From the IMG/VR virus record IMGVR_UViG_3300003267_000070, positions 1 to 59,543 of that record: a DNA stretch of 59,543 bases, one strand, 5' to 3'. The stretch is from a virus. Its lineage: Duplodnaviria > Caudoviricetes. Of the stretch, positions 1 to 59,543 are shown piece by piece (the stretch's first letter is position 1; each line of letters opens with the position of its first letter). A program made the translations under genes and the position numbers. The notes under the pieces are model-generated. The model was not told the origin of the DNA and did no database searches. It worked only from the letters and a program-made list of their open reading frames with translations.

Positions 1-94
1 ACCGCAGCCGCAACCGAGCCCGCGACCGGAGCCAGGGGATGAGCCAGTACCGACCGACCCGGGCGTCCCTGAAACTCCGGGTAAAGGTAAGTAG
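1..94 (+). CDS. 3' part of a 49-aa Pro-rich peptide that begins at 59488 and spans the junction
   Basis: Frame from base 2 reads PQPQPSPRPEPGDEPVPTDPGVPETPGKGK-TAG(92-94), in phase with ATG 59488. Confidence 0.7.
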   Translation, partial: PQPQPSPRPEPGDEPVPTDPGVPETPGKGK

Positions 95-98
95 GCCA

Positions 99-542
99 GT
101 GGCCCAAGTTCGCAATCTATGGCTGGTAACACAACGAAAGTCACTTGAGTCGATTGAGCCTTGGTATTGGTTACGATGGCTGCTACGACGATACTTTAAG
201 TGGCGTGGATTTGCCTGCCGTTCCCATTCGGGAGATTGCGATAAACAGTGCTACGCATCCATTGAATACCGAGGCGTATTTGACGATGAAGCAGAGGCTC
301 GTTGGGCGGCAAGTTGTGACGGTGGTGAGTATAAGCCGATTCCATTCAATGCCGCTTTACCTGAAGAGACGGTCAGCTATTTCGCGGGTGACGTTCCTTT
401 ATCGGAAGCCTCCGCATGGTATCGACGCGGGGTAGCATTACCCTTTGAAACTATCAGCCGCGCAGACCTGAAACGTTTGGAGCGTAAGATTGAAGATGTC
501 GTTGAATGCGCTCAGGGTCAATGTACGTCCAGGGTCGTATGA
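99..542 (+). CDS. Hypothetical protein with Cys cluster (CRSHSGDCDKQC)
   Basis: ORF 39..542; GTG at 99 lies 4 nt after the stop of the junction ORF, so it is the likelier start. Confidence 0.65.
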   Translation: MAQVRNLWLVTQRKSLESIEPWYWLRWLLRRYFKWRGFACRSHSGDCDKQCYASIEYRGVFDDEAEARWAASCDGGEYKPIPFNAALPEETVSYFAGDVPLSEASAWYRRGVALPFETISRADLKRLERKIEDVVECAQGQCTSRVV

Positions 543-545
543 AAC

Positions 546-1007
546 ATGCAGGAACACGCAACCGGCATCCCTCAATGGCTCCAACTTGCCCTCACCAGCC
601 TTGCATCGATTGTTGGAGCGCTAGGTATTGATAGACTCTACAACAATTGGCTGAACCGCAAGAAACCTGCCGCCGACATCCACGTCACCGAAGCTACCGC
701 AACTGAGATTACGGTTCGTTCTACAGCTAGCGCGGGCGATGCGGTGGTGCGATTTATGGATAGGCTGAACGTGGCGCAGGAAACGATTGACCGGCTGCGG
801 TCGGAGCGAGATGCGTGGCAGGATCAATACGACCAAGTGTTCGTGGACAGGGACCGCCTGCTGGTGGAGAACGCGAAGCTGCGAGGGGAGGTTGACCTGT
901 ACGAGAAGGAGATCAGGCGCATGGCGGCAACGTTACATCTGGAAGAAAAGAACTATGACAACACGCAGAATCAAGCGATCCAGAGAACCGATGACACCGA
1001 GTTGTGA
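546..1007 (+). CDS. N-terminal membrane segment + coiled-coil protein (holin/spanin-like candidate)
   Basis: Hydrophobic WLQLALTSLASIVGALGI then heptad-rich charged C-terminus; last gene of the rightward operon. Confidence 0.55.
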   Translation: MQEHATGIPQWLQLALTSLASIVGALGIDRLYNNWLNRKKPAADIHVTEATATEITVRSTASAGDAVVRFMDRLNVAQETIDRLRSERDAWQDQYDQVFVDRDRLLVENAKLRGEVDLYEKEIRRMAATLHLEEKNYDNTQNQAIQRTDDTEL

Positions 1008-1273
1008 CCCATGCTATTATCCCTCCTAACTTTCCTCTAGTTGTGTGATTGAGCGGCAGGACGGGTCGGGGTGCTGGGTAAGTCACTCTGGCCGTTTTGC
1101 TTTGCGGGTCTTCCGTCCTCGTAGTAATGGTAGTAGCTTGTCGTGTTCGCTTTCTATCTTACGTGTCACTGCGGCCTTCTTAAGTCCCGCCGTCATTCTC
1201 TTCCGCTTAACAGGATCAGACCGGGTAGGATTGATTTCCGGTAGTGTAGTTACGGTGCATGATGATTAACCTT

Positions 1274-1319
1274 AACACAAAGAACGGGAGACCCGCCTGT
1301 CGCCGCCAGCCTCCCGCCC
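1274..1319 (-). terminator. Probable intrinsic terminator near the end of the leftward early operon
   Basis: Minus strand GGGCGGGAGGCT...GGTCTCCCGTTC stem (G-U pairs only valid on minus strand) followed by TTTGTGTT. Confidence 0.55.
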
Positions 1320-1379
1320 CTTGGTTCTCTCCAATTCCAGTTTACTTACATCATCCTCCTTTCGATTTGATACGTGGAG

Positions 1380-1508
1380 CTAAACTCCCAGAAATTTATC
1401 CACCTCGTACTTTACCTGCGACCAAGCAAGCTGGAGCCGGTATTCCAGCTCCATGCGCGGGTCCGTCAGGCATTGCCATATGTAGTTAAGAGTAGTGGAA
1501 GTCGTCAC
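1380..1508 (-). CDS. 42-aa hypothetical protein (not in ORF track)
   Basis: AAAGGAG SD then GTG; MTTSTTLNYIWQCLTDPRMELEYRLQLAWSQVKYEVDKFLGV. Confidence 0.55.
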   Translation of the reverse strand: MTTSTTLNYIWQCLTDPRMELEYRLQLAWSQVKYEVDKFLGV

Positions 1509-1541
1509 AGTCTCCTTTCAGGCTTGTCGTAATTACCATCG

Positions 1542-1760
1542 TCAGTTATTGGAACGATCCCCGGCTTGTTTATCGTCACCGCGAGAGAACCCATCACCCC
1601 CGCACGCTCGACAGCGACGATACATGAACAGTAGTTCGTTGCCCGTGCCGCTACAGCGAGTGCAGCGCCGGTTCACCGGGATCAGGCTGCGTCCCTCATT
1701 GTCGCGGATAACCCTAGGGTCTTTAAGCGGGTCGATAATGATGATTTCCTTTATAGTCAC
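1542..1760 (-). CDS. Small DnaJ-type zinc finger protein
   Basis: Two CxxCxGxG motifs (CTRCSGTG, CRACGGDG). Confidence 0.65.
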   Translation of the reverse strand: MTIKEIIIIDPLKDPRVIRDNEGRSLIPVNRRCTRCSGTGNELLFMYRRCRACGGDGFSRGDDKQAGDRSNN

Positions 1761-1761
1761 G

Positions 1762-2124
1762 TCAACCTCGTCTCCTGCGCCCGCCCCTTCCCGCGTTGAC
1801 GCAAATCGGCTTGAACCCGTTCACGGCCTCGCGTTCAAACCCGCCTAGCTCGGTGGTGTCAACCAGACAGACGCGGCGACGACGTGCGTCAACGGCGATG
1901 TCAACGGTTGAGACACCGGGCTTTAGATCCTTCAGCGCCTCGGCCCAGGGGGTGAAGGGTCGTCCACCCACGCGCAGCGTCAACTCCCTTGTTCCTGCTA
2001 CTTCAACGCACTGAAGCACATTGCCGACTTCCAGTGTACAGGATAGACGAACCGCGCTGTAGGCTGGTCCCTGAATGGTCAAAGTGTTGAGTATCAGCGT
2101 AATAGATACAATCAGCGTTAACAT
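1762..2124 (-). CDS. Hypothetical protein with hydrophobic N-terminus
   Basis: GGAGG SD; MLTLIVSITLILNTLTI signal/TM-like start. Confidence 0.55.
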   Translation of the reverse strand: MLTLIVSITLILNTLTIQGPAYSAVRLSCTLEVGNVLQCVEVAGTRELTLRVGGRPFTPWAEALKDLKPGVSTVDIAVDARRRRVCLVDTTELGGFEREAVNGFKPICVNAGRGGRRRRG

Positions 2125-3019
2125 TTCACCTCCACTTCAGGCCACTTCTTACCACATTGGGTACACGCGTGGTTCTCGGCGTCGGCGCTGGTCTGAGATG
2201 CGCCACATTGTTGACAGTAACCGTAGTCCTCACAACCGGCGCAGTTCTCGTCGAATGAAACACCATGCTCACACGCGTAGTCTGGTCCATTGGATATATC
2301 TACCACCACACCCTCCGTTCAATCGCTCGCAGCACCCGTCGCCACAATGGTCTACGCTTGGGCCTGTCAGCAAACTGAATCCATGAAGGATTGCGCTGCA
2401 CGGGACTATAGATCTCATTGCCAATTGTCCCCTCCGCCGACTTACCCAGCAGGCGCTCGTACTCGTTGGCGTAGCGGCACATAAAGCACGGGCCACCGTT
2501 AGCGCCGCGATTACAGGTATGGGAATCGTGGATTGTGGTCACGGGTACTTCTCGATCCGATCGGCAATGAACACAAAGGACTTCCCCCTACTCTCCGAGA
2601 CTGTGCGTGCTCAACCGGAAACACCTGCGACCTTTCGTAGTAGTACAACGTCGCCGTCTTGTAACAACTTAGATCGTCAGGCGTCTCGGTAGTAATCACC
2701 ATCCCACTGAACTCGCTGTCGGTAATCTCGTTATGGTCCATCCAGTCGGCCACGGTGCGTAGTAGCTCAGTCGTCAGGTTCCCGCGACTGTCGTTTAACC
2801 GCGTGTTAAAGTAGTGAGCCTTGACGCCGACAAGGTTGTAGTTGATTGCGTTAGTTGTCATCGCTTGAACCTCAAGTGCAACCACTGCGCCGTCGTCGGC
2901 GGCTCAATCAGCCACCGGTAGCAGGTGTTACACAACCCGCTGCCGTCGTCGCGGTCCAAGGGTTCGTCACAATGGGAGCAGAGACGCCGGGATTTTTGTT
3001 GGTGGTTGGCAATAATTAT
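2118..3019 (-). other. Run of short overlapping leftward hypothetical ORFs (2118..2309, 2300..2542, 2511..~2860), several Cys-rich
   Basis: Tightly packed minus-strand ORFs with CxxC pairs, typical of phage early regions. Confidence 0.5.
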
Positions 3020-3294
3020 ACCAGCCTCTCGAATACGTGGAACACCAGTTGTTCATTTGCAAGTTGATACGTGCCGATGTACACGCGCCGGACTCCCGTT
3101 TCGCGGCTAATAGGATGACCCGTACCAAATACCTCAATAGTTCGTGGTTCCAGCTTAGCTTCCGAGTCAACTAGTATCCACAAACACGGACCGATGGCCT
3201 GCTGGACCTGAATGCACAGAATCTTGCCATCGCGGGGAACATTGATAACTTGCGTATCGGCGGTGTCTATTGAGAATTTCCAAATTGTTAGCAT
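3016..3294 (-). CDS. Conserved phage hypothetical protein (DUF7352-like)
   Basis: IWKF...VP..GKIL..QVQ....CLW.LVD...FGTGH...YIGTYQ....LVFHVFE pattern; GGAGG SD. Confidence 0.7.
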   Translation of the reverse strand: MLTIWKFSIDTADTQVINVPRDGKILCIQVQQAIGPCLWILVDSEAKLEPRTIEVFGTGHPISRETGVRRVYIGTYQLANEQLVFHVFERLV

Positions 3295-3566
3295 CGTTCA
3301 CCTCCATCCATGCGGCGGTGGGTCACGTTATTGGCATGTACTCCGCGCACTTGTGAACAATCCCGTAATCGTCAACCAGCCGCCAGCCTCTCTCGGTCTT
3401 GCCCCAGTAGAACGGTCCACCCAAACAGCGATAACAACCAATTGGTACACATGACGACACTTCAACACGCTCACGAGACGGCGCTACGGCTGGTGCCGTT
3501 AAATGGTGTAAACAGTCGCAGTAAGCATGATCACCGCCGACCAGGGAGTTAATAACGCATCCAGTG

Positions 3567-3782
3567 TCACACATTGCCCCACCTTACATTTGCCGCGTGT
3601 CTCGCGATCTCGACCCGCCGCTTCTTACTAAGCTTCTTAGCTCGTGCGCGTCCTCCCGCCGCAGCTTCTTTCAGTAGCGCCTCAAGGCCATCAGCCACGG
3701 CGGTTAGCTCTTTGCGAAACCTTGGGTCGCTTTCAGTTCGCAGTTTGTTGATTTGCTCCAGTGTCTTCTTCCTGCTATTCAT
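3567..3782 (-). CDS. Small basic protein with GGxARAKKLS...RRxEIARxAAxxRW motif (putative nucleic-acid binding), leaderless
   Basis: Motif GGRARAKKLSKKRRVEIARHAANVRW; ATG 3782 lies 8 nt after a -10 box. Confidence 0.7.
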   Translation of the reverse strand: MNSRKKTLEQINKLRTESDPRFRKELTAVADGLEALLKEAAAGGRARAKKLSKKRRVEIARHAANVRWGNV

Positions 3783-3783
3783 A

Positions 3784-3819
3784 CTAAGCAAGCATAGCTT
3801 AGTTAGCAAGCATTGTCAA
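3784..3819 (-). promoter_or_regulatory. Sigma70-type promoter with overlapping operator-like repeats
   Basis: TTGACA(3819-3814)-17-TATGCT(3796-3791); AGCAAGCAT direct repeat at 3787 and 3805; CTAAGC/GCTTAG inverted repeat. Confidence 0.8.
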
Positions 3820-4181
3820 CCACTAAACAACAACTAAAACACTTAATCCACCCGCCCTCGACGGTAGGCAGCCAGCCACTCTCGCACCGCATCGGACAGG
3901 GAAGCGGATTGAACAGCCGATGCTCCGGCGCTTCGTGCGGCATGGTGTCGGACCACGGGAAAGGTTCAGGATATGGGTCATGTACGGTCTCAGTCGTAAT
4001 GTTCATCGTCACCCTCCTTCTGTCCTAGCCGCAAACCCGCACTGCAACCGTCTGCCAGTACGCCAGTCGCTTGCGTAAGATTGGCGCGCAGTCAACGACC
4101 ATGCCATTCTCGACGACGAAACCAGCGCAAAGATAACTGGTAGTTACTCGATACAGTCCATCACGTATTGTCGCCATCGTC

Positions 4182-4583
4182 TCAATCTCCCACGCCTGCA
4201 CCGGAAGCCGTAGCCGTCTCAGGCGACACAAACTCGTGATACCCCGGTTCCGTGGACTTATGGTGTACATTAGCGTCCGGTCCCTGCCCGCACTCCATCA
4301 GACCGCCATTGTCATCAACCAGAGCTACGCAAGCGTCCGCTGCCGGTCGCTGGTGTCTCTCGCTTAACTGTTGGGCTATTGCCGAAGCCCGCGCCGACTT
4401 GCCGGCCTTCTTCCCCGCTCGCTTGCGTCGTTGGGGCTTGGGTTGCTGTGCGGGTTGTAACTGGGCCAGGTGCAGGAATAGTTCACGTTCGTCAGGTTCA
4501 AGTTCACCGACCTGCTTAACTAGCCCGTTCACCCTGTCCCATTGTTCCAGTATCTTACTAGTTCTAGTTGTCGCGTTGCCCAT
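4182..4583 (-). CDS. Hypothetical protein with basic linker and C..CGQxxDAxVH metal-binding-like module
   Basis: ORF track; motif shared with 20401..20847. Confidence 0.6.
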   Translation of the reverse strand: MGNATTRTSKILEQWDRVNGLVKQVGELEPDERELFLHLAQLQPAQQPKPQRRKRAGKKAGKSARASAIAQQLSERHQRPAADACVALVDDNGGLMECGQGPDANVHHKSTEPGYHEFVSPETATASGAGVGD

Positions 4584-4793
4584 CGTTATCGTCCCTTCTC
4601 ACCAGTTGCGACTGTTGTGGTTGCTGGCGTTTACTGAGCCATAGTAGGAACTTCGAGAATCGCATTGATTCTAGTAACTGCTCGTCTTTAGGTAACACTT
4701 CATCTATATAGTCGGTCATCGACTCGCGTAGTTCATCGAGATTGATTGCAATGCCGAGGCGTGGAGTGGGGGTCATGGCTAGTCGGCGTCTTC

Positions 4794-4837
4794 TATTAAT
4801 AAGACCATGCCACCTTTTATTAATAAGACCATGCCAC
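4794..4837. repeat. Tandem duplication, 20-nt exact unit with 24-nt period
   Basis: TATTAATAAGACCATGCCAC at 4794 and 4818; encodes GMVLLI twice in ORF 4779..4982(-). Confidence 0.9.
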
Positions 4838-4971
4838 AGTCCTGACACTGCTTACGGTCACAGCAACCTAGGTAGCACATTCCGTCACCGAAATCCTCCA
4901 AGTGATCGTGCGGGCAGTTAAGTTGCCTGTCTAACGCCATCTCGAAACGACTAGGTTCATTAGTTGCTGTT

Positions 4972-5481
4972 TTATCGGCCATCCCGCCACCTCCAACGTT
5001 GCATCTTCTGCCTTGGCTGCGACCAGTCGTAGTGACATAGAATTAGATCCTTGGGATACGGCGTCGTAACCAGGTTGCCGTCCTTACCGAAACAGTTATC
5101 AAACACCATCCTGCCTACCGAGTAGACGTTGCTGTACGGTTCCGCATAGTCCCAGTACCAGTTTGCGCCGATACTGCCGGGAACTAAGAGCAGTCCGCGC
5201 CAGCCCGCGAGAGATTCATCAGCGCACTTATGAGCCCACGGAGCGATGTTGCCGTATTCACAGTTGAGCCACGATAACCCCAAAAACTCGTGCCACTTAA
5301 AACTGAATGAATCCTGCTCAGGTGTAATAAACTCTGAAGCCTTCGCGCCTTGCGGACCACTGGCAGCAAGATCAATAGTAAGTGGTCCAAACTTCTTCTC
5401 GACGGCGCGGATAAACTCCCACGGTGTCCAGATGTCGCCGCTGGACTTGCCGCGCCGGATCGTTGGTCCCGTTGCTACCAT
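4972..5481 (-). CDS. Phage N6-adenine DNA methyltransferase (phage Dam family)
   Basis: W.TP.EF...F....IDLAAS....KA..F.T.EQDS...W......WLNCEYG.I.PW pattern; catalytic NPPY appears as NCEY. Confidence 0.75.
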   Translation of the reverse strand: MVATGPTIRRGKSSGDIWTPWEFIRAVEKKFGPLTIDLAASGPQGAKASEFITPEQDSFSFKWHEFLGLSWLNCEYGNIAPWAHKCADESLAGWRGLLLVPGSIGANWYWDYAEPYSNVYSVGRMVFDNCFGKDGNLVTTPYPKDLILCHYDWSQPRQKMQRWRWRDGR

Positions 5482-5497
5482 ATCGTCGCCATGTTGA

Positions 5498-5749
5498 TTA
5501 CGTTTTCCTGCTGATGTAAACAGTTAACCTTCGACGTTTAGCCCAAAAGTTTTTGTTCTTTGCATTCTGAGTTAGTCGAAAAGCGATACGCGGCGTTAGT
5601 ACGGTAACCGGGAGCCACTCTCCGGCTGGTAGCGCTCTTACTTTCTCCCATACTGCCTTATACTTACCTGTCCCGTTGCGCTCATAATCGGGAATCTGTT
5701 CACGTTTAATAGCATCCCCAATCTTAAACTCAAGCTCCTCGTCACTCAT
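5498..5749 (-). CDS. Small basic hypothetical protein (possible DNA-binding)
   Basis: ORF track; basic composition; packed in operon. Confidence 0.55.
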   Translation of the reverse strand: MSDEELEFKIGDAIKREQIPDYERNGTGKYKAVWEKVRALPAGEWLPVTVLTPRIAFRLTQNAKNKNFWAKRRRLTVYISRKT

Positions 5750-5880
5750 CGCCGCTGCTCCAGTTGTTCGATCCGTTGGCGCAAGTCGCTTATAGCCCTA
5801 CCCTGCGAAACAACTGAGACACCTAAGCAGATTATCGCTAACGCTACGCAGATACGTGCTATAAATTCCAGTGTACTCAC
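5746..5880 (-). CDS. 44-aa TM + short coiled-coil microprotein (not in ORF track)
   Basis: MSTLEFIARICVALAIICLGVSVVSQGRAISDLRQRIEQLEQRR; ATGA overlap with next gene. Confidence 0.6.
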   Translation of the reverse strand: MSTLEFIARICVALAIICLGVSVVSQGRAISDLRQRIEQLEQRR

Positions 5881-6007
5881 CTCATCCGCTCCTTCGTCAA
5901 ATCAGGTCCATCGCCACACGCGCACCTGGTTGCTCCGTCGTAGTAGCGATGTATCGGACTCAGCGGTCCACGGTTCACGCACGCAATCACCGCCTCCGGT
6001 ACCTCGC

Positions 6008-7498
6008 TCACGGCTCCATTAATATCCCACCGACCGTAAACCCCTTCATCGTCGTACGTGTGAACAATCGTTCCGGTACTTTCCATGATTCCAGGGCTGA
6101 TACCTCCAGCACCCCCGCCATCCACCTCGCCTCCTTCACTGCCACTGGGTAGGGAAAACCTTCGATCTCAGCCACCACTACCAGCCCTGCCGCCAGTGCT
6201 TTACGAATCAGCGACGGCCCAAATTTCATTCCCGCATGTTTCTCGGGCCACGACGGCTCCCCGTGCTGCGTCCCGCGTCGATAGTCGAATTCCAGTGACG
6301 GAGCGACTGCACCGGCTTCGTCCAAGTCGGTAGGAGACTGGCGCACGATGCGATAGGGCTTGTTAGTCACTGATCTCCCCACCGCAGAAACAACAAAATT
6401 TGCAGTTGTCTTCGTATGAATACACCCGCCGTCCGCAACCAGTGACGTAGCAGTTATCGCCGACCATAAACTTCCACGTACAGGATTGGCTTTGCGTGTA
6501 TTCCATCGCCGCGTCCCAGCCGTGGCGTACCGCTTCCTTTACAACGTCGGCGGGGATATAAGTGTCCACCTTCAGCCCGCAACCTTCGCTGTCGATGTCG
6601 CACTCCGCTTCGAAGCGGTCGTCATAGCGATACGTCTCCACCGCCCGTTCCCGCGCATGGGCCAGTTGCTCGTTGTCGGTTGGTTGGGCGGTGGTCATTG
6701 TGACGTGTCCCATCCTTCCAGCCCTACGTCCATACACTGTTGAATTGACGCAAACTCACCTTCTGTTTCCACGTAGGTGAACAACGGATGCTCTACGGGG
6801 CTGTCCCATGAAGCTATTGCATCTTTAGCCTGCGAGATACTCTCAAAAGTCCACGCTGAGTCCTGTCCAGCCGGATCGAGCTTAGACCAGAAACCGAACC
6901 CCAAAGCGGACCCTAGATAGATACCCATTTGCTTATGATGTAGGATTACCCTTTGAGCCATGCCCGCCCTCCTTCCTCACCTGCGCGCATCCCTGACACT
7001 CCCCTTCACTACTAATCCACTCAACCCTGATCCACTGCGGCGTATTGATCCGCGCCTTGATCGGCTGCTTGCAAGTGACGCAAAGGAGTAGGATATCGGT
7101 CAGGTAGACGTCGTCGTCTGTCGCTCCTGTCATCATCGCCATCACCCCCATCAAACAACCCCATCTGCGTCGTGTGCGGGCAAGTAAACCCGTAAGCATA
7201 CTTGCCAATCCTGACCACTCGCGTTCCGGTGTTAAAGCACGATGGGCAGACTGTGATAAGATCCTTAATTGAAACCATTGATAAACTCTCGCATCTCCTC
7301 TGGCGTGTTCAAGTTGCCTGATGCGCGCAGTTGAAACATGAGCGGCACCGTTTGTATAGCGTGATGGCGCGTTTCATCATGCTTTCCGAGATCTGAAGCC
7401 ATTGACGCCATTGCGTCATCAATACTGAAGTACGGGCCGGGATTCAGGTATTCAAGCGCCCGCTGTTTACACCATGATAAGTGTTCTGCTCGTGTCAT
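6008..7498 (-). other. Run of leftward hypothetical ORFs (6008..6382, 6363..~6698, 6695..6961, 6933..~7140, 7265..7498)
   Basis: Contiguous overlapping minus-strand ORFs with protein-like composition. Confidence 0.55.
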
Positions 7499-7502
7499 TT
7501 GA

Positions 7503-8072
7503 TTATTCCTCCACGCCTATGTCAATCGTCTCGTCTAGTTCAGGTATGGGTTGGTCAGGATACTTAACCTCCCAACTCCAAACCCACGTCCGCTCCCCAA
7601 TGCCATCATCGTACCGTCGTCTCAGCCGCAAATCGGCCACCCTCGCATCGTTGGTCCACCAACAGGCAATCGTACCCGCGTCCAGTATCGCTCTGGCAAC
7701 CTTATCAATGTCTCTGCCGGCGGCGGGAACAAGGGGAGCGTTCGGTTTCAGCTCTCCGTTGGTCCGGTAGTGCGCCTGCGGACGAGGGACGTAGATTAGG
7801 ACGCTAACGGCAACGGGCGTATCCAGCGCCCTCGGCGGCTTCGTCCGCTGCATGGCATCCACGATCTCCTGTCGCCATGACTTGAGGGCACGGTCATTGC
7901 TATCGACAATCACCACCCGTTTTAAGTGCGGGTGAACATACCCGTTCTTACTTCCCTGCGTCTGCGCCTTGCCCCACACGCAGGCCGAGCCTAGCCACGG
8001 ACGCGAGGCAGGCTCAACCTCTCGCCTGTTTGGGCCGTCCCAGTCGTCAGAGGTGTCAAACAAGGTGCTCAC
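7503..8072 (-). CDS. rusA: RusA-family Holliday junction resolvase
   Basis: G.A.TQGSK, W...I, Y.PRP, DIDKVARAILDA, NDARV catalytic pattern. Confidence 0.85.
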   Translation of the reverse strand: MSTLFDTSDDWDGPNRREVEPASRPWLGSACVWGKAQTQGSKNGYVHPHLKRVVIVDSNDRALKSWRQEIVDAMQRTKPPRALDTPVAVSVLIYVPRPQAHYRTNGELKPNAPLVPAAGRDIDKVARAILDAGTIACWWTNDARVADLRLRRRYDDGIGERTWVWSWEVKYPDQPIPELDETIDIGVEE

Positions 8073-8784
8073 GAGTTATTCTTTTCCGCGCAGGTCGTCT
8101 ATTATTGGCTTGCTCTTTTCGCGTTGCCCATCTAAGGTTCCCAGGCTCGTAATGACCATTGTTATTAATTCGGTCGATGCTGTAGGTACTGCTTGGGCGT
8201 CGTCCTAAGACCCTTACAATATAATCTCGGAAAGCGATAAAGGATTTTCTCCAAGGGTCGTGCATTTGGATACCGCGCCCGCCGTAGTCTTTAAATGATC
8301 TATCTTTAGGATTACCTGTTCGCTGAATAATTCCCGCCCAAATATTGTATTCAGTAGTCCAGTTTCCTTTAATTGACTCGCCGTGAACGAAATGATTTCC
8401 TATGCCAAAGCAACCACAAGACCGAGTGTTACCAGACCGAAGATTACCCGTGGGTACAATCGTGACATTTCCACAGTCACAAACGCACAACCAAGTGCGT
8501 TGCATTCCATATTTTGTTTGCTGGCTACCAGCTGGTCCATATACTTTTAAGAAACCAAATTGTGTTCCTTTGACTATTTCCGTGCGACCTTTTATGCATC
8601 CACATGACTTACTAGTTCCCTTACGAAGGCAAAAATCAACAACTGGCTTTTTGGTTCCACACGCACAGCGACAGAGCCACACCCGACGTAGCTGTGTCCC
8701 GCTTCTTTGCGAGGGCAGAGCGTCTACAACTTCCCATAGTCCGTACTTGCCTCCAACGTGAACCTTTCTTGTCGGTGCTCCCAT
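8056..8784 (-). CDS. HNH-type homing endonuclease with two Cys-rich N-terminal repeats
   Basis: Two WLCxCxCG...L..G...SCGC repeats; YGGRGI; SIDRINNNGHYEPGNLRWAT.KEQANNRR. Confidence 0.85.
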   Translation of the reverse strand: MGAPTRKVHVGGKYGLWEVVDALPSQRSGTQLRRVWLCRCACGTKKPVVDFCLRKGTSKSCGCIKGRTEIVKGTQFGFLKVYGPAGSQQTKYGMQRTWLCVCDCGNVTIVPTGNLRSGNTRSCGCFGIGNHFVHGESIKGNWTTEYNIWAGIIQRTGNPKDRSFKDYGGRGIQMHDPWRKSFIAFRDYIVRVLGRRPSSTYSIDRINNNGHYEPGNLRWATRKEQANNRRPARKRITREHLV

Positions 8785-9179
8785 TCGGACTTTAATACCT
8801 CTGTTAGTGTCACTTCAACCCTTGAATTGGAACTGTTAACGGAATCCATCATCCCTAGCTTAAAGAACGAATCATCAATTCCGATCTTCTTACTAATCAA
8901 GTCAAATAATAACTTATCCTTATTTGATACGTCAACCTTTTTCCAACTCCCATTCTTGCAAAACCACGGATAGTAGTAACAGCGATCCACGCGAATGATG
9001 GAATCCTTCTGTAACTTGCGCGGCAACGTCAACACATGCGGCGTCATTTGCGTAGACCAAATCAGCCATTCGTCTTTTAACCCCCACTGAGGCTGACTGG
9101 AGTACAGGGTGCGTCGTGGTCCATAGATTCGGTTCACGCTACCCGGAAGGGAAGGCAGGATAAACGAGACGTTATTCAC
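8724..9179 (-). CDS. Second RusA-like resolvase
   Basis: LP.SVN.IY start and DVSNKDKLLFDLI...GIDDS motif; GTG 9179 with G-rich SD. Confidence 0.7.
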   Translation of the reverse strand: MNNVSFILPSLPGSVNRIYGPRRTLYSSQPQWGLKDEWLIWSTQMTPHVLTLPRKLQKDSIIRVDRCYYYPWFCKNGSWKKVDVSNKDKLLFDLISKKIGIDDSFFKLGMMDSVNSSNSRVEVTLTEVLKSEWEHRQERFTLEASTDYGKL

Positions 9180-9337
9180 CCTGCCCCCTCCCTCGATGTC
9201 ACCGCCCCCTGATGACATCGCTTAGCCCTGAGTACTCCTTTGCCCGATATTTAACACGCCCATGCGGGTCGGAGTTAAACCAAGACAGAGCGACTGTTGA
9301 TGGTCCGGAGTACTCAAGTTTAAGACTCCTTAACTCG

Positions 9338-9571
9338 CTAATCTTTCCCAAAGAACTCATCCTGACAATTTTGACAAAGACCGCTGATAGAGAATTCCTT
9401 AACTGAGATAGCGTTGCGAAACTGGCTCGCGGGCTTACCGCAGCCTATCGGCGGCGGTACGCATATGTCTTGCCGTATTAAGTCCCGACGATCACGGCCG
9501 AAGATATCCTTGATAGTAGTTTCCATTTCTTCAGATTTTACGGATGGTTTCATGTTCTCCTCCTTTAGCAA
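9338..9571 (-). CDS. Conserved phage hypothetical protein (Cys-rich)
   Basis: C....GCG....FRNAIS.KEF.ISGLCQ.CQD.FF. Confidence 0.6.
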   Translation of the reverse strand: MLKEENMKPSVKSEEMETTIKDIFGRDRRDLIRQDICVPPPIGCGKPASQFRNAISVKEFSISGLCQNCQDEFFGKD

Positions 9572-9718
9572 CAGGAGGCCAGCCGCCGAACGGGTGCTTA
9601 TCCATCAGGAGGGCTGTTGAAACACCGTCCCTTGACTTCGCTGTAAACAACCACAGCGCACCTGCAACGGCTGGCCCCTTGTATCCCCATCTTCACCACC
9701 GGCGGGAATATCAATACC

Positions 9719-10408
9719 TTAACTTGCCGCCGCCTCGGCCTGTTCCACTGCCTTAGTCGCCTGTTTCTTAGCCGGTATGTACTCCAGCACGTTCTCGTAT
9801 TCGTCAACCCGCTCGTATTTCCCAGTGGCTTTATTTTTGACTCGCTTGCGATCCTTCTTGATGTTCACCCAAACAGATCGACCTACCAGTGATCGTCTAA
9901 ATGCCGCGTTGTTATTAGGTGCAGGATCAGTCTTAATACCAAGAGACTGTAAAAACGCCTTGTAGTCTCCGAAGTAGTTACCTTGCGGTTCATAATAATC
10001 GGTTTCCTCGCCCTCGGCGTTTAACGAGAAATCGTAAACCTTGCGATTCACGGCAAACCCGATTCGCGGAAAGAAGTGCTTACCTGCGTACTTACCCTTG
10101 CCGTCAATCCCTTTGGGGCCGATAACAAGCCACGGTTTCATTGATGCCGTTTTCCATGCCAGCTCCCCATTGGTATCAGGCTTTCCACCGTGCCTTTCTT
10201 CTGGAACGTACTTGTCAAGATCTAGTTTCTTGATGGTTAACTCAACATTGTTGACAGGCTCGATAACATCTGAAGGCATCATCTGTTGAGCCTTCGAGAT
10301 GTCCTCCCCCTCGGCCTCAAAGTCGTCTTCCTCGGTTCCCTCCTTTACCCAGTTCGGCGTGTCGTCAACCTCTTCCGCTATCTCGTTGTCTGTATACGTG
10401 TCACTCAT
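9719..10408 (-). CDS. Putative single-stranded DNA-binding protein (DUF669-like position)
   Basis: Acidic terminus, beta-rich core, directly downstream of AAA ATPase; synteny-based. Confidence 0.5.
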   Translation of the reverse strand: MSDTYTDNEIAEEVDDTPNWVKEGTEEDDFEAEGEDISKAQQMMPSDVIEPVNNVELTIKKLDLDKYVPEERHGGKPDTNGELAWKTASMKPWLVIGPKGIDGKGKYAGKHFFPRIGFAVNRKVYDFSLNAEGEETDYYEPQGNYFGDYKAFLQSLGIKTDPAPNNNAAFRRSLVGRSVWVNIKKDRKRVKNKATGKYERVDEYENVLEYIPAKKQATKAVEQAEAAAS

Positions 10409-10414
10409 TGCCTC

Positions 10415-11386
10415 TTACGCTCCTTTAGTTTTAGTTTGTGTTTCAGGTTTCCCGGCACTCGGCTGGGCAACATTAGCAGCAACCGGCGTACAAATCTTTC
10501 TTAGGATTGTTTTGTACAGATTGCCGTTAGTTAGCTTAAGAGTACCTAATCCAAACCTGTTCTTGGCAAGGATTACCGTATCAAGTGACTCACTCCGTGT
10601 ACGGCGACAGTAGGCGTAGTACTGGACCACCTCCTTACCTTCACTATCCTGCTCCAGCCTGTCCTCAAGATAGATCATCGCGGACGGGAGACCGGCAACG
10701 CGCTGCCTAAACGACCCTAGCACTTGTGGGCTAAGGTCAGAGTCAAGATTTACCTGTCGCTTACTAGCGGCTTGCTGCTCCTGTGCGGTGGGAGACCGGG
10801 CGATCTGTATCCCCTTGACAGTGTTGTCCGACTCTCGCTGGAGATGACAACTCACTACTACATTCAACCTGTCCCTCGTAGCCAACGGCAGCAGGTTCTG
10901 TAAAACCAAGTGGTCCAGGTACGACCCTAGCGCATCATACCAACCCCGCTGGTCAGCCTCCTTCTTGTCCATCGCCTGCTTCTCGGTCCACACAATCCCC
11001 TTCGACTCGCATATCTGCGTCCACTTAAGGTTAGCTAGGTAGTTGAAGCCGTCAAGGAAGATGGTTTCGATCTTCTTTTCACCTAGTGGTCCAAGCTTGC
11101 GAGCGTAGGCTATCGCTCCATAAATACTTCTCTCACTCGGCTCTTCCGTAAACTGAAAGACTTCGTTCAGTGCTAGGCCATTCAAGGGAACGTGGATTAC
11201 TAAGTTGTCCAAGTACTTTTGATTCTCTGGTTGCTTAAGGGTGTCGAGGCCAGTGGGGTCGAATGTGATTGCCATGACTTTTGGAAACGTCATTCCCTGT
11301 AACGTCTTACCACTACCAGCACCACCGTTGAGCCAGACGCTGAGTCCGTTAGGTTTAAGAAAGTCTTCTTTGGTTATGAATGGCAC
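10415..11386 (-). CDS. AAA-family (Sak4/AAA_24-like) recombination ATPase
   Basis: Walker A GGAGSGKT, Walker B TIFLDG, VVVSCH, AKNR motif. Confidence 0.8.
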   Translation of the reverse strand: MPFITKEDFLKPNGLSVWLNGGAGSGKTLQGMTFPKVMAITFDPTGLDTLKQPENQKYLDNLVIHVPLNGLALNEVFQFTEEPSERSIYGAIAYARKLGPLGEKKIETIFLDGFNYLANLKWTQICESKGIVWTEKQAMDKKEADQRGWYDALGSYLDHLVLQNLLPLATRDRLNVVVSCHLQRESDNTVKGIQIARSPTAQEQQAASKRQVNLDSDLSPQVLGSFRQRVAGLPSAMIYLEDRLEQDSEGKEVVQYYAYCRRTRSESLDTVILAKNRFGLGTLKLTNGNLYKTILRKICTPVAANVAQPSAGKPETQTKTKGA

Positions 11387-11567
11387 TCGCTGTTCCCTTT
11401 CTGTTCTAGTTCTCTAATACGTTCTTCCAGTTGTTCAATCTTTGTATCACCGCGAGCGATTAACCAGCGCGCAAAGTTTCGGTAGCGAACTGCAACCGGG
11501 TGTAAGCCGACCGGATTTGGGTAAGCCAGTAAAGCCAGCATGGTCTCAAAATCTTCAGCTTCAGTCG

Positions 11568-12575
11568 TCACGCCTCTGCCTCCTCAACTTCATCCTCACT
11601 CAAGTCAACCTCGTAGTCCGGCAACACCGGTCGTGTAGGGTCACATTCCCCTTCGTGCTGCGGTTGTAACCAGCATCTTTGCCCATCCCTCACCCGCAAA
11701 CACCTCCGCGTATAATCCTGTTCAATCAACTCCGCATCCCTCGGCCACTGATACCCTTTGGAACAGATGGCGTGGAAGGGGCAAACGATTGGACCACGAA
11801 CGCATTGGTCGGTGTTGTAGGACCATTGGCCTGTCCGCTCGTCGTCCTGAATCTTCCGAGTCCAGCCAAGGAAGCTGGCATGCTCACTGGTTACGGCGTC
11901 GGCGTTAGGGTTAAACACCCAACGCTTGAAGTCATGCCAGTCACCCGCCGGGAGACTGACCCCCTTGTCCGGTCCTTTGCGGGGCGTGTAAGCCTTGGTC
12001 CGACGCCGGAAACTGGCTGCGTTTATATAGAAACCACCAACTTCACCGTAACGGGATTGCAGGTGCGAGACGTATTGGCGAATCTGACTATGCGGGTCGA
12101 ACTGGTCGGAATACTTGGCGTCAAGATACTTCCCCGTTGACTTGTGGTCCACCCCATACACCAGCCCGTCCCGCTTGTCTCTTACCACCAAGTCCAGTAC
12201 TACTACCCTACTCTCGTCCTCGATCCGGCTCTCGTTTCGGTCCTGTACCTCTAAGACTTCCCACCACCGGTCCTCCTCGGCCCACTTGACAACGTAGGCG
12301 GGGACGGCATCAAGTCCATTCTGAAAACTTTTCCCCGAAGACCAGTAAGGGAGCTGTAGTGGGTATTCATTTGCAGGATAACCATTAGCGAATGCTGCCT
12401 GTGCCATCTCTACGTTTCCACGACGATAAAAAGCATTCAGGGCCGCGTCCCACGCCTTCCCAAACCGCAGGTCATGCTCGGATTCCCGTAGGGGAGACAG
12501 TTGCGCACGATAACGCAGGAAGTACTTAGTGGGACACGCGGCGTAGGTGGAGATTTGAGAATATGAGTACGGCAA
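11568..12575 (-). CDS. PD-(D/E)XK (Cas4/RecB-like) exonuclease
   Basis: SYSQI..Y..CP, FG.AW, LDLV...VDHKST, Q...Y, C-terminal C....CPF..IC. Confidence 0.85.
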   Translation of the reverse strand: MPYSYSQISTYAACPTKYFLRYRAQLSPLRESEHDLRFGKAWDAALNAFYRRGNVEMAQAAFANGYPANEYPLQLPYWSSGKSFQNGLDAVPAYVVKWAEEDRWWEVLEVQDRNESRIEDESRVVVLDLVVRDKRDGLVYGVDHKSTGKYLDAKYSDQFDPHSQIRQYVSHLQSRYGEVGGFYINAASFRRRTKAYTPRKGPDKGVSLPAGDWHDFKRWVFNPNADAVTSEHASFLGWTRKIQDDERTGQWSYNTDQCVRGPIVCPFHAICSKGYQWPRDAELIEQDYTRRCLRVRDGQRCWLQPQHEGECDPTRPVLPDYEVDLSEDEVEEAEA

Positions 12576-12637
12576 TCTGAAACCTTTCCGACAGGCGGCA
12601 TCTGCGGCCCGTGTTCGCTAACGGTTTCCTGCGCGTT

Positions 12638-12751
12638 CTAAGCGGCCTTCTTTTGCCGCCACTTACGCGAGAAGCAGGCAGGGCAACGATTCGGTAAGCG
12701 CTCGGTACGCCGAAACCACTCGTGGCTGCATTGCTTGCACTTGCATTTCAT
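12638..12751 (-). CDS. 37-aa zinc-ribbon microprotein, leaderless (not in ORF track)
   Basis: MKCKCKQCSHEWFRRTERLPNRCPACFSRKWRQKKAA; paralogue at 26260..26376. Confidence 0.8.
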   Translation of the reverse strand: MKCKCKQCSHEWFRRTERLPNRCPACFSRKWRQKKAA

Positions 12752-12759
12752 GACAACGG

Positions 12760-12788
12760 ACTCTAACACGGCTGCATGATGCTGTCAA
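12760..12788 (-). promoter_or_regulatory. Sigma70-type promoter for the recombination operon
   Basis: TTGACA-17-TAGAGT with TGn extension; ATG 8 nt downstream. Confidence 0.8.
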
Positions 12789-12796
12789 CAGGTATT

Positions 12797-14620
12797 TTAC
12801 TTCCCTTTATCTCGCGCCTGCTCCAGTGCAGCGACAACGCCATGCAGGTATTCAGGATGCTCTTTGTCGCCCCACCGCGTTTTATCCTTCGCGATTTCGA
12901 TTGCCTTATCCCATACGTCACGCTGCGCCTGTCTTAGTTGTTTATCTCTGGAGGAGAGCGTGTCAGCGACCTTCTCTGCAAGTTGCCGTACTGTCCCGCA
13001 TTCAAGCACGGACGCAACGTTTTCAGGGAGTCCCATTGCCCACAAGCCGACAATCTCTCGTGCTTCATCTTCTACGTCTACCGGCACAGTGGGTGATGGC
13101 TTAGGGGTCACGGAGTCTCCTTAATCGCTATCCGCATAGTACCAACTCATGCGACAGCGCGGGCAAGTTTGAGTACCTTCAAACCAGTGAATCGTCGGAT
13201 CGCCGGGGACGTAGGTTGTTCCTGCGTCCTCGCACTTAAACCAGCCATCCGTATCGGCCCACTCGTGATCGTAGCCGCATGACTCGCAAACGAAGTACGC
13301 GCCGGGATTACACCATGCAATCCACCACTTGCGTGCGGGTGGGCGATTGCCGTGCGACCAGAATAGTTTCTTACCGCCGCGCTTCCACAGCCAACGTCGA
13401 ATCCTTAGCCAGTAGTAACCGAACCAACGCCAGAAAACAGGATGATTAGAATGCCACGCAAGAGAGTCATCGTTTGCTATCGGGCTGAGTGTAAGGTCGT
13501 CGCTCATTCCCCTCGCTCCACTTGCGGACCCTTGTCACGTACGTCAATCATCTTTCCGCAATAAGTACAATAAGATCCATCAAAACCATCGGTCTCGCGT
13601 CCACAAGCAGTCCCGAACCAAGGCGCGCCAGATGCGGTAACAGTGTTTGGTTCAGGTGTCCACACACACGTTTCCGCTACAGGTGGAGCAGCGGGAGTGG
13701 TAGCCTCTAACGCGTTCTTAACGAAAGCCAACAGTTCCCATAGACTGCTTTCCTGCGGCGGCAACTTGCCGTGCTTCCGCTCGTAGAATGGCTCAACCTT
13801 GACAATAAAGCGTTCAAGAAATCGCTGGATATTCGCATCCACCGCAGCCATAGCGCTTGCTGGTGGAGTGCGGGTGAGATCAGCGCGAATGTATTCGATG
13901 TCGTTATCGAAATGCTTGTGCTCGTGAATGCGCGTGTAGCGCGTGACCCCTTGAAACGAACCGTGAACCGATCCGATCCACACTCGTTCTGGCGCTTCTC
14001 CTGCTACCGGGGGATCGATTGATTGTTCGGCGGCCATATCTCCGCACTGTGGGCAGCAGCTGTATGGAGATCCGCTCCAGCGATGGCCGCAAGATAAGCC
14101 GACGCGCTCACCCTGCTCCTGTGGCTCACTCATGATCTACCTTGCCTTTCTGCCTCAGTATCCGGGAGGCGCATACTCATTATCGTGCCGGGTGAGGTAC
14201 GACCATCGGAGTCAATGTCAACCGTGACTGCGCCGCAACGTGAGCACCAGCGTACGACCGTCTCTTCTATTTCAGGACCGTCACGAAACACAATCTCAAG
14301 ATCGTGCCGCCCTCTACACGTAGTCATTCCTTGACCTCAACCTTAAGCTCCGCCAGTTTGGCACGTTGTGCGCGTTCAATTCGTCGCTTCATGCTCAGCG
14401 CTGCGGGTTGTGAGTCGAGTATTTCATCAAACACCTTCAGCAGTTCGGCTGCGAGAGCGGACGGGTCTACAAACCAACTGACCGCTACCTGTGCGTCTGC
14501 TTGCTCGGGGCTGTACTTACTACCAGCGAACGTTCGTGCTTCCGTCTCGCTGGTAAACGCTCTCTCACTCCACGGTTCAGAACCGTAACGACGATAACGG
14601 ACAATCCAGCGTTGGTTCAT
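12797..14620 (-). other. Run of leftward hypothetical ORFs (12797..13111, 13121..13507, 13504..14133, 14130..14327, 14324..~14620)
   Basis: Overlapping start/stop codons, GGAG SDs, CxxC motifs. Confidence 0.6.
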
Positions 14621-15114
14621 TTTCCTTCTACTCCTAACGGGAAATTTAATCGGGCGTGGTTGGGCCATAGCTCAGTAGCGCGTTTGTCCCAGGCCCTAGC
14701 CGCCTCTTCGGGTGTATGGTACGCACCCAGATACTGGGTATATCCGTTGTGTGAAATGACAGCGATCCACTTTCGCTTACCCCGATTGTCGAACTTAACG
14801 CCCCTGAAATGAGACTTCGCGTGTTTATGCTTTTGGCGATTTCTTTGATTCTCCGCGTTCGTTACCATTCTTAGATTAGAGCGAATGTTCCTTAGCCCGT
14901 CACCATCAACGTGATCCACGTCCTTTCCCCTTGGAGCGTTTGTAATAACCCGGTGCATCAGTATCGTTTTGGTTTTTCCTTCTGGATGCTCATGGCGACA
15001 TGCGTAATAGGTGCGATAGCCCTTCATCGCAATCCACCTATAAGCAGCGAGCAGTTCATAGTCTTCGTCATCCACGATCGCCACCTTCCCTTGAGTTAAT
15101 GGTATCTCTTTCAT
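14617..15114 (-). CDS. HNH endonuclease with C-terminal AP2 domain
   Basis: MKEIPLTQGKVAIVDDED; MHR.I....VDH.DGDGL.N.RSNLR; S.FRGV....KW.A.I....YLG.Y.T.EEAARAWD. Confidence 0.9.
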   Translation of the reverse strand: MKEIPLTQGKVAIVDDEDYELLAAYRWIAMKGYRTYYACRHEHPEGKTKTILMHRVITNAPRGKDVDHVDGDGLRNIRSNLRMVTNAENQRNRQKHKHAKSHFRGVKFDNRGKRKWIAVISHNGYTQYLGAYHTPEEAARAWDKRATELWPNHARLNFPLGVEGK

Positions 15115-15118
15115 TTTG

Positions 15119-16948
15119 TTACCTTGAGGGGAGAGCACGAATGTGCGCCGCTATCTCAGCCCTTAGTATTGAATCAACATCAAACACTCGGTCTGCGTAA
15201 ATCGTTTCAGCAATCTTTGCTGCTTCTTCTCTGCTTACCAGTACCTCTCCACTCGACTGCTGAGCCAACGCTGCCTGTACAAACTTCCGGAGGTTGTCAA
15301 CCCTACCGCTCCCGAGTTCACCGCCAATAGAGTCTGCGATGTCCTCATAACGAGTGAGAAACGTCATTGCCGATTCTTTCCACTGCTGGAGTTCACGGAC
15401 GGCGGCGATAAGCCGCGAAACGTGAGCAAGGACAAACCCTGCGTCACGACTTGCTTCAACCTCGGCCAACTCAGCTTCTGGAATCACATCACCCTCCTAG
15501 TCTCCTAATCCACTCCATCACACTTGGCAACAGGAAGACCGTCGCCGCCGTGATGATCAGCATTAAGATCGCAAAGCCGATGTCCGTAAGCCGTTTCACC
15601 GCTTCACCCATCCATCAGACCTGCAAACGTACTCAACCTGGCTGTAGATGATCTGCTCTTCAATGTCTCTTCCACTCGTATGCGACACGGTTAAGACGTC
15701 GCCGTCCTTGCAGGTGGAGGGGACTTGGACTGAAGACTTCTCTTCACTGACAATCCGCTTCCTGACCGTTATGCCGATGAGCATGTTAGTGACCAGCGCC
15801 AAAAAGAACCCTAACGCCAGCATAGCTAAAACGTATTTCAATGATTGTTTCATTTCCCACCTCCAGACCGAGCGCCGCAGTGGCGGGAGATAATTCCCGC
15901 GACACGCTTGCGTTCCGCTTTTGAATCATCACAGCCCCGGCACTCGTCGTAAGAACAATCTTTAATGAAGCAGATGCGCGAGAGACAATCGGGGACGATC
16001 TCTTCCGCGGCTCGTCTAATGGAATCGCTGGACGGGGCGGTGATACAGGTTTCCACTGGTTCGCCTGCGGCAGCAACCAGCTTGCGGAACACTTCAGCGA
16101 TCAACGGCACGAACCCCGGCACCGCTGATGATGCGCCGCCGCTTGTACAAAGTCTGACTGCGCTAATACCGCGCTCGCCTTCAGGGACGGTGATAACGTA
16201 CCAGTCGCCGTTGTTGCCCCATCCGATGCACAATTCAAGCCTGCGCCCGTCGCGGGCGTCCCTGTCGTCGGTGAGATAGCGAGCCTCGCGAACGTTGCCA
16301 TCGGCATCTTTGTTAACCGTAATTCCCTTAGCCATTGCGTTCACCTTTCTCGGCTGGCCTGTAAAACGGACACATACCTTCATCGGCAATAAATTCAGAT
16401 AGGTGCTGTTGCGCCGCCAGTAGCATGCTCTTATTCTTCCGGAAATCATCGCCATGCTGAAAGTGCGTCCACATGGACACCTGGCCATCCGCAAACACGT
16501 CAAACTCCAGCCTCAGCATCGGTTCCCCGCGTTCCTTAACAAGCGCACTCCTTTGCGTCTCAGCTAGCGCCATTAGTTTCACCTTTCCACGGCTTCAACC
16601 CCTGCGTATCACGTCTGTAGATCCACAGCTAGCACAAGAGTTGCTTGTAAACTGTAAGGCTCCGCACTGACCGCAGATGTAGTCTAGCGGTGCAGCCATC
16701 ACCACCGGCTTCAACCCCTGACTTATATAACCCCGCCAGTGTTCTTCTGCCAGTTCCTTGCCGGATTCGGGAGAGGCGCAGGGGTTGGGCGAGTGCTCAA
16801 AACCCCAGAACCATCTCTCGTTGATTTCCCAAATTAAGTAGTCACGCGTTATTCGGGTTCGTGCCCTCCATTTGTAGAAGGAGTCGTTAAGACGCTCCCA
16901 CTGGAGCGGCGCTATAGTGAATAACTGATCAGTCATGGTTGTTGTCAC
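15119..16948 (-). other. Run of leftward hypothetical ORFs (15119..15487, 15596..15853 with TM, 15850..~16335, 16328..16582, 16595..16948)
   Basis: Contiguous minus-strand ORFs with SD motifs. Confidence 0.55.
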
Positions 16949-17745
16949 CGTCGGTTCAAAGAATATAGTCGCTCGGTTGTCAGACCGCGCCCGCTTCCGT
17001 TTGGGATATTTTTATGACTCTCGTAATCGCCCAGTACGGTCCACGGACCTTCGTCATATAAGGGATGGGGATAATGCGTTACCAAGATCCGTGCATAGCG
17101 CGTCGCTTGTGCGGCGGCAATAAACGATACATGGTCAAAGTTATCGTGACTGTACGCTGATGATGCCCCAAGTGACCGAGGGCGACTCTCATCGAGGTAT
17201 GGCGGATCTACGAAGTGTAAGATCCCATGGGCGTCAAGTCGTCGTAGTAGTTCTTCAATCGGCCAATTCGTTACCTGAACGCGGTCGAACCTCGCAGCCG
17301 TTCTTTTCAGATGTTCGGGCATCGTGGCCCACCGTCCCGGCTTGTTTGCCTTACGAGCCGCCGCACCGCCGACGCTGTAGGACCATCCAGTTCGTCCCGG
17401 CACTACCGCCATTTGCATCCGCACGAAGAAACCCCATGCCCGACTGACGCTATCCTCAAAGGGGCCAGCAGCCGCAAGAAACTCTGCGTGCGCGTAAGGA
17501 GTAAAGGCGGTTTTATCAATCAGTTCGGCGCAGAGCACTGGATCGCGTAACACGCGGAAGAAGTTAACTACCTCTCCGTAAACATCGTTAACTGTTTCGT
17601 AGACGCTCGGAGGCTTAGCGGCCAAGACCGCCGCCGAACCAGCGCAGCTCTCGACAAAGTGTTCATGAGCGGGTAAATGCTCAATAATCCACGGAGCCAT
17701 TCGCACTTTTGCTCCCCAGTAGCGAAACGGGGCCATGATCCTCAT
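16945..17745 (-). CDS. D12-class N6-adenine DNA methyltransferase
   Basis: PFRYWGAK, FVESCAGSAAV, ETVND, VVNFFRVLRD, DPPY. Confidence 0.9.
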   Translation of the reverse strand: MRIMAPFRYWGAKVRMAPWIIEHLPAHEHFVESCAGSAAVLAAKPPSVYETVNDVYGEVVNFFRVLRDPVLCAELIDKTAFTPYAHAEFLAAAGPFEDSVSRAWGFFVRMQMAVVPGRTGWSYSVGGAAARKANKPGRWATMPEHLKRTAARFDRVQVTNWPIEELLRRLDAHGILHFVDPPYLDESRPRSLGASSAYSHDNFDHVSFIAAAQATRYARILVTHYPHPLYDEGPWTVLGDYESHKNIPNGSGRGLTTERLYSLNRR

Positions 17746-20700
17746 TTGCTCTCTTGGCTTTCTACCGGAACTTCCTTTGCTACTTCAACGGACTCCAGTT
17801 CGGTGACGGCCGAACGTGCGAAGTTCTGCCACGGATACGCCTCGTTCATATTGTCACTTGCCCATTCTTGCTGGAGACTTTTTAGGCGATCAATCAGTGC
17901 TCGTTTTACCGCTGCGGCATCCGAAAGACGCGAACCGGCGCACTCGTTGCACCATTTACCGTTGACCCGAACTTCCATATTGCGACCGCAGCACGCACAT
18001 TCGAATCCTCCCGTCGCTGCGGCATCGGTGGTAACACTTGCGGCGGGGAACTCGCATTTACAACCGCAGAACTTTGGGCCGGGCTCAGACGCTTGTCTGC
18101 TTAGACAAAACACGCAGAACCCTTGAATACTAAGAGTCTCACGTCCGTGCCCGCACTTCACGCACCTGTCTCCCCCTTCACCATCCAGTAAGGAGAGTAA
18201 GTAGTCGGCTATCCGGTCGCGCAGTCCTTCAAATTCAGCGCGGGTCATTTCAATATCGCCGCCGATAAGAGAAGCTGCGCAGTTTTGACATTGAGCACGC
18301 TTGCTATTCATTATTGTTCCTCTTTCCAAGCGCGAACCTGAGCCATGCAGTCGGAGAGGCTATCCGATGCTTCAGTTTGCTTCGGGCAGCCATGCACACG
18401 GACAAAGAAGTACCGCCCCATGATCGGCTTATCGACAACTTCAATCGAAAACCACTTATCGGGAAACGCCTCTCGAAGTTGGGCCAGTGCCTCTTCTACT
18501 GTTATCTCGTCTGCTGTCATAACTAAATCCTCGACTGGTTCACCTCAATCCCTTCCCCTAAATTCCCCTGATTCTCCGAATGTCCGCGATTAATGACCGA
18601 GCAGCCTTCCGCGCCGCTTCCCCTGAGCAACCGCCCCGCTGGTTACGATCCGTCCAGTACTCAATTGCATCATCCGGGCGGCATACTGGACACGGAATGT
18701 TCTCAATGGGCTCATACAGCCGATGCTGATCATCGCAATCGTCAGCATCAAATAATCGACCGTCTAAGCAAACGGAGTCAGGGTAGGAACCCGCGCCAAA
18801 CTCATAGCCCTGATAGCCGCAGCCGCCGACTTCATCTATTTCTTCTTTGCTCACGCGGCCTCACTTTCTTCACTCGCCTCAGCAAGTGATCTCAACTGCG
18901 GATGCTCTAACTTCAATTTCATTTCTTCAACGTGACGCCAACACGGACAAGCACATCTTCGATCATCACACTGCCCATGCTCGCCAACTACGCATTCATC
19001 GCTGACGTGATGATTAGCGTGGAGTGACGGATCGGTGTTGGCCCATCGTCTCTCGTCTGTGTAGGTGCGAGTCATTGGCTTGCTCCCTCGGCGGCGTTGA
19101 TGATTTGCTGAATGGCGGCGACGGCTTGTTGGGGAGTCTTGAGTCCGAGACGCATAAAGAGACCGTAACTACTTCGAGCTTGTTCGTAACTCATACCAAG
19201 TACCCGTTGCGCTTCGTCCATTGCGGCAAATAGATCACCAACCCTTCTTCCGCTCGGTTTGTACCAAACGGCATCTAGGGCATGGTCGCCACCGTCTTGC
19301 CAGCGAATCCTGTAACCGCAAAGATCCAAGACATGGCCCGCAATACACATAGCCGTACCGCGCTCGGTTTTCATTGCCACCTCTCGCATATTGAAATGCT
19401 CCGGATGCTTCATCCGCAGAAACCGCGTCTGCAGGCGCTTCAGCAATTCAATGTTCAGCTTTGATTTCTTACTCATTTGATTTACCTCCCCGTGCCGGCC
19501 CAACGATCAAGTCTTTGTGGTTCGGTGCGGATCATTTACCCAAGCTCAGTTCATACTTCCCATAATATGGTCCAATTCGTCTCCGCTGATAACCTCGCGC
19601 CGGGTCAGGTACGTCAGCAACCGCCACACAATCCATCGCTGCTCCCTGAGCGCCCTCTTGGTCATCTTCTTCTCAAGCGCCCATTCGTTGAGCTGCCACT
19701 GGCGAAGCAACCGACCCGCCTCTTCCAGCGTCAACGGCTTTAGATCGGCACGTAGTTGGGTTTTCATCCTGCTCTTTGCGGTTCTCGGTAGGTCATTGCG
19801 GTTCGCCTTTCAGCCCCTCGAACGCATTGCGTAGCCTGGCGATACGCCTGTCGATTACGCGCCACCCTGACCCTTCCGGGTAGAAGTGTTTTTTAACAAG
19901 TGTGACATGGCCGGCGTTGATGACCTTGTTCGCCAGTCGGGCAAAATCCTTCTTAGCCTCGGCCGTCTGTAGTGCATGATGAATTTTTAATAAGCCTCTC
20001 ATACGCCCTCCCGCACTGGCACGATACCCTTGACCCGCACGGCATTCCTAGGTCGCCATTTCATCTCTATACCTGACGACTCCCGCCGTAGGGCTAGCTG
20101 TCGGGCCTCTTTCTGCGAAGCGGCCTCAACCTCGACTTCTGCCGTTTCCGTGCGACTCAAAAGCACTTTGTATTTCATAGCTCGGCTTCCCGGTTTGTCT
20201 CTTCTCTCTGTTCCGTGGTGAACATTGTCGTCATCCGATTTGCGCCACCGCTTCCACTGCTCCATCCTCTTCAAGTGCCCTTGCTTTTGCCAGTTCAATC
20301 GCTTTATTCATGCTGAATGCTTCCACCTCGAAGTTACGGATCTCTTCTTCACCGGAGTCGAGGGTTACGAGGACGGGGATCTTATAGGTATCGGTTTGCA
20401 TTACGCCTCCAGATTCTCAATGATGTCTTTTGAGCGATAAAGAGCACGGCGAATCTTTGTGAGTCGCCCCACAAGCGCGTGACGCTCTGCCTGTTCGGCG
20501 CGTTCCTTTTGGTTGCGCGGGCCGTCCGTGACTTGATTCGTTTCAATCATTAGTTCGACATCAAAGATGGCCTTGCAGAGATCCTCGACAATCTCAGCGT
20601 CCGGGTTGACAGGCGCATGGACCATAGCGTCCTCCGGTTGCCCGCAGTAGCCATGCTCCGTGCGCGAGTCAATGACCACACAGAAAGTTGTCGGGGCATC

Positions 20701-20983
20701 AGCGTGGCCAATGAACTTATGCTTCTCTGTCTGCATCGTCTCTCTCCTTAGTAGCTCAGAAGATTTCAATAATTCGCCCGTCTCTAACACCGAGGTAGGC
20801 CACAAACCCTTCCGCACAAAACGCCTGCTGAATTCCGTCGCGATCACGAACTACGTAATAGCGGACGGTGGCTATACCGTTCTTGATTCTTTCGATTACG
20901 CCGTTGAGCGGCGCATCCCCAGACCGCGAAGATCTAAAACCCACGGAACGTCCGATGTGGGCCCTTTTGATTTGACTAGTCAT
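17742..20983 (-). other. Run of about ten leftward hypothetical ORFs, many Cys-rich
   Basis: Contiguous minus-strand ORFs from 17742..18329 through 20756..20983. Confidence 0.55.
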
Positions 20984-20985
20984 GA

Positions 20986-21165
20986 TTACTTGCTCTCCAG
21001 TCTGCGGACGATCTCTTCCGCTACTTGAATCGCTCTGTCTTCACCAAAGCGGCCATAGTCATTGCGGATATGCGTCGGGAATACCCACCCGAATCCCGCA
21101 ACCGGCATGGCTCCAATGTTCTGTTCAGCCATGAGTTTCAGCGCCTGTCTTTGAATCTGTGTCAT
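20986..21165 (-). CDS. 59-aa hypothetical protein, first gene of leftward unit (not in ORF track)
   Basis: AAGGAGG/GAGGG upstream; MTQIQRQALKLMAEQNIGAMPVAGFGWVFPTHIRNDYGRFGEDRAIQVAEEIVRRLESK. Confidence 0.6.
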   Translation of the reverse strand: MTQIQRQALKLMAEQNIGAMPVAGFGWVFPTHIRNDYGRFGEDRAIQVAEEIVRRLESK

Positions 21166-21219
21166 CTACCCTCTTCCTCCTTAGTACCTAACAAGGTATC
21201 CCCGCTCTCAACGATGGAT

Positions 21220-21289
21220 ACCCTAGCACTACTACTTGAATCTTGTCAAGCTAATTTTTCTTGACTTGAAAATAAATAAGTCTTAGTAT
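21220..21289. promoter_or_regulatory. Back-to-back divergent sigma70-type promoters
   Basis: Leftward TTGACA(21249-21244)-18-TAGGGT with TGn extension; rightward TTGACT(21261)-17-TAGTAT(21284); AT-rich spacer. Confidence 0.75.
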
Positions 21290-21297
21290 TGCGGTCC

Positions 21298-21495
21298 ATG
21301 GATGACGTGGTAACTATCAAGTACGCAGCCAAGGCACTCGGTATCACGAAGGCGGCGCTCTACCTTGCCATTAAAGAGGATCGCGTTCAGTCTAAAACCG
21401 TACTCGATAAGATCACTATTCCTCGCTGGGAGTTTGACAGACTCAAACGAGAGCGAGCGAACAGAGCAAAATCCAACGGAAACGGTCACAAATAG
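21298..21495 (+). CDS. Excisionase/MerR-like helix-turn-helix protein, leaderless
   Basis: VTIKYAAKALGITKAALYLAIKEDRV HTH pattern; ATG 8 nt after -10. Confidence 0.75.
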   Translation: MDDVVTIKYAAKALGITKAALYLAIKEDRVQSKTVLDKITIPRWEFDRLKRERANRAKSNGNGHK

Positions 21496-21501
21496 CAACC
21501 A

Positions 21502-22761
21502 ATGCCATCCCCCCATCTGGAGGTGAGGAATCGCTTCATCGCCAAGCGTAACGGGGATACCTGTTACGGCTTGGGGGAATGGCGTCGATACTCGGCGGGA
21601 GCATGGGAATCCATACCGGAGCTGAAAATCCGTCATGAGATTCAGTTACTTGCAGCGAAGATACCCAAACTCCAGGTGACAAATGGTGTTGTGACTTCCG
21701 TAACTGAACTGGTACGGCAGTGTTTAGGAGTGTCGGATCTGTTATTCGACGCTAATCCGAACGTTATCGTCTTCGCCGACTGCGTGTTGGACTTACAAAC
21801 GTGGACAACCGTACCGCATTCACCGCTTCATTACGCGACCTCCAAGCTAGCCTTCAAATACGATCCCGCCGCAAGGCTGGATGAGTGGAACAGGTTCTTA
21901 CTTACTCTCCCCTACGCTGACTTTATGCGCCGGTTTGCCGGTTACTGCATGACCTCGGAGACGCGGTTTGAAACAGCCCTGTGGCTCTGGGGGCCACCAG
22001 GGGGCGGTAAGTCAACGTACATCGAGGCGTTGTGCGCCATGCTGGGAGCGAAGGCGTGCGTATTGGGACTGAGCGAAATCGAGCGGTCGCAATTCGCTCT
22101 CGCGCAGCTTCCCGGACGCACCCTGGCAGTCTCAACCGAACTACCAGGCCGACTGGTGCGAGCGACGCATATCATCAACGCGGTAATTTCAGGTGAGCTA
22201 ATTCCCGTCGAGCGCAAGTATCTTGACCCTTACGTCATCCGACCGCACGCTAAGATCATCTGGGGCATGAACGTCCTGCCGTCAATCGGCATGGAGGGCA
22301 TCGGTATGTTCCGGCGCATCCTACCCATCCACTTCCCCGCCATTCCCGAATCGGACCGTGACCCGGCGCTCAAGGAGGCCATCTTACATTCCCCGATGGC
22401 GGTGGCGAATTGGGCGCTGGAGGGATTAAAAGAGATCCAGCAAACAGGGCTATTAGGTATTCCATCCGATCTTATCGAAGCCCGCGAAACCTACCGCCAG
22501 AACAATGATCTAACCCTCAATTTTATTAACGAATCCTGCGAGAGAGACGAAAACCGGCGTACCAAAAACAGTCACCTATACCACGAATACAAGACCTGGA
22601 CGGTGAAAAATGGCCATCGTGCCGTTTCTATCCAAAATTTCAAATCCGACATGGATCGTCTCGGTTTCCAGTCTGTTCGCACCCATAACATACTGTACTG
22701 GATAGGGTTAGCCCCCGTCGATGACTCCACTCTCGACTCCGAGATAATAGTTGAAGAATAA
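21502..22761 (+). CDS. P4/D5-family superfamily 3 helicase lacking a primase domain
   Basis: D5_N-like region (F...VLDL......HSP..Y.T), Walker A GPPGGGKST, ERKY, N.LP, RR; C-terminal LY.EY..W...G winged helix. Confidence 0.9.
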   Translation: MPSPHLEVRNRFIAKRNGDTCYGLGEWRRYSAGAWESIPELKIRHEIQLLAAKIPKLQVTNGVVTSVTELVRQCLGVSDLLFDANPNVIVFADCVLDLQTWTTVPHSPLHYATSKLAFKYDPAARLDEWNRFLLTLPYADFMRRFAGYCMTSETRFETALWLWGPPGGGKSTYIEALCAMLGAKACVLGLSEIERSQFALAQLPGRTLAVSTELPGRLVRATHIINAVISGELIPVERKYLDPYVIRPHAKIIWGMNVLPSIGMEGIGMFRRILPIHFPAIPESDRDPALKEAILHSPMAVANWALEGLKEIQQTGLLGIPSDLIEARETYRQNNDLTLNFINESCERDENRRTKNSHLYHEYKTWTVKNGHRAVSIQNFKSDMDRLGFQSVRTHNILYWIGLAPVDDSTLDSEIIVEE

Positions 22762-22765
22762 CTTG

Positions 22766-22865
22766 AGGGTAGGGTAGGGTAGGGTTAATTTCCTATGTAG
22801 CTGTATTACTACGCGACGAATTAGTAGAGGCTACAATGGGTTTTCAGGTTACCCTACCCTACCCC
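22766..22865. repeat. Candidate replication origin: (AGGGT)4 and inverted ACCCT-ACCCT-ACCC around an imperfect palindrome
   Basis: AGGGT x4 at 22766-22785; ACCCTACCCTACCC at 22851; inner TGTAGC/GCTACA and TACTA/TAGTA; intergenic just after the helicase. Confidence 0.65.
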
Positions 22866-22875
22866 AAAACAATGT

Positions 22876-23196
22876 TTAATCGTCATCCGATCGCGCCTGT
22901 CGAAACGCCTTCATGCACACCGGGCCGATACCTTTAGCCATCGTCTCGGCGCTCTTGATTACATGGCCGCAGTTGAGGCAGCGACGGTAGCGGCGCATGA
23001 AAGCGATAGCGCGAGTAGTTGACATCCGATCTTCGGGATACAAGCGATACACTGCCCCGGTGTCGTACTCGAAGCGGTAGCGAGCGGCGTCTACTAGGCG
23101 CTTGGCGTAAAGTCGCGTGCTGTCACGGTTCATCTTGACGGCGTAGATTTCACCGTTGCGTTCGTAGATGCCGGGTACGAGACCGTTAATGGACAT
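22876..23196 (-). CDS. DUF6011-like zinc-binding protein
   Basis: CLNCGH.I......GIGPVC. Confidence 0.7.
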   Translation of the reverse strand: MSINGLVPGIYERNGEIYAVKMNRDSTRLYAKRLVDAARYRFEYDTGAVYRLYPEDRMSTTRAIAFMRRYRRCLNCGHVIKSAETMAKGIGPVCMKAFRQARSDDD

Positions 23197-23746
23197 TTCG
23201 GGACTCCTTCCGATGTCGATACGCCTCCCCCGCCTGCGACTTCCTCTCCACGGTCACAATCGTGTCGTTGTGCGCGCCGCCGTGAGTGACCAGCAGGATC
23301 TCCAGCATCTCGTAGTTACGCTTCAGGCCGAAGCCCAGGGAGTTCCAGCCGCAACAGATGGCGATACCCCCGGGCTTGAGAACGCGATCAAGTCCATTTT
23401 TGACTAACCGATACAGTCGTGCGCTCTGCGTATCCGACATCGCCGCCCTGCGTCCAATCCCCTGATAGCACTCGGCAATCTGACGGGGTGAGTAGGGTGG
23501 GTCGAACAGGACCGCATCAGCCTGTGTGCCGTTGAGTGACAGCACGAATTCCTCAGCGGGGAGGTGGTACAGAGCACCGGTCGTCGGATTCAGGTCGTTG
23601 GTTACGGTTCCGCGTGTCGAATTACGAGCAAAAGGATCGACGATCACTGTAGCACCCACCAGCCAGCGATCCAGTAGTCGCGCCACCGGAGGCAACGAGA
23701 ACGTCTCGTGATTAGGCATAGCAAACTCACGGCTGAAAGTAATCAT
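23186..23746 (-). CDS. Putative adenine-specific DNA methyltransferase
   Basis: FAMPN.ETF, VDPFA, TNDLNP, LFDPPYS.RQ..ECY, HGG.HNDTI. Confidence 0.8.
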   Translation of the reverse strand: MITFSREFAMPNHETFSLPPVARLLDRWLVGATVIVDPFARNSTRGTVTNDLNPTTGALYHLPAEEFVLSLNGTQADAVLFDPPYSPRQIAECYQGIGRRAAMSDTQSARLYRLVKNGLDRVLKPGGIAICCGWNSLGFGLKRNYEMLEILLVTHGGAHNDTIVTVERKSQAGEAYRHRKESRNVH

Positions 23747-23880
23747 CCCCGTCCCTTTCTGGCCGCCTCCCCCGCCAGCGCCCCGACCGCCCAGAGGCAC
23801 AGGGCGAGGGTGGTGGTGACGGCGAGGGTGATGATGACGAGGATCAGGAGCGCGAGGGTCAGGAGGGTGGTGGCGATCAT
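23743..23880 (-). CDS. 45-aa membrane microprotein (not in ORF track)
   Basis: GGAGG SD; MIATTLLTLALLILVIITLAVTTTLALCLWAVGALAGEAARKGRG; ATGA overlaps on both sides. Confidence 0.65.
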   Translation of the reverse strand: MIATTLLTLALLILVIITLAVTTTLALCLWAVGALAGEAARKGRG

Positions 23881-26263
23881 TGGTGCACCTCCACTCCCCG
23901 ACAGGTAGCAAGTACTCGATCTATCATTTCGTCAAGAGGTTCTACCTCCCGTCCGGCTAGGCAATCATCGAGACGCTGACTCATTGCTGCAAATATGCAC
24001 ATTCGCTCGGTGTCGCTTAATTTGTTACCCTTTTGTCGCTGCCGCCACCGTCGAATAAGAACCGCCATGCTGATAACGGTGACCACAAATATCGCTAAAG
24101 TTACTACTATCATCCCCTCACCTCCGTCTGATTTCCTGCGTCGCGTCACGCAGTCTTACGTCGCCGTCGTTTCGGCTTTCGCTCCGCTTCAATTTGCTGT
24201 CTAAGTAGTTCCAGTCCCTTCGCTCTCTGCTCGTTAAGAAACTCTTGTTCCTCCGGTCGCGATTTCAGCGTCACCATCGGCACGCCGAAGTGACCGCCGC
24301 CGTCGCAGACGAATTGCAGCCCGTTGCAGTAAGTGATCGCCGGAGCGCCGCAGAAACACCAGACCGACAGCGCTGAGTCATCACTAATAATTTGTCGATA
24401 CATCCATTGTGGTAAGTTCATCTGCCTGATCTCCTCTCAGGTTATAGCTTCTTTTGCGTCCTACGCCGTGTAGGAGCGATTTCTACCCCCGACCCCTACC
24501 CGTACAGCCTATCGCCACTCTTGACGCCTCCTATCCCTCTAATATGTCCTTTCTGAGCCATTAGAGCGCGTAGGACTGGCGATTACCCGTCGGCAATCAA
24601 ATCCAGCTTTGCGTTTAATTCGACGCGTCTCGCGGCCTCTATTGCGCAGATTTGGGTTTTAGTTCTTCCCCCGTCAGCCTAAGCGCTTCTTTCGCCTGTT
24701 CTATCAACCCCGATCTGCGCATAGTTTCCAAATCGTAGTTACAGTTATCCATTGCAAGGAACAGCTTGAGTGCCTCTACCAGCGCCGGATAGCTATTCGC
24801 CGCCTTGACGAGATAGATAGCATTTGCCCGTGCGTAGTCTCCACCTTCAAACTCGCGGTGATCACCGACGACTGCAACTTGCTCGCCATTCTTCCCGGAT
24901 ATGTTTGTCAGAAACGGGCCGCCTAGTCTCCATGGCAGCGGTGAGTGCGGTTGATTATCATCTATTGTATTCACCGTTTTTTCAACTCTTTCAATATCGA
25001 TTACGATCGCCTTCAAGTCCGCGCCGGTAAAGTCGCCATCAAGCGAAACAATACCGTTGTGGAATTTGACGTAGTTCGCAGCGTTAGAATGCTTCTGAGA
25101 CAACACTGCCTCATTTACGTCTCCTCGCTCGGGCGTTGCATCCGCGCGCTGCACCTTCTCCGTGCGGGCGTTGGCGCGACATATTTCCCTGTCGTTGTGT
25201 GGGTTCAGGCGCTTCTGAGTACCGTAAACAGCAGCAATCGGACAGCCTGTTTCGCTTAGTATCTCGTCACCATCAACGTCGTCACTCTGAATGCGCCACG
25301 GCAACGGTGAACGCTTCGGCTCCGTAGTGGTGGTCGCAGTCACAGGCAGTCTCCGGCATCCATCCCGCTCGCACGTATCCTCTTCAATCGTTATCCACAT
25401 GATCGTTCGCTCCTCTCGTTGGTTAGTGCTGGTCGGTTAGTTCACTAAACTGCAAATCCTCCAGCGCTTCACTGGCAGTTTCCTGCGTGACCGCATCGAT
25501 CTGCCGTACGGTGACGACCCATTTGAACCGCCAAACTCCAGAAGCGTTTTCCCTGTCTGCGACGGCTTGCGCCTGCCGTCTGGTAAGGTAACGTTTGGCA
25601 CCCTTGCGAAATCCCGTGGCAAGTCCGTCTGGTGTCAACCAAAAGCGAGTATTGCGCTGCTTGCCGGTTACAACGTAATGGTTTACAATCATCGTCCCTC
25701 GCTTCTTTGCCGGTGTTGTACTCACCTGAGTTTATCAAACGCACTACTTCCCCTCGTCCGCACCATGAACACGATAAAGAACGGAACGGTCAGGAATACC
25801 GGCTTATTTACGGCTCCCTCCATTCCGCGTAGTCAAACAGTAGTACGTCCTCGGGTTCGGTTTCCGAGTACATTGGCGGCAGGTAGCCCCAATCACCGCC
25901 GAAAGCAACTACTCCAGTTATCGGATTCCAATCAGCCCGGCAAGCAACCGGGAAGTGTCCCGGACTGGTATAGCCATTAAAATCAATGATACAAACCGAA
26001 TCGCTCATAATTTTCTCCGATAAAGAACAGGATGCCGAGTAGTAACGGGTCGTTCATCCTTCGCCCCTCACTCGCCGCTGCGCCGGCCACAGCTCGGTAG
26101 TCTTCCCCCGTGCCGCCAACCGCCCGTCACTATACGTCTCATAAGTCCTGGTGCTGAACTTCAACCCCGCGCGATCCAGTACCGCGCACAGGTCGTCATA
26201 CGCCGTCGCCGCATCTCTTGCACTAACCGTGATACTCACACCCTCAAAAATTACTTCGATCAT
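23877..26263 (-). other. Run of leftward hypothetical ORFs (23877..~24113 TM, 24146..24421, 24639..25400, 25423..25725, 25808..26008, 26054..26263)
   Basis: ORF track; 24639..25400 carries two SPLPW...ANA modules. Confidence 0.55.
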
Positions 26264-26376
26264 TTTCCCTCCTTCGGCTTGCGCCAGTCGTAACTCTTAC
26301 ACCTTGGACATTGCGCCGGTTCCACCGTTCGCTTGAACCACTCATGCCCGCAGCGTTTGCATTTCAGTTTATCCAT
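26260..26376 (-). CDS. 38-aa zinc-ribbon microprotein, leaderless (not in ORF track)
   Basis: MDKLKCKRCGHEWFKRTVEPAQCPRCKSYDWRKPKEGK; ATGA overlap with next gene. Confidence 0.8.
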   Translation of the reverse strand: MDKLKCKRCGHEWFKRTVEPAQCPRCKSYDWRKPKEGK

Positions 26377-26382
26377 GCCGAG

Positions 26383-26411
26383 TATTATACATATGATAAT
26401 AAGTAATACAA
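26383..26411 (-). promoter_or_regulatory. Leftward early promoter with palindromic operator candidate
   Basis: TTGTAT-16-TATAAT; TATTAT-ACATATG-ATAATA inverted repeat over -10 and spacer. Confidence 0.7.
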
Positions 26412-26554
26412 TGGCAGAATTACGCCAAGTTAATAAATTATTTTTCTCCGGTGATCGATTCGGGTATTGACGCTTAACCGGACTGTCCGCGCCGGTCAGG
26501 CTTGCGCCGCAGTTCCCACAGGGAGCCGAGGAAGGGGCTACCGATGCGTCTTAC

Positions 26555-26583
26555 TTGGCTTTGCCTCAAAAACCTGCTATGAT
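26555..26583 (+). promoter_or_regulatory. Rightward promoter for the non-coding region
   Basis: TTGGCT-17-TATGAT with TGn extension. Confidence 0.6.
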
Positions 26584-26589
26584 CCAAAA

Positions 26590-27110
26590 AATCAGATTGA
26601 CCGATGGGTGGATTAGGTTCTTTGAAAGGGGTAAACCGGAGAGCGTCTTAGGTGTTGGACAGCGAACTTGCGTCCACTCCCCTTCAGGAAAGAGTTTGAG
26701 AATTTATCGGATATTCCTAGTACCGATTGCGACAGAAAAGCCTTGGTCGAGTTTCAAACTCCAAGTTACGACGCCCGTCGCTATGGTGGCTGCTACCCAC
26801 TCAAACTCTGCGTCAACGCAACGGCGATTGTAACGCCGATATATGAAGTTGAACAAGGTCGTATTAAAGAATGGGGCTGGATTACTCCGAGCCCCGTTAT
26901 TCACTCGTTTGAGTTACGGTTCTTTGAATCAGGTTTTAGGGGCTCGCGCCCTAACACGGTAAGACCACAATCGTGATTCCCTCTTTCGAGAGTTTTACGA
27001 TAACCCACAAGCGACGGGGAATTCTCAGTGAAAAGGATATTCCACGTTGCTCCTTTCTTTTTCAAATTCGGCTCACGGTGTTAGTAGCATCGTGGGCCGA
27101 TTAGCTTTTC
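26590..27110 (+). ncRNA. Putative ~500-nt structured non-coding RNA / late-operon leader
   Basis: No convincing ORF; two GGTTCTTTGAA boxA-like copies; many nested stems incl. 10-bp AGAGTTTGAG/CTCAAACTCT, a UUCG hairpin and a 14-bp G-U-containing hairpin. Confidence 0.6.
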
Positions 27111-27181
27111 AGCCAACGGAACGGGACAAAGCCGTCTTACTTGCCGCCGTGGTTTATCCCCTTAGGGGTATTGACTTATGA

Positions 27182-27190
27182 TGGTACACT
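27182..27190 (+). promoter_or_regulatory. Extended -10 element TGnTACACT (late-promoter motif, copy 1)
   Basis: Same motif at 35696, 54654 and 57362, each intergenic and upstream of a late gene. Confidence 0.6.
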
Positions 27191-27204
27191 AAGCGCGGCG
27201 CGCA

Positions 27205-27594
27205 ATGGCTGATGAACAATGCCGGCTTCCGATGGTTCCCTGCCCCTTCTACATTCACGAAGGGGATGATTTTTCGCGGACGCTGACCTGGCGGCAAAGG
27301 ACGCATGGGTTGCCGGTTGATCTGACCGATTATCTTGCCGAGCTTTGGGTCAAGCCGACCGATCCTGACGGTGAAGAGTTTCTAGTCAGTTCCAACGGAA
27401 CATCGACGGCGGGAACGTCGATAGCGATTGACGGTCTCAACGGTATCGTAACCATCCTGATTACACGGGCGGTGATTCCCGGTCTAAGTCTTACGTCGGG
27501 GGCGCTTGGAAGGTTCGATCTGACCGACACGGCAAATATCAAGCGGGCGCAATTTCGAGTTCAGTTTATTTACAAGGGGAAATACGAGATCTAG
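27205..27594 (+). CDS. Virion-associated Ig-like protein (BppU-N-like)
   Basis: I.EGDDF...LTW.....PVDLT.Y.A.......G.VTI.IT pattern. Confidence 0.55.
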   Translation: MADEQCRLPMVPCPFYIHEGDDFSRTLTWRQRTHGLPVDLTDYLAELWVKPTDPDGEEFLVSSNGTSTAGTSIAIDGLNGIVTILITRAVIPGLSLTSGALGRFDLTDTANIKRAQFRVQFIYKGKYEI

Positions 27595-27609
27595 GACGTT
27601 AACGAGCCA

Positions 27610-28086
27610 TTGACCCAGGTTATTGACCAGCCCAACACCGTGACGGTACTGATTGACGCGCCTCCGTACCTGGAGTTGCAGCAGGAGGTAATTACCGTCA
27701 ATCTCATCGAGGGGTTGACGGTTATCGACGGTGCCGCACAGGGGCAGCGAGGCCCGGCGGGTACGCCTCGAATCGAAGTCCCCTTCTCGTTCGGTGACGC
27801 GACGCCGTTAACCTTGTTTACGGCACGCGCGGACAAGTTAATCCAGCAAATTTCGGTGTTTATCAATGAGCCCTTTGACGGGCTTGGGCCAATGCTGACG
27901 ATCGGGGATACCGACAACCCATCGTCGCTGATGACCGCTGTTGAAAATAATCCGGCGGAGGAAGCGGTGTATCGGGTGACGCCGAACCTGTCCTACGAAG
28001 CCGACACGCAGGTGCTGTTATTTATCACTCCCGGCCCCGGGGCGTCTCAGGGCTCGGGGTTAGTTGTTGTAGAAACGCAAAACTGA
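27610..28086 (+). CDS. Virion decoration/fibre-like protein
   Basis: Short collagen-like GQRGPAG; C-terminal beta domain paralogous to that of 28099..28788. Confidence 0.55.
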   Translation: MTQVIDQPNTVTVLIDAPPYLELQQEVITVNLIEGLTVIDGAAQGQRGPAGTPRIEVPFSFGDATPLTLFTARADKLIQQISVFINEPFDGLGPMLTIGDTDNPSSLMTAVENNPAEEAVYRVTPNLSYEADTQVLLFITPGPGASQGSGLVVVETQN

Positions 28087-28098
28087 AGGAGAGTCGAC

Positions 28099-28788
28099 AT
28101 GGCCTCAATCTGGCAAGACCTGCTTGGTACGACCAAAACATTCCTGAGAATCGGTTTCTCCGGTCCGCGGCTGAAGGACGTGTCGGGCAACCTGGCCATC
28201 CGCAACCCCGGCGACTCCGCCGACGCCGAGTTGACGACGGCTAAGCTCAACGTCAGTGGTAATGCCGTTGATCTCAACTCCGATGCGGCGGGTGCGGGTG
28301 TCGACTGGAAGTACACTCTGCAACGCCCCTCAAGCGGTATGGGCGCGGCGGTCACGCTTACCCTGCCGCCGGATGACGGCTCCCCTGATCAGGTGCTCAA
28401 GACGGACGGCAGCGGCGTGCTTAGCTGGACGAGCGCGGCGTCCACCGAGGCCAGTGATAAGATTGACACTACTACGCTGGCGTTTGATGCTACGTCGCCG
28501 GTAGCAATGTTTACCCTGCCGGCCAATGCCGTAATCGAAAAGATTCAGGTGATCATCGATACGGCGTTCGACGGCACGCCTTCTGCTTCAGTAGGTATCG
28601 CAGGCACGGTATCGAAGTACCTTGCGGCCACGGAGATCGACCTGACCATGCCCGCAACCACGGTGTTTGAGATCCATCCCGGCGTAGTCGCTCCGGGAGG
28701 AACGGAGGCATTGATTATCACTTACGCGCAAGGTGGAGCGACCGCGGGATCGGCAAGGTTCCTGGTGTTCTACGCAATACCCAGCTAG
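28099..28788 (+). CDS. Virion fibre/decoration-like protein
   Basis: LTLPPDDGSPDQVLKTDGSGVLSW fibre motif; LPANAVI..I.V.IDTAFDG domain; AAGGAG SD. Confidence 0.65.
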   Translation: MASIWQDLLGTTKTFLRIGFSGPRLKDVSGNLAIRNPGDSADAELTTAKLNVSGNAVDLNSDAAGAGVDWKYTLQRPSSGMGAAVTLTLPPDDGSPDQVLKTDGSGVLSWTSAASTEASDKIDTTTLAFDATSPVAMFTLPANAVIEKIQVIIDTAFDGTPSASVGIAGTVSKYLAATEIDLTMPATTVFEIHPGVVAPGGTEALIITYAQGGATAGSARFLVFYAIPS

Positions 28789-28805
28789 GTGGTTAATAGC
28801 GTCTA

Positions 28806-29324
28806 ATGGCTGACGTTTGGTCGGATCTAGTCGGCACCATCAAGTCCGTCTTTCGCGTCGGCTTCGGCAGGGCGGTAATTGACGCCGGTTCCCTCTCTAC
28901 GGAGCGTACATTCACCCTGCCGAATAAAGCCGGTACGGTTGCACTCCTTGACGACGTGGAAGCCAACCCGCCCATTACGCTTGACGCCGCCGAGGATCTG
29001 ACTGCCGGCGACTTGGTAAACATCTTCGACGACTTAGGTACGACGAAAGTCCAGTTAGCCGATGCAAGTGCGAATAAGCAAGCTGACGGGTTTGTAGCCG
29101 AGGATGTTACAAACGGCGATCCCGCGGAGGTATTCAACAGTGGGGTGAATACCGGAGTCTCAGGCTTAACTGGAGGCTTGGAGTACTATCTATCGGCTTC
29201 CACGCCGGGAGGTATTACGGCAACCGCGCCCACCGGCTCAGGCAATCTCGTACAGCGTATAGGCAAGGCGGTGAGTACGACTTCACTACAGTTCAGTAAG
29301 GGAACCGTGTTTAAGCGAGGATAG
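28806..29324 (+). CDS. Virion fibre/cement-like protein
   Basis: RTFTLPNKAGTVALL fibre motif; AAEDL.AGD.V...LADA...GL..G..YYLS..PG.IT domain. Confidence 0.65.
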   Translation: MADVWSDLVGTIKSVFRVGFGRAVIDAGSLSTERTFTLPNKAGTVALLDDVEANPPITLDAAEDLTAGDLVNIFDDLGTTKVQLADASANKQADGFVAEDVTNGDPAEVFNSGVNTGVSGLTGGLEYYLSASTPGGITATAPTGSGNLVQRIGKAVSTTSLQFSKGTVFKRG

Positions 29325-29333
29325 GAGGTTAGA

Positions 29334-29558
29334 GTGATCGTCCTTAGAGAACTACCCATTGAGAGTCTACCCGAGTACACATACGGGCACGGCAGTATTG
29401 ACGTCGTTAATGATTACTCGAAGTATCCGCGTGAAACGCAACCTCCAATCATCGTGGATGGGAATAACGACGTTGTTGACGGTCAGCGCCGGCTAGGAGC
29501 AAGCCGCAAGCGTGGAGATGTAACAATTACGGCGTGGATAGAGGTTTCTGTTACCTGA
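29334..29558 (+). CDS. Minimal ParB/Srx-like protein
   Basis: PPIIVD....VVDGQRRL.A...G...I; GGAGG SD. Confidence 0.6.
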   Translation: MIVLRELPIESLPEYTYGHGSIDVVNDYSKYPRETQPPIIVDGNNDVVDGQRRLGASRKRGDVTITAWIEVSVT

Positions 29559-29567
29559 AGCGATCTA

Positions 29568-30071
29568 ATGGCTCAACGTAACTACCTCGTCTCCACTACC
29601 GGCCTCTCGCTAACCGCCAGTGGTACGACAATCGGTTCCGGCAACGTCTCGGCGGCGGGCTTTGTAGTCGCACGTACGCTGGTCCGCACGGGCCTGACGG
29701 CAGGTGAGCTTGACGGCGCATCTCAGATCTGGACCATCCACTATGTCGTCTCAGCCATGACCACGCCCTATAATATGCGGCTGAAGCTGCAACGGCGTAA
29801 CTCCGGCGGTACGGTACAAAGTGAGTCGTCCTACGGTACGACGAGATCGGCGACAGGTACCTATGACGACAACATTACCTGGGCCTCGGGAGCGTGGGCT
29901 GCGAACGATCAACTAGCCCTCGTCTGGGAACACGAACGGCCTTCGGGATCAGGGAACAAGAACGGAACAATAGACGCCAATGGGGCGAGTTACGTGGACG
30001 CGCCAACGCCGGGATTACCTTTCTTCATTCAACAGGCTAACCTGAGAGGCGGCTTTGATCAAAAAGGCTAA
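29568..30071 (+). CDS. Beta-rich putative virion protein
   Basis: Thr/Gly/Ser-rich, in structural operon. Confidence 0.55.
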   Translation: MAQRNYLVSTTGLSLTASGTTIGSGNVSAAGFVVARTLVRTGLTAGELDGASQIWTIHYVVSAMTTPYNMRLKLQRRNSGGTVQSESSYGTTRSATGTYDDNITWASGAWAANDQLALVWEHERPSGSGNKNGTIDANGASYVDAPTPGLPFFIQQANLRGGFDQKG

Positions 30072-30075
30072 CTAG

Positions 30076-32559
30076 ATGAGACTTGTTAAAAAAGGAGCCG
30101 CTTCACAGACTATTTACCTTGAGGTACTGGACTCCACCTCCATTACCGGCGCTAGAAAGACAGGTCTGGTTTTCAACACCTCCGGCCTCACTGCTTACTA
30201 TGTGCGCAATGGCGGCTCAGCCGCCCAGATCACCCTAGCCGCACTTGCCGCCGCGAACTCCGCATGGTCCAGTGGCGGGTTTAAGGAGGTCGATGCGACG
30301 AACATGCCCGGCGTGTATCGCCTTGACGTTCCCGATGCCGCTTTTGCCGGTGGCGCGGAGAGTGTCGTGGTTACGCTACGAGGCGCAACGGGAATGGTCC
30401 AAGTGTCCGAAGAGGTCCAACTGGTCGCCGTCGATCTTCAAGATGGAGTTCGCCTGGGGCTAACCGCCCTTCCTAACGCCGCGGCCGAAGCCGCCGGTGG
30501 GCTTTACACCCGCGGCTCAGGGGCCGGGCAGATCAATCAGCCCGCCAACGGCATAGTTGACGCAAACGTGGTCCGCAATGCAGGGACGGCCATCACCGCA
30601 GCCTCGGGGGTTCAGGAAGTGAAGGTGCAGAGTATAGCCAACGATGCGCTGACAGCCGCCGCAATCGCCGCCGACGCCATTGGAAGTTCGGAACTGGCCG
30701 CAACGGCTGCATCGGAAATAGCCGGCGCGGTGCGTACCGAACTGACCACGGAACTTGGGCGCGTCGATGTCGCAGTCTCCTCTCGCAGCAGTCACTCGGT
30801 TGCCGACATCTGGAACGCGTTGGTTTCAGGTATCACTACGGCGAACTCCATCGGCAAACGCATCATCGACTTCCTGACGGGAGACGTGTTTGCTCGCCTT
30901 GGCGCGCCTGCCGGAGCGTCGGTAAGCGCGGACGTCGCCTCGTTGCAGAGCGATACCACCAACATCAAAAATCGCCTCCCTGCGGAACTTACGGTAAACG
31001 GCAACATTAAGTCCTCCCTAAGGGAGATCGTCTCAGGCGCTCTGGTGGACCCCGGCGGCGAGATAGCGGAAGCGTTTGAGCATTTCTTCCAGGTGGCGAG
31101 CCCTACGGGCACGGTAAACTCACTACCGGACGCGGCACCGGGAGCGGCTGGAGGGTTGCTCGTGGACGATGTATGGACGGATGAGAGGGCGGCGAAGCTG
31201 GACAACCTCGACACGGCCGTATCGTCACGCGGTACGGGTACGGCTCTTGACGCCGCCGGTGTACGTACCGCTGTCGGGCTGGCTGCCGCCGACCTTGACG
31301 ATCAACTGGAAGCCGTCGTCAACGCGTCGGGCGGCGCTCCTACAATCGGAGAAATTTCATCAACAGTCAGGGCGACTCTCTTCACCGATCGGTTCGGCGG
31401 TACGCCCGCCGCGTCCAACATCGTATTCGCCGATGCGGGCGGCGCGTCCATCGAGGGCTTGGGTCTTTACAAGTCGGTAAGCGGCGGCGCGCCTACGATA
31501 GATACCGCCGTCAAGCCGTCAGGCGCGTACTCCTCCATCAAGTGCGACATTGCCCAATGGGTCAGGGCCGCTTGCCTGGGCAGTGGGAAGATCAGCGTCT
31601 ACTTCTTTACCGAATCTCTGCCTACGGCTAATGAGACATTCCTGTTGCCGGAAGACGATTCAGGTTCTCCCGATCCGGTGATGGACATCCGTATCGGGCC
31701 GGACGGCCTGGTCTACCTGCATCCGGTTGACGCTTCCCCGGAGATTGCAGGCACGCATCCCATCAGTGCGGGCTGGAACCGTATCTCCGTTTGCTTTAAC
31801 AACCACAACACCATCAACAATCTTGACGCCAGGGTCTACGTCAACGGGATGCTGGACATCGCCGTTGACGGACAGGGAACCAATGACATAACCGCGGGAC
31901 AGGTTCGACTACCCGGCCCAACAATTGACGGCGGCCCGTTTTACTTCGCCCATGTCGTCGTGGAAGACGGCGCGGACTTACTCGATCCCGGCAACAGATT
32001 ATGCACGGCCAAGTTCCCCGCCACCGTCAATGAAGACGAGTTCGACACCACGGGCGGCACCGGGGCGGTGAACGAACGCCCGCCGGATGACGCGAACTAC
32101 CGTCAACAGGCAGCCTCCACCCTCGCCCGGCAGAACTACACCTTGCAAGCCGCTGGCGAGGGGGACGTTGACATTACCGGGATGGACGTTGTCGGTTTCA
32201 TGGGCTGGATACGAGGCGGTAAGTCAACCCCGTTCGGCGGCGGCGCTCCCAAAATTACAGTTGACGGCGTGGATTACAACCTGACGCTTACAACCACGGC
32301 CTCGTACGTCACTAAGCCGGTTACACGGTCAGGCTATCCCTCCAATCCCGCCGGTATCGGCATGGTCAGTACGGGTTCCAGTGTTGACGTAACCCTCTTT
32401 GAATGCGGTGTAGTAGTGGTCTATACTCCGCCATTCGTTCCCACGAAGGAAGCGATCGCGGACACCGTGTGGGACGAGAACGTCGGCACCGAACACCAGA
32501 CGGCGGGATCGGCGGGGAACAAGCTGAATCAGGCGCTGGTGCTTTACGAGGGGGATTGA
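30076..32559 (+). CDS. Large fibre-like virion protein with lectin/LamG-like domain
   Basis: N-terminal EVD.TNMPGVYRLDVPDAAF; Ala-rich repeats (D.AVSSR); W.RI.V....VYVNG domain; C-terminal IADTVWDE. Confidence 0.65.
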   Translation: MRLVKKGAASQTIYLEVLDSTSITGARKTGLVFNTSGLTAYYVRNGGSAAQITLAALAAANSAWSSGGFKEVDATNMPGVYRLDVPDAAFAGGAESVVVTLRGATGMVQVSEEVQLVAVDLQDGVRLGLTALPNAAAEAAGGLYTRGSGAGQINQPANGIVDANVVRNAGTAITAASGVQEVKVQSIANDALTAAAIAADAIGSSELAATAASEIAGAVRTELTTELGRVDVAVSSRSSHSVADIWNALVSGITTANSIGKRIIDFLTGDVFARLGAPAGASVSADVASLQSDTTNIKNRLPAELTVNGNIKSSLREIVSGALVDPGGEIAEAFEHFFQVASPTGTVNSLPDAAPGAAGGLLVDDVWTDERAAKLDNLDTAVSSRGTGTALDAAGVRTAVGLAAADLDDQLEAVVNASGGAPTIGEISSTVRATLFTDRFGGTPAASNIVFADAGGASIEGLGLYKSVSGGAPTIDTAVKPSGAYSSIKCDIAQWVRAACLGSGKISVYFFTESLPTANETFLLPEDDSGSPDPVMDIRIGPDGLVYLHPVDASPEIAGTHPISAGWNRISVCFNNHNTINNLDARVYVNGMLDIAVDGQGTNDITAGQVRLPGPTIDGGPFYFAHVVVEDGADLLDPGNRLCTAKFPATVNEDEFDTTGGTGAVNERPPDDANYRQQAASTLARQNYTLQAAGEGDVDITGMDVVGFMGWIRGGKSTPFGGGAPKITVDGVDYNLTLTTTASYVTKPVTRSGYPSNPAGIGMVSTGSSVDVTLFECGVVVVYTPPFVPTKEAIADTVWDENVGTEHQTAGSAGNKLNQALVLYEGD

Positions 32560-32614
32560 GATTTGTAACTAAGGTGGTTACGGACGGCTAGTTTTAAAAC
32601 TGTAAAAAACTGAG

Positions 32615-32944
32615 ATGGCGGGTGGTGTTAAAGGAAATCGCGGGGGGCAAAAGGGCCGCAGTGGTCGCAAGTCGCGGGCTGAGGAACTAGGACTGCAATC
32701 CCTGCTTGACTCTGCGTTCACTCAACAAGATCGGCGAAAGGTAATTGAAAGCTTGATTGCGATTGCGAAGGGAAACGACTTCAAGGCCGCCGTCTCCGCT
32801 GCAACGCTGCTTCTTGGTTACACCTACGGCAAACCGACGGAGCGATACGAACTTGGCGGTCCCAACGGTGGTCCAATTCCCCACTCCGTCACCTTCGAGG
32901 TAGTTGATGGTCGTAACTCGACGACAGGTCAGGATTCGGACTAG
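32615..32944 (+). CDS. terS: Terminase small subunit (putative)
   Basis: GG....SGRK N-terminus, GKP...ELGGPNGGPI C-terminus, directly upstream of terL. Confidence 0.7.
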   Translation: MAGGVKGNRGGQKGRSGRKSRAEELGLQSLLDSAFTQQDRRKVIESLIAIAKGNDFKAAVSAATLLLGYTYGKPTERYELGGPNGGPIPHSVTFEVVDGRNSTTGQDSD

Positions 32945-34115
32945 TCGCGTCTTTGACTTCCTGCGACACTCACCCGCCCGCATTTCTTCCCTTCGCGGCG
33001 GCACTCGTTCCGGTAAGACCTACAACGCGCTTTGCTATTGGGTGTGGCGGCTTGGCAACGAGCAAGGCAAGACCCTGACTATCACCCGCCAGACCATGCC
33101 CGCCCTGCGCGCCTCAGCCATGCGGGACTTCTTTGAGATCCTGGACCGTGCGGAGGTGTATGACGTTAACCTGCACAATAAGACTTCCAACGAGTACCAC
33201 CTGAACGGCAACCTCGTTGAGTTCATCGGGCTTAACGAGTCGATGCGCGTGCGAGGCCGTAAGCGTGACTATCTGTTCTTGAACGAGGCAAACGAATGCG
33301 ACATCGAAGCTTTTCGTCAGCTCGCCTTTCGCACCGCAGACAAGATCATCCTTGACTACAATCCCTCCGAGGCGTTCTCCTGGATCTACGACGACGTAGA
33401 AACTCGCGATGACTGCGATCTACTCGTCACCAACTACCTCGATAACCCGTTTCTTGAGGACAGCCTGATTAACGAGATTGAGCGGTTACAGGATGCCGAC
33501 GAGGAATACTGGAAGGTTTATGGTCTTGGTGAAATCGCTCGCGGCAACACGCGAGTATTTACACACTGGCGGTCTATCTCCGACTCCGAGTACCCTTACA
33601 ACAAGGGTGAAGCGGTCTACGGTCTCGACTTTGGCTATAACAACCCTACCGCACTGGTTGAGACTCGTCTGTATGACAATGCACTATACTGGCGAGAGAT
33701 GCTGTATCAGACAAAACTAACGACGGCTGATTTGGTAGAGAAGTTAAAATTATTTCCCGAACTAAAAGCTCGCAAGATCATCGCCGACTCGGCAGAGCCG
33801 AAGACCATCAAGGAGATCGCGCTTGCCGGGTTTCGCATTGAAGGGGCGGAGAAGGGACCGGACTCCATTATTACCACCATCAACTTTGTCAAGTCCAAGC
33901 CGCTATACATCCTGGACTCGGGCGTGAACATCATACGAGAGATCAAGCGTTACAGTTTCAAGACCGATAAGCAAGGGAAGGTGACGGACGAGGTGGTTCC
34001 ATTCGAGAACCATGCGATGGACGCAGGGAGGTACGGTAGTCGTAGCTTCGCTATTCCACCCTGTGACCGCTATTCCGAGTCCGACAGCCAGACTTGGGGC
34101 GGGAAGAGTTACTGA
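32907..34115 (+). CDS. terL: Terminase large subunit (PBSX/Terminase_3 family)
   Basis: GGTRSGKT, LFLNEANE, YNP, YLDNPFL, GLDFGYNNPTA, ADSAEP, NHAMDAGRY. Confidence 0.95.
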   Translation: MVVTRRQVRIRTSRVFDFLRHSPARISSLRGGTRSGKTYNALCYWVWRLGNEQGKTLTITRQTMPALRASAMRDFFEILDRAEVYDVNLHNKTSNEYHLNGNLVEFIGLNESMRVRGRKRDYLFLNEANECDIEAFRQLAFRTADKIILDYNPSEAFSWIYDDVETRDDCDLLVTNYLDNPFLEDSLINEIERLQDADEEYWKVYGLGEIARGNTRVFTHWRSISDSEYPYNKGEAVYGLDFGYNNPTALVETRLYDNALYWREMLYQTKLTTADLVEKLKLFPELKARKIIADSAEPKTIKEIALAGFRIEGAEKGPDSIITTINFVKSKPLYILDSGVNIIREIKRYSFKTDKQGKVTDEVVPFENHAMDAGRYGSRSFAIPPCDRYSESDSQTWGGKSY

Positions 34116-34300
34116 GAAGGTGTATCAGCATCAAGTGATCTTAAGTATTCCCGCACGCGTTGTGCGGCAAGTCTTAATGTCTCGGTTGCGCTCTCTTCCC
34201 ATAGAGAGTCTTCACCGTCGAAGACGTAATCGCCTTCCGGTTCTGTCTCGTTGATAATTCGATCCACTATGTCAAGTTGTTCATCGGTTAAGACTCGCAT
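34109..34300 (-). CDS. Acidic hypothetical protein (antisense moron)
   Basis: MRVLTDEQLD... with GGAGG SD, downstream of a leftward promoter. Confidence 0.55.
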   Translation of the reverse strand: MRVLTDEQLDIVDRIINETEPEGDYVFDGEDSLWEESATETLRLAAQRVREYLRSLDADTPSQ

Positions 34301-34465
34301 CGCAACACCCTCCCCAGCTCCCTCAACTCCCTTGCTAGTCGGCGGCGAATGCGATAGCGGGTGATTAGTTTGGTGATCATGGTCAGTCTCCATTGTTGTC
34401 GTTGTCGTGCGCCCCGACTCGCCTTGCCCCAGACTACGAACCGAGGCGCACCCCCATGCCGGGGG

Positions 34466-34511
34466 ACTATAACACCTCGCTGTTGACACGTCAATCCTAT
34501 CGTGCTACATT
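34466..34511. promoter_or_regulatory. Overlapping divergent promoters whose -35 boxes form a palindrome
   Basis: TTGACA(34483)-17-TACATT rightward; TTGACG(34494-34489)-17-TATAGT leftward; TTGAC-AC-GTCAA. Confidence 0.85.
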
Positions 34512-34519
34512 CTTGTCCT

Positions 34520-34687
34520 ATGAAGCCACGCGTCAAGGATACGCACATCTATTTTCCCGTCAAAGTGCTGGAGCAGTTAAAGAAACTGGCCGCGGTAAAC
34601 CGGCGCACGGTCAGCGCGGAGATTGTGATTGCGGTTGAGAAGCATGTTGAAACAGAGTCACCGAACGGAAAGCGGGTGAGGAAGTGA
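34520..34687 (+). CDS. Arc-like ribbon-helix-helix repressor, leaderless
   Basis: THIYFP..VLEQLKKLA..NRRTVSAEIV.AVE; ATG 8 nt after -10. Confidence 0.8.
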   Translation: MKPRVKDTHIYFPVKVLEQLKKLAAVNRRTVSAEIVIAVEKHVETESPNGKRVRK

Positions 34688-35663
34688 GTGAGAGTAAGGA
34701 AGTAAGTAATAACAACCCTGTCAGCGGTTGCGCGATGATACTCCTACTTGCGATTGTCGTGGCTATGATTGCGGTTGTCGTATCCGAGGAACTCCGGAAG
34801 CGCGATTACTGGATTCAGGATCTCCAGAAGCGGATTGCGGTACTGGAACAGCGGCAGGGAGGTAGATGAAGAAATGAGCGCTGAAGTTGTTGGATTACGT
34901 ATTAAATGTGACACCTTAGAACGCGCCATTACGATTCCCCGTGTCGATTACGCTATCGGTCCAATAGACGTTACTGACTCAAGGGGTAAACCCAAGTATG
35001 TCATTCGTTGCGAGTGTGGAGAGGTACACCAAGTGGCAATGAAAAGAGCCGCAAAACCAACGCGAACTAAGCTATCGACATCGCGCGGGAAGCAGGCGAG
35101 GAAGACGGGATGAATGAGAGGTACGTAACGGTGATTGTAGTTATGTCGGCTCTTGCTGGTCTAGTGATTGGCGTAGGTTCTTGGAACGCCCACTACGGAC
35201 TAGGTGTAGTCCTGGCGTTGGTAACTATCACGATCATCGGCGACGCCGTCTGTGAATCGAATAAGGAGCGCAAGTGAAACTTGAACCCGCTATACAAGAG
35301 GTTGTGGACAATATCCTACTGGAGATTGAAACAGCAAAGATTCGTATTCCCGACAGCGAAGCCGGCGAGTATATTGATCCATGTCACTGGAGCCGTACCG
35401 GCTGGGCCGTACGGAAAGCTAATGGGAGTTGTACCTGTCGGCCTTGTGAACCGAGTGAATCCGGTAAGGAGCGAGGGTTTACCTCTCTTGGTAGTAGTAA
35501 GTCGCGAGATCGTCATGCTCAATATATTCAAGAGCACCCTAAACAACGATGCCTCAAGTGCGGATTGAAACTGGAGCAGCACACGGTTAAAGAATTTCAG
35601 TACTGCGAGTTTGTGTTAGCGGGATCAGGCAGCGAGACCCTGGTAATGAACCGTCCCGACTGA
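34684..35663 (+). other. Accessory ORFs between terL and portal (TM-coil 34684..34869, Cys-containing ~34874..35113, small TM ORF, Cys-rich 35274..35663)
   Basis: ORF track; overlapping starts/stops downstream of the Arc-like gene. Confidence 0.55.
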
Positions 35664-35695
35664 GCGAAATCCCTTGCATCCCACTTCACCCGTCA

Positions 35696-35704
35696 TGTTA
35701 CACT
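35696..35704 (+). promoter_or_regulatory. Extended -10 element TGTTACACT (copy 2); portal gene probably leaderless
   Basis: GTG start 7 nt downstream, no SD. Confidence 0.65.
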
Positions 35705-35711
35705 CCCCCGC

Positions 35712-37325
35712 GTGGCCGACCCAGTCCTCCTATCTCGCATCACCTCCACCGAAAAGGCGGGTCAACTCCTGCTCAATCGCCGCCCATCAGCCTCCATCTC
35801 CGCTGACAGGTTCTACCACGGCGATCACTTTCAGAACTTTGAGGGCTGGATTGGGGAGCAGCCGCAGCCCGGTACTCCTGAGTATAACGAGGGACGCAGC
35901 AACATCGAGCGCGGCTTCGTTTCCGAGAACGTGATTAAGGAGGTAGTGGATCGGCATCGTTCCGGCTTACTGGGCCGTGAGCCGCTGTGGGGGTTTCTGC
36001 CGTCTGAAGTAACCTCACCTGCAACAGAGAGACGCCGCAAGTTGTTTAGCAAGCTATTCAAACTCGTCAACACAGTCAAGACTACGGTCCAAAGCGTCAC
36101 TCGCACAGGTCAGTTCAAGTTTGCCGACGAGGCCGACGACGCTCTGACCCTCTGGTGGAACAACCGTAATCCGCGTGAGGTGTTGAAGCAGGCGCTAACA
36201 AAAGTCCTGCTTGAGGATCGCGCAGTGCTCCACTTTCACTTCCCGCTGAACCTGCGAGATGTTAACGGTGAGATTGCCCCACAAGCCGACTTAACCTCTG
36301 CGGCCAATATCCCGCGTGTGCAGGTTCTTAGTTCAGACAAAGCGGGCGTGTTCATCGATGTAGACTCGTTGCAGGAGTTCGGCGTCTACTCCTATCAGCG
36401 AACGACAGACGACAAGCGGGTAGTTGAGTTGACATTTGTGCAGGATGGTTTAACTATCTTGCGTGTGTTAGTTGATGGGCAGGATCCACAGGACTTTACC
36501 TTTGAACTTGGCGGTCGTCTTCTCATGCACGAGCTTACCCGCCCCGCACTCATCACCCCACAGGTGATCTCGAACCAGAAGTCTCTCAACCTCGCCCTGA
36601 CTATGATGATGCGGAACGTGAATCTGGCTGGATCGCTGGAGCGGATCATTCTGAACGCTCAGCAGCCTACGCAAATTAAGCGCATTAAGGATTCCAGTGC
36701 GCCGGGTGGTTACCGCGAAGAGGAGGTTAAAGGAAACTTTTGGGTCGGGCCGGGGGCCACTACCGCGCTTAATGGTGTTCTAATCAAAGACAAAAATGGC
36801 GAGATCGTCGGTCGCGCCAACCCCAACATCTCCTACCGTGATCCCGTCAGTGTCGAAACCTTCACCGAAACCCGCGACCAGTTCTACGCCTCCATCCTGG
36901 GCCAGTGTCAGCAACGGCATGCGCTGATCTCGGGTGACGCTGTAGCTTCCGGTCGTAGCCGCAGCGAGGCCCGTGGTGAGTACCGTACCTCCCTTGCCGA
37001 CTCCAAAGACCCGGTTGATGACGCCGGCCGCTGGATACTGGAAACTGAACTACGTCTAGCGGCACAATTCTGCAACCGTACTGGTGACTTCCTTGCCCTT
37101 CGTGCAGACTTTAACTCCATCATTGAGGATGGACCAGTGACGGTTGAAGAGAGGGAGGCGAACCGGGCGGATGTGCAGGCTGGACTACTTAGTAAGGAAA
37201 CAGCTATGAGCCGTAACGGCGTGGAGGATACGCAGGCTGAACTTGAGCGGATTGCGCAGGAACCCAGGCCGGTGATTGATTTAACGAAGCAGGAGCAGGG
37301 GCAGGGAGGCAGACTGGCGGCATGA
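35712..37325 (+). CDS. Portal protein
   Basis: 537 aa after terL; FYHGDH, N.IKEVVDR, SG.SR, GLLSKETAM...G.ED...ELERI..E (SPP1 gp6-like ending). Confidence 0.85.
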   Translation: MADPVLLSRITSTEKAGQLLLNRRPSASISADRFYHGDHFQNFEGWIGEQPQPGTPEYNEGRSNIERGFVSENVIKEVVDRHRSGLLGREPLWGFLPSEVTSPATERRRKLFSKLFKLVNTVKTTVQSVTRTGQFKFADEADDALTLWWNNRNPREVLKQALTKVLLEDRAVLHFHFPLNLRDVNGEIAPQADLTSAANIPRVQVLSSDKAGVFIDVDSLQEFGVYSYQRTTDDKRVVELTFVQDGLTILRVLVDGQDPQDFTFELGGRLLMHELTRPALITPQVISNQKSLNLALTMMMRNVNLAGSLERIILNAQQPTQIKRIKDSSAPGGYREEEVKGNFWVGPGATTALNGVLIKDKNGEIVGRANPNISYRDPVSVETFTETRDQFYASILGQCQQRHALISGDAVASGRSRSEARGEYRTSLADSKDPVDDAGRWILETELRLAAQFCNRTGDFLALRADFNSIIEDGPVTVEEREANRADVQAGLLSKETAMSRNGVEDTQAELERIAQEPRPVIDLTKQEQGQGGRLAA

Positions 37326-37954
37326 CCATCATCGCCGCAGCCCTGGACCACACCGGCACTATCTACATGGGTGCCGATTCCGTCTCACTACAGGGAGACT
37401 CGTGCGTACGGCTTAACGACCGTGCAAAGGTTTACCACAAGGGTGAGTTCTTGATTGGCGGCTCCGGAACACTACGCGTCAATCAACTTATGGAGTGCGT
37501 GTTTGAGCCACCGCTGGTCAACGACGATCCCTACGCCTACATGGTCCAACACTTTGCTCCGGCATGGCGGGCGCTGGTGAAGGAACAGGGTTGTGAACTA
37601 ACTACGCAATCAGGCTCAATCGAAGCTGACGGACGATACCTCGTGGCCTTACGCGGCTGTCTGTTTGAGCTTGACTGCGGCTACGGCGTATTCAGTCCGC
37701 GTTCAGGCTTTCACGCAATCGGCTGCGCGGCGCAGGAGGCGATGGCGGGGATGTTTACCGCGCGGCAACTTGGATTCTCCGCTGAAGCGACGGTCAAGTG
37801 CGGACTGGAGGCGGCAGCGGAGTTTGATGCGAGTATTAGGCCGCCGTTTACGATCCTAAGTCTTGCAAGCCAAAGTAGGCGTAGTAATGTGGAGCGCAGC
37901 GGTGGTATAGCTACGCATCTAAAATACGTCGGCGCAGTGCCGGATCTTCACTAA
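37322..37954 (+). CDS. Ntn-hydrolase / HslV-proteasome beta-like threonine peptidase
   Basis: N-terminal (M)TIIAA, GADS, conserved Lys (AKV), IGGSG, AIG. Confidence 0.75.
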   Translation: MTIIAAALDHTGTIYMGADSVSLQGDSCVRLNDRAKVYHKGEFLIGGSGTLRVNQLMECVFEPPLVNDDPYAYMVQHFAPAWRALVKEQGCELTTQSGSIEADGRYLVALRGCLFELDCGYGVFSPRSGFHAIGCAAQEAMAGMFTARQLGFSAEATVKCGLEAAAEFDASIRPPFTILSLASQSRRSNVERSGGIATHLKYVGAVPDLH

Positions 37955-37955
37955 A

Positions 37956-38138
37956 GTGAGCCAGCCTCAGCAAAAAATAGTTGTGCTTCCCCGCGACTCT
38001 GTTGTACTCTCTCGCGCAGAAATCCGTGAGCGTGATTTCTGGTTATCCAAGCGGCAGGCTTTACTAATCGAGCTTGCCGCGGTTGAAAAGTTGTTAGGCA
38101 TCACCCGGCGCTGCAAAGACTGTCGCGCCGCTCAGTAG
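37956..38138 (+). CDS. Small hypothetical protein with C-terminal CxxC
   Basis: ORF track; packed after peptidase. Confidence 0.5.
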   Translation: MSQPQQKIVVLPRDSVVLSRAEIRERDFWLSKRQALLIELAAVEKLLGITRRCKDCRAAQ

Positions 38139-38161
38139 GCAAGGCTCCTTATTTCGGACTT

Positions 38162-38217
38162 AAGCCCGCTGCTCGAAACTACCGTAATAGTGGTTTCCGG
38201 CGGCGGGCTTTCCTTTT
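38162..38217 (+). terminator. Long (~20 bp) hairpin with U-rich tail: terminator or processing site
   Basis: AAGCCCGCTGCT/GGCGGCGGGCTT + GAAACTAC/GTGGTTTC, then TCCTTTT. Confidence 0.65.
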
Positions 38218-38234
38218 GTAACCGAGGATTGTTA

Positions 38235-38528
38235 ATGCGAGCAGTAAGTCCAGTCATTCCACAAGCGGACGAGGACGAGAAAGTCTACGCGGAAAATCAT
38301 CCAGTCTACGTACCTTTGCCTACGATTAAGCGCGATGATGGCGTTGTATTAACTCGGTGGTTACTTTCAGAAGAGGAAAAACAACTAGTTGCTCGTCGGG
38401 GCTACTTCTATCTGGCCGTAATTACGAACAACAAGCCATTACAGCCATTGAAATTAACAGCAGACGTGCCACCTGAGTTTCAGTATCAACCACTAGACCA
38501 AGAGTGGCCTACTGAAATTGACGGCTAA
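38235..38528 (+). CDS. Conserved phage hypothetical protein
   Basis: YAE..P.Y.PLP.......TRW.LS.EE.......YL...T...PLQP. Confidence 0.65.
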   Translation: MRAVSPVIPQADEDEKVYAENHPVYVPLPTIKRDDGVVLTRWLLSEEEKQLVARRGYFYLAVITNNKPLQPLKLTADVPPEFQYQPLDQEWPTEIDG

Positions 38529-38533
38529 CCAAC

Positions 38534-38570
38534 CCCGCAAGACAGCGGGAAACAGTGAGGCAAGACAGCC
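38534..38570 (+). promoter_or_regulatory. Twin hairpins with identical AAGACA loops over the scaffold RBS
   Basis: CCCGC-AAGACA-GCGGG and GGC-AAGACA-GCC; second overlaps GAGG SD. Confidence 0.6.
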
Positions 38571-38572
38571 AA

Positions 38573-39319
38573 ATGCTGAAAATTTACGATAAGTTGGACG
38601 ACGTTCCTGAACCCCTTCGCGAGCACTACAAGCTCATTGACGGCAAGTATGTGCCGGAAGTGTCGGACGATCATCCGGTAAAACTCAACAACGTCAAGCT
38701 ACTGAACGAGAAGACCACTGCCGAGACAAAGGCGAGTGGGCTGGAAACCCAAGTGACGACGTTGAAAGTGGACCTTGACAGCGCGAAGTCGCATAGTCTG
38801 CCACGAGGCCACAAGGCTGTTTCAACCGCCGAAGTGGAAGCAATGGAGCAGCTCAAGACCCACGGTACAGCCACCGAGATCGTCGCCAAGCTCACCGAGC
38901 ACAAGACGCTGAAAGAGGAATCCGAAACTCGCAAGCAACAGGACCATCTCCGCACGGTAGCCAAGACGCTGGAGTACGACGAGGATGCGTTCCTGCTGCT
39001 CCCGAAGCTTGTAACCAACTTCCCTGACCTTGAAGTCCGCGACGCCGACGGCAAGAAGACGGTGGTTGCCAAGGTCAAGGACGCCGCGGGGACGATTACC
39101 GAGAAGCCCGCCGCGGACTTTATCGCCGCTACGCCTGAATTCGGCAAGGTGGCGCTGAAGGCTTCCAGCACGGGTGTCCGCGTACCGGAGCAACGGCCTG
39201 ACTCGGGCAAGCCTTCCACGGATGACCCGATCACCAAACGCAACCAAGCCCGTGAAGCGGCGCGCGCGGCAAACCCAAACCCGCTGATGCCGCAAGTAGC
39301 AGCGGCGACGGCGAAGTAG
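38573..39319 (+). CDS. Capsid scaffolding protein
   Basis: LDDVPEPLREHYK..DGKYV start; coiled-coil; precedes capsid genes. Confidence 0.75.
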   Translation: MLKIYDKLDDVPEPLREHYKLIDGKYVPEVSDDHPVKLNNVKLLNEKTTAETKASGLETQVTTLKVDLDSAKSHSLPRGHKAVSTAEVEAMEQLKTHGTATEIVAKLTEHKTLKEESETRKQQDHLRTVAKTLEYDEDAFLLLPKLVTNFPDLEVRDADGKKTVVAKVKDAAGTITEKPAADFIAATPEFGKVALKASSTGVRVPEQRPDSGKPSTDDPITKRNQAREAARAANPNPLMPQVAAATAK

Positions 39320-39329
39320 AAGGAGACTT

Positions 39330-39782
39330 ATGGGACGCACAAGTATCACAGGTTCGTCACCGGGATTTGTAGTCGACTACAACGCCACGGCGCGGACAAC
39401 CGGTTTCCAGATCGACTGGACCAACGTATCCGACGACTACATCTCCGACGGACTGACTAAGAAAGTCATTCCCGCCGGCACCATCATGGCGAAGAACGCC
39501 GCCGGTAAAGTCATCCCGCGTAAGGACGTGGCGGCGGCTTTTGCGGCTAACCCGGCTGACTGGGCGGGTACGGAAACAGGCACGGGCTTCCTTGTCTCAA
39601 ACGCACAGGAGGACTCCATGAGCGCGGCGGCGACGGGATACGGGGTCTTTGGCGGCGGGGTGTTCTACCGTGAACTGCTGCCCGATCGTGAGGATGCCGC
39701 CTTCGACGATTGGGTCGGCGAAGTCGCCGACAAGGGTTACTCCGTTCGTCTGGAAACCTACTCTGACAGCCGCGCTGCGTAA
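39330..39782 (+). CDS. Head decoration / capsid cement protein
   Basis: KKVIPAGT.M.....GK..P ... G.L.......LP pattern; between scaffold and major capsid. Confidence 0.7.
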   Translation: MGRTSITGSSPGFVVDYNATARTTGFQIDWTNVSDDYISDGLTKKVIPAGTIMAKNAAGKVIPRKDVAAAFAANPADWAGTETGTGFLVSNAQEDSMSAAATGYGVFGGGVFYRELLPDREDAAFDDWVGEVADKGYSVRLETYSDSRAA

Positions 39783-39789
39783 AGGAGAC

Positions 39790-40026
39790 ATGCCTGTTAG
39801 TGGAAGCGAGGTGAGACGGCCTGTGTTACTGAGCGATGCGTACAAAGCAACAACTGTAAGGACGGCGCGATGTCCGCGTTGTGACACTACTTACGTTGAC
39901 GACATTCCGTTAATCGGAAGTCTTACGTCTCCGTGTTGTAGTGATTGGGCGCTAGAACGTGGGCCGATTATCGAAAGCGACGAATATCCTTACGTTCACA
40001 GCCTTCAGGATACTTTAGGAGAATAA
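39790..40026 (+). CDS. Small Cys-rich hypothetical protein
   Basis: AAAGGAG SD; CPRC...PCC. Confidence 0.55.
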   Translation: MPVSGSEVRRPVLLSDAYKATTVRTARCPRCDTTYVDDIPLIGSLTSPCCSDWALERGPIIESDEYPYVHSLQDTLGE

Positions 40027-40029
40027 CCG

Positions 40030-41157
40030 ATGGACTTCAGTTTTAGCGAAGCACTTGAGAGCCTCGGGCGTAACGCCGGGTTCCGGATAATGAACGAGGC
40101 GCGGCCCGAGTCGGCGTACTTGCTGGAAACCCTCTTGCCGGAAGTGCCTAAGCCCGACTACTTTGTCGAGTCCGCCTACATGACCATCCGTACCATCATG
40201 GCTGGTCTTGTCGGTATGTCGGCTCCCTACCCTCCGGGCGCAGTGGTCGAGGCCAGTAAGTTTCTGGAAAAGACCGCCAAGATCGCCAACCAAGTCTCGC
40301 TTGAGGAAGAGCCCCTGCGACAGATTCAGGAGATGCTCAAGAATCTTGGCTTGACCGGCGACGCCCGCAAGGAGTTCCTGGCCAATGAAGCCCTGAACTT
40401 CATGGAAAAGGTAGTACGCCAGGGTCACTGGGATACCTTCGAGTGGCTGCGGTCGCAATGCCTGTTCACCGGCAAGATTGACTGGACCTTTAACGAGAAG
40501 CATCTTGATATCGACTACGGCGTCCCGGCGACGTTCTTCGGTACACATCGCACCGGCAACGACCGCTACAACGCGGACCACGCCGACAACAAGTTCTGGG
40601 TGGACCACTACACCGCCCTGAAAGCCCTCTACTACAATGTTCGCGCCATCATCGCCCACACGGATACGATCCAGAACATCGTCAACAACGACCGGTTGAA
40701 ACTGGACGTGTCGCAAAACGGGAACGTCTTCACTCTCCGGCGCTACCGCACTCGCGGCAACGGGGAAGTCCTATCCAGCGACTCCCGTGACTCCCTGACC
40801 ATCATCGCCTACGACCTGGAGGGCGAGGTGCTTGACCCGGCCAACACGGCACTCACCAAGCGCATTCAGTTCGCCCCAACCGGCAAGATCCTCTATGTCG
40901 CCAACAACCGGCGCACCGGCTATCGCGTGGGTGAAGGCTCAACACCCGATCCGATCCGTGATCAAGCCCTTGGCTACACGCATATCGCGCCAACGGTGGA
41001 GGGTAATGGTGCGATGGGCCGTTGGGGGAGACTGTACGTACCGGAGGACGCGCAGTGGTCCATCCGCGCGGAGGGAGTGACAAACGGCCTGCCTGTACGT
41101 GAAGACGTGACGGCCACACAGGCTAAGACTTACGTGAACAGTACGGCGCTAAGCTAA
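40030..41157 (+). CDS. Major capsid protein (lambda gpE-like HK97 fold)
   Basis: 375 aa; EWLR.Q.L.TG.I.......IDYGVP; G.P near C-terminus; synteny. Confidence 0.85.
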   Translation: MDFSFSEALESLGRNAGFRIMNEARPESAYLLETLLPEVPKPDYFVESAYMTIRTIMAGLVGMSAPYPPGAVVEASKFLEKTAKIANQVSLEEEPLRQIQEMLKNLGLTGDARKEFLANEALNFMEKVVRQGHWDTFEWLRSQCLFTGKIDWTFNEKHLDIDYGVPATFFGTHRTGNDRYNADHADNKFWVDHYTALKALYYNVRAIIAHTDTIQNIVNNDRLKLDVSQNGNVFTLRRYRTRGNGEVLSSDSRDSLTIIAYDLEGEVLDPANTALTKRIQFAPTGKILYVANNRRTGYRVGEGSTPDPIRDQALGYTHIAPTVEGNGAMGRWGRLYVPEDAQWSIRAEGVTNGLPVREDVTATQAKTYVNSTALS

Positions 41158-41175
41158 GACAGGAGTAATAGACGG

Positions 41176-41643
41176 ATGAAACCAAAGACTCGACTGGTAT
41201 TAATCGCAGCCTTAGTAATCGCCTTACTCCTGCCAATCGTCGCCTACGCACAGGGCTATCGTCTCCGCTACGGCGGCGGGGTTATCGACATCAGCAGCAC
41301 TGGCGCGGTCAGACTTACTCCCAAGAGCGGGCAGGGGGTGGTTGTAGGCGGCGGCGCGGCGCTGAAAAAGGTGTTGTCGGCTACGGCGTCGGTAGACTTC
41401 ACCGCGCTGGCTGCGGGTACCTGTGAGACGTTTGACGTTACCGTGACCGGCGCAGCGGACGGCGATTCGGTGTCGCTGGGCGTTCCCGCCGCCGCATGGG
41501 CCACGACTGAGTACGCAACGATTCAAGGGTTTGTGTCGGCAACGAATACGGTAACGGTCAAGCGATGTAACCTGACCAACGCCACTACGCCGTTGAGTAA
41601 TCCGGCGGCAGTCACCGTGAGAGCAACAGTGTTCCAGTTCTAG
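41176..41643 (+). CDS. Beta-sandwich protein with N-terminal signal peptide, downstream of the capsid gene
   Basis: MKPKTR + LVLIAALVIALLLPIV + AYA/Q; ASVDF....AG......TVTGA..GD.V.LG.P domain. Confidence 0.65.
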   Translation: MKPKTRLVLIAALVIALLLPIVAYAQGYRLRYGGGVIDISSTGAVRLTPKSGQGVVVGGGAALKKVLSATASVDFTALAAGTCETFDVTVTGAADGDSVSLGVPAAAWATTEYATIQGFVSATNTVTVKRCNLTNATTPLSNPAAVTVRATVFQF

Positions 41644-41646
41644 TAA

Positions 41647-41976
41647 ATGCCGACCCCAACCGACGCACAGATTGACAAGGTTCGCGAGGTCACAGGCGAG
41701 AATGATTACGATCTGATTGCCGCACTAATCGAGACTCGTACCGACGCTCAATGGGAGCGGGCACTGGAGTTGATGGACGCGTGGGACGCAGAGTATCCGG
41801 CAGGTGAATCAATTGGTATTCGAGGGCAAGGGGTTGAGTTTAACCCGCATATTGACGCCGGACTTGATATCCGTAATCGCATGCGGCTGCTGTTTGGGCT
41901 ACCCGAGGTGAGGAGTGCAGCTATCACCGGGGAGTCGGCAGGCTCGGTGGTCTTGCTCAACAGGTTCGTATTCTAA
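41647..41976 (+). CDS. Head-tail adaptor (putative)
   Basis: Size, helical composition and position. Confidence 0.55.
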   Translation: MPTPTDAQIDKVREVTGENDYDLIAALIETRTDAQWERALELMDAWDAEYPAGESIGIRGQGVEFNPHIDAGLDIRNRMRLLFGLPEVRSAAITGESAGSVVLLNRFVF

Positions 41977-41980
41977 GCCT

Positions 41981-42331
41981 ATGCGATCACGAGTGGGTAG
42001 GGCTTATGACCGAGCGCGAGTCAAGATTGCAAGGAAGGCCGACAGGGTTCTTGCCGACAAGGGCCGTCTCATTATCGATGGAGTCGAGCACGATGACACT
42101 CCTTGCGAGATTAACGGAGGCTCAGGTGACGTTAACGGCGCAACTTATCGCGTCAAGTTCGCATGGGACGCTCCGGCCGCAATCGGGGCAACACTGGTAG
42201 TCGAGGCAATTGAAGGACGAGGAGAGTTAACATTGCAGTTAACTGAGCCGATTGATTCATCGACAGCCATCTGGCAGGAGTGGCGGGCAATGTCAGCGCC
42301 GAATTACGGCAGGGCGAACGTGGGATTATGA
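41981..42331 (+). CDS. Head closure protein (putative)
   Basis: Size, beta-rich, position. Confidence 0.5.
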   Translation: MRSRVGRAYDRARVKIARKADRVLADKGRLIIDGVEHDDTPCEINGGSGDVNGATYRVKFAWDAPAAIGATLVVEAIEGRGELTLQLTEPIDSSTAIWQEWRAMSAPNYGRANVGL

Positions 42332-42804
42332 TTAAGGTCAACGTTAAAGGTGAACGGCGGCTATACGCAGCGATTGACACGCTCGTCCGTGACGTCTCCG
42401 ACTTTCGCCGTCACTGGCGGCGTCACATTGACATTCGCCATCGTTACCAGAAGCAGTGGCTTGATTCACGCGGCGGCGGTACCTGGCCCAAGCTGACGGA
42501 CCTGTACCTTGAACGCAAGCGGCACGATCCACGCGCCGTGTTCCTTGAGATTCTCCAGCTTACCGGGCACCTGTATCGCTCCCTGATTGGGCGGGGATCG
42601 GATGCCGTAGTCGAGGAAGGCCCAACAAGCCTGACTATCGGCTCAAGCGACCCAAAGGCCCGTTGGCACCACGAGGGACGAGGCCGGCTACCTGTTCGTC
42701 GCGTGATCAGCATCAGCGACGAGGAGCAACGGGAGCACCAGGCGGCGATGTTTGAAAGCTTGGCGGACATTGCTCGCAGGGCTGAGTTCAAGGTTGTCGC
42801 CTGA
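42328..42804 (+). CDS. Virion morphogenesis / tail completion protein (Mu gpG, P2 S-like)
   Basis: W..L...Y...K......IL..TG.LYRSL ......IGS...A.WH.EG...LP.R. Confidence 0.8.
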   Translation: MIKVNVKGERRLYAAIDTLVRDVSDFRRHWRRHIDIRHRYQKQWLDSRGGGTWPKLTDLYLERKRHDPRAVFLEILQLTGHLYRSLIGRGSDAVVEEGPTSLTIGSSDPKARWHHEGRGRLPVRRVISISDEEQREHQAAMFESLADIARRAEFKVVA

Positions 42805-43325
42805 TGCCGTTTACGCCGCGTGTCTACTCGAGGTCGCGCCGGGTGATAGTTGATAACTACCTGAGTCTGGTTAAGGAGCGTAATACCGATGCGCTGGCTC
42901 TAATAGACGGCTCTTTGACTCCGTTTGCCGCCGAGAACGTACGGCGTTCAGCAGGCGGGCTGCTCACTCAGGAATTCCCCATGTTTCTCATTACCCGTGT
43001 GCGGACGGAGATTGAGGAAGTCAACGGCGGGATGCTGTTGAAAGTGGCTCACTTCATCGAGGTAATGCTCAAGCTAACCGGGCCGGGGGTAACAGTGGAA
43101 GCTGCCGAGACGCTTGAAACCAACGCTGACAAGTACTTGGAGGCAATGGATGCCCTAACGCGAGCGGTGACGCCAAACGAGTGGCGCAACGGGCTGGCCA
43201 AATGCAGCGCCCCTTATTGCGACGTGACGGACCACGACAATGACACCACGCGACGCGGCAGCGTAACCAGTTTTGTGCAGTTACCAACATTTAACGTAGA
43301 GATCCATCTCGAGGAAGGTAAGTAG
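42804..43325 (+). CDS. Tail terminator (putative)
   Basis: FP.FLI motif and position before tail tube. Confidence 0.55.
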   Translation: MPFTPRVYSRSRRVIVDNYLSLVKERNTDALALIDGSLTPFAAENVRRSAGGLLTQEFPMFLITRVRTEIEEVNGGMLLKVAHFIEVMLKLTGPGVTVEAAETLETNADKYLEAMDALTRAVTPNEWRNGLAKCSAPYCDVTDHDNDTTRRGSVTSFVQLPTFNVEIHLEEGK

Positions 43326-43330
43326 GAAAT

Positions 43331-43750
43331 ATGGGTACAGAGGAAGCAAAACTTACTACCGCTAAAACTGACGTAGCGGCGGGAATTGCCAGAGTAAAGC
43401 GCTTCGGAATTGATCCCGCAAAAATGACCGAAGCGGACGCGCTGAAACTACAACATCGTGGTATTGATCCGGATACGTTTGAGCGTAAGGCGGTCACCTA
43501 TGATGGTCTTATTGAGGAGTTCGGCCGTCCTCTAGGGCCGCAAATTTATAACGCCATCGCAAGAGCGGGATGGCGAGCGGTTCCAGCTAATCGCGGCGAT
43601 CTGTCCATTGAGACACTGAAAGATCAGTGGATGGCTCCACGGCAAGCAAAAGAGTCTGAGGATGAATTTAAAAAGCGCCTGGAAAAGCATCGTCAGACCC
43701 GTGAGCAGGTTTATAAGATACTGGCTGAGGCTGAAGGGGGTATTAAATAA
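43331..43750 (+). CDS. Hypothetical protein
   Basis: ORF with SD in tail operon. Confidence 0.6.
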   Translation: MGTEEAKLTTAKTDVAAGIARVKRFGIDPAKMTEADALKLQHRGIDPDTFERKAVTYDGLIEEFGRPLGPQIYNAIARAGWRAVPANRGDLSIETLKDQWMAPRQAKESEDEFKKRLEKHRQTREQVYKILAEAEGGIK

Positions 43751-44373
43751 TGGCGGGCCTACCTCATGGATGGAACGTTAATGAATTGCATCGGGGATTC
43801 GGGGAACTTTTCGTCGGGTTGGCGCTACCAGCCGACGGGGCCGTAATGGCGATTGATTTTGCTACTGGAACTCCCGATGCGACTGCGAATCCTAACGGCT
43901 TTTCCGTTGGCTACACAGCGGAAGGATGGGATTTCACCATCGAGTACACCTCCGAGCAACGCAAGGTTGACGAAGAGGAGACGGCTGTCGCTGACTTCAT
44001 CACGGAGACCACGGCGACGATAGCCGGGCAGATGGCCCAAGTGAGAAACCTTGAAAAACTATCCTTCATGCTGCCCGGATCGGTATACACCGCTCCCGCT
44101 GGTACCCCAACTCAAGTAGAGAAAATCACTGGCGGTGGCGGCACTACCTTTGATTATTTTACAGCCGCTTTGATTTGGCCCGACGATGATGACGATGCTG
44201 TGTTTTGGTGGATCATGCTTTATCGCTGCCTAAACACTGGCGGTCTAACCATCGGCATCGGTCGCACAAAGGATGCCTTAGCTCCTGTTACGCTTTCAGG
44301 ACGTGCTGTCAGCAGTCGCACGGCTGGAGATCGCGTCTACGCAAAAGTGCGCGCTGAGGACGTAACTCCGTAG
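43750..44373 (+). CDS. Major tail tube protein
   Basis: G.G.LFVG, VGYT.EG..F, .VDE, PVT.SG pattern; precedes chaperone and tape measure. Confidence 0.8.
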   Translation: MAGLPHGWNVNELHRGFGELFVGLALPADGAVMAIDFATGTPDATANPNGFSVGYTAEGWDFTIEYTSEQRKVDEEETAVADFITETTATIAGQMAQVRNLEKLSFMLPGSVYTAPAGTPTQVEKITGGGGTTFDYFTAALIWPDDDDDAVFWWIMLYRCLNTGGLTIGIGRTKDALAPVTLSGRAVSSRTAGDRVYAKVRAEDVTP

Positions 44374-44401
44374 TAGCCCGCTTAACTAGTTTTTACAACC
44401 A

Positions 44402-44449
44402 GTGCCGTCGGCGTCGTGAGAACGATTAGCTTGGCGGCACGAACTTTTT
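44402..44449 (+). terminator. Hairpin after tail tube gene (partial terminator/processing site)
   Basis: GTGCCGTC/GGCGGCAC stem, GTCGT-GAGA-ACGAT cap, then ACTTTTT. Confidence 0.55.
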
Positions 44450-44459
44450 AGAAGGAGAA

Positions 44460-45023
44460 ATGATGACAGAAGAATTGAAAGTAATCAGTCCGGAAGAGTA
44501 CGCAAAACTCGTCAAGCCAATTGTCGAAGCTGAGCAATCAGATCCCGGTGAGCTCGTGACGCTACCCAAGACGGGCGCGGTTGTTCGCTTACGACGCGCA
44601 GACCTTGAAGGCGAGGCGCTGACGGGCGGCTTGCCTATGAGTCTTGTCCTTGCCTCACGGGGCGTAGCGGACGAAGAAGAGGGAGGCCGCGAATTAAAGG
44701 AGACCACGCCCGAAGAGAACGCGGAAAATGCAAAAGCTCTCATCTTCATGCGTCAGACCGTTGTTGAGAACTGTCTTGAACCGAAGATCGGACAGGACGT
44801 TGCCGGCCGCGTTTGTTTCATGGTTGACGATCGCGCAATTGCCCGTGTCCACAAGGATGACTTCATGTACATGTTCTCCTGGATCTCCGGGCAGGAAGGG
44901 AATGACGGCATAAAGAAATTTCGTAACCGAAAGGAAAGACGAGCATCTGCTGCTCAGTCTCGCGGCAAGACACTTCGGACTGGACCCGTGGGAGCTACTG
45001 AGAGGGAACCCGCGACGGCTTAA
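44460..45023 (+). CDS. Tail assembly chaperone (gpG-like)
   Basis: AAGGAG SD; between tail tube and tape measure. Confidence 0.75.
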   Translation: MMTEELKVISPEEYAKLVKPIVEAEQSDPGELVTLPKTGAVVRLRRADLEGEALTGGLPMSLVLASRGVADEEEGGRELKETTPEENAENAKALIFMRQTVVENCLEPKIGQDVAGRVCFMVDDRAIARVHKDDFMYMFSWISGQEGNDGIKKFRNRKERRASAAQSRGKTLRTGPVGATEREPATA

Positions 45024-45216
45024 CTTCACTCTCGCCTGTGCAGCGGTCTTGCAACGTTACGACCTGGAACGCGATGAGGCGCTTCGTAAATGGAATGCCG
45101 CGTGTTGGGGCGCTGAGATCAAAAACGAGCCGGTAAAGCCGAGTAATGGACGCCCGGCAAAGCAGACAATGACTGCGTGGGACATTATGCGCAACCATAA
45201 AAAGGCAAATGGCTGA
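44920..45216 (+). CDS. Frameshift extension of tail chaperone (gpT-like), +1 frame
   Basis: Open +1 frame with no early start codon begins at AAA TTT CGT (44916-44924): FVTERKDEHLLLSLAARHFGLDPWELL...; ends overlapping tape measure start. Confidence 0.7.
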   Translation, partial: FVTERKDEHLLLSLAARHFGLDPWELLRGNPRRLNFTLACAAVLQRYDLERDEALRKWNAACWGAEIKNEPVKPSNGRPAKQTMTAWDIMRNHKKANG

Positions 45217-48200
45217 TTCTCTTCGTCTTCTATTTGAACTAGATGTTGACCCTCGCGCCGGGGTCGCAGGACTTCAGCGTTTTCGGAAAGACATCGCCGC
45301 GACCATTGCCGCAACACGGAAAGCCCTCACCCAATCATTCACCCTCCCGCCTATTAAGCTTCCAACCGTCACCGCTGCCACCGGCGGCCGCGGACAGGCT
45401 GATGCGCATGTTAGAGAATTCCGACGCCTGGAAGCTGAAGCAAAGAGATCAGCTAAAGCCCAAGAGACAGAACAGAAGAGACTTAACAGCGCGGTTCAGT
45501 CCTTACAGCGACAACGCTCCGCCGCGATCATTGCCGGTTGGAAAGCGGAAGAGCGGGCCGCAGCCGCTTCATTAAGAGCGCAGGAGCGAGCGGCACAACA
45601 AGCCAGTCGCGCAATCGTTAAATCGTTTCGTGATATTGGGCGTGGTATCGGGCCGGGACTACAATCAATTGGGCGAACACTCTCGATAGGCGTCACCGCA
45701 CCGCTTCTTGCCCTCGGTGCGGCTTCACTAAAGAGCGCTAAAGACATTGACGCCAACGTGAACACGCTGAAAGCGTTCACCGGCAGTGCTGAAGCGGCGG
45801 AACGTCGGTTAGCGGAACTGATTAAGACTGCTCGGGGTACGCCCGGACTCACAACGAACCTGGCGTTAACACTCGACGCCCAGCTTCGAACCGCTCAGGT
45901 GACGGAAGAAACGATTAACCGCGTACTGCCTGCTATCGGGCGACTAAATGCCGTTTCAAGACTTCCTGATGTCGGCCGCTTTACGCAAAACCTCTTGCAG
46001 CTCGTTACGCAGAACTTCGAGCGGCAGGACCTAAAAGAGCTTGTCGGGCAAAGTCCTATTGCCGGCCAGTTGATCAGAGAGCTATTTAACGTTGATTCGC
46101 CCACAAACACAAAAGCCATCAGGGAGCAGGCGCAGAAACTTGGTCTAACGACTGTCGATTCATTCTTTGCGGCGCTTGCGGAAGCCGCGCAGCGCAACCA
46201 GGGACTCGCGAATGTTACGGAGTCTATCGGCACACGCTTCGAAAAGGCGGTGGACCGGGTAACGGTAGCTCTGAGACCTCTGGGCCTCGCGATCATTAAC
46301 GCGATCGAGCCGTTTATCGAACCCGTAGCTAAACTGATTGAGCGTATCGGTGACGCTTTTAATTCCCTCTCCGCGCCTGTCAAGACAGCCATTATTGTGA
46401 TCGCCGGGATCGCCGCGGCGGTTGGGCCTGTGCTGTTCGTACTGGGGTCGCTTGCCTCTGCGGTTGAAAACGTCATAGCGGCTGTGAGTGTAGTAGGGGC
46501 AGCGATAGCTCTAGTTGGTTTTCCTGAACTGATCTTAGTTATTGGCGGTCTTGTTATTGTGATAGGTGAATGGGTCGCGATCCTTGGGGCGTTAGGACTT
46601 GCGTGGAAGACTAACTTCCTCAACATCCGCGATCTGACCGCGGACGCCGCCAGCGCCGTCCTTCAGGCGTTTAGTCGTATCAAGGCCGTTTTTGATGAAG
46701 CCACACAGCGCATTCTGCCGACTCTTCAGTCGATCACAACTAAGGTGCTTGGGGTAATAACACTCGCATGGGACAAGTACGGCAAGGACATTGTTCGGGT
46801 TGTTGGCGCGTCGTTCAGGTTTATCTCCGGCGTTCTGGAGGTCTTTCTTACTCAGTTCACGAACTTTGTTGACTTACTCCTGAAGCTGATTGACGGAGAT
46901 TTCCGTGGCGCATGGGCGGCGTTCGCTCGCATTCACATCACCGCTTTAGAAGCGTTTCAAAAGTTCCTTGACCAGCTTGGACCGTTGATGATTCGAGCGT
47001 TTGGGCGCTTACACGTCATTATTCTTGCGGAATCCATTCGGCTGGCCCAACTCGGAACGGTTTTAGGCGTCGAGATAGCGGCCGCTATAGCTAAATCGCT
47101 GGTCGCCGCCCACGGAACAGTCCGTGATGCGTTGATCGAGATGCTGGTTCTGGCGGTTGCGGGAATTGACCCAACTACGATTGCCTCAGTGTTTGTAGCG
47201 AAGTTTATTGCCGCGTTAAAAAAGGCGGCGGGTGCGGGCGTAACGATTCCGGTGACCGTGACCCCGGGTCCTACTGTCGGCGCAGACGTCGGGGCCGGCG
47301 CTGGATTATTCAGGCCCAAGAAGCCACCGCCACCGGGTGACAAGGACAAGGGGGCCGATGCGGAAACCCGACGCCGTATCAGACTGCTCGAGTTGGAAGC
47401 GGAACGAGCCGAGGCTATTGCACGCCAACGAATTAGTGCCGAAAACATCTTCTTTGAGCAACGTAAAACCTCACTGAAAGACTTCACGGATTTTCAGATC
47501 AAAGAAGAAGAGATCGTTCTCGAAAAGAAGAAAGCGGTCTTTGCCGCTGAACGAGCCGAAGCGGAGAAACTCACGAAGGGACGTGATCTGGCATTAGGTG
47601 AGATTCGACTAAAAGAACTGAAGGCCGAGCTTGATTTCCAGGATCGGCGCAATCAACTCCTTGCAAATCAGCAACGGGAGGAATTGGAAGCTACTAAAGC
47701 CCATCGACAGGCCGTGCTCGATATCCAAGATGAGGGTGATCGCAAGCGCCTAGAACTTATTGATTCCTACGTCGAGCGTTACCTTATAAGTTACGAAGAG
47801 GCTGAGAAGCGACGGCTGAAGATTGAACAGGATGCGCGTGATCGTCGCCGCGTAGAACTCGAATCCCAACTTAGTGAAGCAGGTCGGAATGTCGAAGAGC
47901 AGCAACGGATAAAAGATGCGATTGCTAAACTTGACGCTGAATCCGCAACCGCCAAGGAAGAAGCGGAGAATCGAAAACGCCGCGCGCTAAGGGCCACTTT
48001 AGAAGCCGAGCGGGACTATTACGATACTCTGCATCGAATCACGCTCAGGGCCGCACAGCTTGCTCGCGAAGCGGCCGGTATCCAGCTTCAACGCCTCATA
48101 GATCGTCTTGGTGATCGTCGCCGCTTTCGCCTGCGAGCCTTGGAACTGGAACGCCGGGCAAATGAAGAGGATCATCGGGAGCGTCTGCGACAAATTGAAC

Positions 48201-49141
48201 AAGAAAAACAGGACGCGGAAAAACGTCTTGAGGGAGTAAGGGACGCTGAAGAGAAGTTGCTTAAGCTCCGAGAGTACTATCGCAAGCTGGAAAAGGCTGA
48301 ACGGAAGCGCCGTGCTGAGGAACAAAAGAAAGAAGATCAAGACGAGAGAAAAGAGCGTGACCCGTTTGATCCGCTCAAAAAGGCATTTGATCGGTTCCGT
48401 GACGCCGTTAAGCATTCCGGGGATTCGATTAAAGAGTCTATTGGATCTATCGTGGCAAGAGTTGGCGAGGCTGCTCAATCGATGGTTGACGCGCTTCGCC
48501 AGGGTATTGTGGCGTGGATTCTTTATAGCGAGTCGCTCGGTAAGGCGCTCAAGGCGGCTTTGGCTCAGCAACTTGCCGTACTGGCCGCCGAGTTCGCCAT
48601 TCAGGCACTCAAACACGGCGCTTACGCTTTAGGTTCACTTGCTTTTGGAAACTTTATCGGAGCGGCGAAGCACGCTGCCGCCGCCGCTGCATTCCTCGCC
48701 GCCGCCGCCGCTACCGGAGTTGCCGCACGGTCTCTTGCCCGAAGCGCGGGCCTGCATAATCGCGGTGGCTCAGCTTCTACCGCATCTGCGGCTGTTGCCG
48801 GCGGTGCGCCGCAAAACCGAGAATTCAACTACGGCGGGCAAGCGGTTGAACCATCATCAGCCGCTGCGCGTGAAGGGTCAGCAGGTGCCGGAGGGCGAAC
48901 GCCGGGGATCTTCGGTGTCGTTGCCGATCTGGCAAGGGAGGTTAAGCAGGCGAGGCTGGATAATGCGGCGTTGACCGCAAAGCTTGACGGCACGCTTTCG
49001 CGGATCGGGTCACTACCGCCGGGAGATGTGGTTACTATCGGAGCGGAGTCAGCGTCAGCAGCTATCGGGGCTGCGACTATTCAACACGGTAAAGAGAATA
49101 ATGATTATTATCGTGAGTTAGCAACTAACATGGGATTTTAA
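45209..49141 (+). CDS. Tape measure protein
   Basis: 1310 aa, Ala/Leu-rich helical, GRTLSIGVTAPL motif, hydrophobic central segment, long coiled coil. Confidence 0.92.
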   Translation: MADSLRLLFELDVDPRAGVAGLQRFRKDIAATIAATRKALTQSFTLPPIKLPTVTAATGGRGQADAHVREFRRLEAEAKRSAKAQETEQKRLNSAVQSLQRQRSAAIIAGWKAEERAAAASLRAQERAAQQASRAIVKSFRDIGRGIGPGLQSIGRTLSIGVTAPLLALGAASLKSAKDIDANVNTLKAFTGSAEAAERRLAELIKTARGTPGLTTNLALTLDAQLRTAQVTEETINRVLPAIGRLNAVSRLPDVGRFTQNLLQLVTQNFERQDLKELVGQSPIAGQLIRELFNVDSPTNTKAIREQAQKLGLTTVDSFFAALAEAAQRNQGLANVTESIGTRFEKAVDRVTVALRPLGLAIINAIEPFIEPVAKLIERIGDAFNSLSAPVKTAIIVIAGIAAAVGPVLFVLGSLASAVENVIAAVSVVGAAIALVGFPELILVIGGLVIVIGEWVAILGALGLAWKTNFLNIRDLTADAASAVLQAFSRIKAVFDEATQRILPTLQSITTKVLGVITLAWDKYGKDIVRVVGASFRFISGVLEVFLTQFTNFVDLLLKLIDGDFRGAWAAFARIHITALEAFQKFLDQLGPLMIRAFGRLHVIILAESIRLAQLGTVLGVEIAAAIAKSLVAAHGTVRDALIEMLVLAVAGIDPTTIASVFVAKFIAALKKAAGAGVTIPVTVTPGPTVGADVGAGAGLFRPKKPPPPGDKDKGADAETRRRIRLLELEAERAEAIARQRISAENIFFEQRKTSLKDFTDFQIKEEEIVLEKKKAVFAAERAEAEKLTKGRDLALGEIRLKELKAELDFQDRRNQLLANQQREELEATKAHRQAVLDIQDEGDRKRLELIDSYVERYLISYEEAEKRRLKIEQDARDRRRVELESQLSEAGRNVEEQQRIKDAIAKLDAESATAKEEAENRKRRALRATLEAERDYYDTLHRITLRAAQLAREAAGIQLQRLIDRLGDRRRFRLRALELERRANEEDHRERLRQIEQEKQDAEKRLEGVRDAEEKLLKLREYYRKLEKAERKRRAEEQKKEDQDERKERDPFDPLKKAFDRFRDAVKHSGDSIKESIGSIVARVGEAAQSMVDALRQGIVAWILYSESLGKALKAALAQQLAVLAAEFAIQALKHGAYALGSLAFGNFIGAAKHAAAAAAFLAAAAATGVAARSLARSAGLHNRGGSASTASAAVAGGAPQNREFNYGGQAVEPSSAAAREGSAGAGGRTPGIFGVVADLAREVKQARLDNAALTAKLDGTLSRIGSLPPGDVVTIGAESASAAIGAATIQHGKENNDYYRELATNMGF

Positions 49142-49142
49142 G

Positions 49143-49592
49143 ATGCCATTGCCAGCAGGATTCGAGACACTAATCTATCGAGGCCACTTTGAATGCGAGG
49201 TGGGCTTTGATCACGGTGACTCGCTACTCACTGCTCAACTTGGCGGTGGGCTTGAGGAATCTGAGGTCTTGTTTCCCAAACTGCGCTATGCGTCACTCTC
49301 TTATCCTACGCTGCACCGAGATGCGATGGTCCAAGTTGAGTCTGATCCTGACGTATTCGTAGATCGTCTAACCTACATTACCAGCTTCTACAACGAGCGT
49401 ATGGAAGCAGGCAACGAACCGTTTCTAATGAAGTTCCCGCTGGATAGTAAGTGGTATTTGTGGCGGTTTACAGAAACAAGTCTGACCGTGAATTTGATCG
49501 ATCTATTTATGGGAAGCAGTGGGTTGAGGTTGAAGGAATGCAGGGTTAGAGGGGTTGTTCCTGATGCTGATGGGAGCTTTGATGAAGGGTAG
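49143..49592 (+). CDS. Distal tail / minor tail protein
   Basis: Directly after tape measure; F...R......F pattern like lambda gpM. Confidence 0.6.
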   Translation: MPLPAGFETLIYRGHFECEVGFDHGDSLLTAQLGGGLEESEVLFPKLRYASLSYPTLHRDAMVQVESDPDVFVDRLTYITSFYNERMEAGNEPFLMKFPLDSKWYLWRFTETSLTVNLIDLFMGSSGLRLKECRVRGVVPDADGSFDEG

Positions 49593-49595
49593 TCA

Positions 49596-49811
49596 TCAGT
49601 TCACGGTCGCCGTTGCATGGATAATTTCGTCTTCGTCTGCGTCTGTTCGGTTTCGGATGATCAGATCTTTAGAGCACGACGAACAAACGGAAGGCGATTC
49701 ACTAAATAAACGAAAATAGGCAAACCAACCACAGGCACAACGGGCAACTACAACCGCTAGGGGCTTGTCTTGTTCGTCGCACCAAAGTTCAAGATCGTCG
49801 GAATTAGCCAT
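49596..49811 (-). CDS. Antisense zinc-ribbon microprotein (moron)
   Basis: CACG...CSSC; TATAAT 6 nt upstream of ATG; fills the gap between tail genes. Confidence 0.55.
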   Translation of the reverse strand: MANSDDLELWCDEQDKPLAVVVARCACGWFAYFRLFSESPSVCSSCSKDLIIRNRTDADEDEIIHATATVN

Positions 49812-49829
49812 AACGCGATTATAGATTAG

Positions 49830-52800
49830 ATGCCTGAGTACGATCCAACAATTCTAGCCAAGCTGGCAATCATTGAAAGCCTTCCACCTTCACGCCGAAA
49901 GATGGCTGAGGTCGTAGCGATTTATTGGCCTAGCCCCACAGGCACCATCGTTTACGCCTCCGCTGCTTACGATGAACTACCTAACCGTACGGGGCTAATT
50001 ACCGCGCTCGATGTCGAGCTTGGCTACACCGATCCAATCCTTATCAAGCTAAAACCCTCAAATCGCGCTCCACTGCTTTCCTTACCCCGAACTGCCAGTA
50101 TTGGTGATGACAAGATCGAGCTGACGTTTTCCGATCTTGATGGTGAATTTTCCGAGTTGCTAATGACGTATGGTGAGGGAATACGAATTCAAGTTTTCAA
50201 CTTCTGGAATGCGCAACCTGAAGGTGACGACCCCTTCGACTTACTTTTGAGCGCATGGCGGGGCAGTCTGCACGCCCCTAACGAATATAATCGTCCCGAG
50301 GTCAAGATATCGGCGGCAGTCGGGTTCCGAAGCGCGCAACTACAAATCCCACGACAGCCAAACGCGGTCTCGTGTCCGTTCATCTTCGGAGCGCATCTCA
50401 ATAGTCAGACAGAAATTGACTACCATCAGGGATGTCCCTACAACCGACATATTGGCGGCAGTATCGGCGTGCCGGGATTTACCGACTGCCCGCGCACAAC
50501 TCTTGCCGTCTGCGTGGAACGCCTCGCAACCGAAAACTACTGGCCCGGCATCAACATTCGCCCCGATCCAATCCCGAACAATCAAACAGTTGGTCCAAAC
50601 TTGCTTGCCTACGCCCTCGGTAATCAGTCCGCGCTAGGGCAACCAATTCGCGTTATCATCGGCTATCGCCACGCCAAGGCGCTGTTACTTCTCGCCTTCC
50701 GTCCAGAGTACAACAACAACCATCCCGATGACGCATTTGCCGCGGCGTTGTTTGAAGCGTGTAAAGGGCCGATTCAAGGCTTTGCCGGATTTCGCATCAA
50801 CGATGAGCTGGTAGGAGCGGAACACTTGCAACAACGCCTCGGTACGCTGCCTCAAACTCCTACCGACTGGAGTCCTGATGTTGAGGCGTTTGCCGGCACC
50901 GCGATCACCTGGGGCAGGATTCAAACGAACGTGCTCGACATGCGGGTTGAAGATGTGACCGGCTCAGTCTATGTCACCGGCCTAAACAACATCCGCATTT
51001 ACACCAACGAGGACTCGTTTACGCAAGGCTATACCACAAACCGCATGTGGGGCCTGCTTGAGATGTACTGCAATCCTCAGTGGGGTTATGGAGTCGATTA
51101 CTCGCGCGTGCTGATTGAGTCCGTGATCGAGGTAGCGGACTGGTGCGATGAAGTGGTCGCCATGAACGACCCAAACGGCAACACGTTCGGCGGCGTACGG
51201 TCCACGCTCAACGTTGAACTGACCGCACGCCCAACTCAACAGCAAATCAAAGACGTATGCACAGCGGGCAGGATCGGCCTTCCGTTTGAATGGAATAGTA
51301 AGGATGTCTTCGTGCCCCTGCGGACTGAATCACTGGTTGGCGTACCCGAATTCACCGACGAAGGCGCGAATCGGAACATTGTCTACGACGGTGTGAATTC
51401 AACCCTTGAATGGTCGCAGGTCAGTGACGCGGAACTTACTAACCAGTGGACGGTGAACTTCGATGACGAAGCAGGCGGGCAGTTCATCGACACGCAACTT
51501 ATCTTCGGTGACCAGTTACAACAACTACGAGCCGGCAGAGCGTGGGGCGATCGGAGTAGGCGCGTTATCAACAAAGGTCAGGCCGCATTCGGCATCACCA
51601 ACTTTCTCGAGGCGGCACGGCTCGGCAACACGCTCCTATACCTTGGCCCACTCGACACAGGCGGTATTGCGAACAACTGCAAGGTGAAGTTCACCACTTG
51701 GTACTCGAAGTGCTTCAACGTTCAGCCTTACAAGTTGATCCGTGTTCTTAATACAAAACTACAGGAGCATTTAACCCTCTACTCCGATGCGCGATTCGGC
51801 TCACGCCCCGACATCTACCCTTGGTACACGAGTACGCCCTACTCCTACTTCCGGGTGATGAAGATTGAGCGCAAGGGGGATTTGAAGGTTGAGATTGAGG
51901 CGCAACTTTACCCGGAGGACTACTACGTAAGTTTGGACGGATCAGCGGGTGAGTGTAGTACGTCATTTGCTGATGATAGCGCCCACTTCGGAGTTAACTT
52001 CGAGTTTGACGTCAGTGCGGAGTTACCGTTAACTGAAGGTAATGTAATCCTTGCGTTTCTCGTTGGCAGTATCGTAGACACCCCTGGCCCGCCTGCCAGA
52101 TGGACAGAAATCGACCTGTCACCTGTGGACGCAGTCGAGTTCACCTTCTTCACCGCCATGTGGGGCTACTGGCATGTTGTAACGGCTGACGATCCCGGTG
52201 TCTATGACTTTACGAATGAAGACGAACCGGAATCATCAGGGTGGTCAGCGAACTTTGTTGAGTATGCCAACGTGCATCCTACGGCACCCATTGCGGATGT
52301 CAGTAAGAACTCCAACGGCAACGCAACGCCGGTGCTAACTCTGCCCTCGGTTGATGTCGCCCAAACAGGCTATCGCTTGTTGGTAGCGACAGCGAACCAA
52401 ATCGTAACCGCGCCTACTGTGGACACATTTACGCAGCGCACTGATGGACCGATGTACGTGTTTGACAAGTCAGCCGTGACTGGCGTAACTGGTGAAGTTG
52501 ACGTTGAGTCGGCTAACGAATTCGGCACGGGATGGGACCTAGGCTTCTTAATTGCACTGCGATGCTCAGGAGGGCTAACTCCACCGCCTGCACCCGACAC
52601 GGAACCGGGCGATCCCGAGCTTGAACTAGGACAAGAGACGGTTGCGGGAACACTAGGACCGGAAGTACGCATACACGGCACGGTTACTTTCCCGGCCTTC
52701 CACTTGCCCCTGCGCGCGGACATCTTTGTCACCCCGCCCGGTGGCGTGGAAACGCTGATTGAAGACAACCTTGCACCGCTGGTCGGTTCCGTGACCGCGC

Positions 52801-52991
52801 AGTTTGACTATACGCCAACGGCGGGCTCAGGCGAGTACTGCTTCAGGGTGACGGTGGAAACAGCGGAAGAAGCACCGACAGCCGGCGGTGAAGTAACGGA
52901 GTGCGTAACGATTACGGAAGTCATGGAAGTGTTCGACGTTGATTTCAGTCCTGTTTTAGACTTGGATCTGAGTGCGGTGTTTGACGTATAA
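49830..52991 (+). CDS. Tail tip / baseplate hub-host specificity protein
   Basis: 1053 aa; 4-Cys cluster (CPF..., CPY, CPR, C) like gpL-type tips; N.MW.L...Y....WGYG, A.WCDE gpJ-like motifs. Confidence 0.8.
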   Translation: MPEYDPTILAKLAIIESLPPSRRKMAEVVAIYWPSPTGTIVYASAAYDELPNRTGLITALDVELGYTDPILIKLKPSNRAPLLSLPRTASIGDDKIELTFSDLDGEFSELLMTYGEGIRIQVFNFWNAQPEGDDPFDLLLSAWRGSLHAPNEYNRPEVKISAAVGFRSAQLQIPRQPNAVSCPFIFGAHLNSQTEIDYHQGCPYNRHIGGSIGVPGFTDCPRTTLAVCVERLATENYWPGINIRPDPIPNNQTVGPNLLAYALGNQSALGQPIRVIIGYRHAKALLLLAFRPEYNNNHPDDAFAAALFEACKGPIQGFAGFRINDELVGAEHLQQRLGTLPQTPTDWSPDVEAFAGTAITWGRIQTNVLDMRVEDVTGSVYVTGLNNIRIYTNEDSFTQGYTTNRMWGLLEMYCNPQWGYGVDYSRVLIESVIEVADWCDEVVAMNDPNGNTFGGVRSTLNVELTARPTQQQIKDVCTAGRIGLPFEWNSKDVFVPLRTESLVGVPEFTDEGANRNIVYDGVNSTLEWSQVSDAELTNQWTVNFDDEAGGQFIDTQLIFGDQLQQLRAGRAWGDRSRRVINKGQAAFGITNFLEAARLGNTLLYLGPLDTGGIANNCKVKFTTWYSKCFNVQPYKLIRVLNTKLQEHLTLYSDARFGSRPDIYPWYTSTPYSYFRVMKIERKGDLKVEIEAQLYPEDYYVSLDGSAGECSTSFADDSAHFGVNFEFDVSAELPLTEGNVILAFLVGSIVDTPGPPARWTEIDLSPVDAVEFTFFTAMWGYWHVVTADDPGVYDFTNEDEPESSGWSANFVEYANVHPTAPIADVSKNSNGNATPVLTLPSVDVAQTGYRLLVATANQIVTAPTVDTFTQRTDGPMYVFDKSAVTGVTGEVDVESANEFGTGWDLGFLIALRCSGGLTPPPAPDTEPGDPELELGQETVAGTLGPEVRIHGTVTFPAFHLPLRADIFVTPPGGVETLIEDNLAPLVGSVTAQFDYTPTAGSGEYCFRVTVETAEEAPTAGGEVTECVTITEVMEVFDVDFSPVLDLDLSAVFDV

Positions 52992-53000
52992 AGGAGCGAT

Positions 53001-53837
53001 ATGGCAGGCACACTTGTAGTTGATCTGATCGGCGTACCGCGCGCCTTCTACTTTCAGTCGGCAGATCCGGCGATTGCCAACCCAACGCATCTGCGAACGG
53101 GTATCCACTGGATTGACACCGCCTCTGGTCCGTACGTATGGAAGCGACGCAATGCGGCTAACGACGGCTGGGATACGTTGGGGAAGATACGTACCGACGT
53201 ACAGTTTAACGCCGACGTTGATGCGCGTATTGCGGCAACAAAGCTGGACGATCTAGCGACTCCTGACGACAACGCGGACCTGAACGCTTCGACGACATGT
53301 CATGGCTTGCTGCCCAAACTCAACAATAGCGCTACGTCATTCCTAAACGGACAAGGCGCATGGGCGACACCCGCAGGTGCGGGCGACGTAGTTGGACCAT
53401 CGAGTTCCGTTGATTCCGAGATTGCTCTCTTCAACGGTACGACGGGGAAGTTAATCAAACGCGCAACCACCACAGGTCTGCTAAAGGCAACCTCCGGGGT
53501 TATAGCGGCGGCGGTAGCGGGAACCGACTACGCCGAACCAACAGCCTCCATCAATGCTCAAACCGGCACGACCTACACATTGCAAGCAGGCGACAATGGC
53601 AAGATTGTGACATGTTCAAACGCTTCACCGATCACTGTTACCATCCCCTCCGGTTTAGGGGCGGGGTTTAATTGTCTGGTAATCCAACTCGGCGCAGGAC
53701 AGGTAGCGTTCTCACCGTCATCGACAACGATTAATAATCGACAGTCCCATACAAAGATCGCAGGACAGTATGGCGTTGCAACACTCGCAGCCTACGTAGC
53801 GAACACGTTTGTACTTGGAGGGGACACGGCGGCATGA
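53001..53837 (+). CDS. Tail fibre protein
   Basis: LDDLATPDDN.DLNAST..HGLLPKL, GDVVGPSSSVDSEIALFNGTTGK, INAQTGTTYTL...DNGK modules. Confidence 0.8.
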   Translation: MAGTLVVDLIGVPRAFYFQSADPAIANPTHLRTGIHWIDTASGPYVWKRRNAANDGWDTLGKIRTDVQFNADVDARIAATKLDDLATPDDNADLNASTTCHGLLPKLNNSATSFLNGQGAWATPAGAGDVVGPSSSVDSEIALFNGTTGKLIKRATTTGLLKATSGVIAAAVAGTDYAEPTASINAQTGTTYTLQAGDNGKIVTCSNASPITVTIPSGLGAGFNCLVIQLGAGQVAFSPSSTTINNRQSHTKIAGQYGVATLAAYVANTFVLGGDTAA

Positions 53838-54604
53838 GTATCGTACTGCCGGCTTATCAGGGATGCTTTAAGCCGGTGGCGGCAGTTGGCGGCAGCGGTC
53901 CCGGCGGTGTCACCGGCCTTGAGTTCTGGCTCGACGCGTCACAGGAGACAGGATTCAGTAACGGTGACGAAGTGAGTACGGCGCAGGACTGGTCGGGGAA
54001 TAACCGGGATGCGACAGGCGTTGTCAGTGCGGTGCTCAAACCAACCTACCGCGCCACTGACGGGCCAAGCGGCTTACCGGCGTTCAGAATGCAAAGTAAC
54101 GCAACCGAGCAGGGCGGGTACTTCACTCTGCCTGATTTCCTTAACGGGTTTACCGCAGGACACCACTTCACGGTAGTTAAACTGGACATAGAACCGGATA
54201 GTAACTCCCGCGCGGGCCCACCGCTGGGGGATTGGGGCACGTCCACCCTGCCTGAATTCTACACCCTACCCTCCGGTGGAAAGATCTGGTCTGAATGGGG
54301 TTCAACCGTACGACATGAGACGGTGAACCCGACAGCGGATCTAACCCTCTGGCATGTGTACGAAGAGCGCTCGGCATCCGGTGTGTGGTCCAACTGGATT
54401 GACGGAGCGATGCAGTTCAGTACGGGAACCAATACCGTAAGCTGGGGTACGGCTCCCAAAATTGGCCGTCACGGCATCGGGGGTATAACAACGCTGTTTG
54501 GAATGATTGCCGAGGTGCTCTTTTACGATCGCGTTCTCGACTCTAGTGAGATTCAAGCGATCTATGACTACTTGGAGACAAAGTACGCGATTACGCTACC
54601 GTAA
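53834..54604 (+). CDS. LamG/ConA-like lectin-fold receptor-binding protein
   Basis: GLEFWLDA...DWSGN..; G.IAEVLFYDRVL...E...I..YL..KY. Confidence 0.8.
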   Translation: MSIVLPAYQGCFKPVAAVGGSGPGGVTGLEFWLDASQETGFSNGDEVSTAQDWSGNNRDATGVVSAVLKPTYRATDGPSGLPAFRMQSNATEQGGYFTLPDFLNGFTAGHHFTVVKLDIEPDSNSRAGPPLGDWGTSTLPEFYTLPSGGKIWSEWGSTVRHETVNPTADLTLWHVYEERSASGVWSNWIDGAMQFSTGTNTVSWGTAPKIGRHGIGGITTLFGMIAEVLFYDRVLDSSEIQAIYDYLETKYAITLP

Positions 54605-54653
54605 GTCGTAGCCGGTCAACTGCAAACGTTTAGCAACGTTTCCGACATACTCG

Positions 54654-54662
54654 TGTTACACT
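54654..54662 (+). promoter_or_regulatory. Extended -10 element TGTTACACT (copy 3)
   Basis: Intergenic; AAACGTT-TAGC-AACGTTT inverted repeat at 54624-54641. Confidence 0.6.
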
Positions 54663-54682
54663 GGCCCATGGAGGTGCGTCGG

Positions 54683-57334
54683 ATGCGTCTATTATTCTCA
54701 CTGTTGCTGGTGTTATTCGTCTCTGTTATCACCCAAGCCCAGGGGGCCATTGCCGTACCTGCCGGCGGCAACCTTCAGGCAGCAATCAATAACGCGAAGC
54801 GTGGCGACAAAATTGTTCTTGAGGCAGGCGCAACCTACGTAGGCAACTTTAACCTGATCAATAAAGGTCCATGTACGGGAGCCGAATCAGAATTCATCAC
54901 GATCACCACGAGCGATCCGTCCGGTACGCCTCAAGCACTCTTTGGTTATCCGCAGCACGACATACGAATTACCGCGCAGATGGCGGCACGGATGCCGAAG
55001 GTGCTAACACCAAATTCCTCCCCGGCGTTCTGGGTTAATGCGGGCGCTGGTTGTTATCGCCTCAAGGGGCTGGACATCAGCAATACTGATACCAGCGGCA
55101 CGGTGATTCGCTTAATCGGCTTTGGAGAACAGATCCCGCCGGACCGCAACTTGTACCCTTCGCATATTGTCATTGAGCAGAACCTGATTCGTCCCCGTGA
55201 GGAAGATGGCTCGCCCTACAGCACGCAAACACTGCGGCGCTCGGCAGAGAACGGCATCTACGCGGAGGGGACCAATTGGACCATCCAGCAGAACGCGATT
55301 CAGGGATTTGTAAGCGATACCGCCAAGGGTACGGCGTTCGCCGGTATTCTTATCACCACTTGGGCCGACAATTTTAAAATCAGGAACAATCTAGTTGAAG
55401 CGTGGACTTACGCGTGGTTAATCGGTGGAGGCGGCGGGCTGTTCCCGGACCCGTTTCAGACTGCAACCGTATCTCAGTGCACCGCGACGTCCTGCGTCTT
55501 CTCCCATACGAACGGTATCACGGTGGGGATGCCCGTGGCGGTCTTTGTTTACGAGGCCGTGGATAACATTGGTGTTAATCGAAAGTGGTGGGGCAATGCG
55601 TATGTTGCGTCAACTGACGGCCGGATAGTCAACTTCGCTAAGCCGTTATGTACGGCAGGCAATGACCCGCTCGAGAACACTTGCCTTCCTTTTGATCCTT
55701 CCAAGAACCTACGAACTATTCCACTAGACGGCTCGCAGGTGCGATGGGGAGGATTCCAGCCGCAGAACATCACGATTCAACGTAACCTGTTACCCCATCG
55801 ACCCGAGTGGACCAATCTTCTTGGTCAATGTGGGGGTAAGGGTTACTTCGAACTTAAGACCGGGCTGAACATCTTAATTGAGGGTAATCGGTTCAAGGGG
55901 TGTGATGGGTTTACGATCACTGCGCGGAACCAAACAGGCTCAGACCCTTTCAGCGCACTGCACGGCCTCACCGTCAGGAGCAACTATTTAGAGAACGGCA
56001 ACAATAACCTCAACGCCTTCCTGCAAGACAACAGGTTTCTAACAGCACGGAGCCGTAATGTCACCTTCGACAATAATCTCGTCGTGGGCCAGTTCACCAA
56101 CCCCGGACGCACGGACGCCTATATCTCCGTAAACTTCTCCGGTGGTGAGAATACGAGAGTGACACGTAACACGATCTTAGTAGGTAATCAAATCAGCTTC
56201 CAGTCATTTGCTCCGAACACGATGATCGGGCTGGTGATGCAGGACAATATCTTTCGCGCAGCCATCAACGCGTGCTGGGACTACTCAAGCGGGCGTGAGG
56301 TAGGAGCGGCGCTCCCGGTGTGCTGGCCCGGCGCACAGGTAAATGGAAACGTGCTGGTGTCGATTGACCGCTGGAGGCCGGACGAGATCGCACACTGGTG
56401 GACAAACCATCACCCGAACAACACGGTACTGAGTTCAATTAGCGCGGTAGGGTTTATGGCACCGGATGCGGGACTGACAGCAGCGGGGAACTATCGACTG
56501 TTGCCGACCAGTCCATTCGTCGGCAAAGGAGTTAACGACCCTGAGCTAATCGCGGCCCTTGGATACGATCCCAATAGTGGTCAGCCTGCTCCGTCGCCGC
56601 TACCAACGCCCAGTTCCACACCGACACCAACACCTGCACCACTTCCAACACCCGTTCCCAGCCCTTCACCTGCGCCAACGCCCACAGTAACCCCGACACC
56701 GGTGCCTACTCCTACTCCGCAGCCAACCCCGCCGCCATCAGGTCAGGTCGCACTTGAGGGTGTCGTATTCTCGGTACTGGACGGCTCTCGGTTCTCGTTT
56801 ACAAAGGTGGTGCTGACTAAACCGGACGGGACACGACTTGGCGAATTTCCCACAGAGGACGGATCTTACGGGTTTATCGTTCCGGTAGGAAGTTATCAGG
56901 TATTCGTAGAACAGGACGGATACAACACCTCGCCAAGTAGGATTAGCGTGAACGCAACTGAAACCACCGGCGGGCTCAGTATCCTGAACTTCACCATTGG
57001 TCCTGGTTCCTGGTTTAAGCCAGGACCGGAAATGTGCGTACCCGGTCCATGTGCACAACCGAGTTCAAGTCCGACCCCGACACCAACACCGCAGCCTTCG
57101 CCGCAGCCGACACCAGTGCCAAGTCCTAGTCCCGGTCCTACGCCCATGCCGACGCCGACCCCAACTCCGGTGCCGACGCCTTTACCAACGCCGACGCCAA
57201 CGCCGACACCCTCACCACTGCCTAGCCCTACACCTACCCCCTTGCGCTGGTGCGTCAGCGGTGAACGTCCGGGGAATCCACCCGTCTGTCGTTGTCGTAA
57301 CGGCATGCTGGGCAACAGCGGCAAGTGTCGCTGA
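54683..57334 (+). CDS. Secreted right-handed beta-helix (pectin lyase-like fold) protein with Pro/Thr linkers
   Basis: GGAGG SD; signal peptide ending TQA/Q; V.AGGNLQAAIN.A..GD.I.L; Asn-ladder repeats; Ig-like domain between PT linkers; Cys-rich tail. Confidence 0.75.
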   Translation: MRLLFSLLLVLFVSVITQAQGAIAVPAGGNLQAAINNAKRGDKIVLEAGATYVGNFNLINKGPCTGAESEFITITTSDPSGTPQALFGYPQHDIRITAQMAARMPKVLTPNSSPAFWVNAGAGCYRLKGLDISNTDTSGTVIRLIGFGEQIPPDRNLYPSHIVIEQNLIRPREEDGSPYSTQTLRRSAENGIYAEGTNWTIQQNAIQGFVSDTAKGTAFAGILITTWADNFKIRNNLVEAWTYAWLIGGGGGLFPDPFQTATVSQCTATSCVFSHTNGITVGMPVAVFVYEAVDNIGVNRKWWGNAYVASTDGRIVNFAKPLCTAGNDPLENTCLPFDPSKNLRTIPLDGSQVRWGGFQPQNITIQRNLLPHRPEWTNLLGQCGGKGYFELKTGLNILIEGNRFKGCDGFTITARNQTGSDPFSALHGLTVRSNYLENGNNNLNAFLQDNRFLTARSRNVTFDNNLVVGQFTNPGRTDAYISVNFSGGENTRVTRNTILVGNQISFQSFAPNTMIGLVMQDNIFRAAINACWDYSSGREVGAALPVCWPGAQVNGNVLVSIDRWRPDEIAHWWTNHHPNNTVLSSISAVGFMAPDAGLTAAGNYRLLPTSPFVGKGVNDPELIAALGYDPNSGQPAPSPLPTPSSTPTPTPAPLPTPVPSPSPAPTPTVTPTPVPTPTPQPTPPPSGQVALEGVVFSVLDGSRFSFTKVVLTKPDGTRLGEFPTEDGSYGFIVPVGSYQVFVEQDGYNTSPSRISVNATETTGGLSILNFTIGPGSWFKPGPEMCVPGPCAQPSSSPTPTPTPQPSPQPTPVPSPSPGPTPMPTPTPTPVPTPLPTPTPTPTPSPLPSPTPTPLRWCVSGERPGNPPVCRCRNGMLGNSGKCR
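56581..56740 (+). repeat. Pro/Thr/Ser linker repeat 1 (coding)
   Basis: (PT/PS)n. Confidence 0.85.
57055..57240 (+). repeat. Pro/Thr/Ser linker repeat 2 (coding)
   Basis: (PT/PS)n. Confidence 0.85.
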
Positions 57335-57361
57335 TTATTGGTTACAACCAGTGTTTATGCG

Positions 57362-57370
57362 TGTTACACT
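57362..57370 (+). promoter_or_regulatory. Extended -10 element TGTTACACT (copy 4)
   Basis: Intergenic; TGGTT-AC-AACCA inverted repeat at 57339-57350. Confidence 0.6.
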
Positions 57371-57396
57371 GCAAGGAATTGAAAGGACGGCCCAAT

Positions 57397-57900
57397 ATGG
57401 ATCGACGGCAGTTTGCAAAGCGAGGGGTGCTGACGATAGTTGGTCTTGGTTTGACTTCGACCGCCTTCAAGTGCGGTAGTAAGTCGGTTACCTTCTACGT
57501 CTCCACTATCTCGTCGTTCCTTAACGAGCTGGGGACATTGATCCCGGCGCAGGCCGGTTTCATTGGTAAGATCGTCAAAGTAGCAGCGGATTTCGATGCG
57601 GCATATCAGCGTGGCGACTTTGCTAACGCTTCCACCTTCTTCAATACGATGGTCGAGAACATTACGACGCTGACGAACGATCTGGGTGTGACCCTGAGTG
57701 ACCGAGGGAAGATGCTGCTGTCGGTGGTGAGTGTCACGGTGCGGACGATTGCGGTTTTACTAAGAGATGAAGGCGCGACGCAACCGGCGGCGATCAGTTC
57801 GGCCCGCGCTACTTCCCCCGCCGCATCCAAGGCGATTGGTGCGATCCGAACACTGGCGGCGGGAGCGGGTGAGACGTTCGCGGCAACCAAACTCAACTAA
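57397..57900 (+). CDS. Twin-arginine (Tat) signal protein, possibly lipoprotein, helical
   Basis: AAAGGA SD; MDRRQFAK + hydrophobic stretch + Cys. Confidence 0.65.
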   Translation: MDRRQFAKRGVLTIVGLGLTSTAFKCGSKSVTFYVSTISSFLNELGTLIPAQAGFIGKIVKVAADFDAAYQRGDFANASTFFNTMVENITTLTNDLGVTLSDRGKMLLSVVSVTVRTIAVLLRDEGATQPAAISSARATSPAASKAIGAIRTLAAGAGETFAATKLN

Positions 57901-57947
57901 GCCCCATGTGCTGGTCTACTCTCCGGCGCTGGTTACGAGGTAAGCAA

Positions 57948-58214
57948 ATGGCGCGTTTTACAATGGACCCCGATCAATTCGTCCGGCTGGAGCAAAGACT
58001 GGCCGAGTCTCAGGTGGCGGTGGATCGGCTAACCGAGACGGTAATGAAGTCGTCTCAGGACACGAGTAAGTGGCTGGCCCTGCTGGTCCAGTCGTTAAGT
58101 GACGACGCGGACAATCCAACACAGGAACAGATTGATGAACTAGCAGCGCAAATTAACGCTTCGTCCGATACGACGGAGCAGGCGGTTAACGAGCAAAACG
58201 AAGGAGGTCAATAA
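57948..58214 (+). CDS. Acidic coiled-coil hypothetical protein
   Basis: GAGG SD before ATG 57948; heptad pattern. Confidence 0.6.
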   Translation: MARFTMDPDQFVRLEQRLAESQVAVDRLTETVMKSSQDTSKWLALLVQSLSDDADNPTQEQIDELAAQINASSDTTEQAVNEQNEGGQ

Positions 58215-58474
58215 TGGCAGTTGATTTAACGGGACTTAGAGATGCGGTGGCGCGTAATAATACGGTTGATGCTTCCGCGGTGGAGTTGATTCGAGGTATT
58301 GCAAGGAGAATCGAGGAAGCGATTGCAGCGGATGACATTGGCGATGCAGCGAATATCAATGCGCTGGTGACGGAATTAAACTCCTCCACTGATAGCCTTG
58401 CGGGAGCGGTTACAGAGGGTACGCCAACCTCAGGCGGTGGCGAAGGCGGCGGCACCGCGGAACCAACGGCTTAA
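58214..58474 (+). CDS. Ala-rich helical phage protein of unknown function
   Basis: AAGGAGG SD; L..L...VA.N.TV.ASAV.LI.GIA.......L...L......LA.AV...TP. Confidence 0.7.
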   Translation: MAVDLTGLRDAVARNNTVDASAVELIRGIARRIEEAIAADDIGDAANINALVTELNSSTDSLAGAVTEGTPTSGGGEGGGTAEPTA

Positions 58475-58559
58475 CTCGATACCTCGCGGTGCCGCCGCAG
58501 TAGCCCGGGTTGACGCTGGGGAGACACGTCGATCCGGCAGGCGGGGCGGCACCGCAGGT
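58446..58559 (+). promoter_or_regulatory. Mutually exclusive RNA stems (attenuator/switch-like) upstream of the PAS gene
   Basis: 58485-58498 pairs either with 58446-58459 (14 bp) or with 58545-58555 (11 bp); inner 11-bp stem 58505-58537. Confidence 0.6.
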
Positions 58560-58581
58560 CAATCAGCAACCCTACCTCTAA

Positions 58582-59100
58582 ATGTCTGATTATCCTTACG
58601 ATTTATTCAACCTGATTGCCAATATCGCCACTGTCGCGGGCGTGGTAGTAGCACTCTATATCCTTGTAAGTAATCGCCGGATTACGATCAACGTTCGTCG
58701 TATTGCTGAACAGTTGGCCCAAGTCATCGCCCCGAAGACGGGGATTGAATCCTACCTGAACCTGTGCGCGCAGGTAGTGGACAGTGACCCGGACGGAACC
58801 TGCGTTGTCACCGACCAGGGGAAGATCGTGCTGGTCAACAGGAAGATGGAGGACATCTCCGGCTATCACCGCAGTGAGTTGATGGGCCAGCCGGTGGAGA
58901 TTCTCGTGCCGCTGGAATCGCGCAGGGCGCATACGACCGATCGAGAGAACTATATAGACCAGCCCTCCCTGCGACCAATGCGCGGGTTGCAACTGCGGCA
59001 CAAGCGTGGGCGCATTGTCCCCGTGGAGATCTGGCTGAATAACTTTAAGGATTCGTCGGGTGGGTTTACTATAGCCAAGGTTCGCGTACCGGAACGCTAG
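58582..59100 (+). CDS. Single-TM protein with one C-terminal PAS domain and no output domain
   Basis: TM IATVAGVVVALYILV; PDG..V....G.IVLVN...E..SGY...ELMGQPVEILVP; RH..G..VPVEI.L. Confidence 0.88.
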   Translation: MSDYPYDLFNLIANIATVAGVVVALYILVSNRRITINVRRIAEQLAQVIAPKTGIESYLNLCAQVVDSDPDGTCVVTDQGKIVLVNRKMEDISGYHRSELMGQPVEILVPLESRRAHTTDRENYIDQPSLRPMRGLQLRHKRGRIVPVEIWLNNFKDSSGGFTIAKVRVPER

Positions 59101-59463
59101 ATGAATCGCGAGCAAATTTTCCAGGCGCTCCTGATTGCCGCCATCATAGCGCTGGTTAAATTCATCCGCGATGTCATCGTGCTACAAACACAGGTCAAGC
59201 CCTTACTGGAGTGGTGGGCAAAGACTTCGATGGACGCGCTGAAGATAGCGACGAACCCGACCAGTGAGCGACTCGCTGAGTTGGCCGATAAGTATATTGC
59301 GCAGGTGACGGGGAAGAGTAAGGAGCGGATGTCGGCGACGGAGAAGCAGGAATTAATCGACGGGTTGCGACGGATACTACATGACGGGGAAGTGAGCGCG
59401 GCCAAGCGCCAGTCGGCGTCGATGTCGCTCAGGTTTATACAGTCGTGTGAGAGATCGCAGTAG
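59101..59463 (+). CDS. N-terminal TM helical protein (holin/antiholin-like candidate)
   Basis: IFQALLIAAIIALVKFI; abuts PAS gene stop. Confidence 0.55.
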   Translation: MNREQIFQALLIAAIIALVKFIRDVIVLQTQVKPLLEWWAKTSMDALKIATNPTSERLAELADKYIAQVTGKSKERMSATEKQELIDGLRRILHDGEVSAAKRQSASMSLRFIQSCERSQ

Positions 59464-59487
59464 AACAGAAAGGACGTAAACCTCCCA

Positions 59488-59543
59488 ATGGCAAGACAAG
59501 ATGAACCACGGAACCCGCAACAGCCGACTAAGCCGAGCCCGGC
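59488..59543 (+). CDS. 5' part of the 49-aa Pro-rich peptide continuing at base 1
   Basis: MARQDEPRNPQQPTKPSP + GC|A junction codon. Confidence 0.7.
   Translation, partial: MARQDEPRNPQQPTKPSP

Follow-up and report, generated by a model that had tools for sequence, protein, structure and literature searches.

The analysed window, i.e., the whole stretch of 59,543 bp, corresponds to a whole IMG/VR virus record that is 98% complete according to CheckV. It belongs to an uncultured root-soil phage, and the listed sequencing-run match was one DNA root-metagenome sample, which is its probable source; no RNA run was listed. A leftward gene block runs from position 26376 down to approximately 2500. 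In this block or adjoining it, Pfam matches were found for a PD-(D/E)XK nuclease, an AAA_24 ATPase, RusA, two adenine methylases and an HNH-AP2 endonuclease, as well as for a D5-type primase-helicase located on the plus strand. The first gene of the leftward block encodes a 38-aa zinc-ribbon protein, and its start codon lies at 26376. The rightward unit begins with an ATG at 27205 and contains terminase (large subunit, 32904–34115), portal and tail genes, as well as genes for large downstream proteins, one of which has beta-helix and carboxypeptidase-regulatory-like Pfam matches and is presumably tail-like. The two start codons enclose a region without genes. One 55.6-kb contig crosses this gap unbroken; it was obtained from the same sample and thus gives no independent support. 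No tRNA or tmRNA genes were found using ARAGORN. The cumulative GC skew of the genome turns at the gap. The gap and the elements located near the predicted transcription starts are as follows:

26377–27204, no strand: gene-free gap of 828 nt separating the leftward early genes from the rightward structural operon, from the ORF lists
26384–26411, minus strand: candidate early-left promoter TTGTAT-16-TATAAT, read from the minus strand sequence
26462–26471, plus strand: first copy of GGGTATTGAC, upstream of the predicted start (second copy at 27166–27175)
26547–26557, plus strand: first copy of CGTCTTACTTG, overlapping the −35 element (second copy at 27133–27143)
26555–26583, plus strand: sigma70-type promoter TTGGCT-17-TATGAT, matching at 9 of 12 positions, with a TG extended −10
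26590–26619, plus strand: small 5′ hairpin with its 3′ arm running into the first boxA-like element, from the minimum free energy (MFE) fold of a 103-nt piece
26616–26627, plus strand: boxA-like element 1, GGTTCTTTGAAA, approximately 27 nt after the predicted start
26918–26928, plus strand: boxA-like element 2, GGTTCTTTGAA, an exact copy, for which a weak 5-bp hairpin of its own is predicted

The perfect TATAAT of the candidate early-left promoter ends 7 nt before the ATG of the zinc-ribbon gene, and the −35 element matches at just three of six positions; the site was missed by the promoter scan. This early promoter is likely located at the left end of the gap and, judging from its position, its mRNA would be nearly leaderless. 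The scan of 25800–27700 revealed a single promoter-like site, at 26555–26583, with a predicted start near 26590, and the sequence TTGGCT-17-TATGAT that the preliminary description had placed there is present. By itself this site is without significance, because 1.5 sites are expected by chance in the scanned region and 17 sites were found in 20 kb versus 10.5 in shuffled sequences. Since no promoter-like site lies closer to 27205, the leader must be transcribed if the site at 26555–26583 serves the operon. A second TATGAT is located at 27177–27182.

The 11-mer GGTTCTTTGAA occurs exactly at 26616 and 26918, both times on the plus strand, and has no further exact copy in the 59.5 kb. The core GYTCTTTRA has four matches in the window versus 1.57 expected, and two of the four are located in the gap. 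The gamma-proteobacterial boxA consensus is GYTCTTTAANA (PMC5725501). Compared with it, the first copy (GGTTCTTTGAAA) deviates at one fixed position, having G for A, and the second copy (GGTTCTTTGAAT) at two fixed positions. The boxA of E. coli is given as UGCUCUUUAACA and the rrn consensus of B. subtilis as AUGAUCUUUGAAA (PMC13753749), and the mismatch common to both phage copies is the G found in AUGAUCUUUGAAA. In both copies (GGUUCUUUGAAA and GGUUCUUUGAAU) the G-Y-UCUUU core is retained together with a Bacillus-type GAA; the phage sequence is a hybrid of the consensuses of E. coli and B. subtilis. The repeated 11-mer fits the published boxA consensuses and, on these motif matches, can be regarded as a candidate NusB-S10 element, in agreement with the two boxA-like elements that had been proposed at these positions.

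The first boxA-like element lies about 27 nt past the predicted start, directly after the predicted small hairpin and in sequence that scores as non-coding. The pair probabilities of this hairpin are just 0.55–0.60 in the full ensemble, and the 5′ 103 nt, which comprise the hairpin, boxA-1 and the first folded domain, fold no better than shuffled sequences (z −0.99). The second element is predicted to be partly paired; in the predicted fold, a closed helix precedes it and a hairpin begins 3 nt after it. A boxA match over ten positions in a repeated word, located on the right strand immediately downstream of a promoter, is probably not due to chance, even if one allows for how many motifs might catch the eye. 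We consider it slightly more likely than not that the copies are functional. In the C>G analysis, no C-rich, G-poor Rho-loading stretch stood out, and a search for literature with the letters of the motif returned just unrelated primer lists. In addition, a pattern with two boxA copies at the observed spacing matched two viral contigs, both in repetitive coding sequence, and these matches were attributed to chance. An apparent internal duplication from boxA to AGAGTTT (spacing of 75 and 71 nt) was reproduced in 0 of 300 shuffles, but it had been found through self-chosen anchor words and was rejected.

The predicted RNA structures of the gap are the following:

26623–26686, plus strand: domain 1, a GGGG/CCCC stem around two hairpins (the inner one at 26656–26676), from the ensemble fold
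26691–26809, plus strand: multiway junction closed by a 10-bp AGAGTTTGAG/CTCAAACTCT stem, from the inverted-repeat search
26774–27018, plus strand: best-defined domain, closed by the 9-bp long-range helix CCCGUCGCU/AGCGACGGG (ensemble, helix P 0.81–0.98)
27068–27100, plus strand: terminal hairpin with a 15-bp stem and a 3-nt loop, followed by TTAGCTTTTC, from the terminator-type scan
27141–27205, plus strand: helix UUGCCGCCGUGGU/AGCGCGGCGCGCAA (P 0.87), pairing bases up to the A of the ATG

The segment 26590–27110 was predicted to fold with −175.4 kcal/mol on the plus strand (z −3.46, with none of 100 shuffles as good), and a z of −2.70 was obtained for the minus strand; all z-scores and E-values in this work rest on one sequence. 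For a genome-wide comparison, the window was divided into 114 segments that matched the candidate in length and register; both strands of each were folded, with eight dinucleotide shuffles each. The background had a mean z of −0.12 (sd 1.20). The plus strand of the candidate ranked second of 228 window-strands (z −3.62, a value flattered by boundaries that were picked by eye after the fact), and its minus strand ranked 13th. The first rank was taken by the window 38052–38572 (z −4.41), which is mostly coding, and four further windows had z values of −3 or lower. In the comparison with dinucleotide shuffles, which had been named as a check of the RNA, the candidate stood out in part, with a z of −3.46 and the second rank, but a coding window ranked first. 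Stable hairpins are common in the window: 45-nt hairpins of −24 kcal/mol or lower occur at 17 loci, and 183 loci have one of −18 kcal/mol or lower. The modelled fold can be described as better than shuffles but only moderately special, not as clearly "ornate".

The domains differ in how well they are defined. In domain 1, the outer stem has a P of 0.55 and the inner hairpin a P of 0.90. The AGAGTTTGAG/CTCAAACTCT stem (26691/26800) is a perfect 10-bp inverted repeat, and the junction piece has a z of −1.98, with 6 of 200 shuffles as good. The ensemble of 26585–27210 lacks this stem, and CTCAAACTC is paired there with GTTTGAGT at 26907, while in the MFE structure of the 521-nt segment AGAGTTTGA is paired with TCAAACTC at 26755. 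Since the same segments take part in alternative pairings, the GAGTTTGA/TCAAACTC words yield three mutually exclusive helices. The multiway junction of the preliminary description is therefore retained as regards its perfect 10-bp stem, but not as a unique nested architecture, given the two competing partners and the z of −1.98; the smaller stems listed in that description are all present in the MFE or centroid structures of isolated pieces. A resemblance of AGAGTTTGA to the 5′ end of 16S rRNA comprises just 9 nt, and no rRNA model matched at the gathering score, so that it was attributed to chance.

Confident helices (P > 0.8) in 26585–27210 are the 9-bp helix 26774/27010, the 8-bp helix 26799/26907, several hairpins and the terminal stem. 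The long-range CCCGUCGCU/AGCGACGGG helix encloses the 8-bp helix (26799–26806/26907–26914) and boxA-2, and hairpins are predicted in the same domain at 26809–26820, 26822–26838, 26870–26898, 26932–26966 and 26970–27001, the last with a UUCG loop. The piece 26770–27022 has a z of −4.39 on the plus strand and −3.27 on the minus strand, both flattered by boundaries that were taken from the prediction itself. None of the hairpins predicted with confidence has a GNRA loop; the loops are UCAA, AUUGUAA, UUAC, UCGC and UUCG, plus the 3-nt loop of the terminal stem. The 86-nt piece that holds the UUGCCGCCGUGGU/AGCGCGGCGCGCAA helix has a z of just −1.67.

The terminal hairpin contains 15 pairs, including 8 GC and 3 G-U pairs. 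Its energy is −24.3 kcal/mol on the plus strand (z −5.91) and −14.2 kcal/mol on the minus strand (z −3.42). The strand preference noted earlier for a hairpin at 27069–27099 was thus reproduced: the 15-pair stem is 10 kcal/mol stronger on the plus strand owing to its G-U pairs. The structure was detected by the terminator scan, which gave 18 terminator-like sites in 20 kb, and its stem is longer than those of all the others; its U-tract is interrupted by AGC (UUAGCUUUUC). The stems of typical intrinsic terminators are shorter than this 15-bp stem. Judging from the modelled structure, the hairpin may be terminator-like, or it may serve as a processing or attenuation hairpin.

Besides boxA, the gap contains other exact repeats, and four different exact 10–11-mers are repeated inside approximately 800 nt. 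CGTCTTACTTG has just two exact copies in the window, and the two exact copies of GGGTATTGAC likewise occur nowhere else in it. The 7-mer CGTCTTA was found three times in the gap versus 0.05 expected, and GAGTTT/AAACTC five times versus 0.53 expected. The latter include a perfect 13-bp palindrome, GAGTTTCAAACTC, at 26749–26761, for which no good RNA hairpin is possible. After correction for approximately 700 tests, the k-mer enrichments are borderline (best p 1.9e-5). Because CGTCTTACTTG and GGGTATTGAC each have a copy that precedes the predicted transcription start, these repeats are more likely DNA sites than RNA elements, and they are probably protein-binding sites of the control region in the gap. 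The repeats would suit a divergent control region to which proteins bind and are compatible with a transcribed leader as well.

These repeats raise the question of whether the gap acts at the DNA level altogether. The RNA fold would then be incidental, the real promoter of the operon would lie close to 27205, and the gap would contain arrays of sites to which proteins bind (operators, activator sites or replication iterons), serving both the early and the divergently oriented structural unit. The four exact repeats speak for this explanation, as the upstream copies of CGTCTTACTTG and GGGTATTGAC cannot act within the predicted RNA; so do the excess of GAGTTT/AAACTC including the palindrome GAGTTTCAAACTC, the small TTC-N3-GAA dyad that the "boxA" itself contains, the TATGAT at 27177–27182 and the turn of the GC skew. 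The k-mer enrichments, however, are only borderline after multiple-test correction, and the hairpin at 27068–27100 loses 10 kcal/mol on the other strand, unlike a DNA palindrome. Moreover, the boxA fit on the operon strand just after a promoter would have to be a coincidence, and no sigma70-type −35/−10 pair was found near 27205. A purely DNA-level function is considered possible but rather unlikely.

To place the RNA among known families, the whole window was compared with Rfam. No family, including GOLLD, ROOL, HEARO and riboswitches, was matched at the gathering score, in line with the first description, in which the RNA could not be assigned to a named family by eye. The sole match with E ≤ 10 in 26300–27300 was to IMPDH RNA on the minus strand, with 17.9 bits versus a gathering score of 95.4, and it is meaningless. 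The gap had no BLASTN match (distant mode) among 50,697 phage records. The flanking proteins of 129, 69 and 253 aa had no relatives in IMG/VR viral contigs, and no TBLASTN match of the 129-aa protein was found in the phage records.

Viral, metagenome and genome collections provided 57 related loci (L004–L060), which surround relatives of the terminase, an 827-aa protein and the D5 primase. Relatives of the terminase were found at 7 viral and 12 metagenome loci and at no genome loci, those of the 827-aa protein at 25 viral and 5 genome loci, and those of the D5 primase at three loci. Relatives of single proteins were located in MAGs from five different phyla. The terminases of cultured phages are less than 60% identical to that of the window (best approximately 37% among the matches listed) and are spread over many hosts. 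An 831-nt query showed no BLASTN or nhmmer similarity to any of the 57 loci, and the best E-value of the gap against the whole records of five relatives was 0.40. Two loci permitted a comparison of gene order. The phage is mosaic: L030 has the genes of 27610–32559 in common with the window (65–82% aa identity), but there the module follows very large plus-strand genes (1576 and 546 aa), which may be tail-like, and no gap is present. L060 has the primase and the zinc-ribbon gene in common with the phage; the zinc-ribbon gene is preceded there by just 70 nt or so, and such a gap is absent. A scan for boxA combined with a GGGG/CCCC stem gave no matches. Outside ORFs of at least 80 aa, GYTCTTTRA occurs just twice in the relatives, neither time in a long gap, and the two copies of L030 sit within a minus-strand gene. 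So far, the gap region is a singleton.

This bears on whether the gap encodes a stand-alone RNA of approximately 510 nt (26590–27100) that would end at the terminal hairpin and, like GOLLD or ROOL, serve as a scaffold or function in trans, the structural operon having its own promoter downstream. The layout agrees with it, consisting of a promoter, a folded body and a terminator-like stem with a T-rich tail, and so do the z of −4.39 for 26770–27022, the second rank of 228 and the absence of a coding signal. On the other hand, no Rfam match or homologue was found, the predicted structure has no GNRA loops, its helices compete and its U-tract is weak, and the promoter scan did not detect a separate operon promoter. 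Large functional phage RNAs usually occur in many genomes. An independent RNA of this kind appears improbable. Of the earlier proposal of a new phage non-coding RNA or an RNA antiterminator, the non-coding character and the lack of an Rfam family stand, but for a discrete ornate RNA of about 500 nt or an RNA antiterminator nothing beyond moderate thermodynamics was obtained, and no homologue was found in the collections searched.

Two models were trained on 34 long phage genes to evaluate coding potential, one a codon-usage log-likelihood and the other a second-order Markov model that is frame-specific. Accepted small genes had a mean of 0.137 bits per codon, and antisense spurious ORFs scored −0.127. 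Twelve candidate ORFs located in the gap or overlapping its edges scored from −0.21 to +0.054, below 17 of the 18 accepted small genes, and a sliding scan revealed no sustained coding signal in the gap. For nine gap ORFs, no PHROG family was found at E ≤ 1. The three highest-scoring ORFs are as follows:

27065–26901, minus strand: candidate small ORF, coding score 0.054
26904–26704, minus strand: candidate small ORF, coding score 0.016, overlapping the preceding ORF by 4 nt
26668–26976, plus strand: candidate small ORF of 102 aa, coding score 0.017, recorded as a predicted protein of this contig

The 102-aa ORF had no Pfam or PHROGs match, and a search of 5.8 billion clustered proteins returned the ORF itself and nothing else. 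The non-coding status claimed at the outset is thus borne out by scores near zero on two coding models and by the lack of family matches, and the gap is very probably non-coding. Unrecognised small protein genes or decayed gene remains could be suspected from the three ORFs, since merely 7–11% of antisense spurious ORFs reach their scores, the 4-nt overlap of the minus-strand pair resembles translational coupling and many true genes of the phage likewise have no homologue, but all three score below 17 of the 18 accepted small genes (mean 0.137), have no codon-position GC pattern of real genes, begin with TTG or GTG without a usable Shine-Dalgarno sequence and belong to no PHROG or Pfam family, the 102-aa ORF having no relative but itself, which makes this explanation highly improbable.

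The reading that we prefer is that the gap combines a control region with a long, folded, boxA-guarded untranslated leader of the structural operon, and we give it about an even chance of being correct. The following course of events can be envisaged. The host RNA polymerase would start at the sigma70-type promoter (26555–26583) and transcribe the small hairpin, boxA (26616) and about 450 nt of folded RNA that includes the second boxA (26918). It would then meet the strong, plus-strand-specific stem-loop at 27068–27100, approximately 100 nt before the first gene (27205). The boxA elements would recruit the host NusB-S10 and subsequently NusA and NusG, as in the rrn operons and the lambda nut sites, and the elongation complex would resist Rho over 615 ribosome-free nucleotides and remain processive on entering the long operon. 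The hairpin at the end of the leader might act as a partial terminator, a pause or a processing site and in this way set the amount of transcription entering the structural genes. Recruitment of NusB/E by boxA, with the polymerase being shielded from Rho by the complexes formed, is established (PMC12360218); an untranslated leader of 615 nt is presumably the kind of RNA that would need such shielding.

The need for a phage antitermination protein was considered with regard to the gene content. Among the 49 ORFs outside the gap, Pfam detected no N, Q, integrase or repressor families, in line with the initial observation that an N/Q-type protein is lacking. This leaves room for a mechanism consisting of RNA and host factors; most of the 49 ORFs have no Pfam family at all, so a novel antitermination factor is possible as well.

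The proposed leader was compared with known systems. The rrn leader, with a small hairpin (boxB), boxA and boxC and with the factors NusB-S10, NusA, NusG, SuhB and S4, is a known antitermination signal. In rrn leaders, the small hairpin comes first and boxA follows directly (PMC13753749); a promoter-proximal small hairpin is likewise predicted here directly before a boxA-like sequence. As with the boxA of the rrn leader and spacer, a second boxA-like copy is predicted further down the same untranslated, folded transcript, and the expected purpose is similar, i.e., guarding ribosome-free RNA from Rho. In contrast to rrn, the phage element would precede a structural operon instead of rRNA, and its sequence is a hybrid of the consensuses of E. 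coli and B. subtilis.

Several phage control regions also share features with the leader. Like nutL and nutR of lambda, where boxA and a boxB hairpin function with N and the Nus factors, it places a boxA-like element in a phage leader, and a hairpin is predicted a few bases downstream of boxA-2. Unlike lambda nut, no N-like protein was found by Pfam in the 49 ORFs and the elements precede structural, not early, genes. The loop of lambda boxB is of a type different from that of the hairpin after boxA-2. The early leader of T7 comprises host promoters, boxA and an RNase III site followed by the first genes. The organization of the gap is similar, with a host-type promoter, several hundred untranslated bases containing boxA and a strong stem-loop near the first gene; however, the T7 leader heads early genes, whereas the unit here holds terminase, portal and tail genes.

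In lambda, the late genes are controlled by pR′, 6S RNA and tR′ with the Q antiterminator. The arrangement predicted here resembles it in having a good sigma70 promoter that would drive a terminated untranslated leader ahead of late genes, but the leader is about three times longer, the upstream gene is divergent, no Q-family protein was found by Pfam and no Q-binding or pause element was identified. The put RNAs of HK022 are cis-acting antiterminators; they measure approximately 70 nt and form two stem-loops immediately downstream of the promoter. They are comparable in that RNA alone brings about processive antitermination in a phage lacking N, as the preliminary description had proposed for the gap; going by the above features, no resemblance of the leader to put RNA was seen. 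Finally, the large RNAs GOLLD and ROOL of phages and prophages agree with the candidate in size class and phage setting but differ in that no Rfam match was obtained here (at the gathering score, or at E ≤ 10 in 26300–27300), no homologues were found and there is no sign of an elaborate conserved architecture.

A more far-reaching version of the leader can also be imagined, namely a self-sufficient RNA switch. Its two-boxA leader of about 0.5 kb would assemble the Nus factors without a phage N or Q protein, and its alternative GAGTTTGA/TCAAACTC pairings together with the 15-bp hairpin would decide on read-through into the 30-kb operon. This proposal as a whole is regarded as improbable. If such a switch existed, the rrn-style antitermination complex would have been taken over as the late-gene control of a phage.

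To return to the boxA-guarded leader, boxA-type leader signals in phages are an already known kind. Being a single sequence from one root metagenome, the gap adds one more boxA-leader candidate, not a demonstrated new RNA family. If the leader reading is true, a phage without recognisable N or Q proteins uses the antitermination signal of host rRNA to bring the polymerase through a long leader free of ribosomes and into its structural genes. This would add to the roles of boxA outside rRNA, for which suhB and CRISPR arrays are examples (PMC13753749). Leaders guarded by boxA go unannotated, and they may be a common route by which phages evade Rho.

Within the gene-free gap between the early genes and the structural operon (26377–27204), the sequence AGAGTTTGA was found at 26691–26699, 75 nt past the first boxA-like element (boxA-1, 26616), and AGAGTTT was found at 26989–26995, 71 nt past the second (boxA-2, 26918). 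The repetition of the boxA-to-AGAGTTT spacing (75 and 71 nt) is odd. The nine bases of AGAGTTTGA are the same as those with which bacterial 16S rRNA begins. However, none of the rRNA models matched the window at the gathering score, so this likeness is probably due to chance. In addition, the terminal hairpin preceding the first rightward gene has a 5′ arm (27072–27084) with 85% complementarity to 13 nt located in the hairpin after boxA-2 (26951–26963). Such pairing would allow an alternative structure of the antiterminator type, with complementarity statistically indistinguishable from chance.

The Logan assembly of the only sequencing run listed for this sequence was broken at 26224–26239, within a 69-aa early gene and outside the gap, into contigs of 3.9 kb and 55.7 kb with a 16-nt overlap. 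The first early gene (26260–26376, minus strand) encodes a 38-aa zinc-ribbon peptide, and a homologue with 57% identity is encoded at 4150–4254 of L060, a related locus. A perfect TATAAT is located 7 nt ahead of the gene start; because of this short distance, its mRNA is probably leaderless, judging by the sequence. A protein of the homing-endonuclease type with HNH_3 and AP2 domains is also encoded among the early genes (14617–15138, minus strand).

In the whole-genome scan of fold stability, the top 521-nt segment was 38052–38572 on the plus strand (z −4.41, rank 1 of 228). The strongest 45-nt hairpin (−29.8 kcal/mol) was located within this segment near 38164–38208, at the end of a 236-nt gap preceding the ORF 38190–38528, which scores as coding (coding score 0.121). 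This hairpin could serve as a terminator, or else as a regulatory stem, within the structural operon.

The gap 3′ of the terminase gene (34115–34770) was associated with the following features:

34466–34563, both strands, cluster of five promoter-like sites in the gap
34407–34451, minus strand, hairpin of −26.5 kcal/mol in the gap
34109–34489, minus strand, ORF with a weak coding score (0.064)

This region resembles a small divergent control point, which would be a second one and would lie within the rightward unit.

Five genes at 27610–32559 (158, 229, 172, 167 and 827 aa) showed 65–82% identity to positions 7311–12337 of another viral contig (L030). The N-terminal part of the 827-aa protein (~140 aa) was found again in 25 viral contigs as well as in MAGs from five phyla. 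In L030, the five genes are placed not before the terminase gene, as in the window, but after very large plus-strand genes (1576 and 546 aa), which we infer to be tail-like. This difference in placement indicates that the five-gene module has moved as a unit.

Follow-up and report, generated by a model that had tools for sequence, protein, structure and literature searches.

The window analyzed here, a 59,543-nucleotide stretch of DNA from an uncultured tailed phage, carries two adjacent genes for small membrane proteins that appear to form a sensory module. The first protein, TM-PAS, consists of a transmembrane (TM) anchor and a lone PAS domain that, by profile and fold-model comparison, is of the heme type (the class of DosP, FG214, and FixL). 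The second, which we call the partner, is encoded directly downstream. The reading that we favor, if tentatively, is a two-gene heme sensor and partner module that tunes a late step at the inner membrane; heme binding, the contact between the two proteins, and the output are what we infer. The pair is laid out as follows.

58582..59100, plus strand: TM-PAS gene, with the N-terminal anchor at residues 11-29 (58612-58668)
TM-PAS residues 30-67, plus strand: helical linker and conserved N-cap
58771-59085, plus strand: PAS core of TM-PAS (residues 64-168)
58930-58932, plus strand: codon for His117 of TM-PAS
58978-58983, plus strand: codons for Met133 and Arg134 of TM-PAS
59101..59463, plus strand: partner gene, with an N-terminal TM segment at residues 10-28 (59128-59184) followed by a helical bundle

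The TM-PAS gene starts with ATG, is open throughout, and encodes 172 amino acids with a single hydrophobic segment (Kyte-Doolittle 19-residue peak of 2.48 at residues 11-29). Residues 64-162 match the Pfam PAS family with an E value of 1.1e-11 (PF00989, 45.2 bits against a cut-off of 22.6), and the protein also scores above the cut-offs for PF13426 (PAS_9, 35.1 bits versus 27), PF08448 (PAS_4, 33 bits versus 23.1), and TIGR00229 (E value of 5.5e-16, 58.8 bits versus 22.9). With only about 4 residues between the end of the PAS domain and the stop codon, the protein cannot accommodate an output domain, and Pfam finds neither HisKA nor HATPase_c in it. Pfam, TIGR00229, and hydropathy thus agree with an earlier note on this DNA, which had described a protein with a single TM helix and a single PAS domain but no kinase or cyclase output. 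That note had also remarked on the lack of a response regulator, and Response_reg, HisKA, HATPase, and GGDEF indeed have no Pfam match in the 79 window open reading frames (ORFs) scanned, mostly those of at least about 90 amino acids. The AlphaFold2 model (pLDDT of 83) places strands at residues 72-77, 81-85, 133-139, 145-157, and 160-168, interspersed with helices, giving the five-stranded antiparallel PAS sheet flanked by helices. A Foldseek search of the PDB with this model returned 491 matches at an E value of ≤1e-3 (of 500 counted), and every one of the roughly 40 rows listed is a PAS domain or a protein that contains one.

What kind of PAS domain is it? When the family profile is searched against PDB sequences, DosP comes first (E value of 4.8e-12), with the FG214 heme-PAS entry 10jx at 3.2e-10 and FixL at 5.6e-8; heme PAS chains span 4.8e-12 to 1.1e-4 in that search, and the first non-heme chain follows at 1.7e-4. 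The fold-model check proposed in the earlier note points the same way, since heme PAS domains (FG214, FixL, and EcDOS/DosP) fill Foldseek ranks 1 to 20. All 39 of the 39 family members aligned have His117, which lies on the F-alpha helix and aligns with DosP residue 77, the proximal heme ligand of DosP; the note's placement of a His at the proximal position of heme PAS domains is therefore borne out. Its equivalence to the proximal His of FixL is our assumption, by way of the DosP alignment and textbook knowledge. Met133 and Arg134 are likewise invariant and align with DosP residues 95 and 97 across a one-residue insertion in DosP, a register that is less certain because the alignment there lies in a loop. 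According to the title of a reference on DosP, Met95 and Arg97 are residues of the heme distal side.

Even the divergent family member in contig L027, which has lost 12 of the 36 invariant columns, keeps His117, Arg131, Met133, Arg134, and His140. Against our reading, the window protein has Asp three residues after His117, where most family members have His. Cys62, Cys74, His96, and His140 are invariant in the phage family and absent from cellular domains. The N-cap, the usual dimer surface of PAS domains, is highly conserved in the family alignment. From its likeness to heme PAS domains in sequence and fold model, we infer that TM-PAS binds heme. The nearest cellular relatives are multi-PAS kinases, some with up to 12 such repeats, in which the His is kept in 471 of 559 domains and the Met in 355 of 559; either these form a large heme-PAS class, or the residues are kept for another reason. 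The closest proteins outside the family, 35 to 47% identical over the PAS core, are of this kind, two being proteins of Chloroflexota and Actinomycetes metagenome-assembled genomes, and HisKA plus HATPase_c outputs are present in four of the seven cellular relatives checked.

How does TM-PAS compare with the characterized heme sensors? The PAS-A domain of DosP (EcDOS; PDB 1V9Y/1VB6/1S66 and 9CDR) is both its best profile match and a fold match, at about 21 to 23% identity. DosP, however, is a soluble 799-amino-acid cyclic di-GMP phosphodiesterase with a PAS-PAS-GGDEF-EAL arrangement, whereas TM-PAS is membrane anchored, has no enzyme domain, and comes with a separate partner. FG214, a one-component regulator of Fimbriimonas ginsengisoli (PDB 10jx), is the top Foldseek hit (E value of 1.6e-9) and the third distinct protein in the profile search. 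Its description gives His156 as the proximal ligand and Met172, at +16, as an alternative distal ligand (10.64898/2026.03.15.711900), and the spacing from His117 to Met133 in TM-PAS is equally +16. By the same account, FG214 has a LuxR-type helix-turn-helix, and its heme is held chiefly by two His residues, the distal one being His175; TM-PAS, in contrast, has Leu at +19 and no helix-turn-helix or DNA-binding part. FixL of Rhizobium and Bradyrhizobium (PDB 1D06, 1DRM, and others), the relative named in the earlier note, is second in the fold search (E value of 3e-9). Its heme is described in that source as five-coordinate with no distal Met (10.64898/2026.03.15.711900). It has a histidine-kinase output, which TM-PAS lacks.

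The partner gene is open, starts with ATG, and encodes a 120-amino-acid protein with a single hydrophobic segment (Kyte-Doolittle 19-residue peak of 2.45 at residues 10-28). The TAG stop codon of TM-PAS occupies 59098-59100 and the partner ATG follows directly at 59101, as the earlier note had seen. The arrangement is obligatory in the DNA at hand, for the partner lies directly 3' of TM-PAS in all eight distinct contigs with DNA (the window, L001 to L006, and L027). Its start abuts or overlaps the TM-PAS stop, so that the partner appears translationally coupled to TM-PAS. Among the matches listed, 50 of 119 TM-PAS relatives have a longest contig equal in length to that of a listed partner relative (27 of 45 at 5 kb or more), which is a proxy for pairing and gives a lower bound. 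What sort of protein is the partner? Its 169 relatives are all 66 to 210 amino acids long, which is the size range searched, and their alignment has 29 invariant columns. The AlphaFold2 model (pLDDT of 83) shows one long helix and three further helices. It matched no known family, nothing among PDB sequences at better than an E value of 0.15, no structure in Foldseek at ≤1e-3, and no look-alike in the Atlas; the best VIA-align matches (Z score of up to 6.7) were helical bundles, generic or designed, and carry no information about the protein. None of 8,000 scored candidates was a longer or fused version of the partner, which is weak evidence. Lys plus Arg is richer after the TM segment than before it in 39 of 39 TM-PAS and 35 of 35 partner sequences, and this positive-inside charge bias predicts a cytoplasmic location for the two globular domains, in an N-out/C-in topology.

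How widespread is the family? Stand-alone relatives of TM-PAS number at least 135 proteins at an E value of ≤1e-3 (209 candidates), and the 119 among the matches listed are 157 to 202 amino acids long and 50 to 66% identical. Both genes are under purifying selection, with dN/dS ratios of 0.026 to 0.066 for TM-PAS (9 of 10 pairs among L001 to L005, with unsaturated dS) and 0.056 to 0.22 for the partner (15 of 21 pairs). In IMG/VR, the TM-PAS alignment as query found five loci and the partner alignment added L027; the single TM-PAS protein as query found nothing. A metagenome scan yielded only L006 and L007 as family members, the latter being the same contig as L002. Six further loci from the search (L008 to L013) were rejected as ordinary PAS matches with 25 to 43% identity over part of the query. 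Among GenBank phages, tblastn with TM-PAS gave no match at ≤1e-3, the window's large terminase subunit (TerL) reached at most 37% identity, and a 537-amino-acid ORF at 35712-37325, a portal protein by position only and without a family hit, had no match. By these GenBank searches there is therefore neither a cultured relative nor a host. In GTDB genome contigs, 14 matches fit the family pattern and none was confirmed, and a prophage copy was therefore not found. No ORF falls into an integrase-category PHROG, either among the 79 of the window or among 223 scanned in relatives. A search of sequencing runs listed one DNA run, from a root metagenome that may be where the window was sampled, and no RNA run. 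We regard the carriers as a lineage of uncultured tailed phages from soil or roots without a recognizable integrase.

The pair sits within a longer block of genes, whose remaining members are these.

57397..57900, plus strand: predicted exported lipoprotein with a twin-Arg-like signal and Cys, first gene of the syntenic cassette
57906-58214 and 58214-58474, plus strand: two small acidic helical proteins between the lipoprotein and TM-PAS
58481..58559, plus strand: imperfect long hairpin without a U-tract, in the 107-nucleotide gap upstream of TM-PAS
59488..59543 (5' part) and 1..94 (3' part, stop at 92-94), plus strand: Pro-rich ORF of 49 amino acids spanning the window ends
39..542, plus strand: 167-amino-acid protein, member of the syntenic cassette
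546..1007, plus strand: 153-amino-acid protein whose N-terminal hydrophobic segment leads into a coiled coil; its gene closes the rightward block

The order thus runs from the lipoprotein through the pair of small helical proteins to TM-PAS and its partner, and then on to the Pro-rich ORF, a protein of roughly 165 amino acids, and one with a TM segment plus a coiled coil; the cassette travels as a unit in the window, L003, L005, and L027. In the window it has the same orientation as the tail genes and follows them; in L027 it is flanked by early-type genes on one side and a beta-helix protein on the other, an order that differs from that of the window and speaks against our reading. The joined Pro-rich ORF is open and aligns with an L006 ORF (926-1068), including a conserved C-terminal motif, and the two ends of the window are therefore contiguous.

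What is known of the other cassette proteins? The lipoprotein shares 76 of 167 residues with the L027 protein at the equivalent position. It has no family hit in Pfam, PHROGs, PADLOC, or NCBIfam, and in the Atlas it falls into virus-only clusters to which no function is assigned. The idea that it might be a hidden exported endolysin was dropped in view of those virus-only clusters, structural TM scores of at most 0.54, and PDB hits that look like chance. Neither small acidic protein has a Pfam or PHROGs hit above cut-off; the one at 58214-58474 is 36% identical to ORFs in the equivalent position in L003 and L005. The protein at 39..542, also without a hit in the four family collections, is weakly similar to its positional counterparts in L002, L004, and L005 (26 to 27% identity, E values of 3e-5 to 1e-4 in a seven-protein database). 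That at 546..1007 is 27 to 31% identical to counterparts in L001, L002, L004, and L005 and has only weak PHROG hits, including the "membrane protein" phrog_9090 (E value of 2.4e-4). PADLOC at ≤0.01 found nothing for TM-PAS, the partner, or four of the five other cassette proteins, the fifth giving one chance-level hit (E value of 0.0096). The hairpin may act in RNA processing, stability, or attenuation: the RNA at 58472-58590 folds at -58.3 kcal/mol (z score of -4.59, with 0 of 200 shuffles equally stable), whereas the corresponding gap in L003 has no comparable fold (z score of -1.10). Upstream of TM-PAS, a simple search for consensus motifs turned up neither a promoter nor a terminator.

How might the pair work? 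The N-terminal helix would anchor TM-PAS as a bitopic protein in the inner membrane, with its heme-class PAS domain facing the cytoplasm. This domain would hold a b-type heme between His117 on the proximal side and Met133 on the distal side, with Arg134 beside the distal site, and heme ligation would then respond to O2, to some other gas, or to redox state. The partner, as a second N-out/C-in protein with a small cytoplasmic helical bundle, would then read the state of TM-PAS through direct contact at the inner membrane face. Finally, the pair would tune a late membrane-based step of infection, most likely lysis timing, this output being the most conjectural of the steps. In such a scheme, the phage may sense host oxygen or redox state late in infection.

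Why lysis? Lysis timing is probably the likeliest output, given the place of the cassette on the late strand and its nearness to lysis genes in some relatives, yet the link is a weak one. In L002, an endolysin (phrog_181, E value of 1.7e-25) lies about 2 kb upstream of the pair with four ORFs between, and in L005 a separate canonical holin (phrog_1299, E value of 4.4e-5) lies 1.4 kb upstream. The neighborhood survey suggested in the earlier note thus found lysis genes near the pair in these two contigs and none in the other four, that is, a recognizable lysis gene within about 3 kb upstream in only two of six scanned. Among the complete relatives G002 to G004, the scanned ORFs of at least 110 amino acids include no PHROG endolysin and 128 further ORFs gave no lysis-category PHROG at ≤1e-5; neither the window nor G001 to G004 contains a homologue of the L002 endolysin. 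The narrower proposal, that a phage-encoded heme gas or redox sensor decides through its partner when or whether to lyse according to host oxygen or respiration, is a doubtful one.

A distinct possibility is that the pair is a membrane module with some other output, such as superinfection exclusion, regulation of the host's respiration or energy state, or the organization of a membrane-bound late process, and perhaps with another ligand or none, the PAS domain serving for protein interaction or binding a non-heme ligand. The surroundings are compatible with this, given that the pair lies inside a syntenic cassette of exported and membrane proteins with no recognized lysis gene in the window's copy. 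So is its near identity (90 to 97%) between phages with differing head genes (the major capsid protein is phrog_3990 in G002 and phrog_10 in G004), which fits an accessory module. The closeness of TM-PAS to heme PAS domains in both sequence and fold, with conserved residues at the ligand positions, argues instead for a heme cofactor, and PADLOC gave no match to a defense or exclusion family.

Could the pair itself be the lysis machinery? The earlier note had placed TM-PAS in the "holin position" and proposed a holin/antiholin pair, in which one protein makes the lethal hole and the PAS domain gates it. The position is an interpretation rather than an observation; by PHROGs, none of the 79 ORFs scanned in the window belongs to a holin, endolysin, or spanin family. 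We consider a holin/antiholin pair improbable. Both proteins are small and bitopic, and their genes are distally placed on the late strand, in a window without another recognized holin and with lysis genes nearby in L002 and L005; the TM helix of TM-PAS carries two invariant Asn residues in the family alignment and that of the partner nearly invariant Ala at i and i+4, which would fit helix-helix packing. However, neither protein matches a holin family in Pfam, PHROGs, or NCBIfam, a folded cofactor domain in 172 amino acids would be atypical for a holin, and because L005 has its own canonical holin upstream, the pair is not needed as one there. The T4 holin T offers a parallel, having one TM segment and a globular domain, with a sensory partner that sets lysis time. 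RI is reported to meet T in the periplasm (PMC8385771, PMC11413866), whereas the domains of our pair are predicted to be cytoplasmic, so that the topology check speaks against a T4-like contact. The pair also has no sequence or family relation to T, RI, or RIII.

We give similarly little credence to TM-PAS acting as a decoy or modulator, a stand-alone PAS domain that would heterodimerize with host multi-PAS histidine kinases and block or bias them. It is true that its closest relatives outside the family are such kinases and that the N-cap is highly conserved, but a decoy needs neither a membrane anchor nor an obligatory cotranslated partner, both of which are kept in eight of eight contigs, and the invariance of Cys62, Cys74, His96, and His140 is peculiar to the phage family. 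A decaying, functionless fragment of a captured host sensor kinase, which the earlier note had named as a refuting outcome, can be set aside almost entirely: the PAS core does resemble the PAS repeats of cellular kinases, but the at least 135 full-length stand-alone relatives are of uniform size, dN/dS is low, the ORF is intact in all eight contigs, and there are family-specific invariant residues.

The module that we favor, a heme sensor and its partner at the inner membrane, would extend the range of known PAS sensors. Bacteria are known to use heme PAS domains on the input side of kinases, phosphodiesterases, and transcription factors. We found no description in the full-text literature of a stand-alone, membrane-anchored heme PAS protein of a phage with a dedicated partner, the nearest being VqmA of vibriophage VP882, a PAS receptor that is likewise encoded by a phage and responds to a chemical cue (PMC8284805). 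VqmA, compared here by description, is a soluble, autoinducer-binding transcription factor with no heme-type residues, membrane anchor, or partner.

If TM-PAS binds heme, phages of soil and roots would sense oxygen or redox state directly, and they would do so with a compact two-protein system in which a PAS domain passes its signal to a separate membrane protein. Should the pair gate lysis as well, a virus-encoded, cofactor-based environmental sensor would control how the lytic cycle ends in soils and roots where oxic and anoxic conditions meet, and the partner would represent a new class of signal-receiving membrane protein.

The TM-PAS gene and its partner gene are as the earlier note described them:

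58582..59100, + strand, TM-PAS protein, 172 aa
59101..59463, + strand, partner protein, 120 aa

The first stop codon (59098-59100) abuts the partner ATG at 59101, and each protein has a single TM segment, an N-terminal hydrophobic helix. The one PAS domain of TM-PAS occupies residues 64-168 with nothing C-terminal to it, and Pfam matches of the 79 window ORFs scanned include no response regulator, kinase, or cyclase.

What kind of PAS domain is this? An alignment of 39 family members has 36 invariant columns, including His117, Arg121, Arg131, Met133, Arg134, His140, His96, Cys62, and Cys74, as well as Asn10 and Asn14 within the TM helix. The class was assigned by comparing the profile of this alignment with all PDB sequences and by a Foldseek search with an AlphaFold2 model. 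The heme domain of DosP/EcDOS gave the best profile matches (E 4.8e-12 to 1.4e-10), followed by the FG214 heme PAS (10jx; E 3.2e-10) and FixL (E 5.6e-8 to 1e-4), with LOV and other PAS domains appearing only from E 1.7e-4. In the model built from the alignment (pLDDT 83), a long helix at the N terminus (residues 4-49) is followed by an N-cap helix and a PAS core of the standard form; heme PAS structures fill ranks 1 to 20 of its Foldseek matches, which include an "R97A" DosP entry. The earlier note had placed a His at the heme-ligand position, and the invariant His117 indeed aligns with DosP residue 77, the proximal heme ligand. Met133 aligns with DosP residue 95 and Arg134 with residue 97, one extra DosP residue lying between them.

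In a preprint on FG214 (10.64898/2026.03.15.711900), His156 is the proximal ligand and Met172 an alternative distal one, a spacing of 16 residues that equals that of His117 and Met133; nothing in the phage family corresponds to the main distal ligand described there, His175. A divergent member in IMG/VR locus L027, reached via its partner gene, keeps 24 of the 36 invariant columns; it retains His117, Arg131, Met133, Arg134, Gly135, and His140 and lacks both Cys residues, His96, and Arg121. The domain probably binds heme. The chief doubt is that cellular multi-PAS kinases, the nearest cellular relatives (35 to 47% identity), often share both residues: the equivalent His is found in 471 of 559 of their PAS domains and the equivalent Met in 355. 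Either these domains form a very large heme-PAS class, or the residues are kept for other reasons.

The TM-PAS protein belongs to a family of its own. A word-indexed search returned 135 relatives at E<=1e-3 from 209 candidates, and the 119 listed are 157 to 202 aa long and 50 to 66% identical. Among the best 150 matches of an exhaustive representative search, just three short proteins (182, 170, and 121 aa) match over the full length, and the remaining 147 match the PAS core alone. dN/dS is 0.026 to 0.066 in nine of ten pairs of IMG/VR relatives, with synonymous sites saturated in the tenth and in all five pairs with the window. The stand-alone family and these ratios exclude a decaying fragment of a host kinase. 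No cultured relative was found among the GenBank phages searched and no prophage copy in GTDB genome contigs. Full-text literature searches on phages and PAS domains, heme, or holins yielded no account of such a protein; the nearest match was VqmA, a phage PAS receptor (PMC8284805).

In the partner family, 169 of 177 candidates qualify at E<=1e-3, and 29 alignment columns are invariant; relatives among the matches listed are 119 to 156 aa long, none with a Pfam domain. In all eight distinct TM-PAS contigs with DNA available (the window, IMG/VR loci L001 to L005 and L027, and metagenome contig L006), the partner gene lies directly 3' of the TM-PAS gene, abutting it or overlapping by 4 to 16 nt. 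As a proxy for pairing that gives a lower bound, the longest contig is identical in length to that of a listed partner relative for at least 50 of 119 TM-PAS relatives listed, and for at least 11 of 15 on contigs >=30 kb. The partner model (pLDDT 83) is one long helix (residues 3-51) plus three shorter ones. It has no Foldseek match at E<=1e-3, and its best VIA-align score, Z 6.7 against bundles of designed or generic type, is uninformative. PDB sequences gave nothing better than E 0.15, and the Atlas gave no match. Longer or fused partner forms were absent from 8000 scored candidates, which is weak evidence.

On which side of the membrane do the globular parts lie? Lys and Arg are more frequent in the 15 residues after the TM helix than in the stretch before it in 39/39 TM-PAS sequences (means 3.05 and 0.0) and 35/35 partner sequences (3.14 and 0.23). 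The positive-inside rule therefore predicts an N-out/C-in orientation for both proteins, with cytoplasmic globular parts, a location that suits a b-heme PAS. In T4, the T-RI contact is periplasmic, on the opposite side (PMC8385771 and PMC11413866).

A mechanism can be proposed: (i) TM-PAS would serve the phage as a heme sensor on the membrane's inner face, (ii) the co-translated partner would read the sensor's state, and (iii) a late event at the membrane would follow as output, lysis timing being the likeliest. As a whole, this chain is tentative, somewhat short of probable.

The window is a tailed-phage genome and the whole of a virus record, a single 59,543-bp contig labelled "linear" (CheckV completeness 98%); one sequencing run, a root metagenome, contains its DNA.

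32904-34115, + strand, large terminase
40030-41157, + strand, major head protein
45209-49141, + strand, tape measure protein
up to 57334, + strand, large tail or fibre proteins
~1.7-25.7 kb, mostly - strand, replication/recombination genes
21502-22761, + strand, D5-type primase gene, an exception within the mostly - strand replication region

A 49-aa Pro-rich ORF crosses the record ends (59488 to 94) and aligns with the same-position ORF of L006. The ends are thus contiguous and the record is circularly closed or permuted despite its label; genes 39-542 and 546-1007 are therefore downstream neighbours of the pair. The early region also carries three separate DNA methyltransferase-like genes (4972-5481, 16945-17745, and 23186-23911; Dam-like, D12 class, phrog_11619) and two HNH endonucleases.

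A syntenic block surrounds the pair, in the order predicted lipoprotein, two small helical proteins, TM-PAS, partner, the Pro-rich ORF, a ~165-aa protein, and a TM plus coiled-coil protein. It is full or partial in the window, L003, L005, and L027, and partial in L001, L002, L004, and L006. In the window and L001 to L005 it closes the rightward late strand directly before the leftward replication genes. The phage lipoprotein at its head is conserved, carries a twin-arginine-like signal, and falls in virus-only clusters of 112, 63, and 86 members:

57397-57900, window, lipoprotein
8745-9263, L003, lipoprotein
8600-9118, L005, lipoprotein
5986-6486, L027, lipoprotein

Upstream of it in the window, 54653-57334 encodes a protein of 893 aa. 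Between a signal-like hydrophobic segment at the N terminus and a Cys-rich C terminus, this protein has a right-handed beta-helix, long Pro/Thr-rich linkers, and a CarboxypepD_reg-like domain. Atypical of tail fibres, it may be a depolymerase. In L027 the order differs, the relative of this beta-helix protein (9660-11813) lying downstream of the cassette.

In the window, a long and very stable hairpin without a U-tract takes up most of the gap 5' of the TM-PAS gene (58481-58559; -58.3 kcal/mol, z -4.59, 0/200 shuffles equally stable); the corresponding L003 gap has no comparable signal (z -1.10). This intergenic region is conserved among L003 (9788-9990), L004 (2320-2555), and L005 (9640-10000), where a tandem pair of an 11- to 12-nt AT-rich word, not shared with the window, forms a perfect short hairpin and resembles an operator or promoter.

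Is the pair linked to lysis? All the evidence for such a link is that a lysis gene lies upstream in two of the six contigs flank-scanned (the window and L001 to L005; L006 is too short). In L002, the upstream part of the block is replaced by an ORF set starting with an endolysin (phrog_181, E 1.7e-25), and in L005 a holin gene (phrog_1299, E 4.4e-5) lies ahead of the lipoprotein. Against a lysis-linked output, no lysis gene was recognised in the window (0/79 ORFs, scanned as 39 + 40, matched lysis- or integration-category PHROGs), neither the window nor the related phage genomes G001 to G004 contain a homologue of the L002 endolysin, the complete relatives G002 to G004 have no PHROG lysis gene in 128 further ORFs, and the L027 block is rearranged relative to the beta-helix protein. 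PHROGs and Pfam recognise an endolysin in L002 alone, and none in the window or the three complete relatives; this lineage probably uses a lytic enzyme of a kind not yet described. Apart from the pair, just two very small ORFs on the late strand are candidates for a holin-sized membrane protein, neither with an NCBIfam match:

35110-35277, 55 aa, two hydrophobic segments
34684-34869, 61 aa, one hydrophobic segment

Both sit between the terminase gene and a 537-aa ORF (35712-37325) that has no family match and is a candidate portal by position only.

Taken alone, the output step is doubtful. That the pair serves another membrane function is likewise a minority possibility. A true holin/antiholin pair responding to O2, redox, or a metabolite, as the earlier note had it, is improbable, and a decoy of host PAS kinases is equally improbable.

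How well is the pair conserved? Between the window and its relatives the pair is 50 to 64% identical and the few other matching neighbours 27 to 36%, and TM-PAS is 97% identical between G002 and G004, two phages with head genes from different PHROGs. The pair is thus much better conserved than its surroundings, and these comparisons fit a strongly constrained, mobile accessory module.
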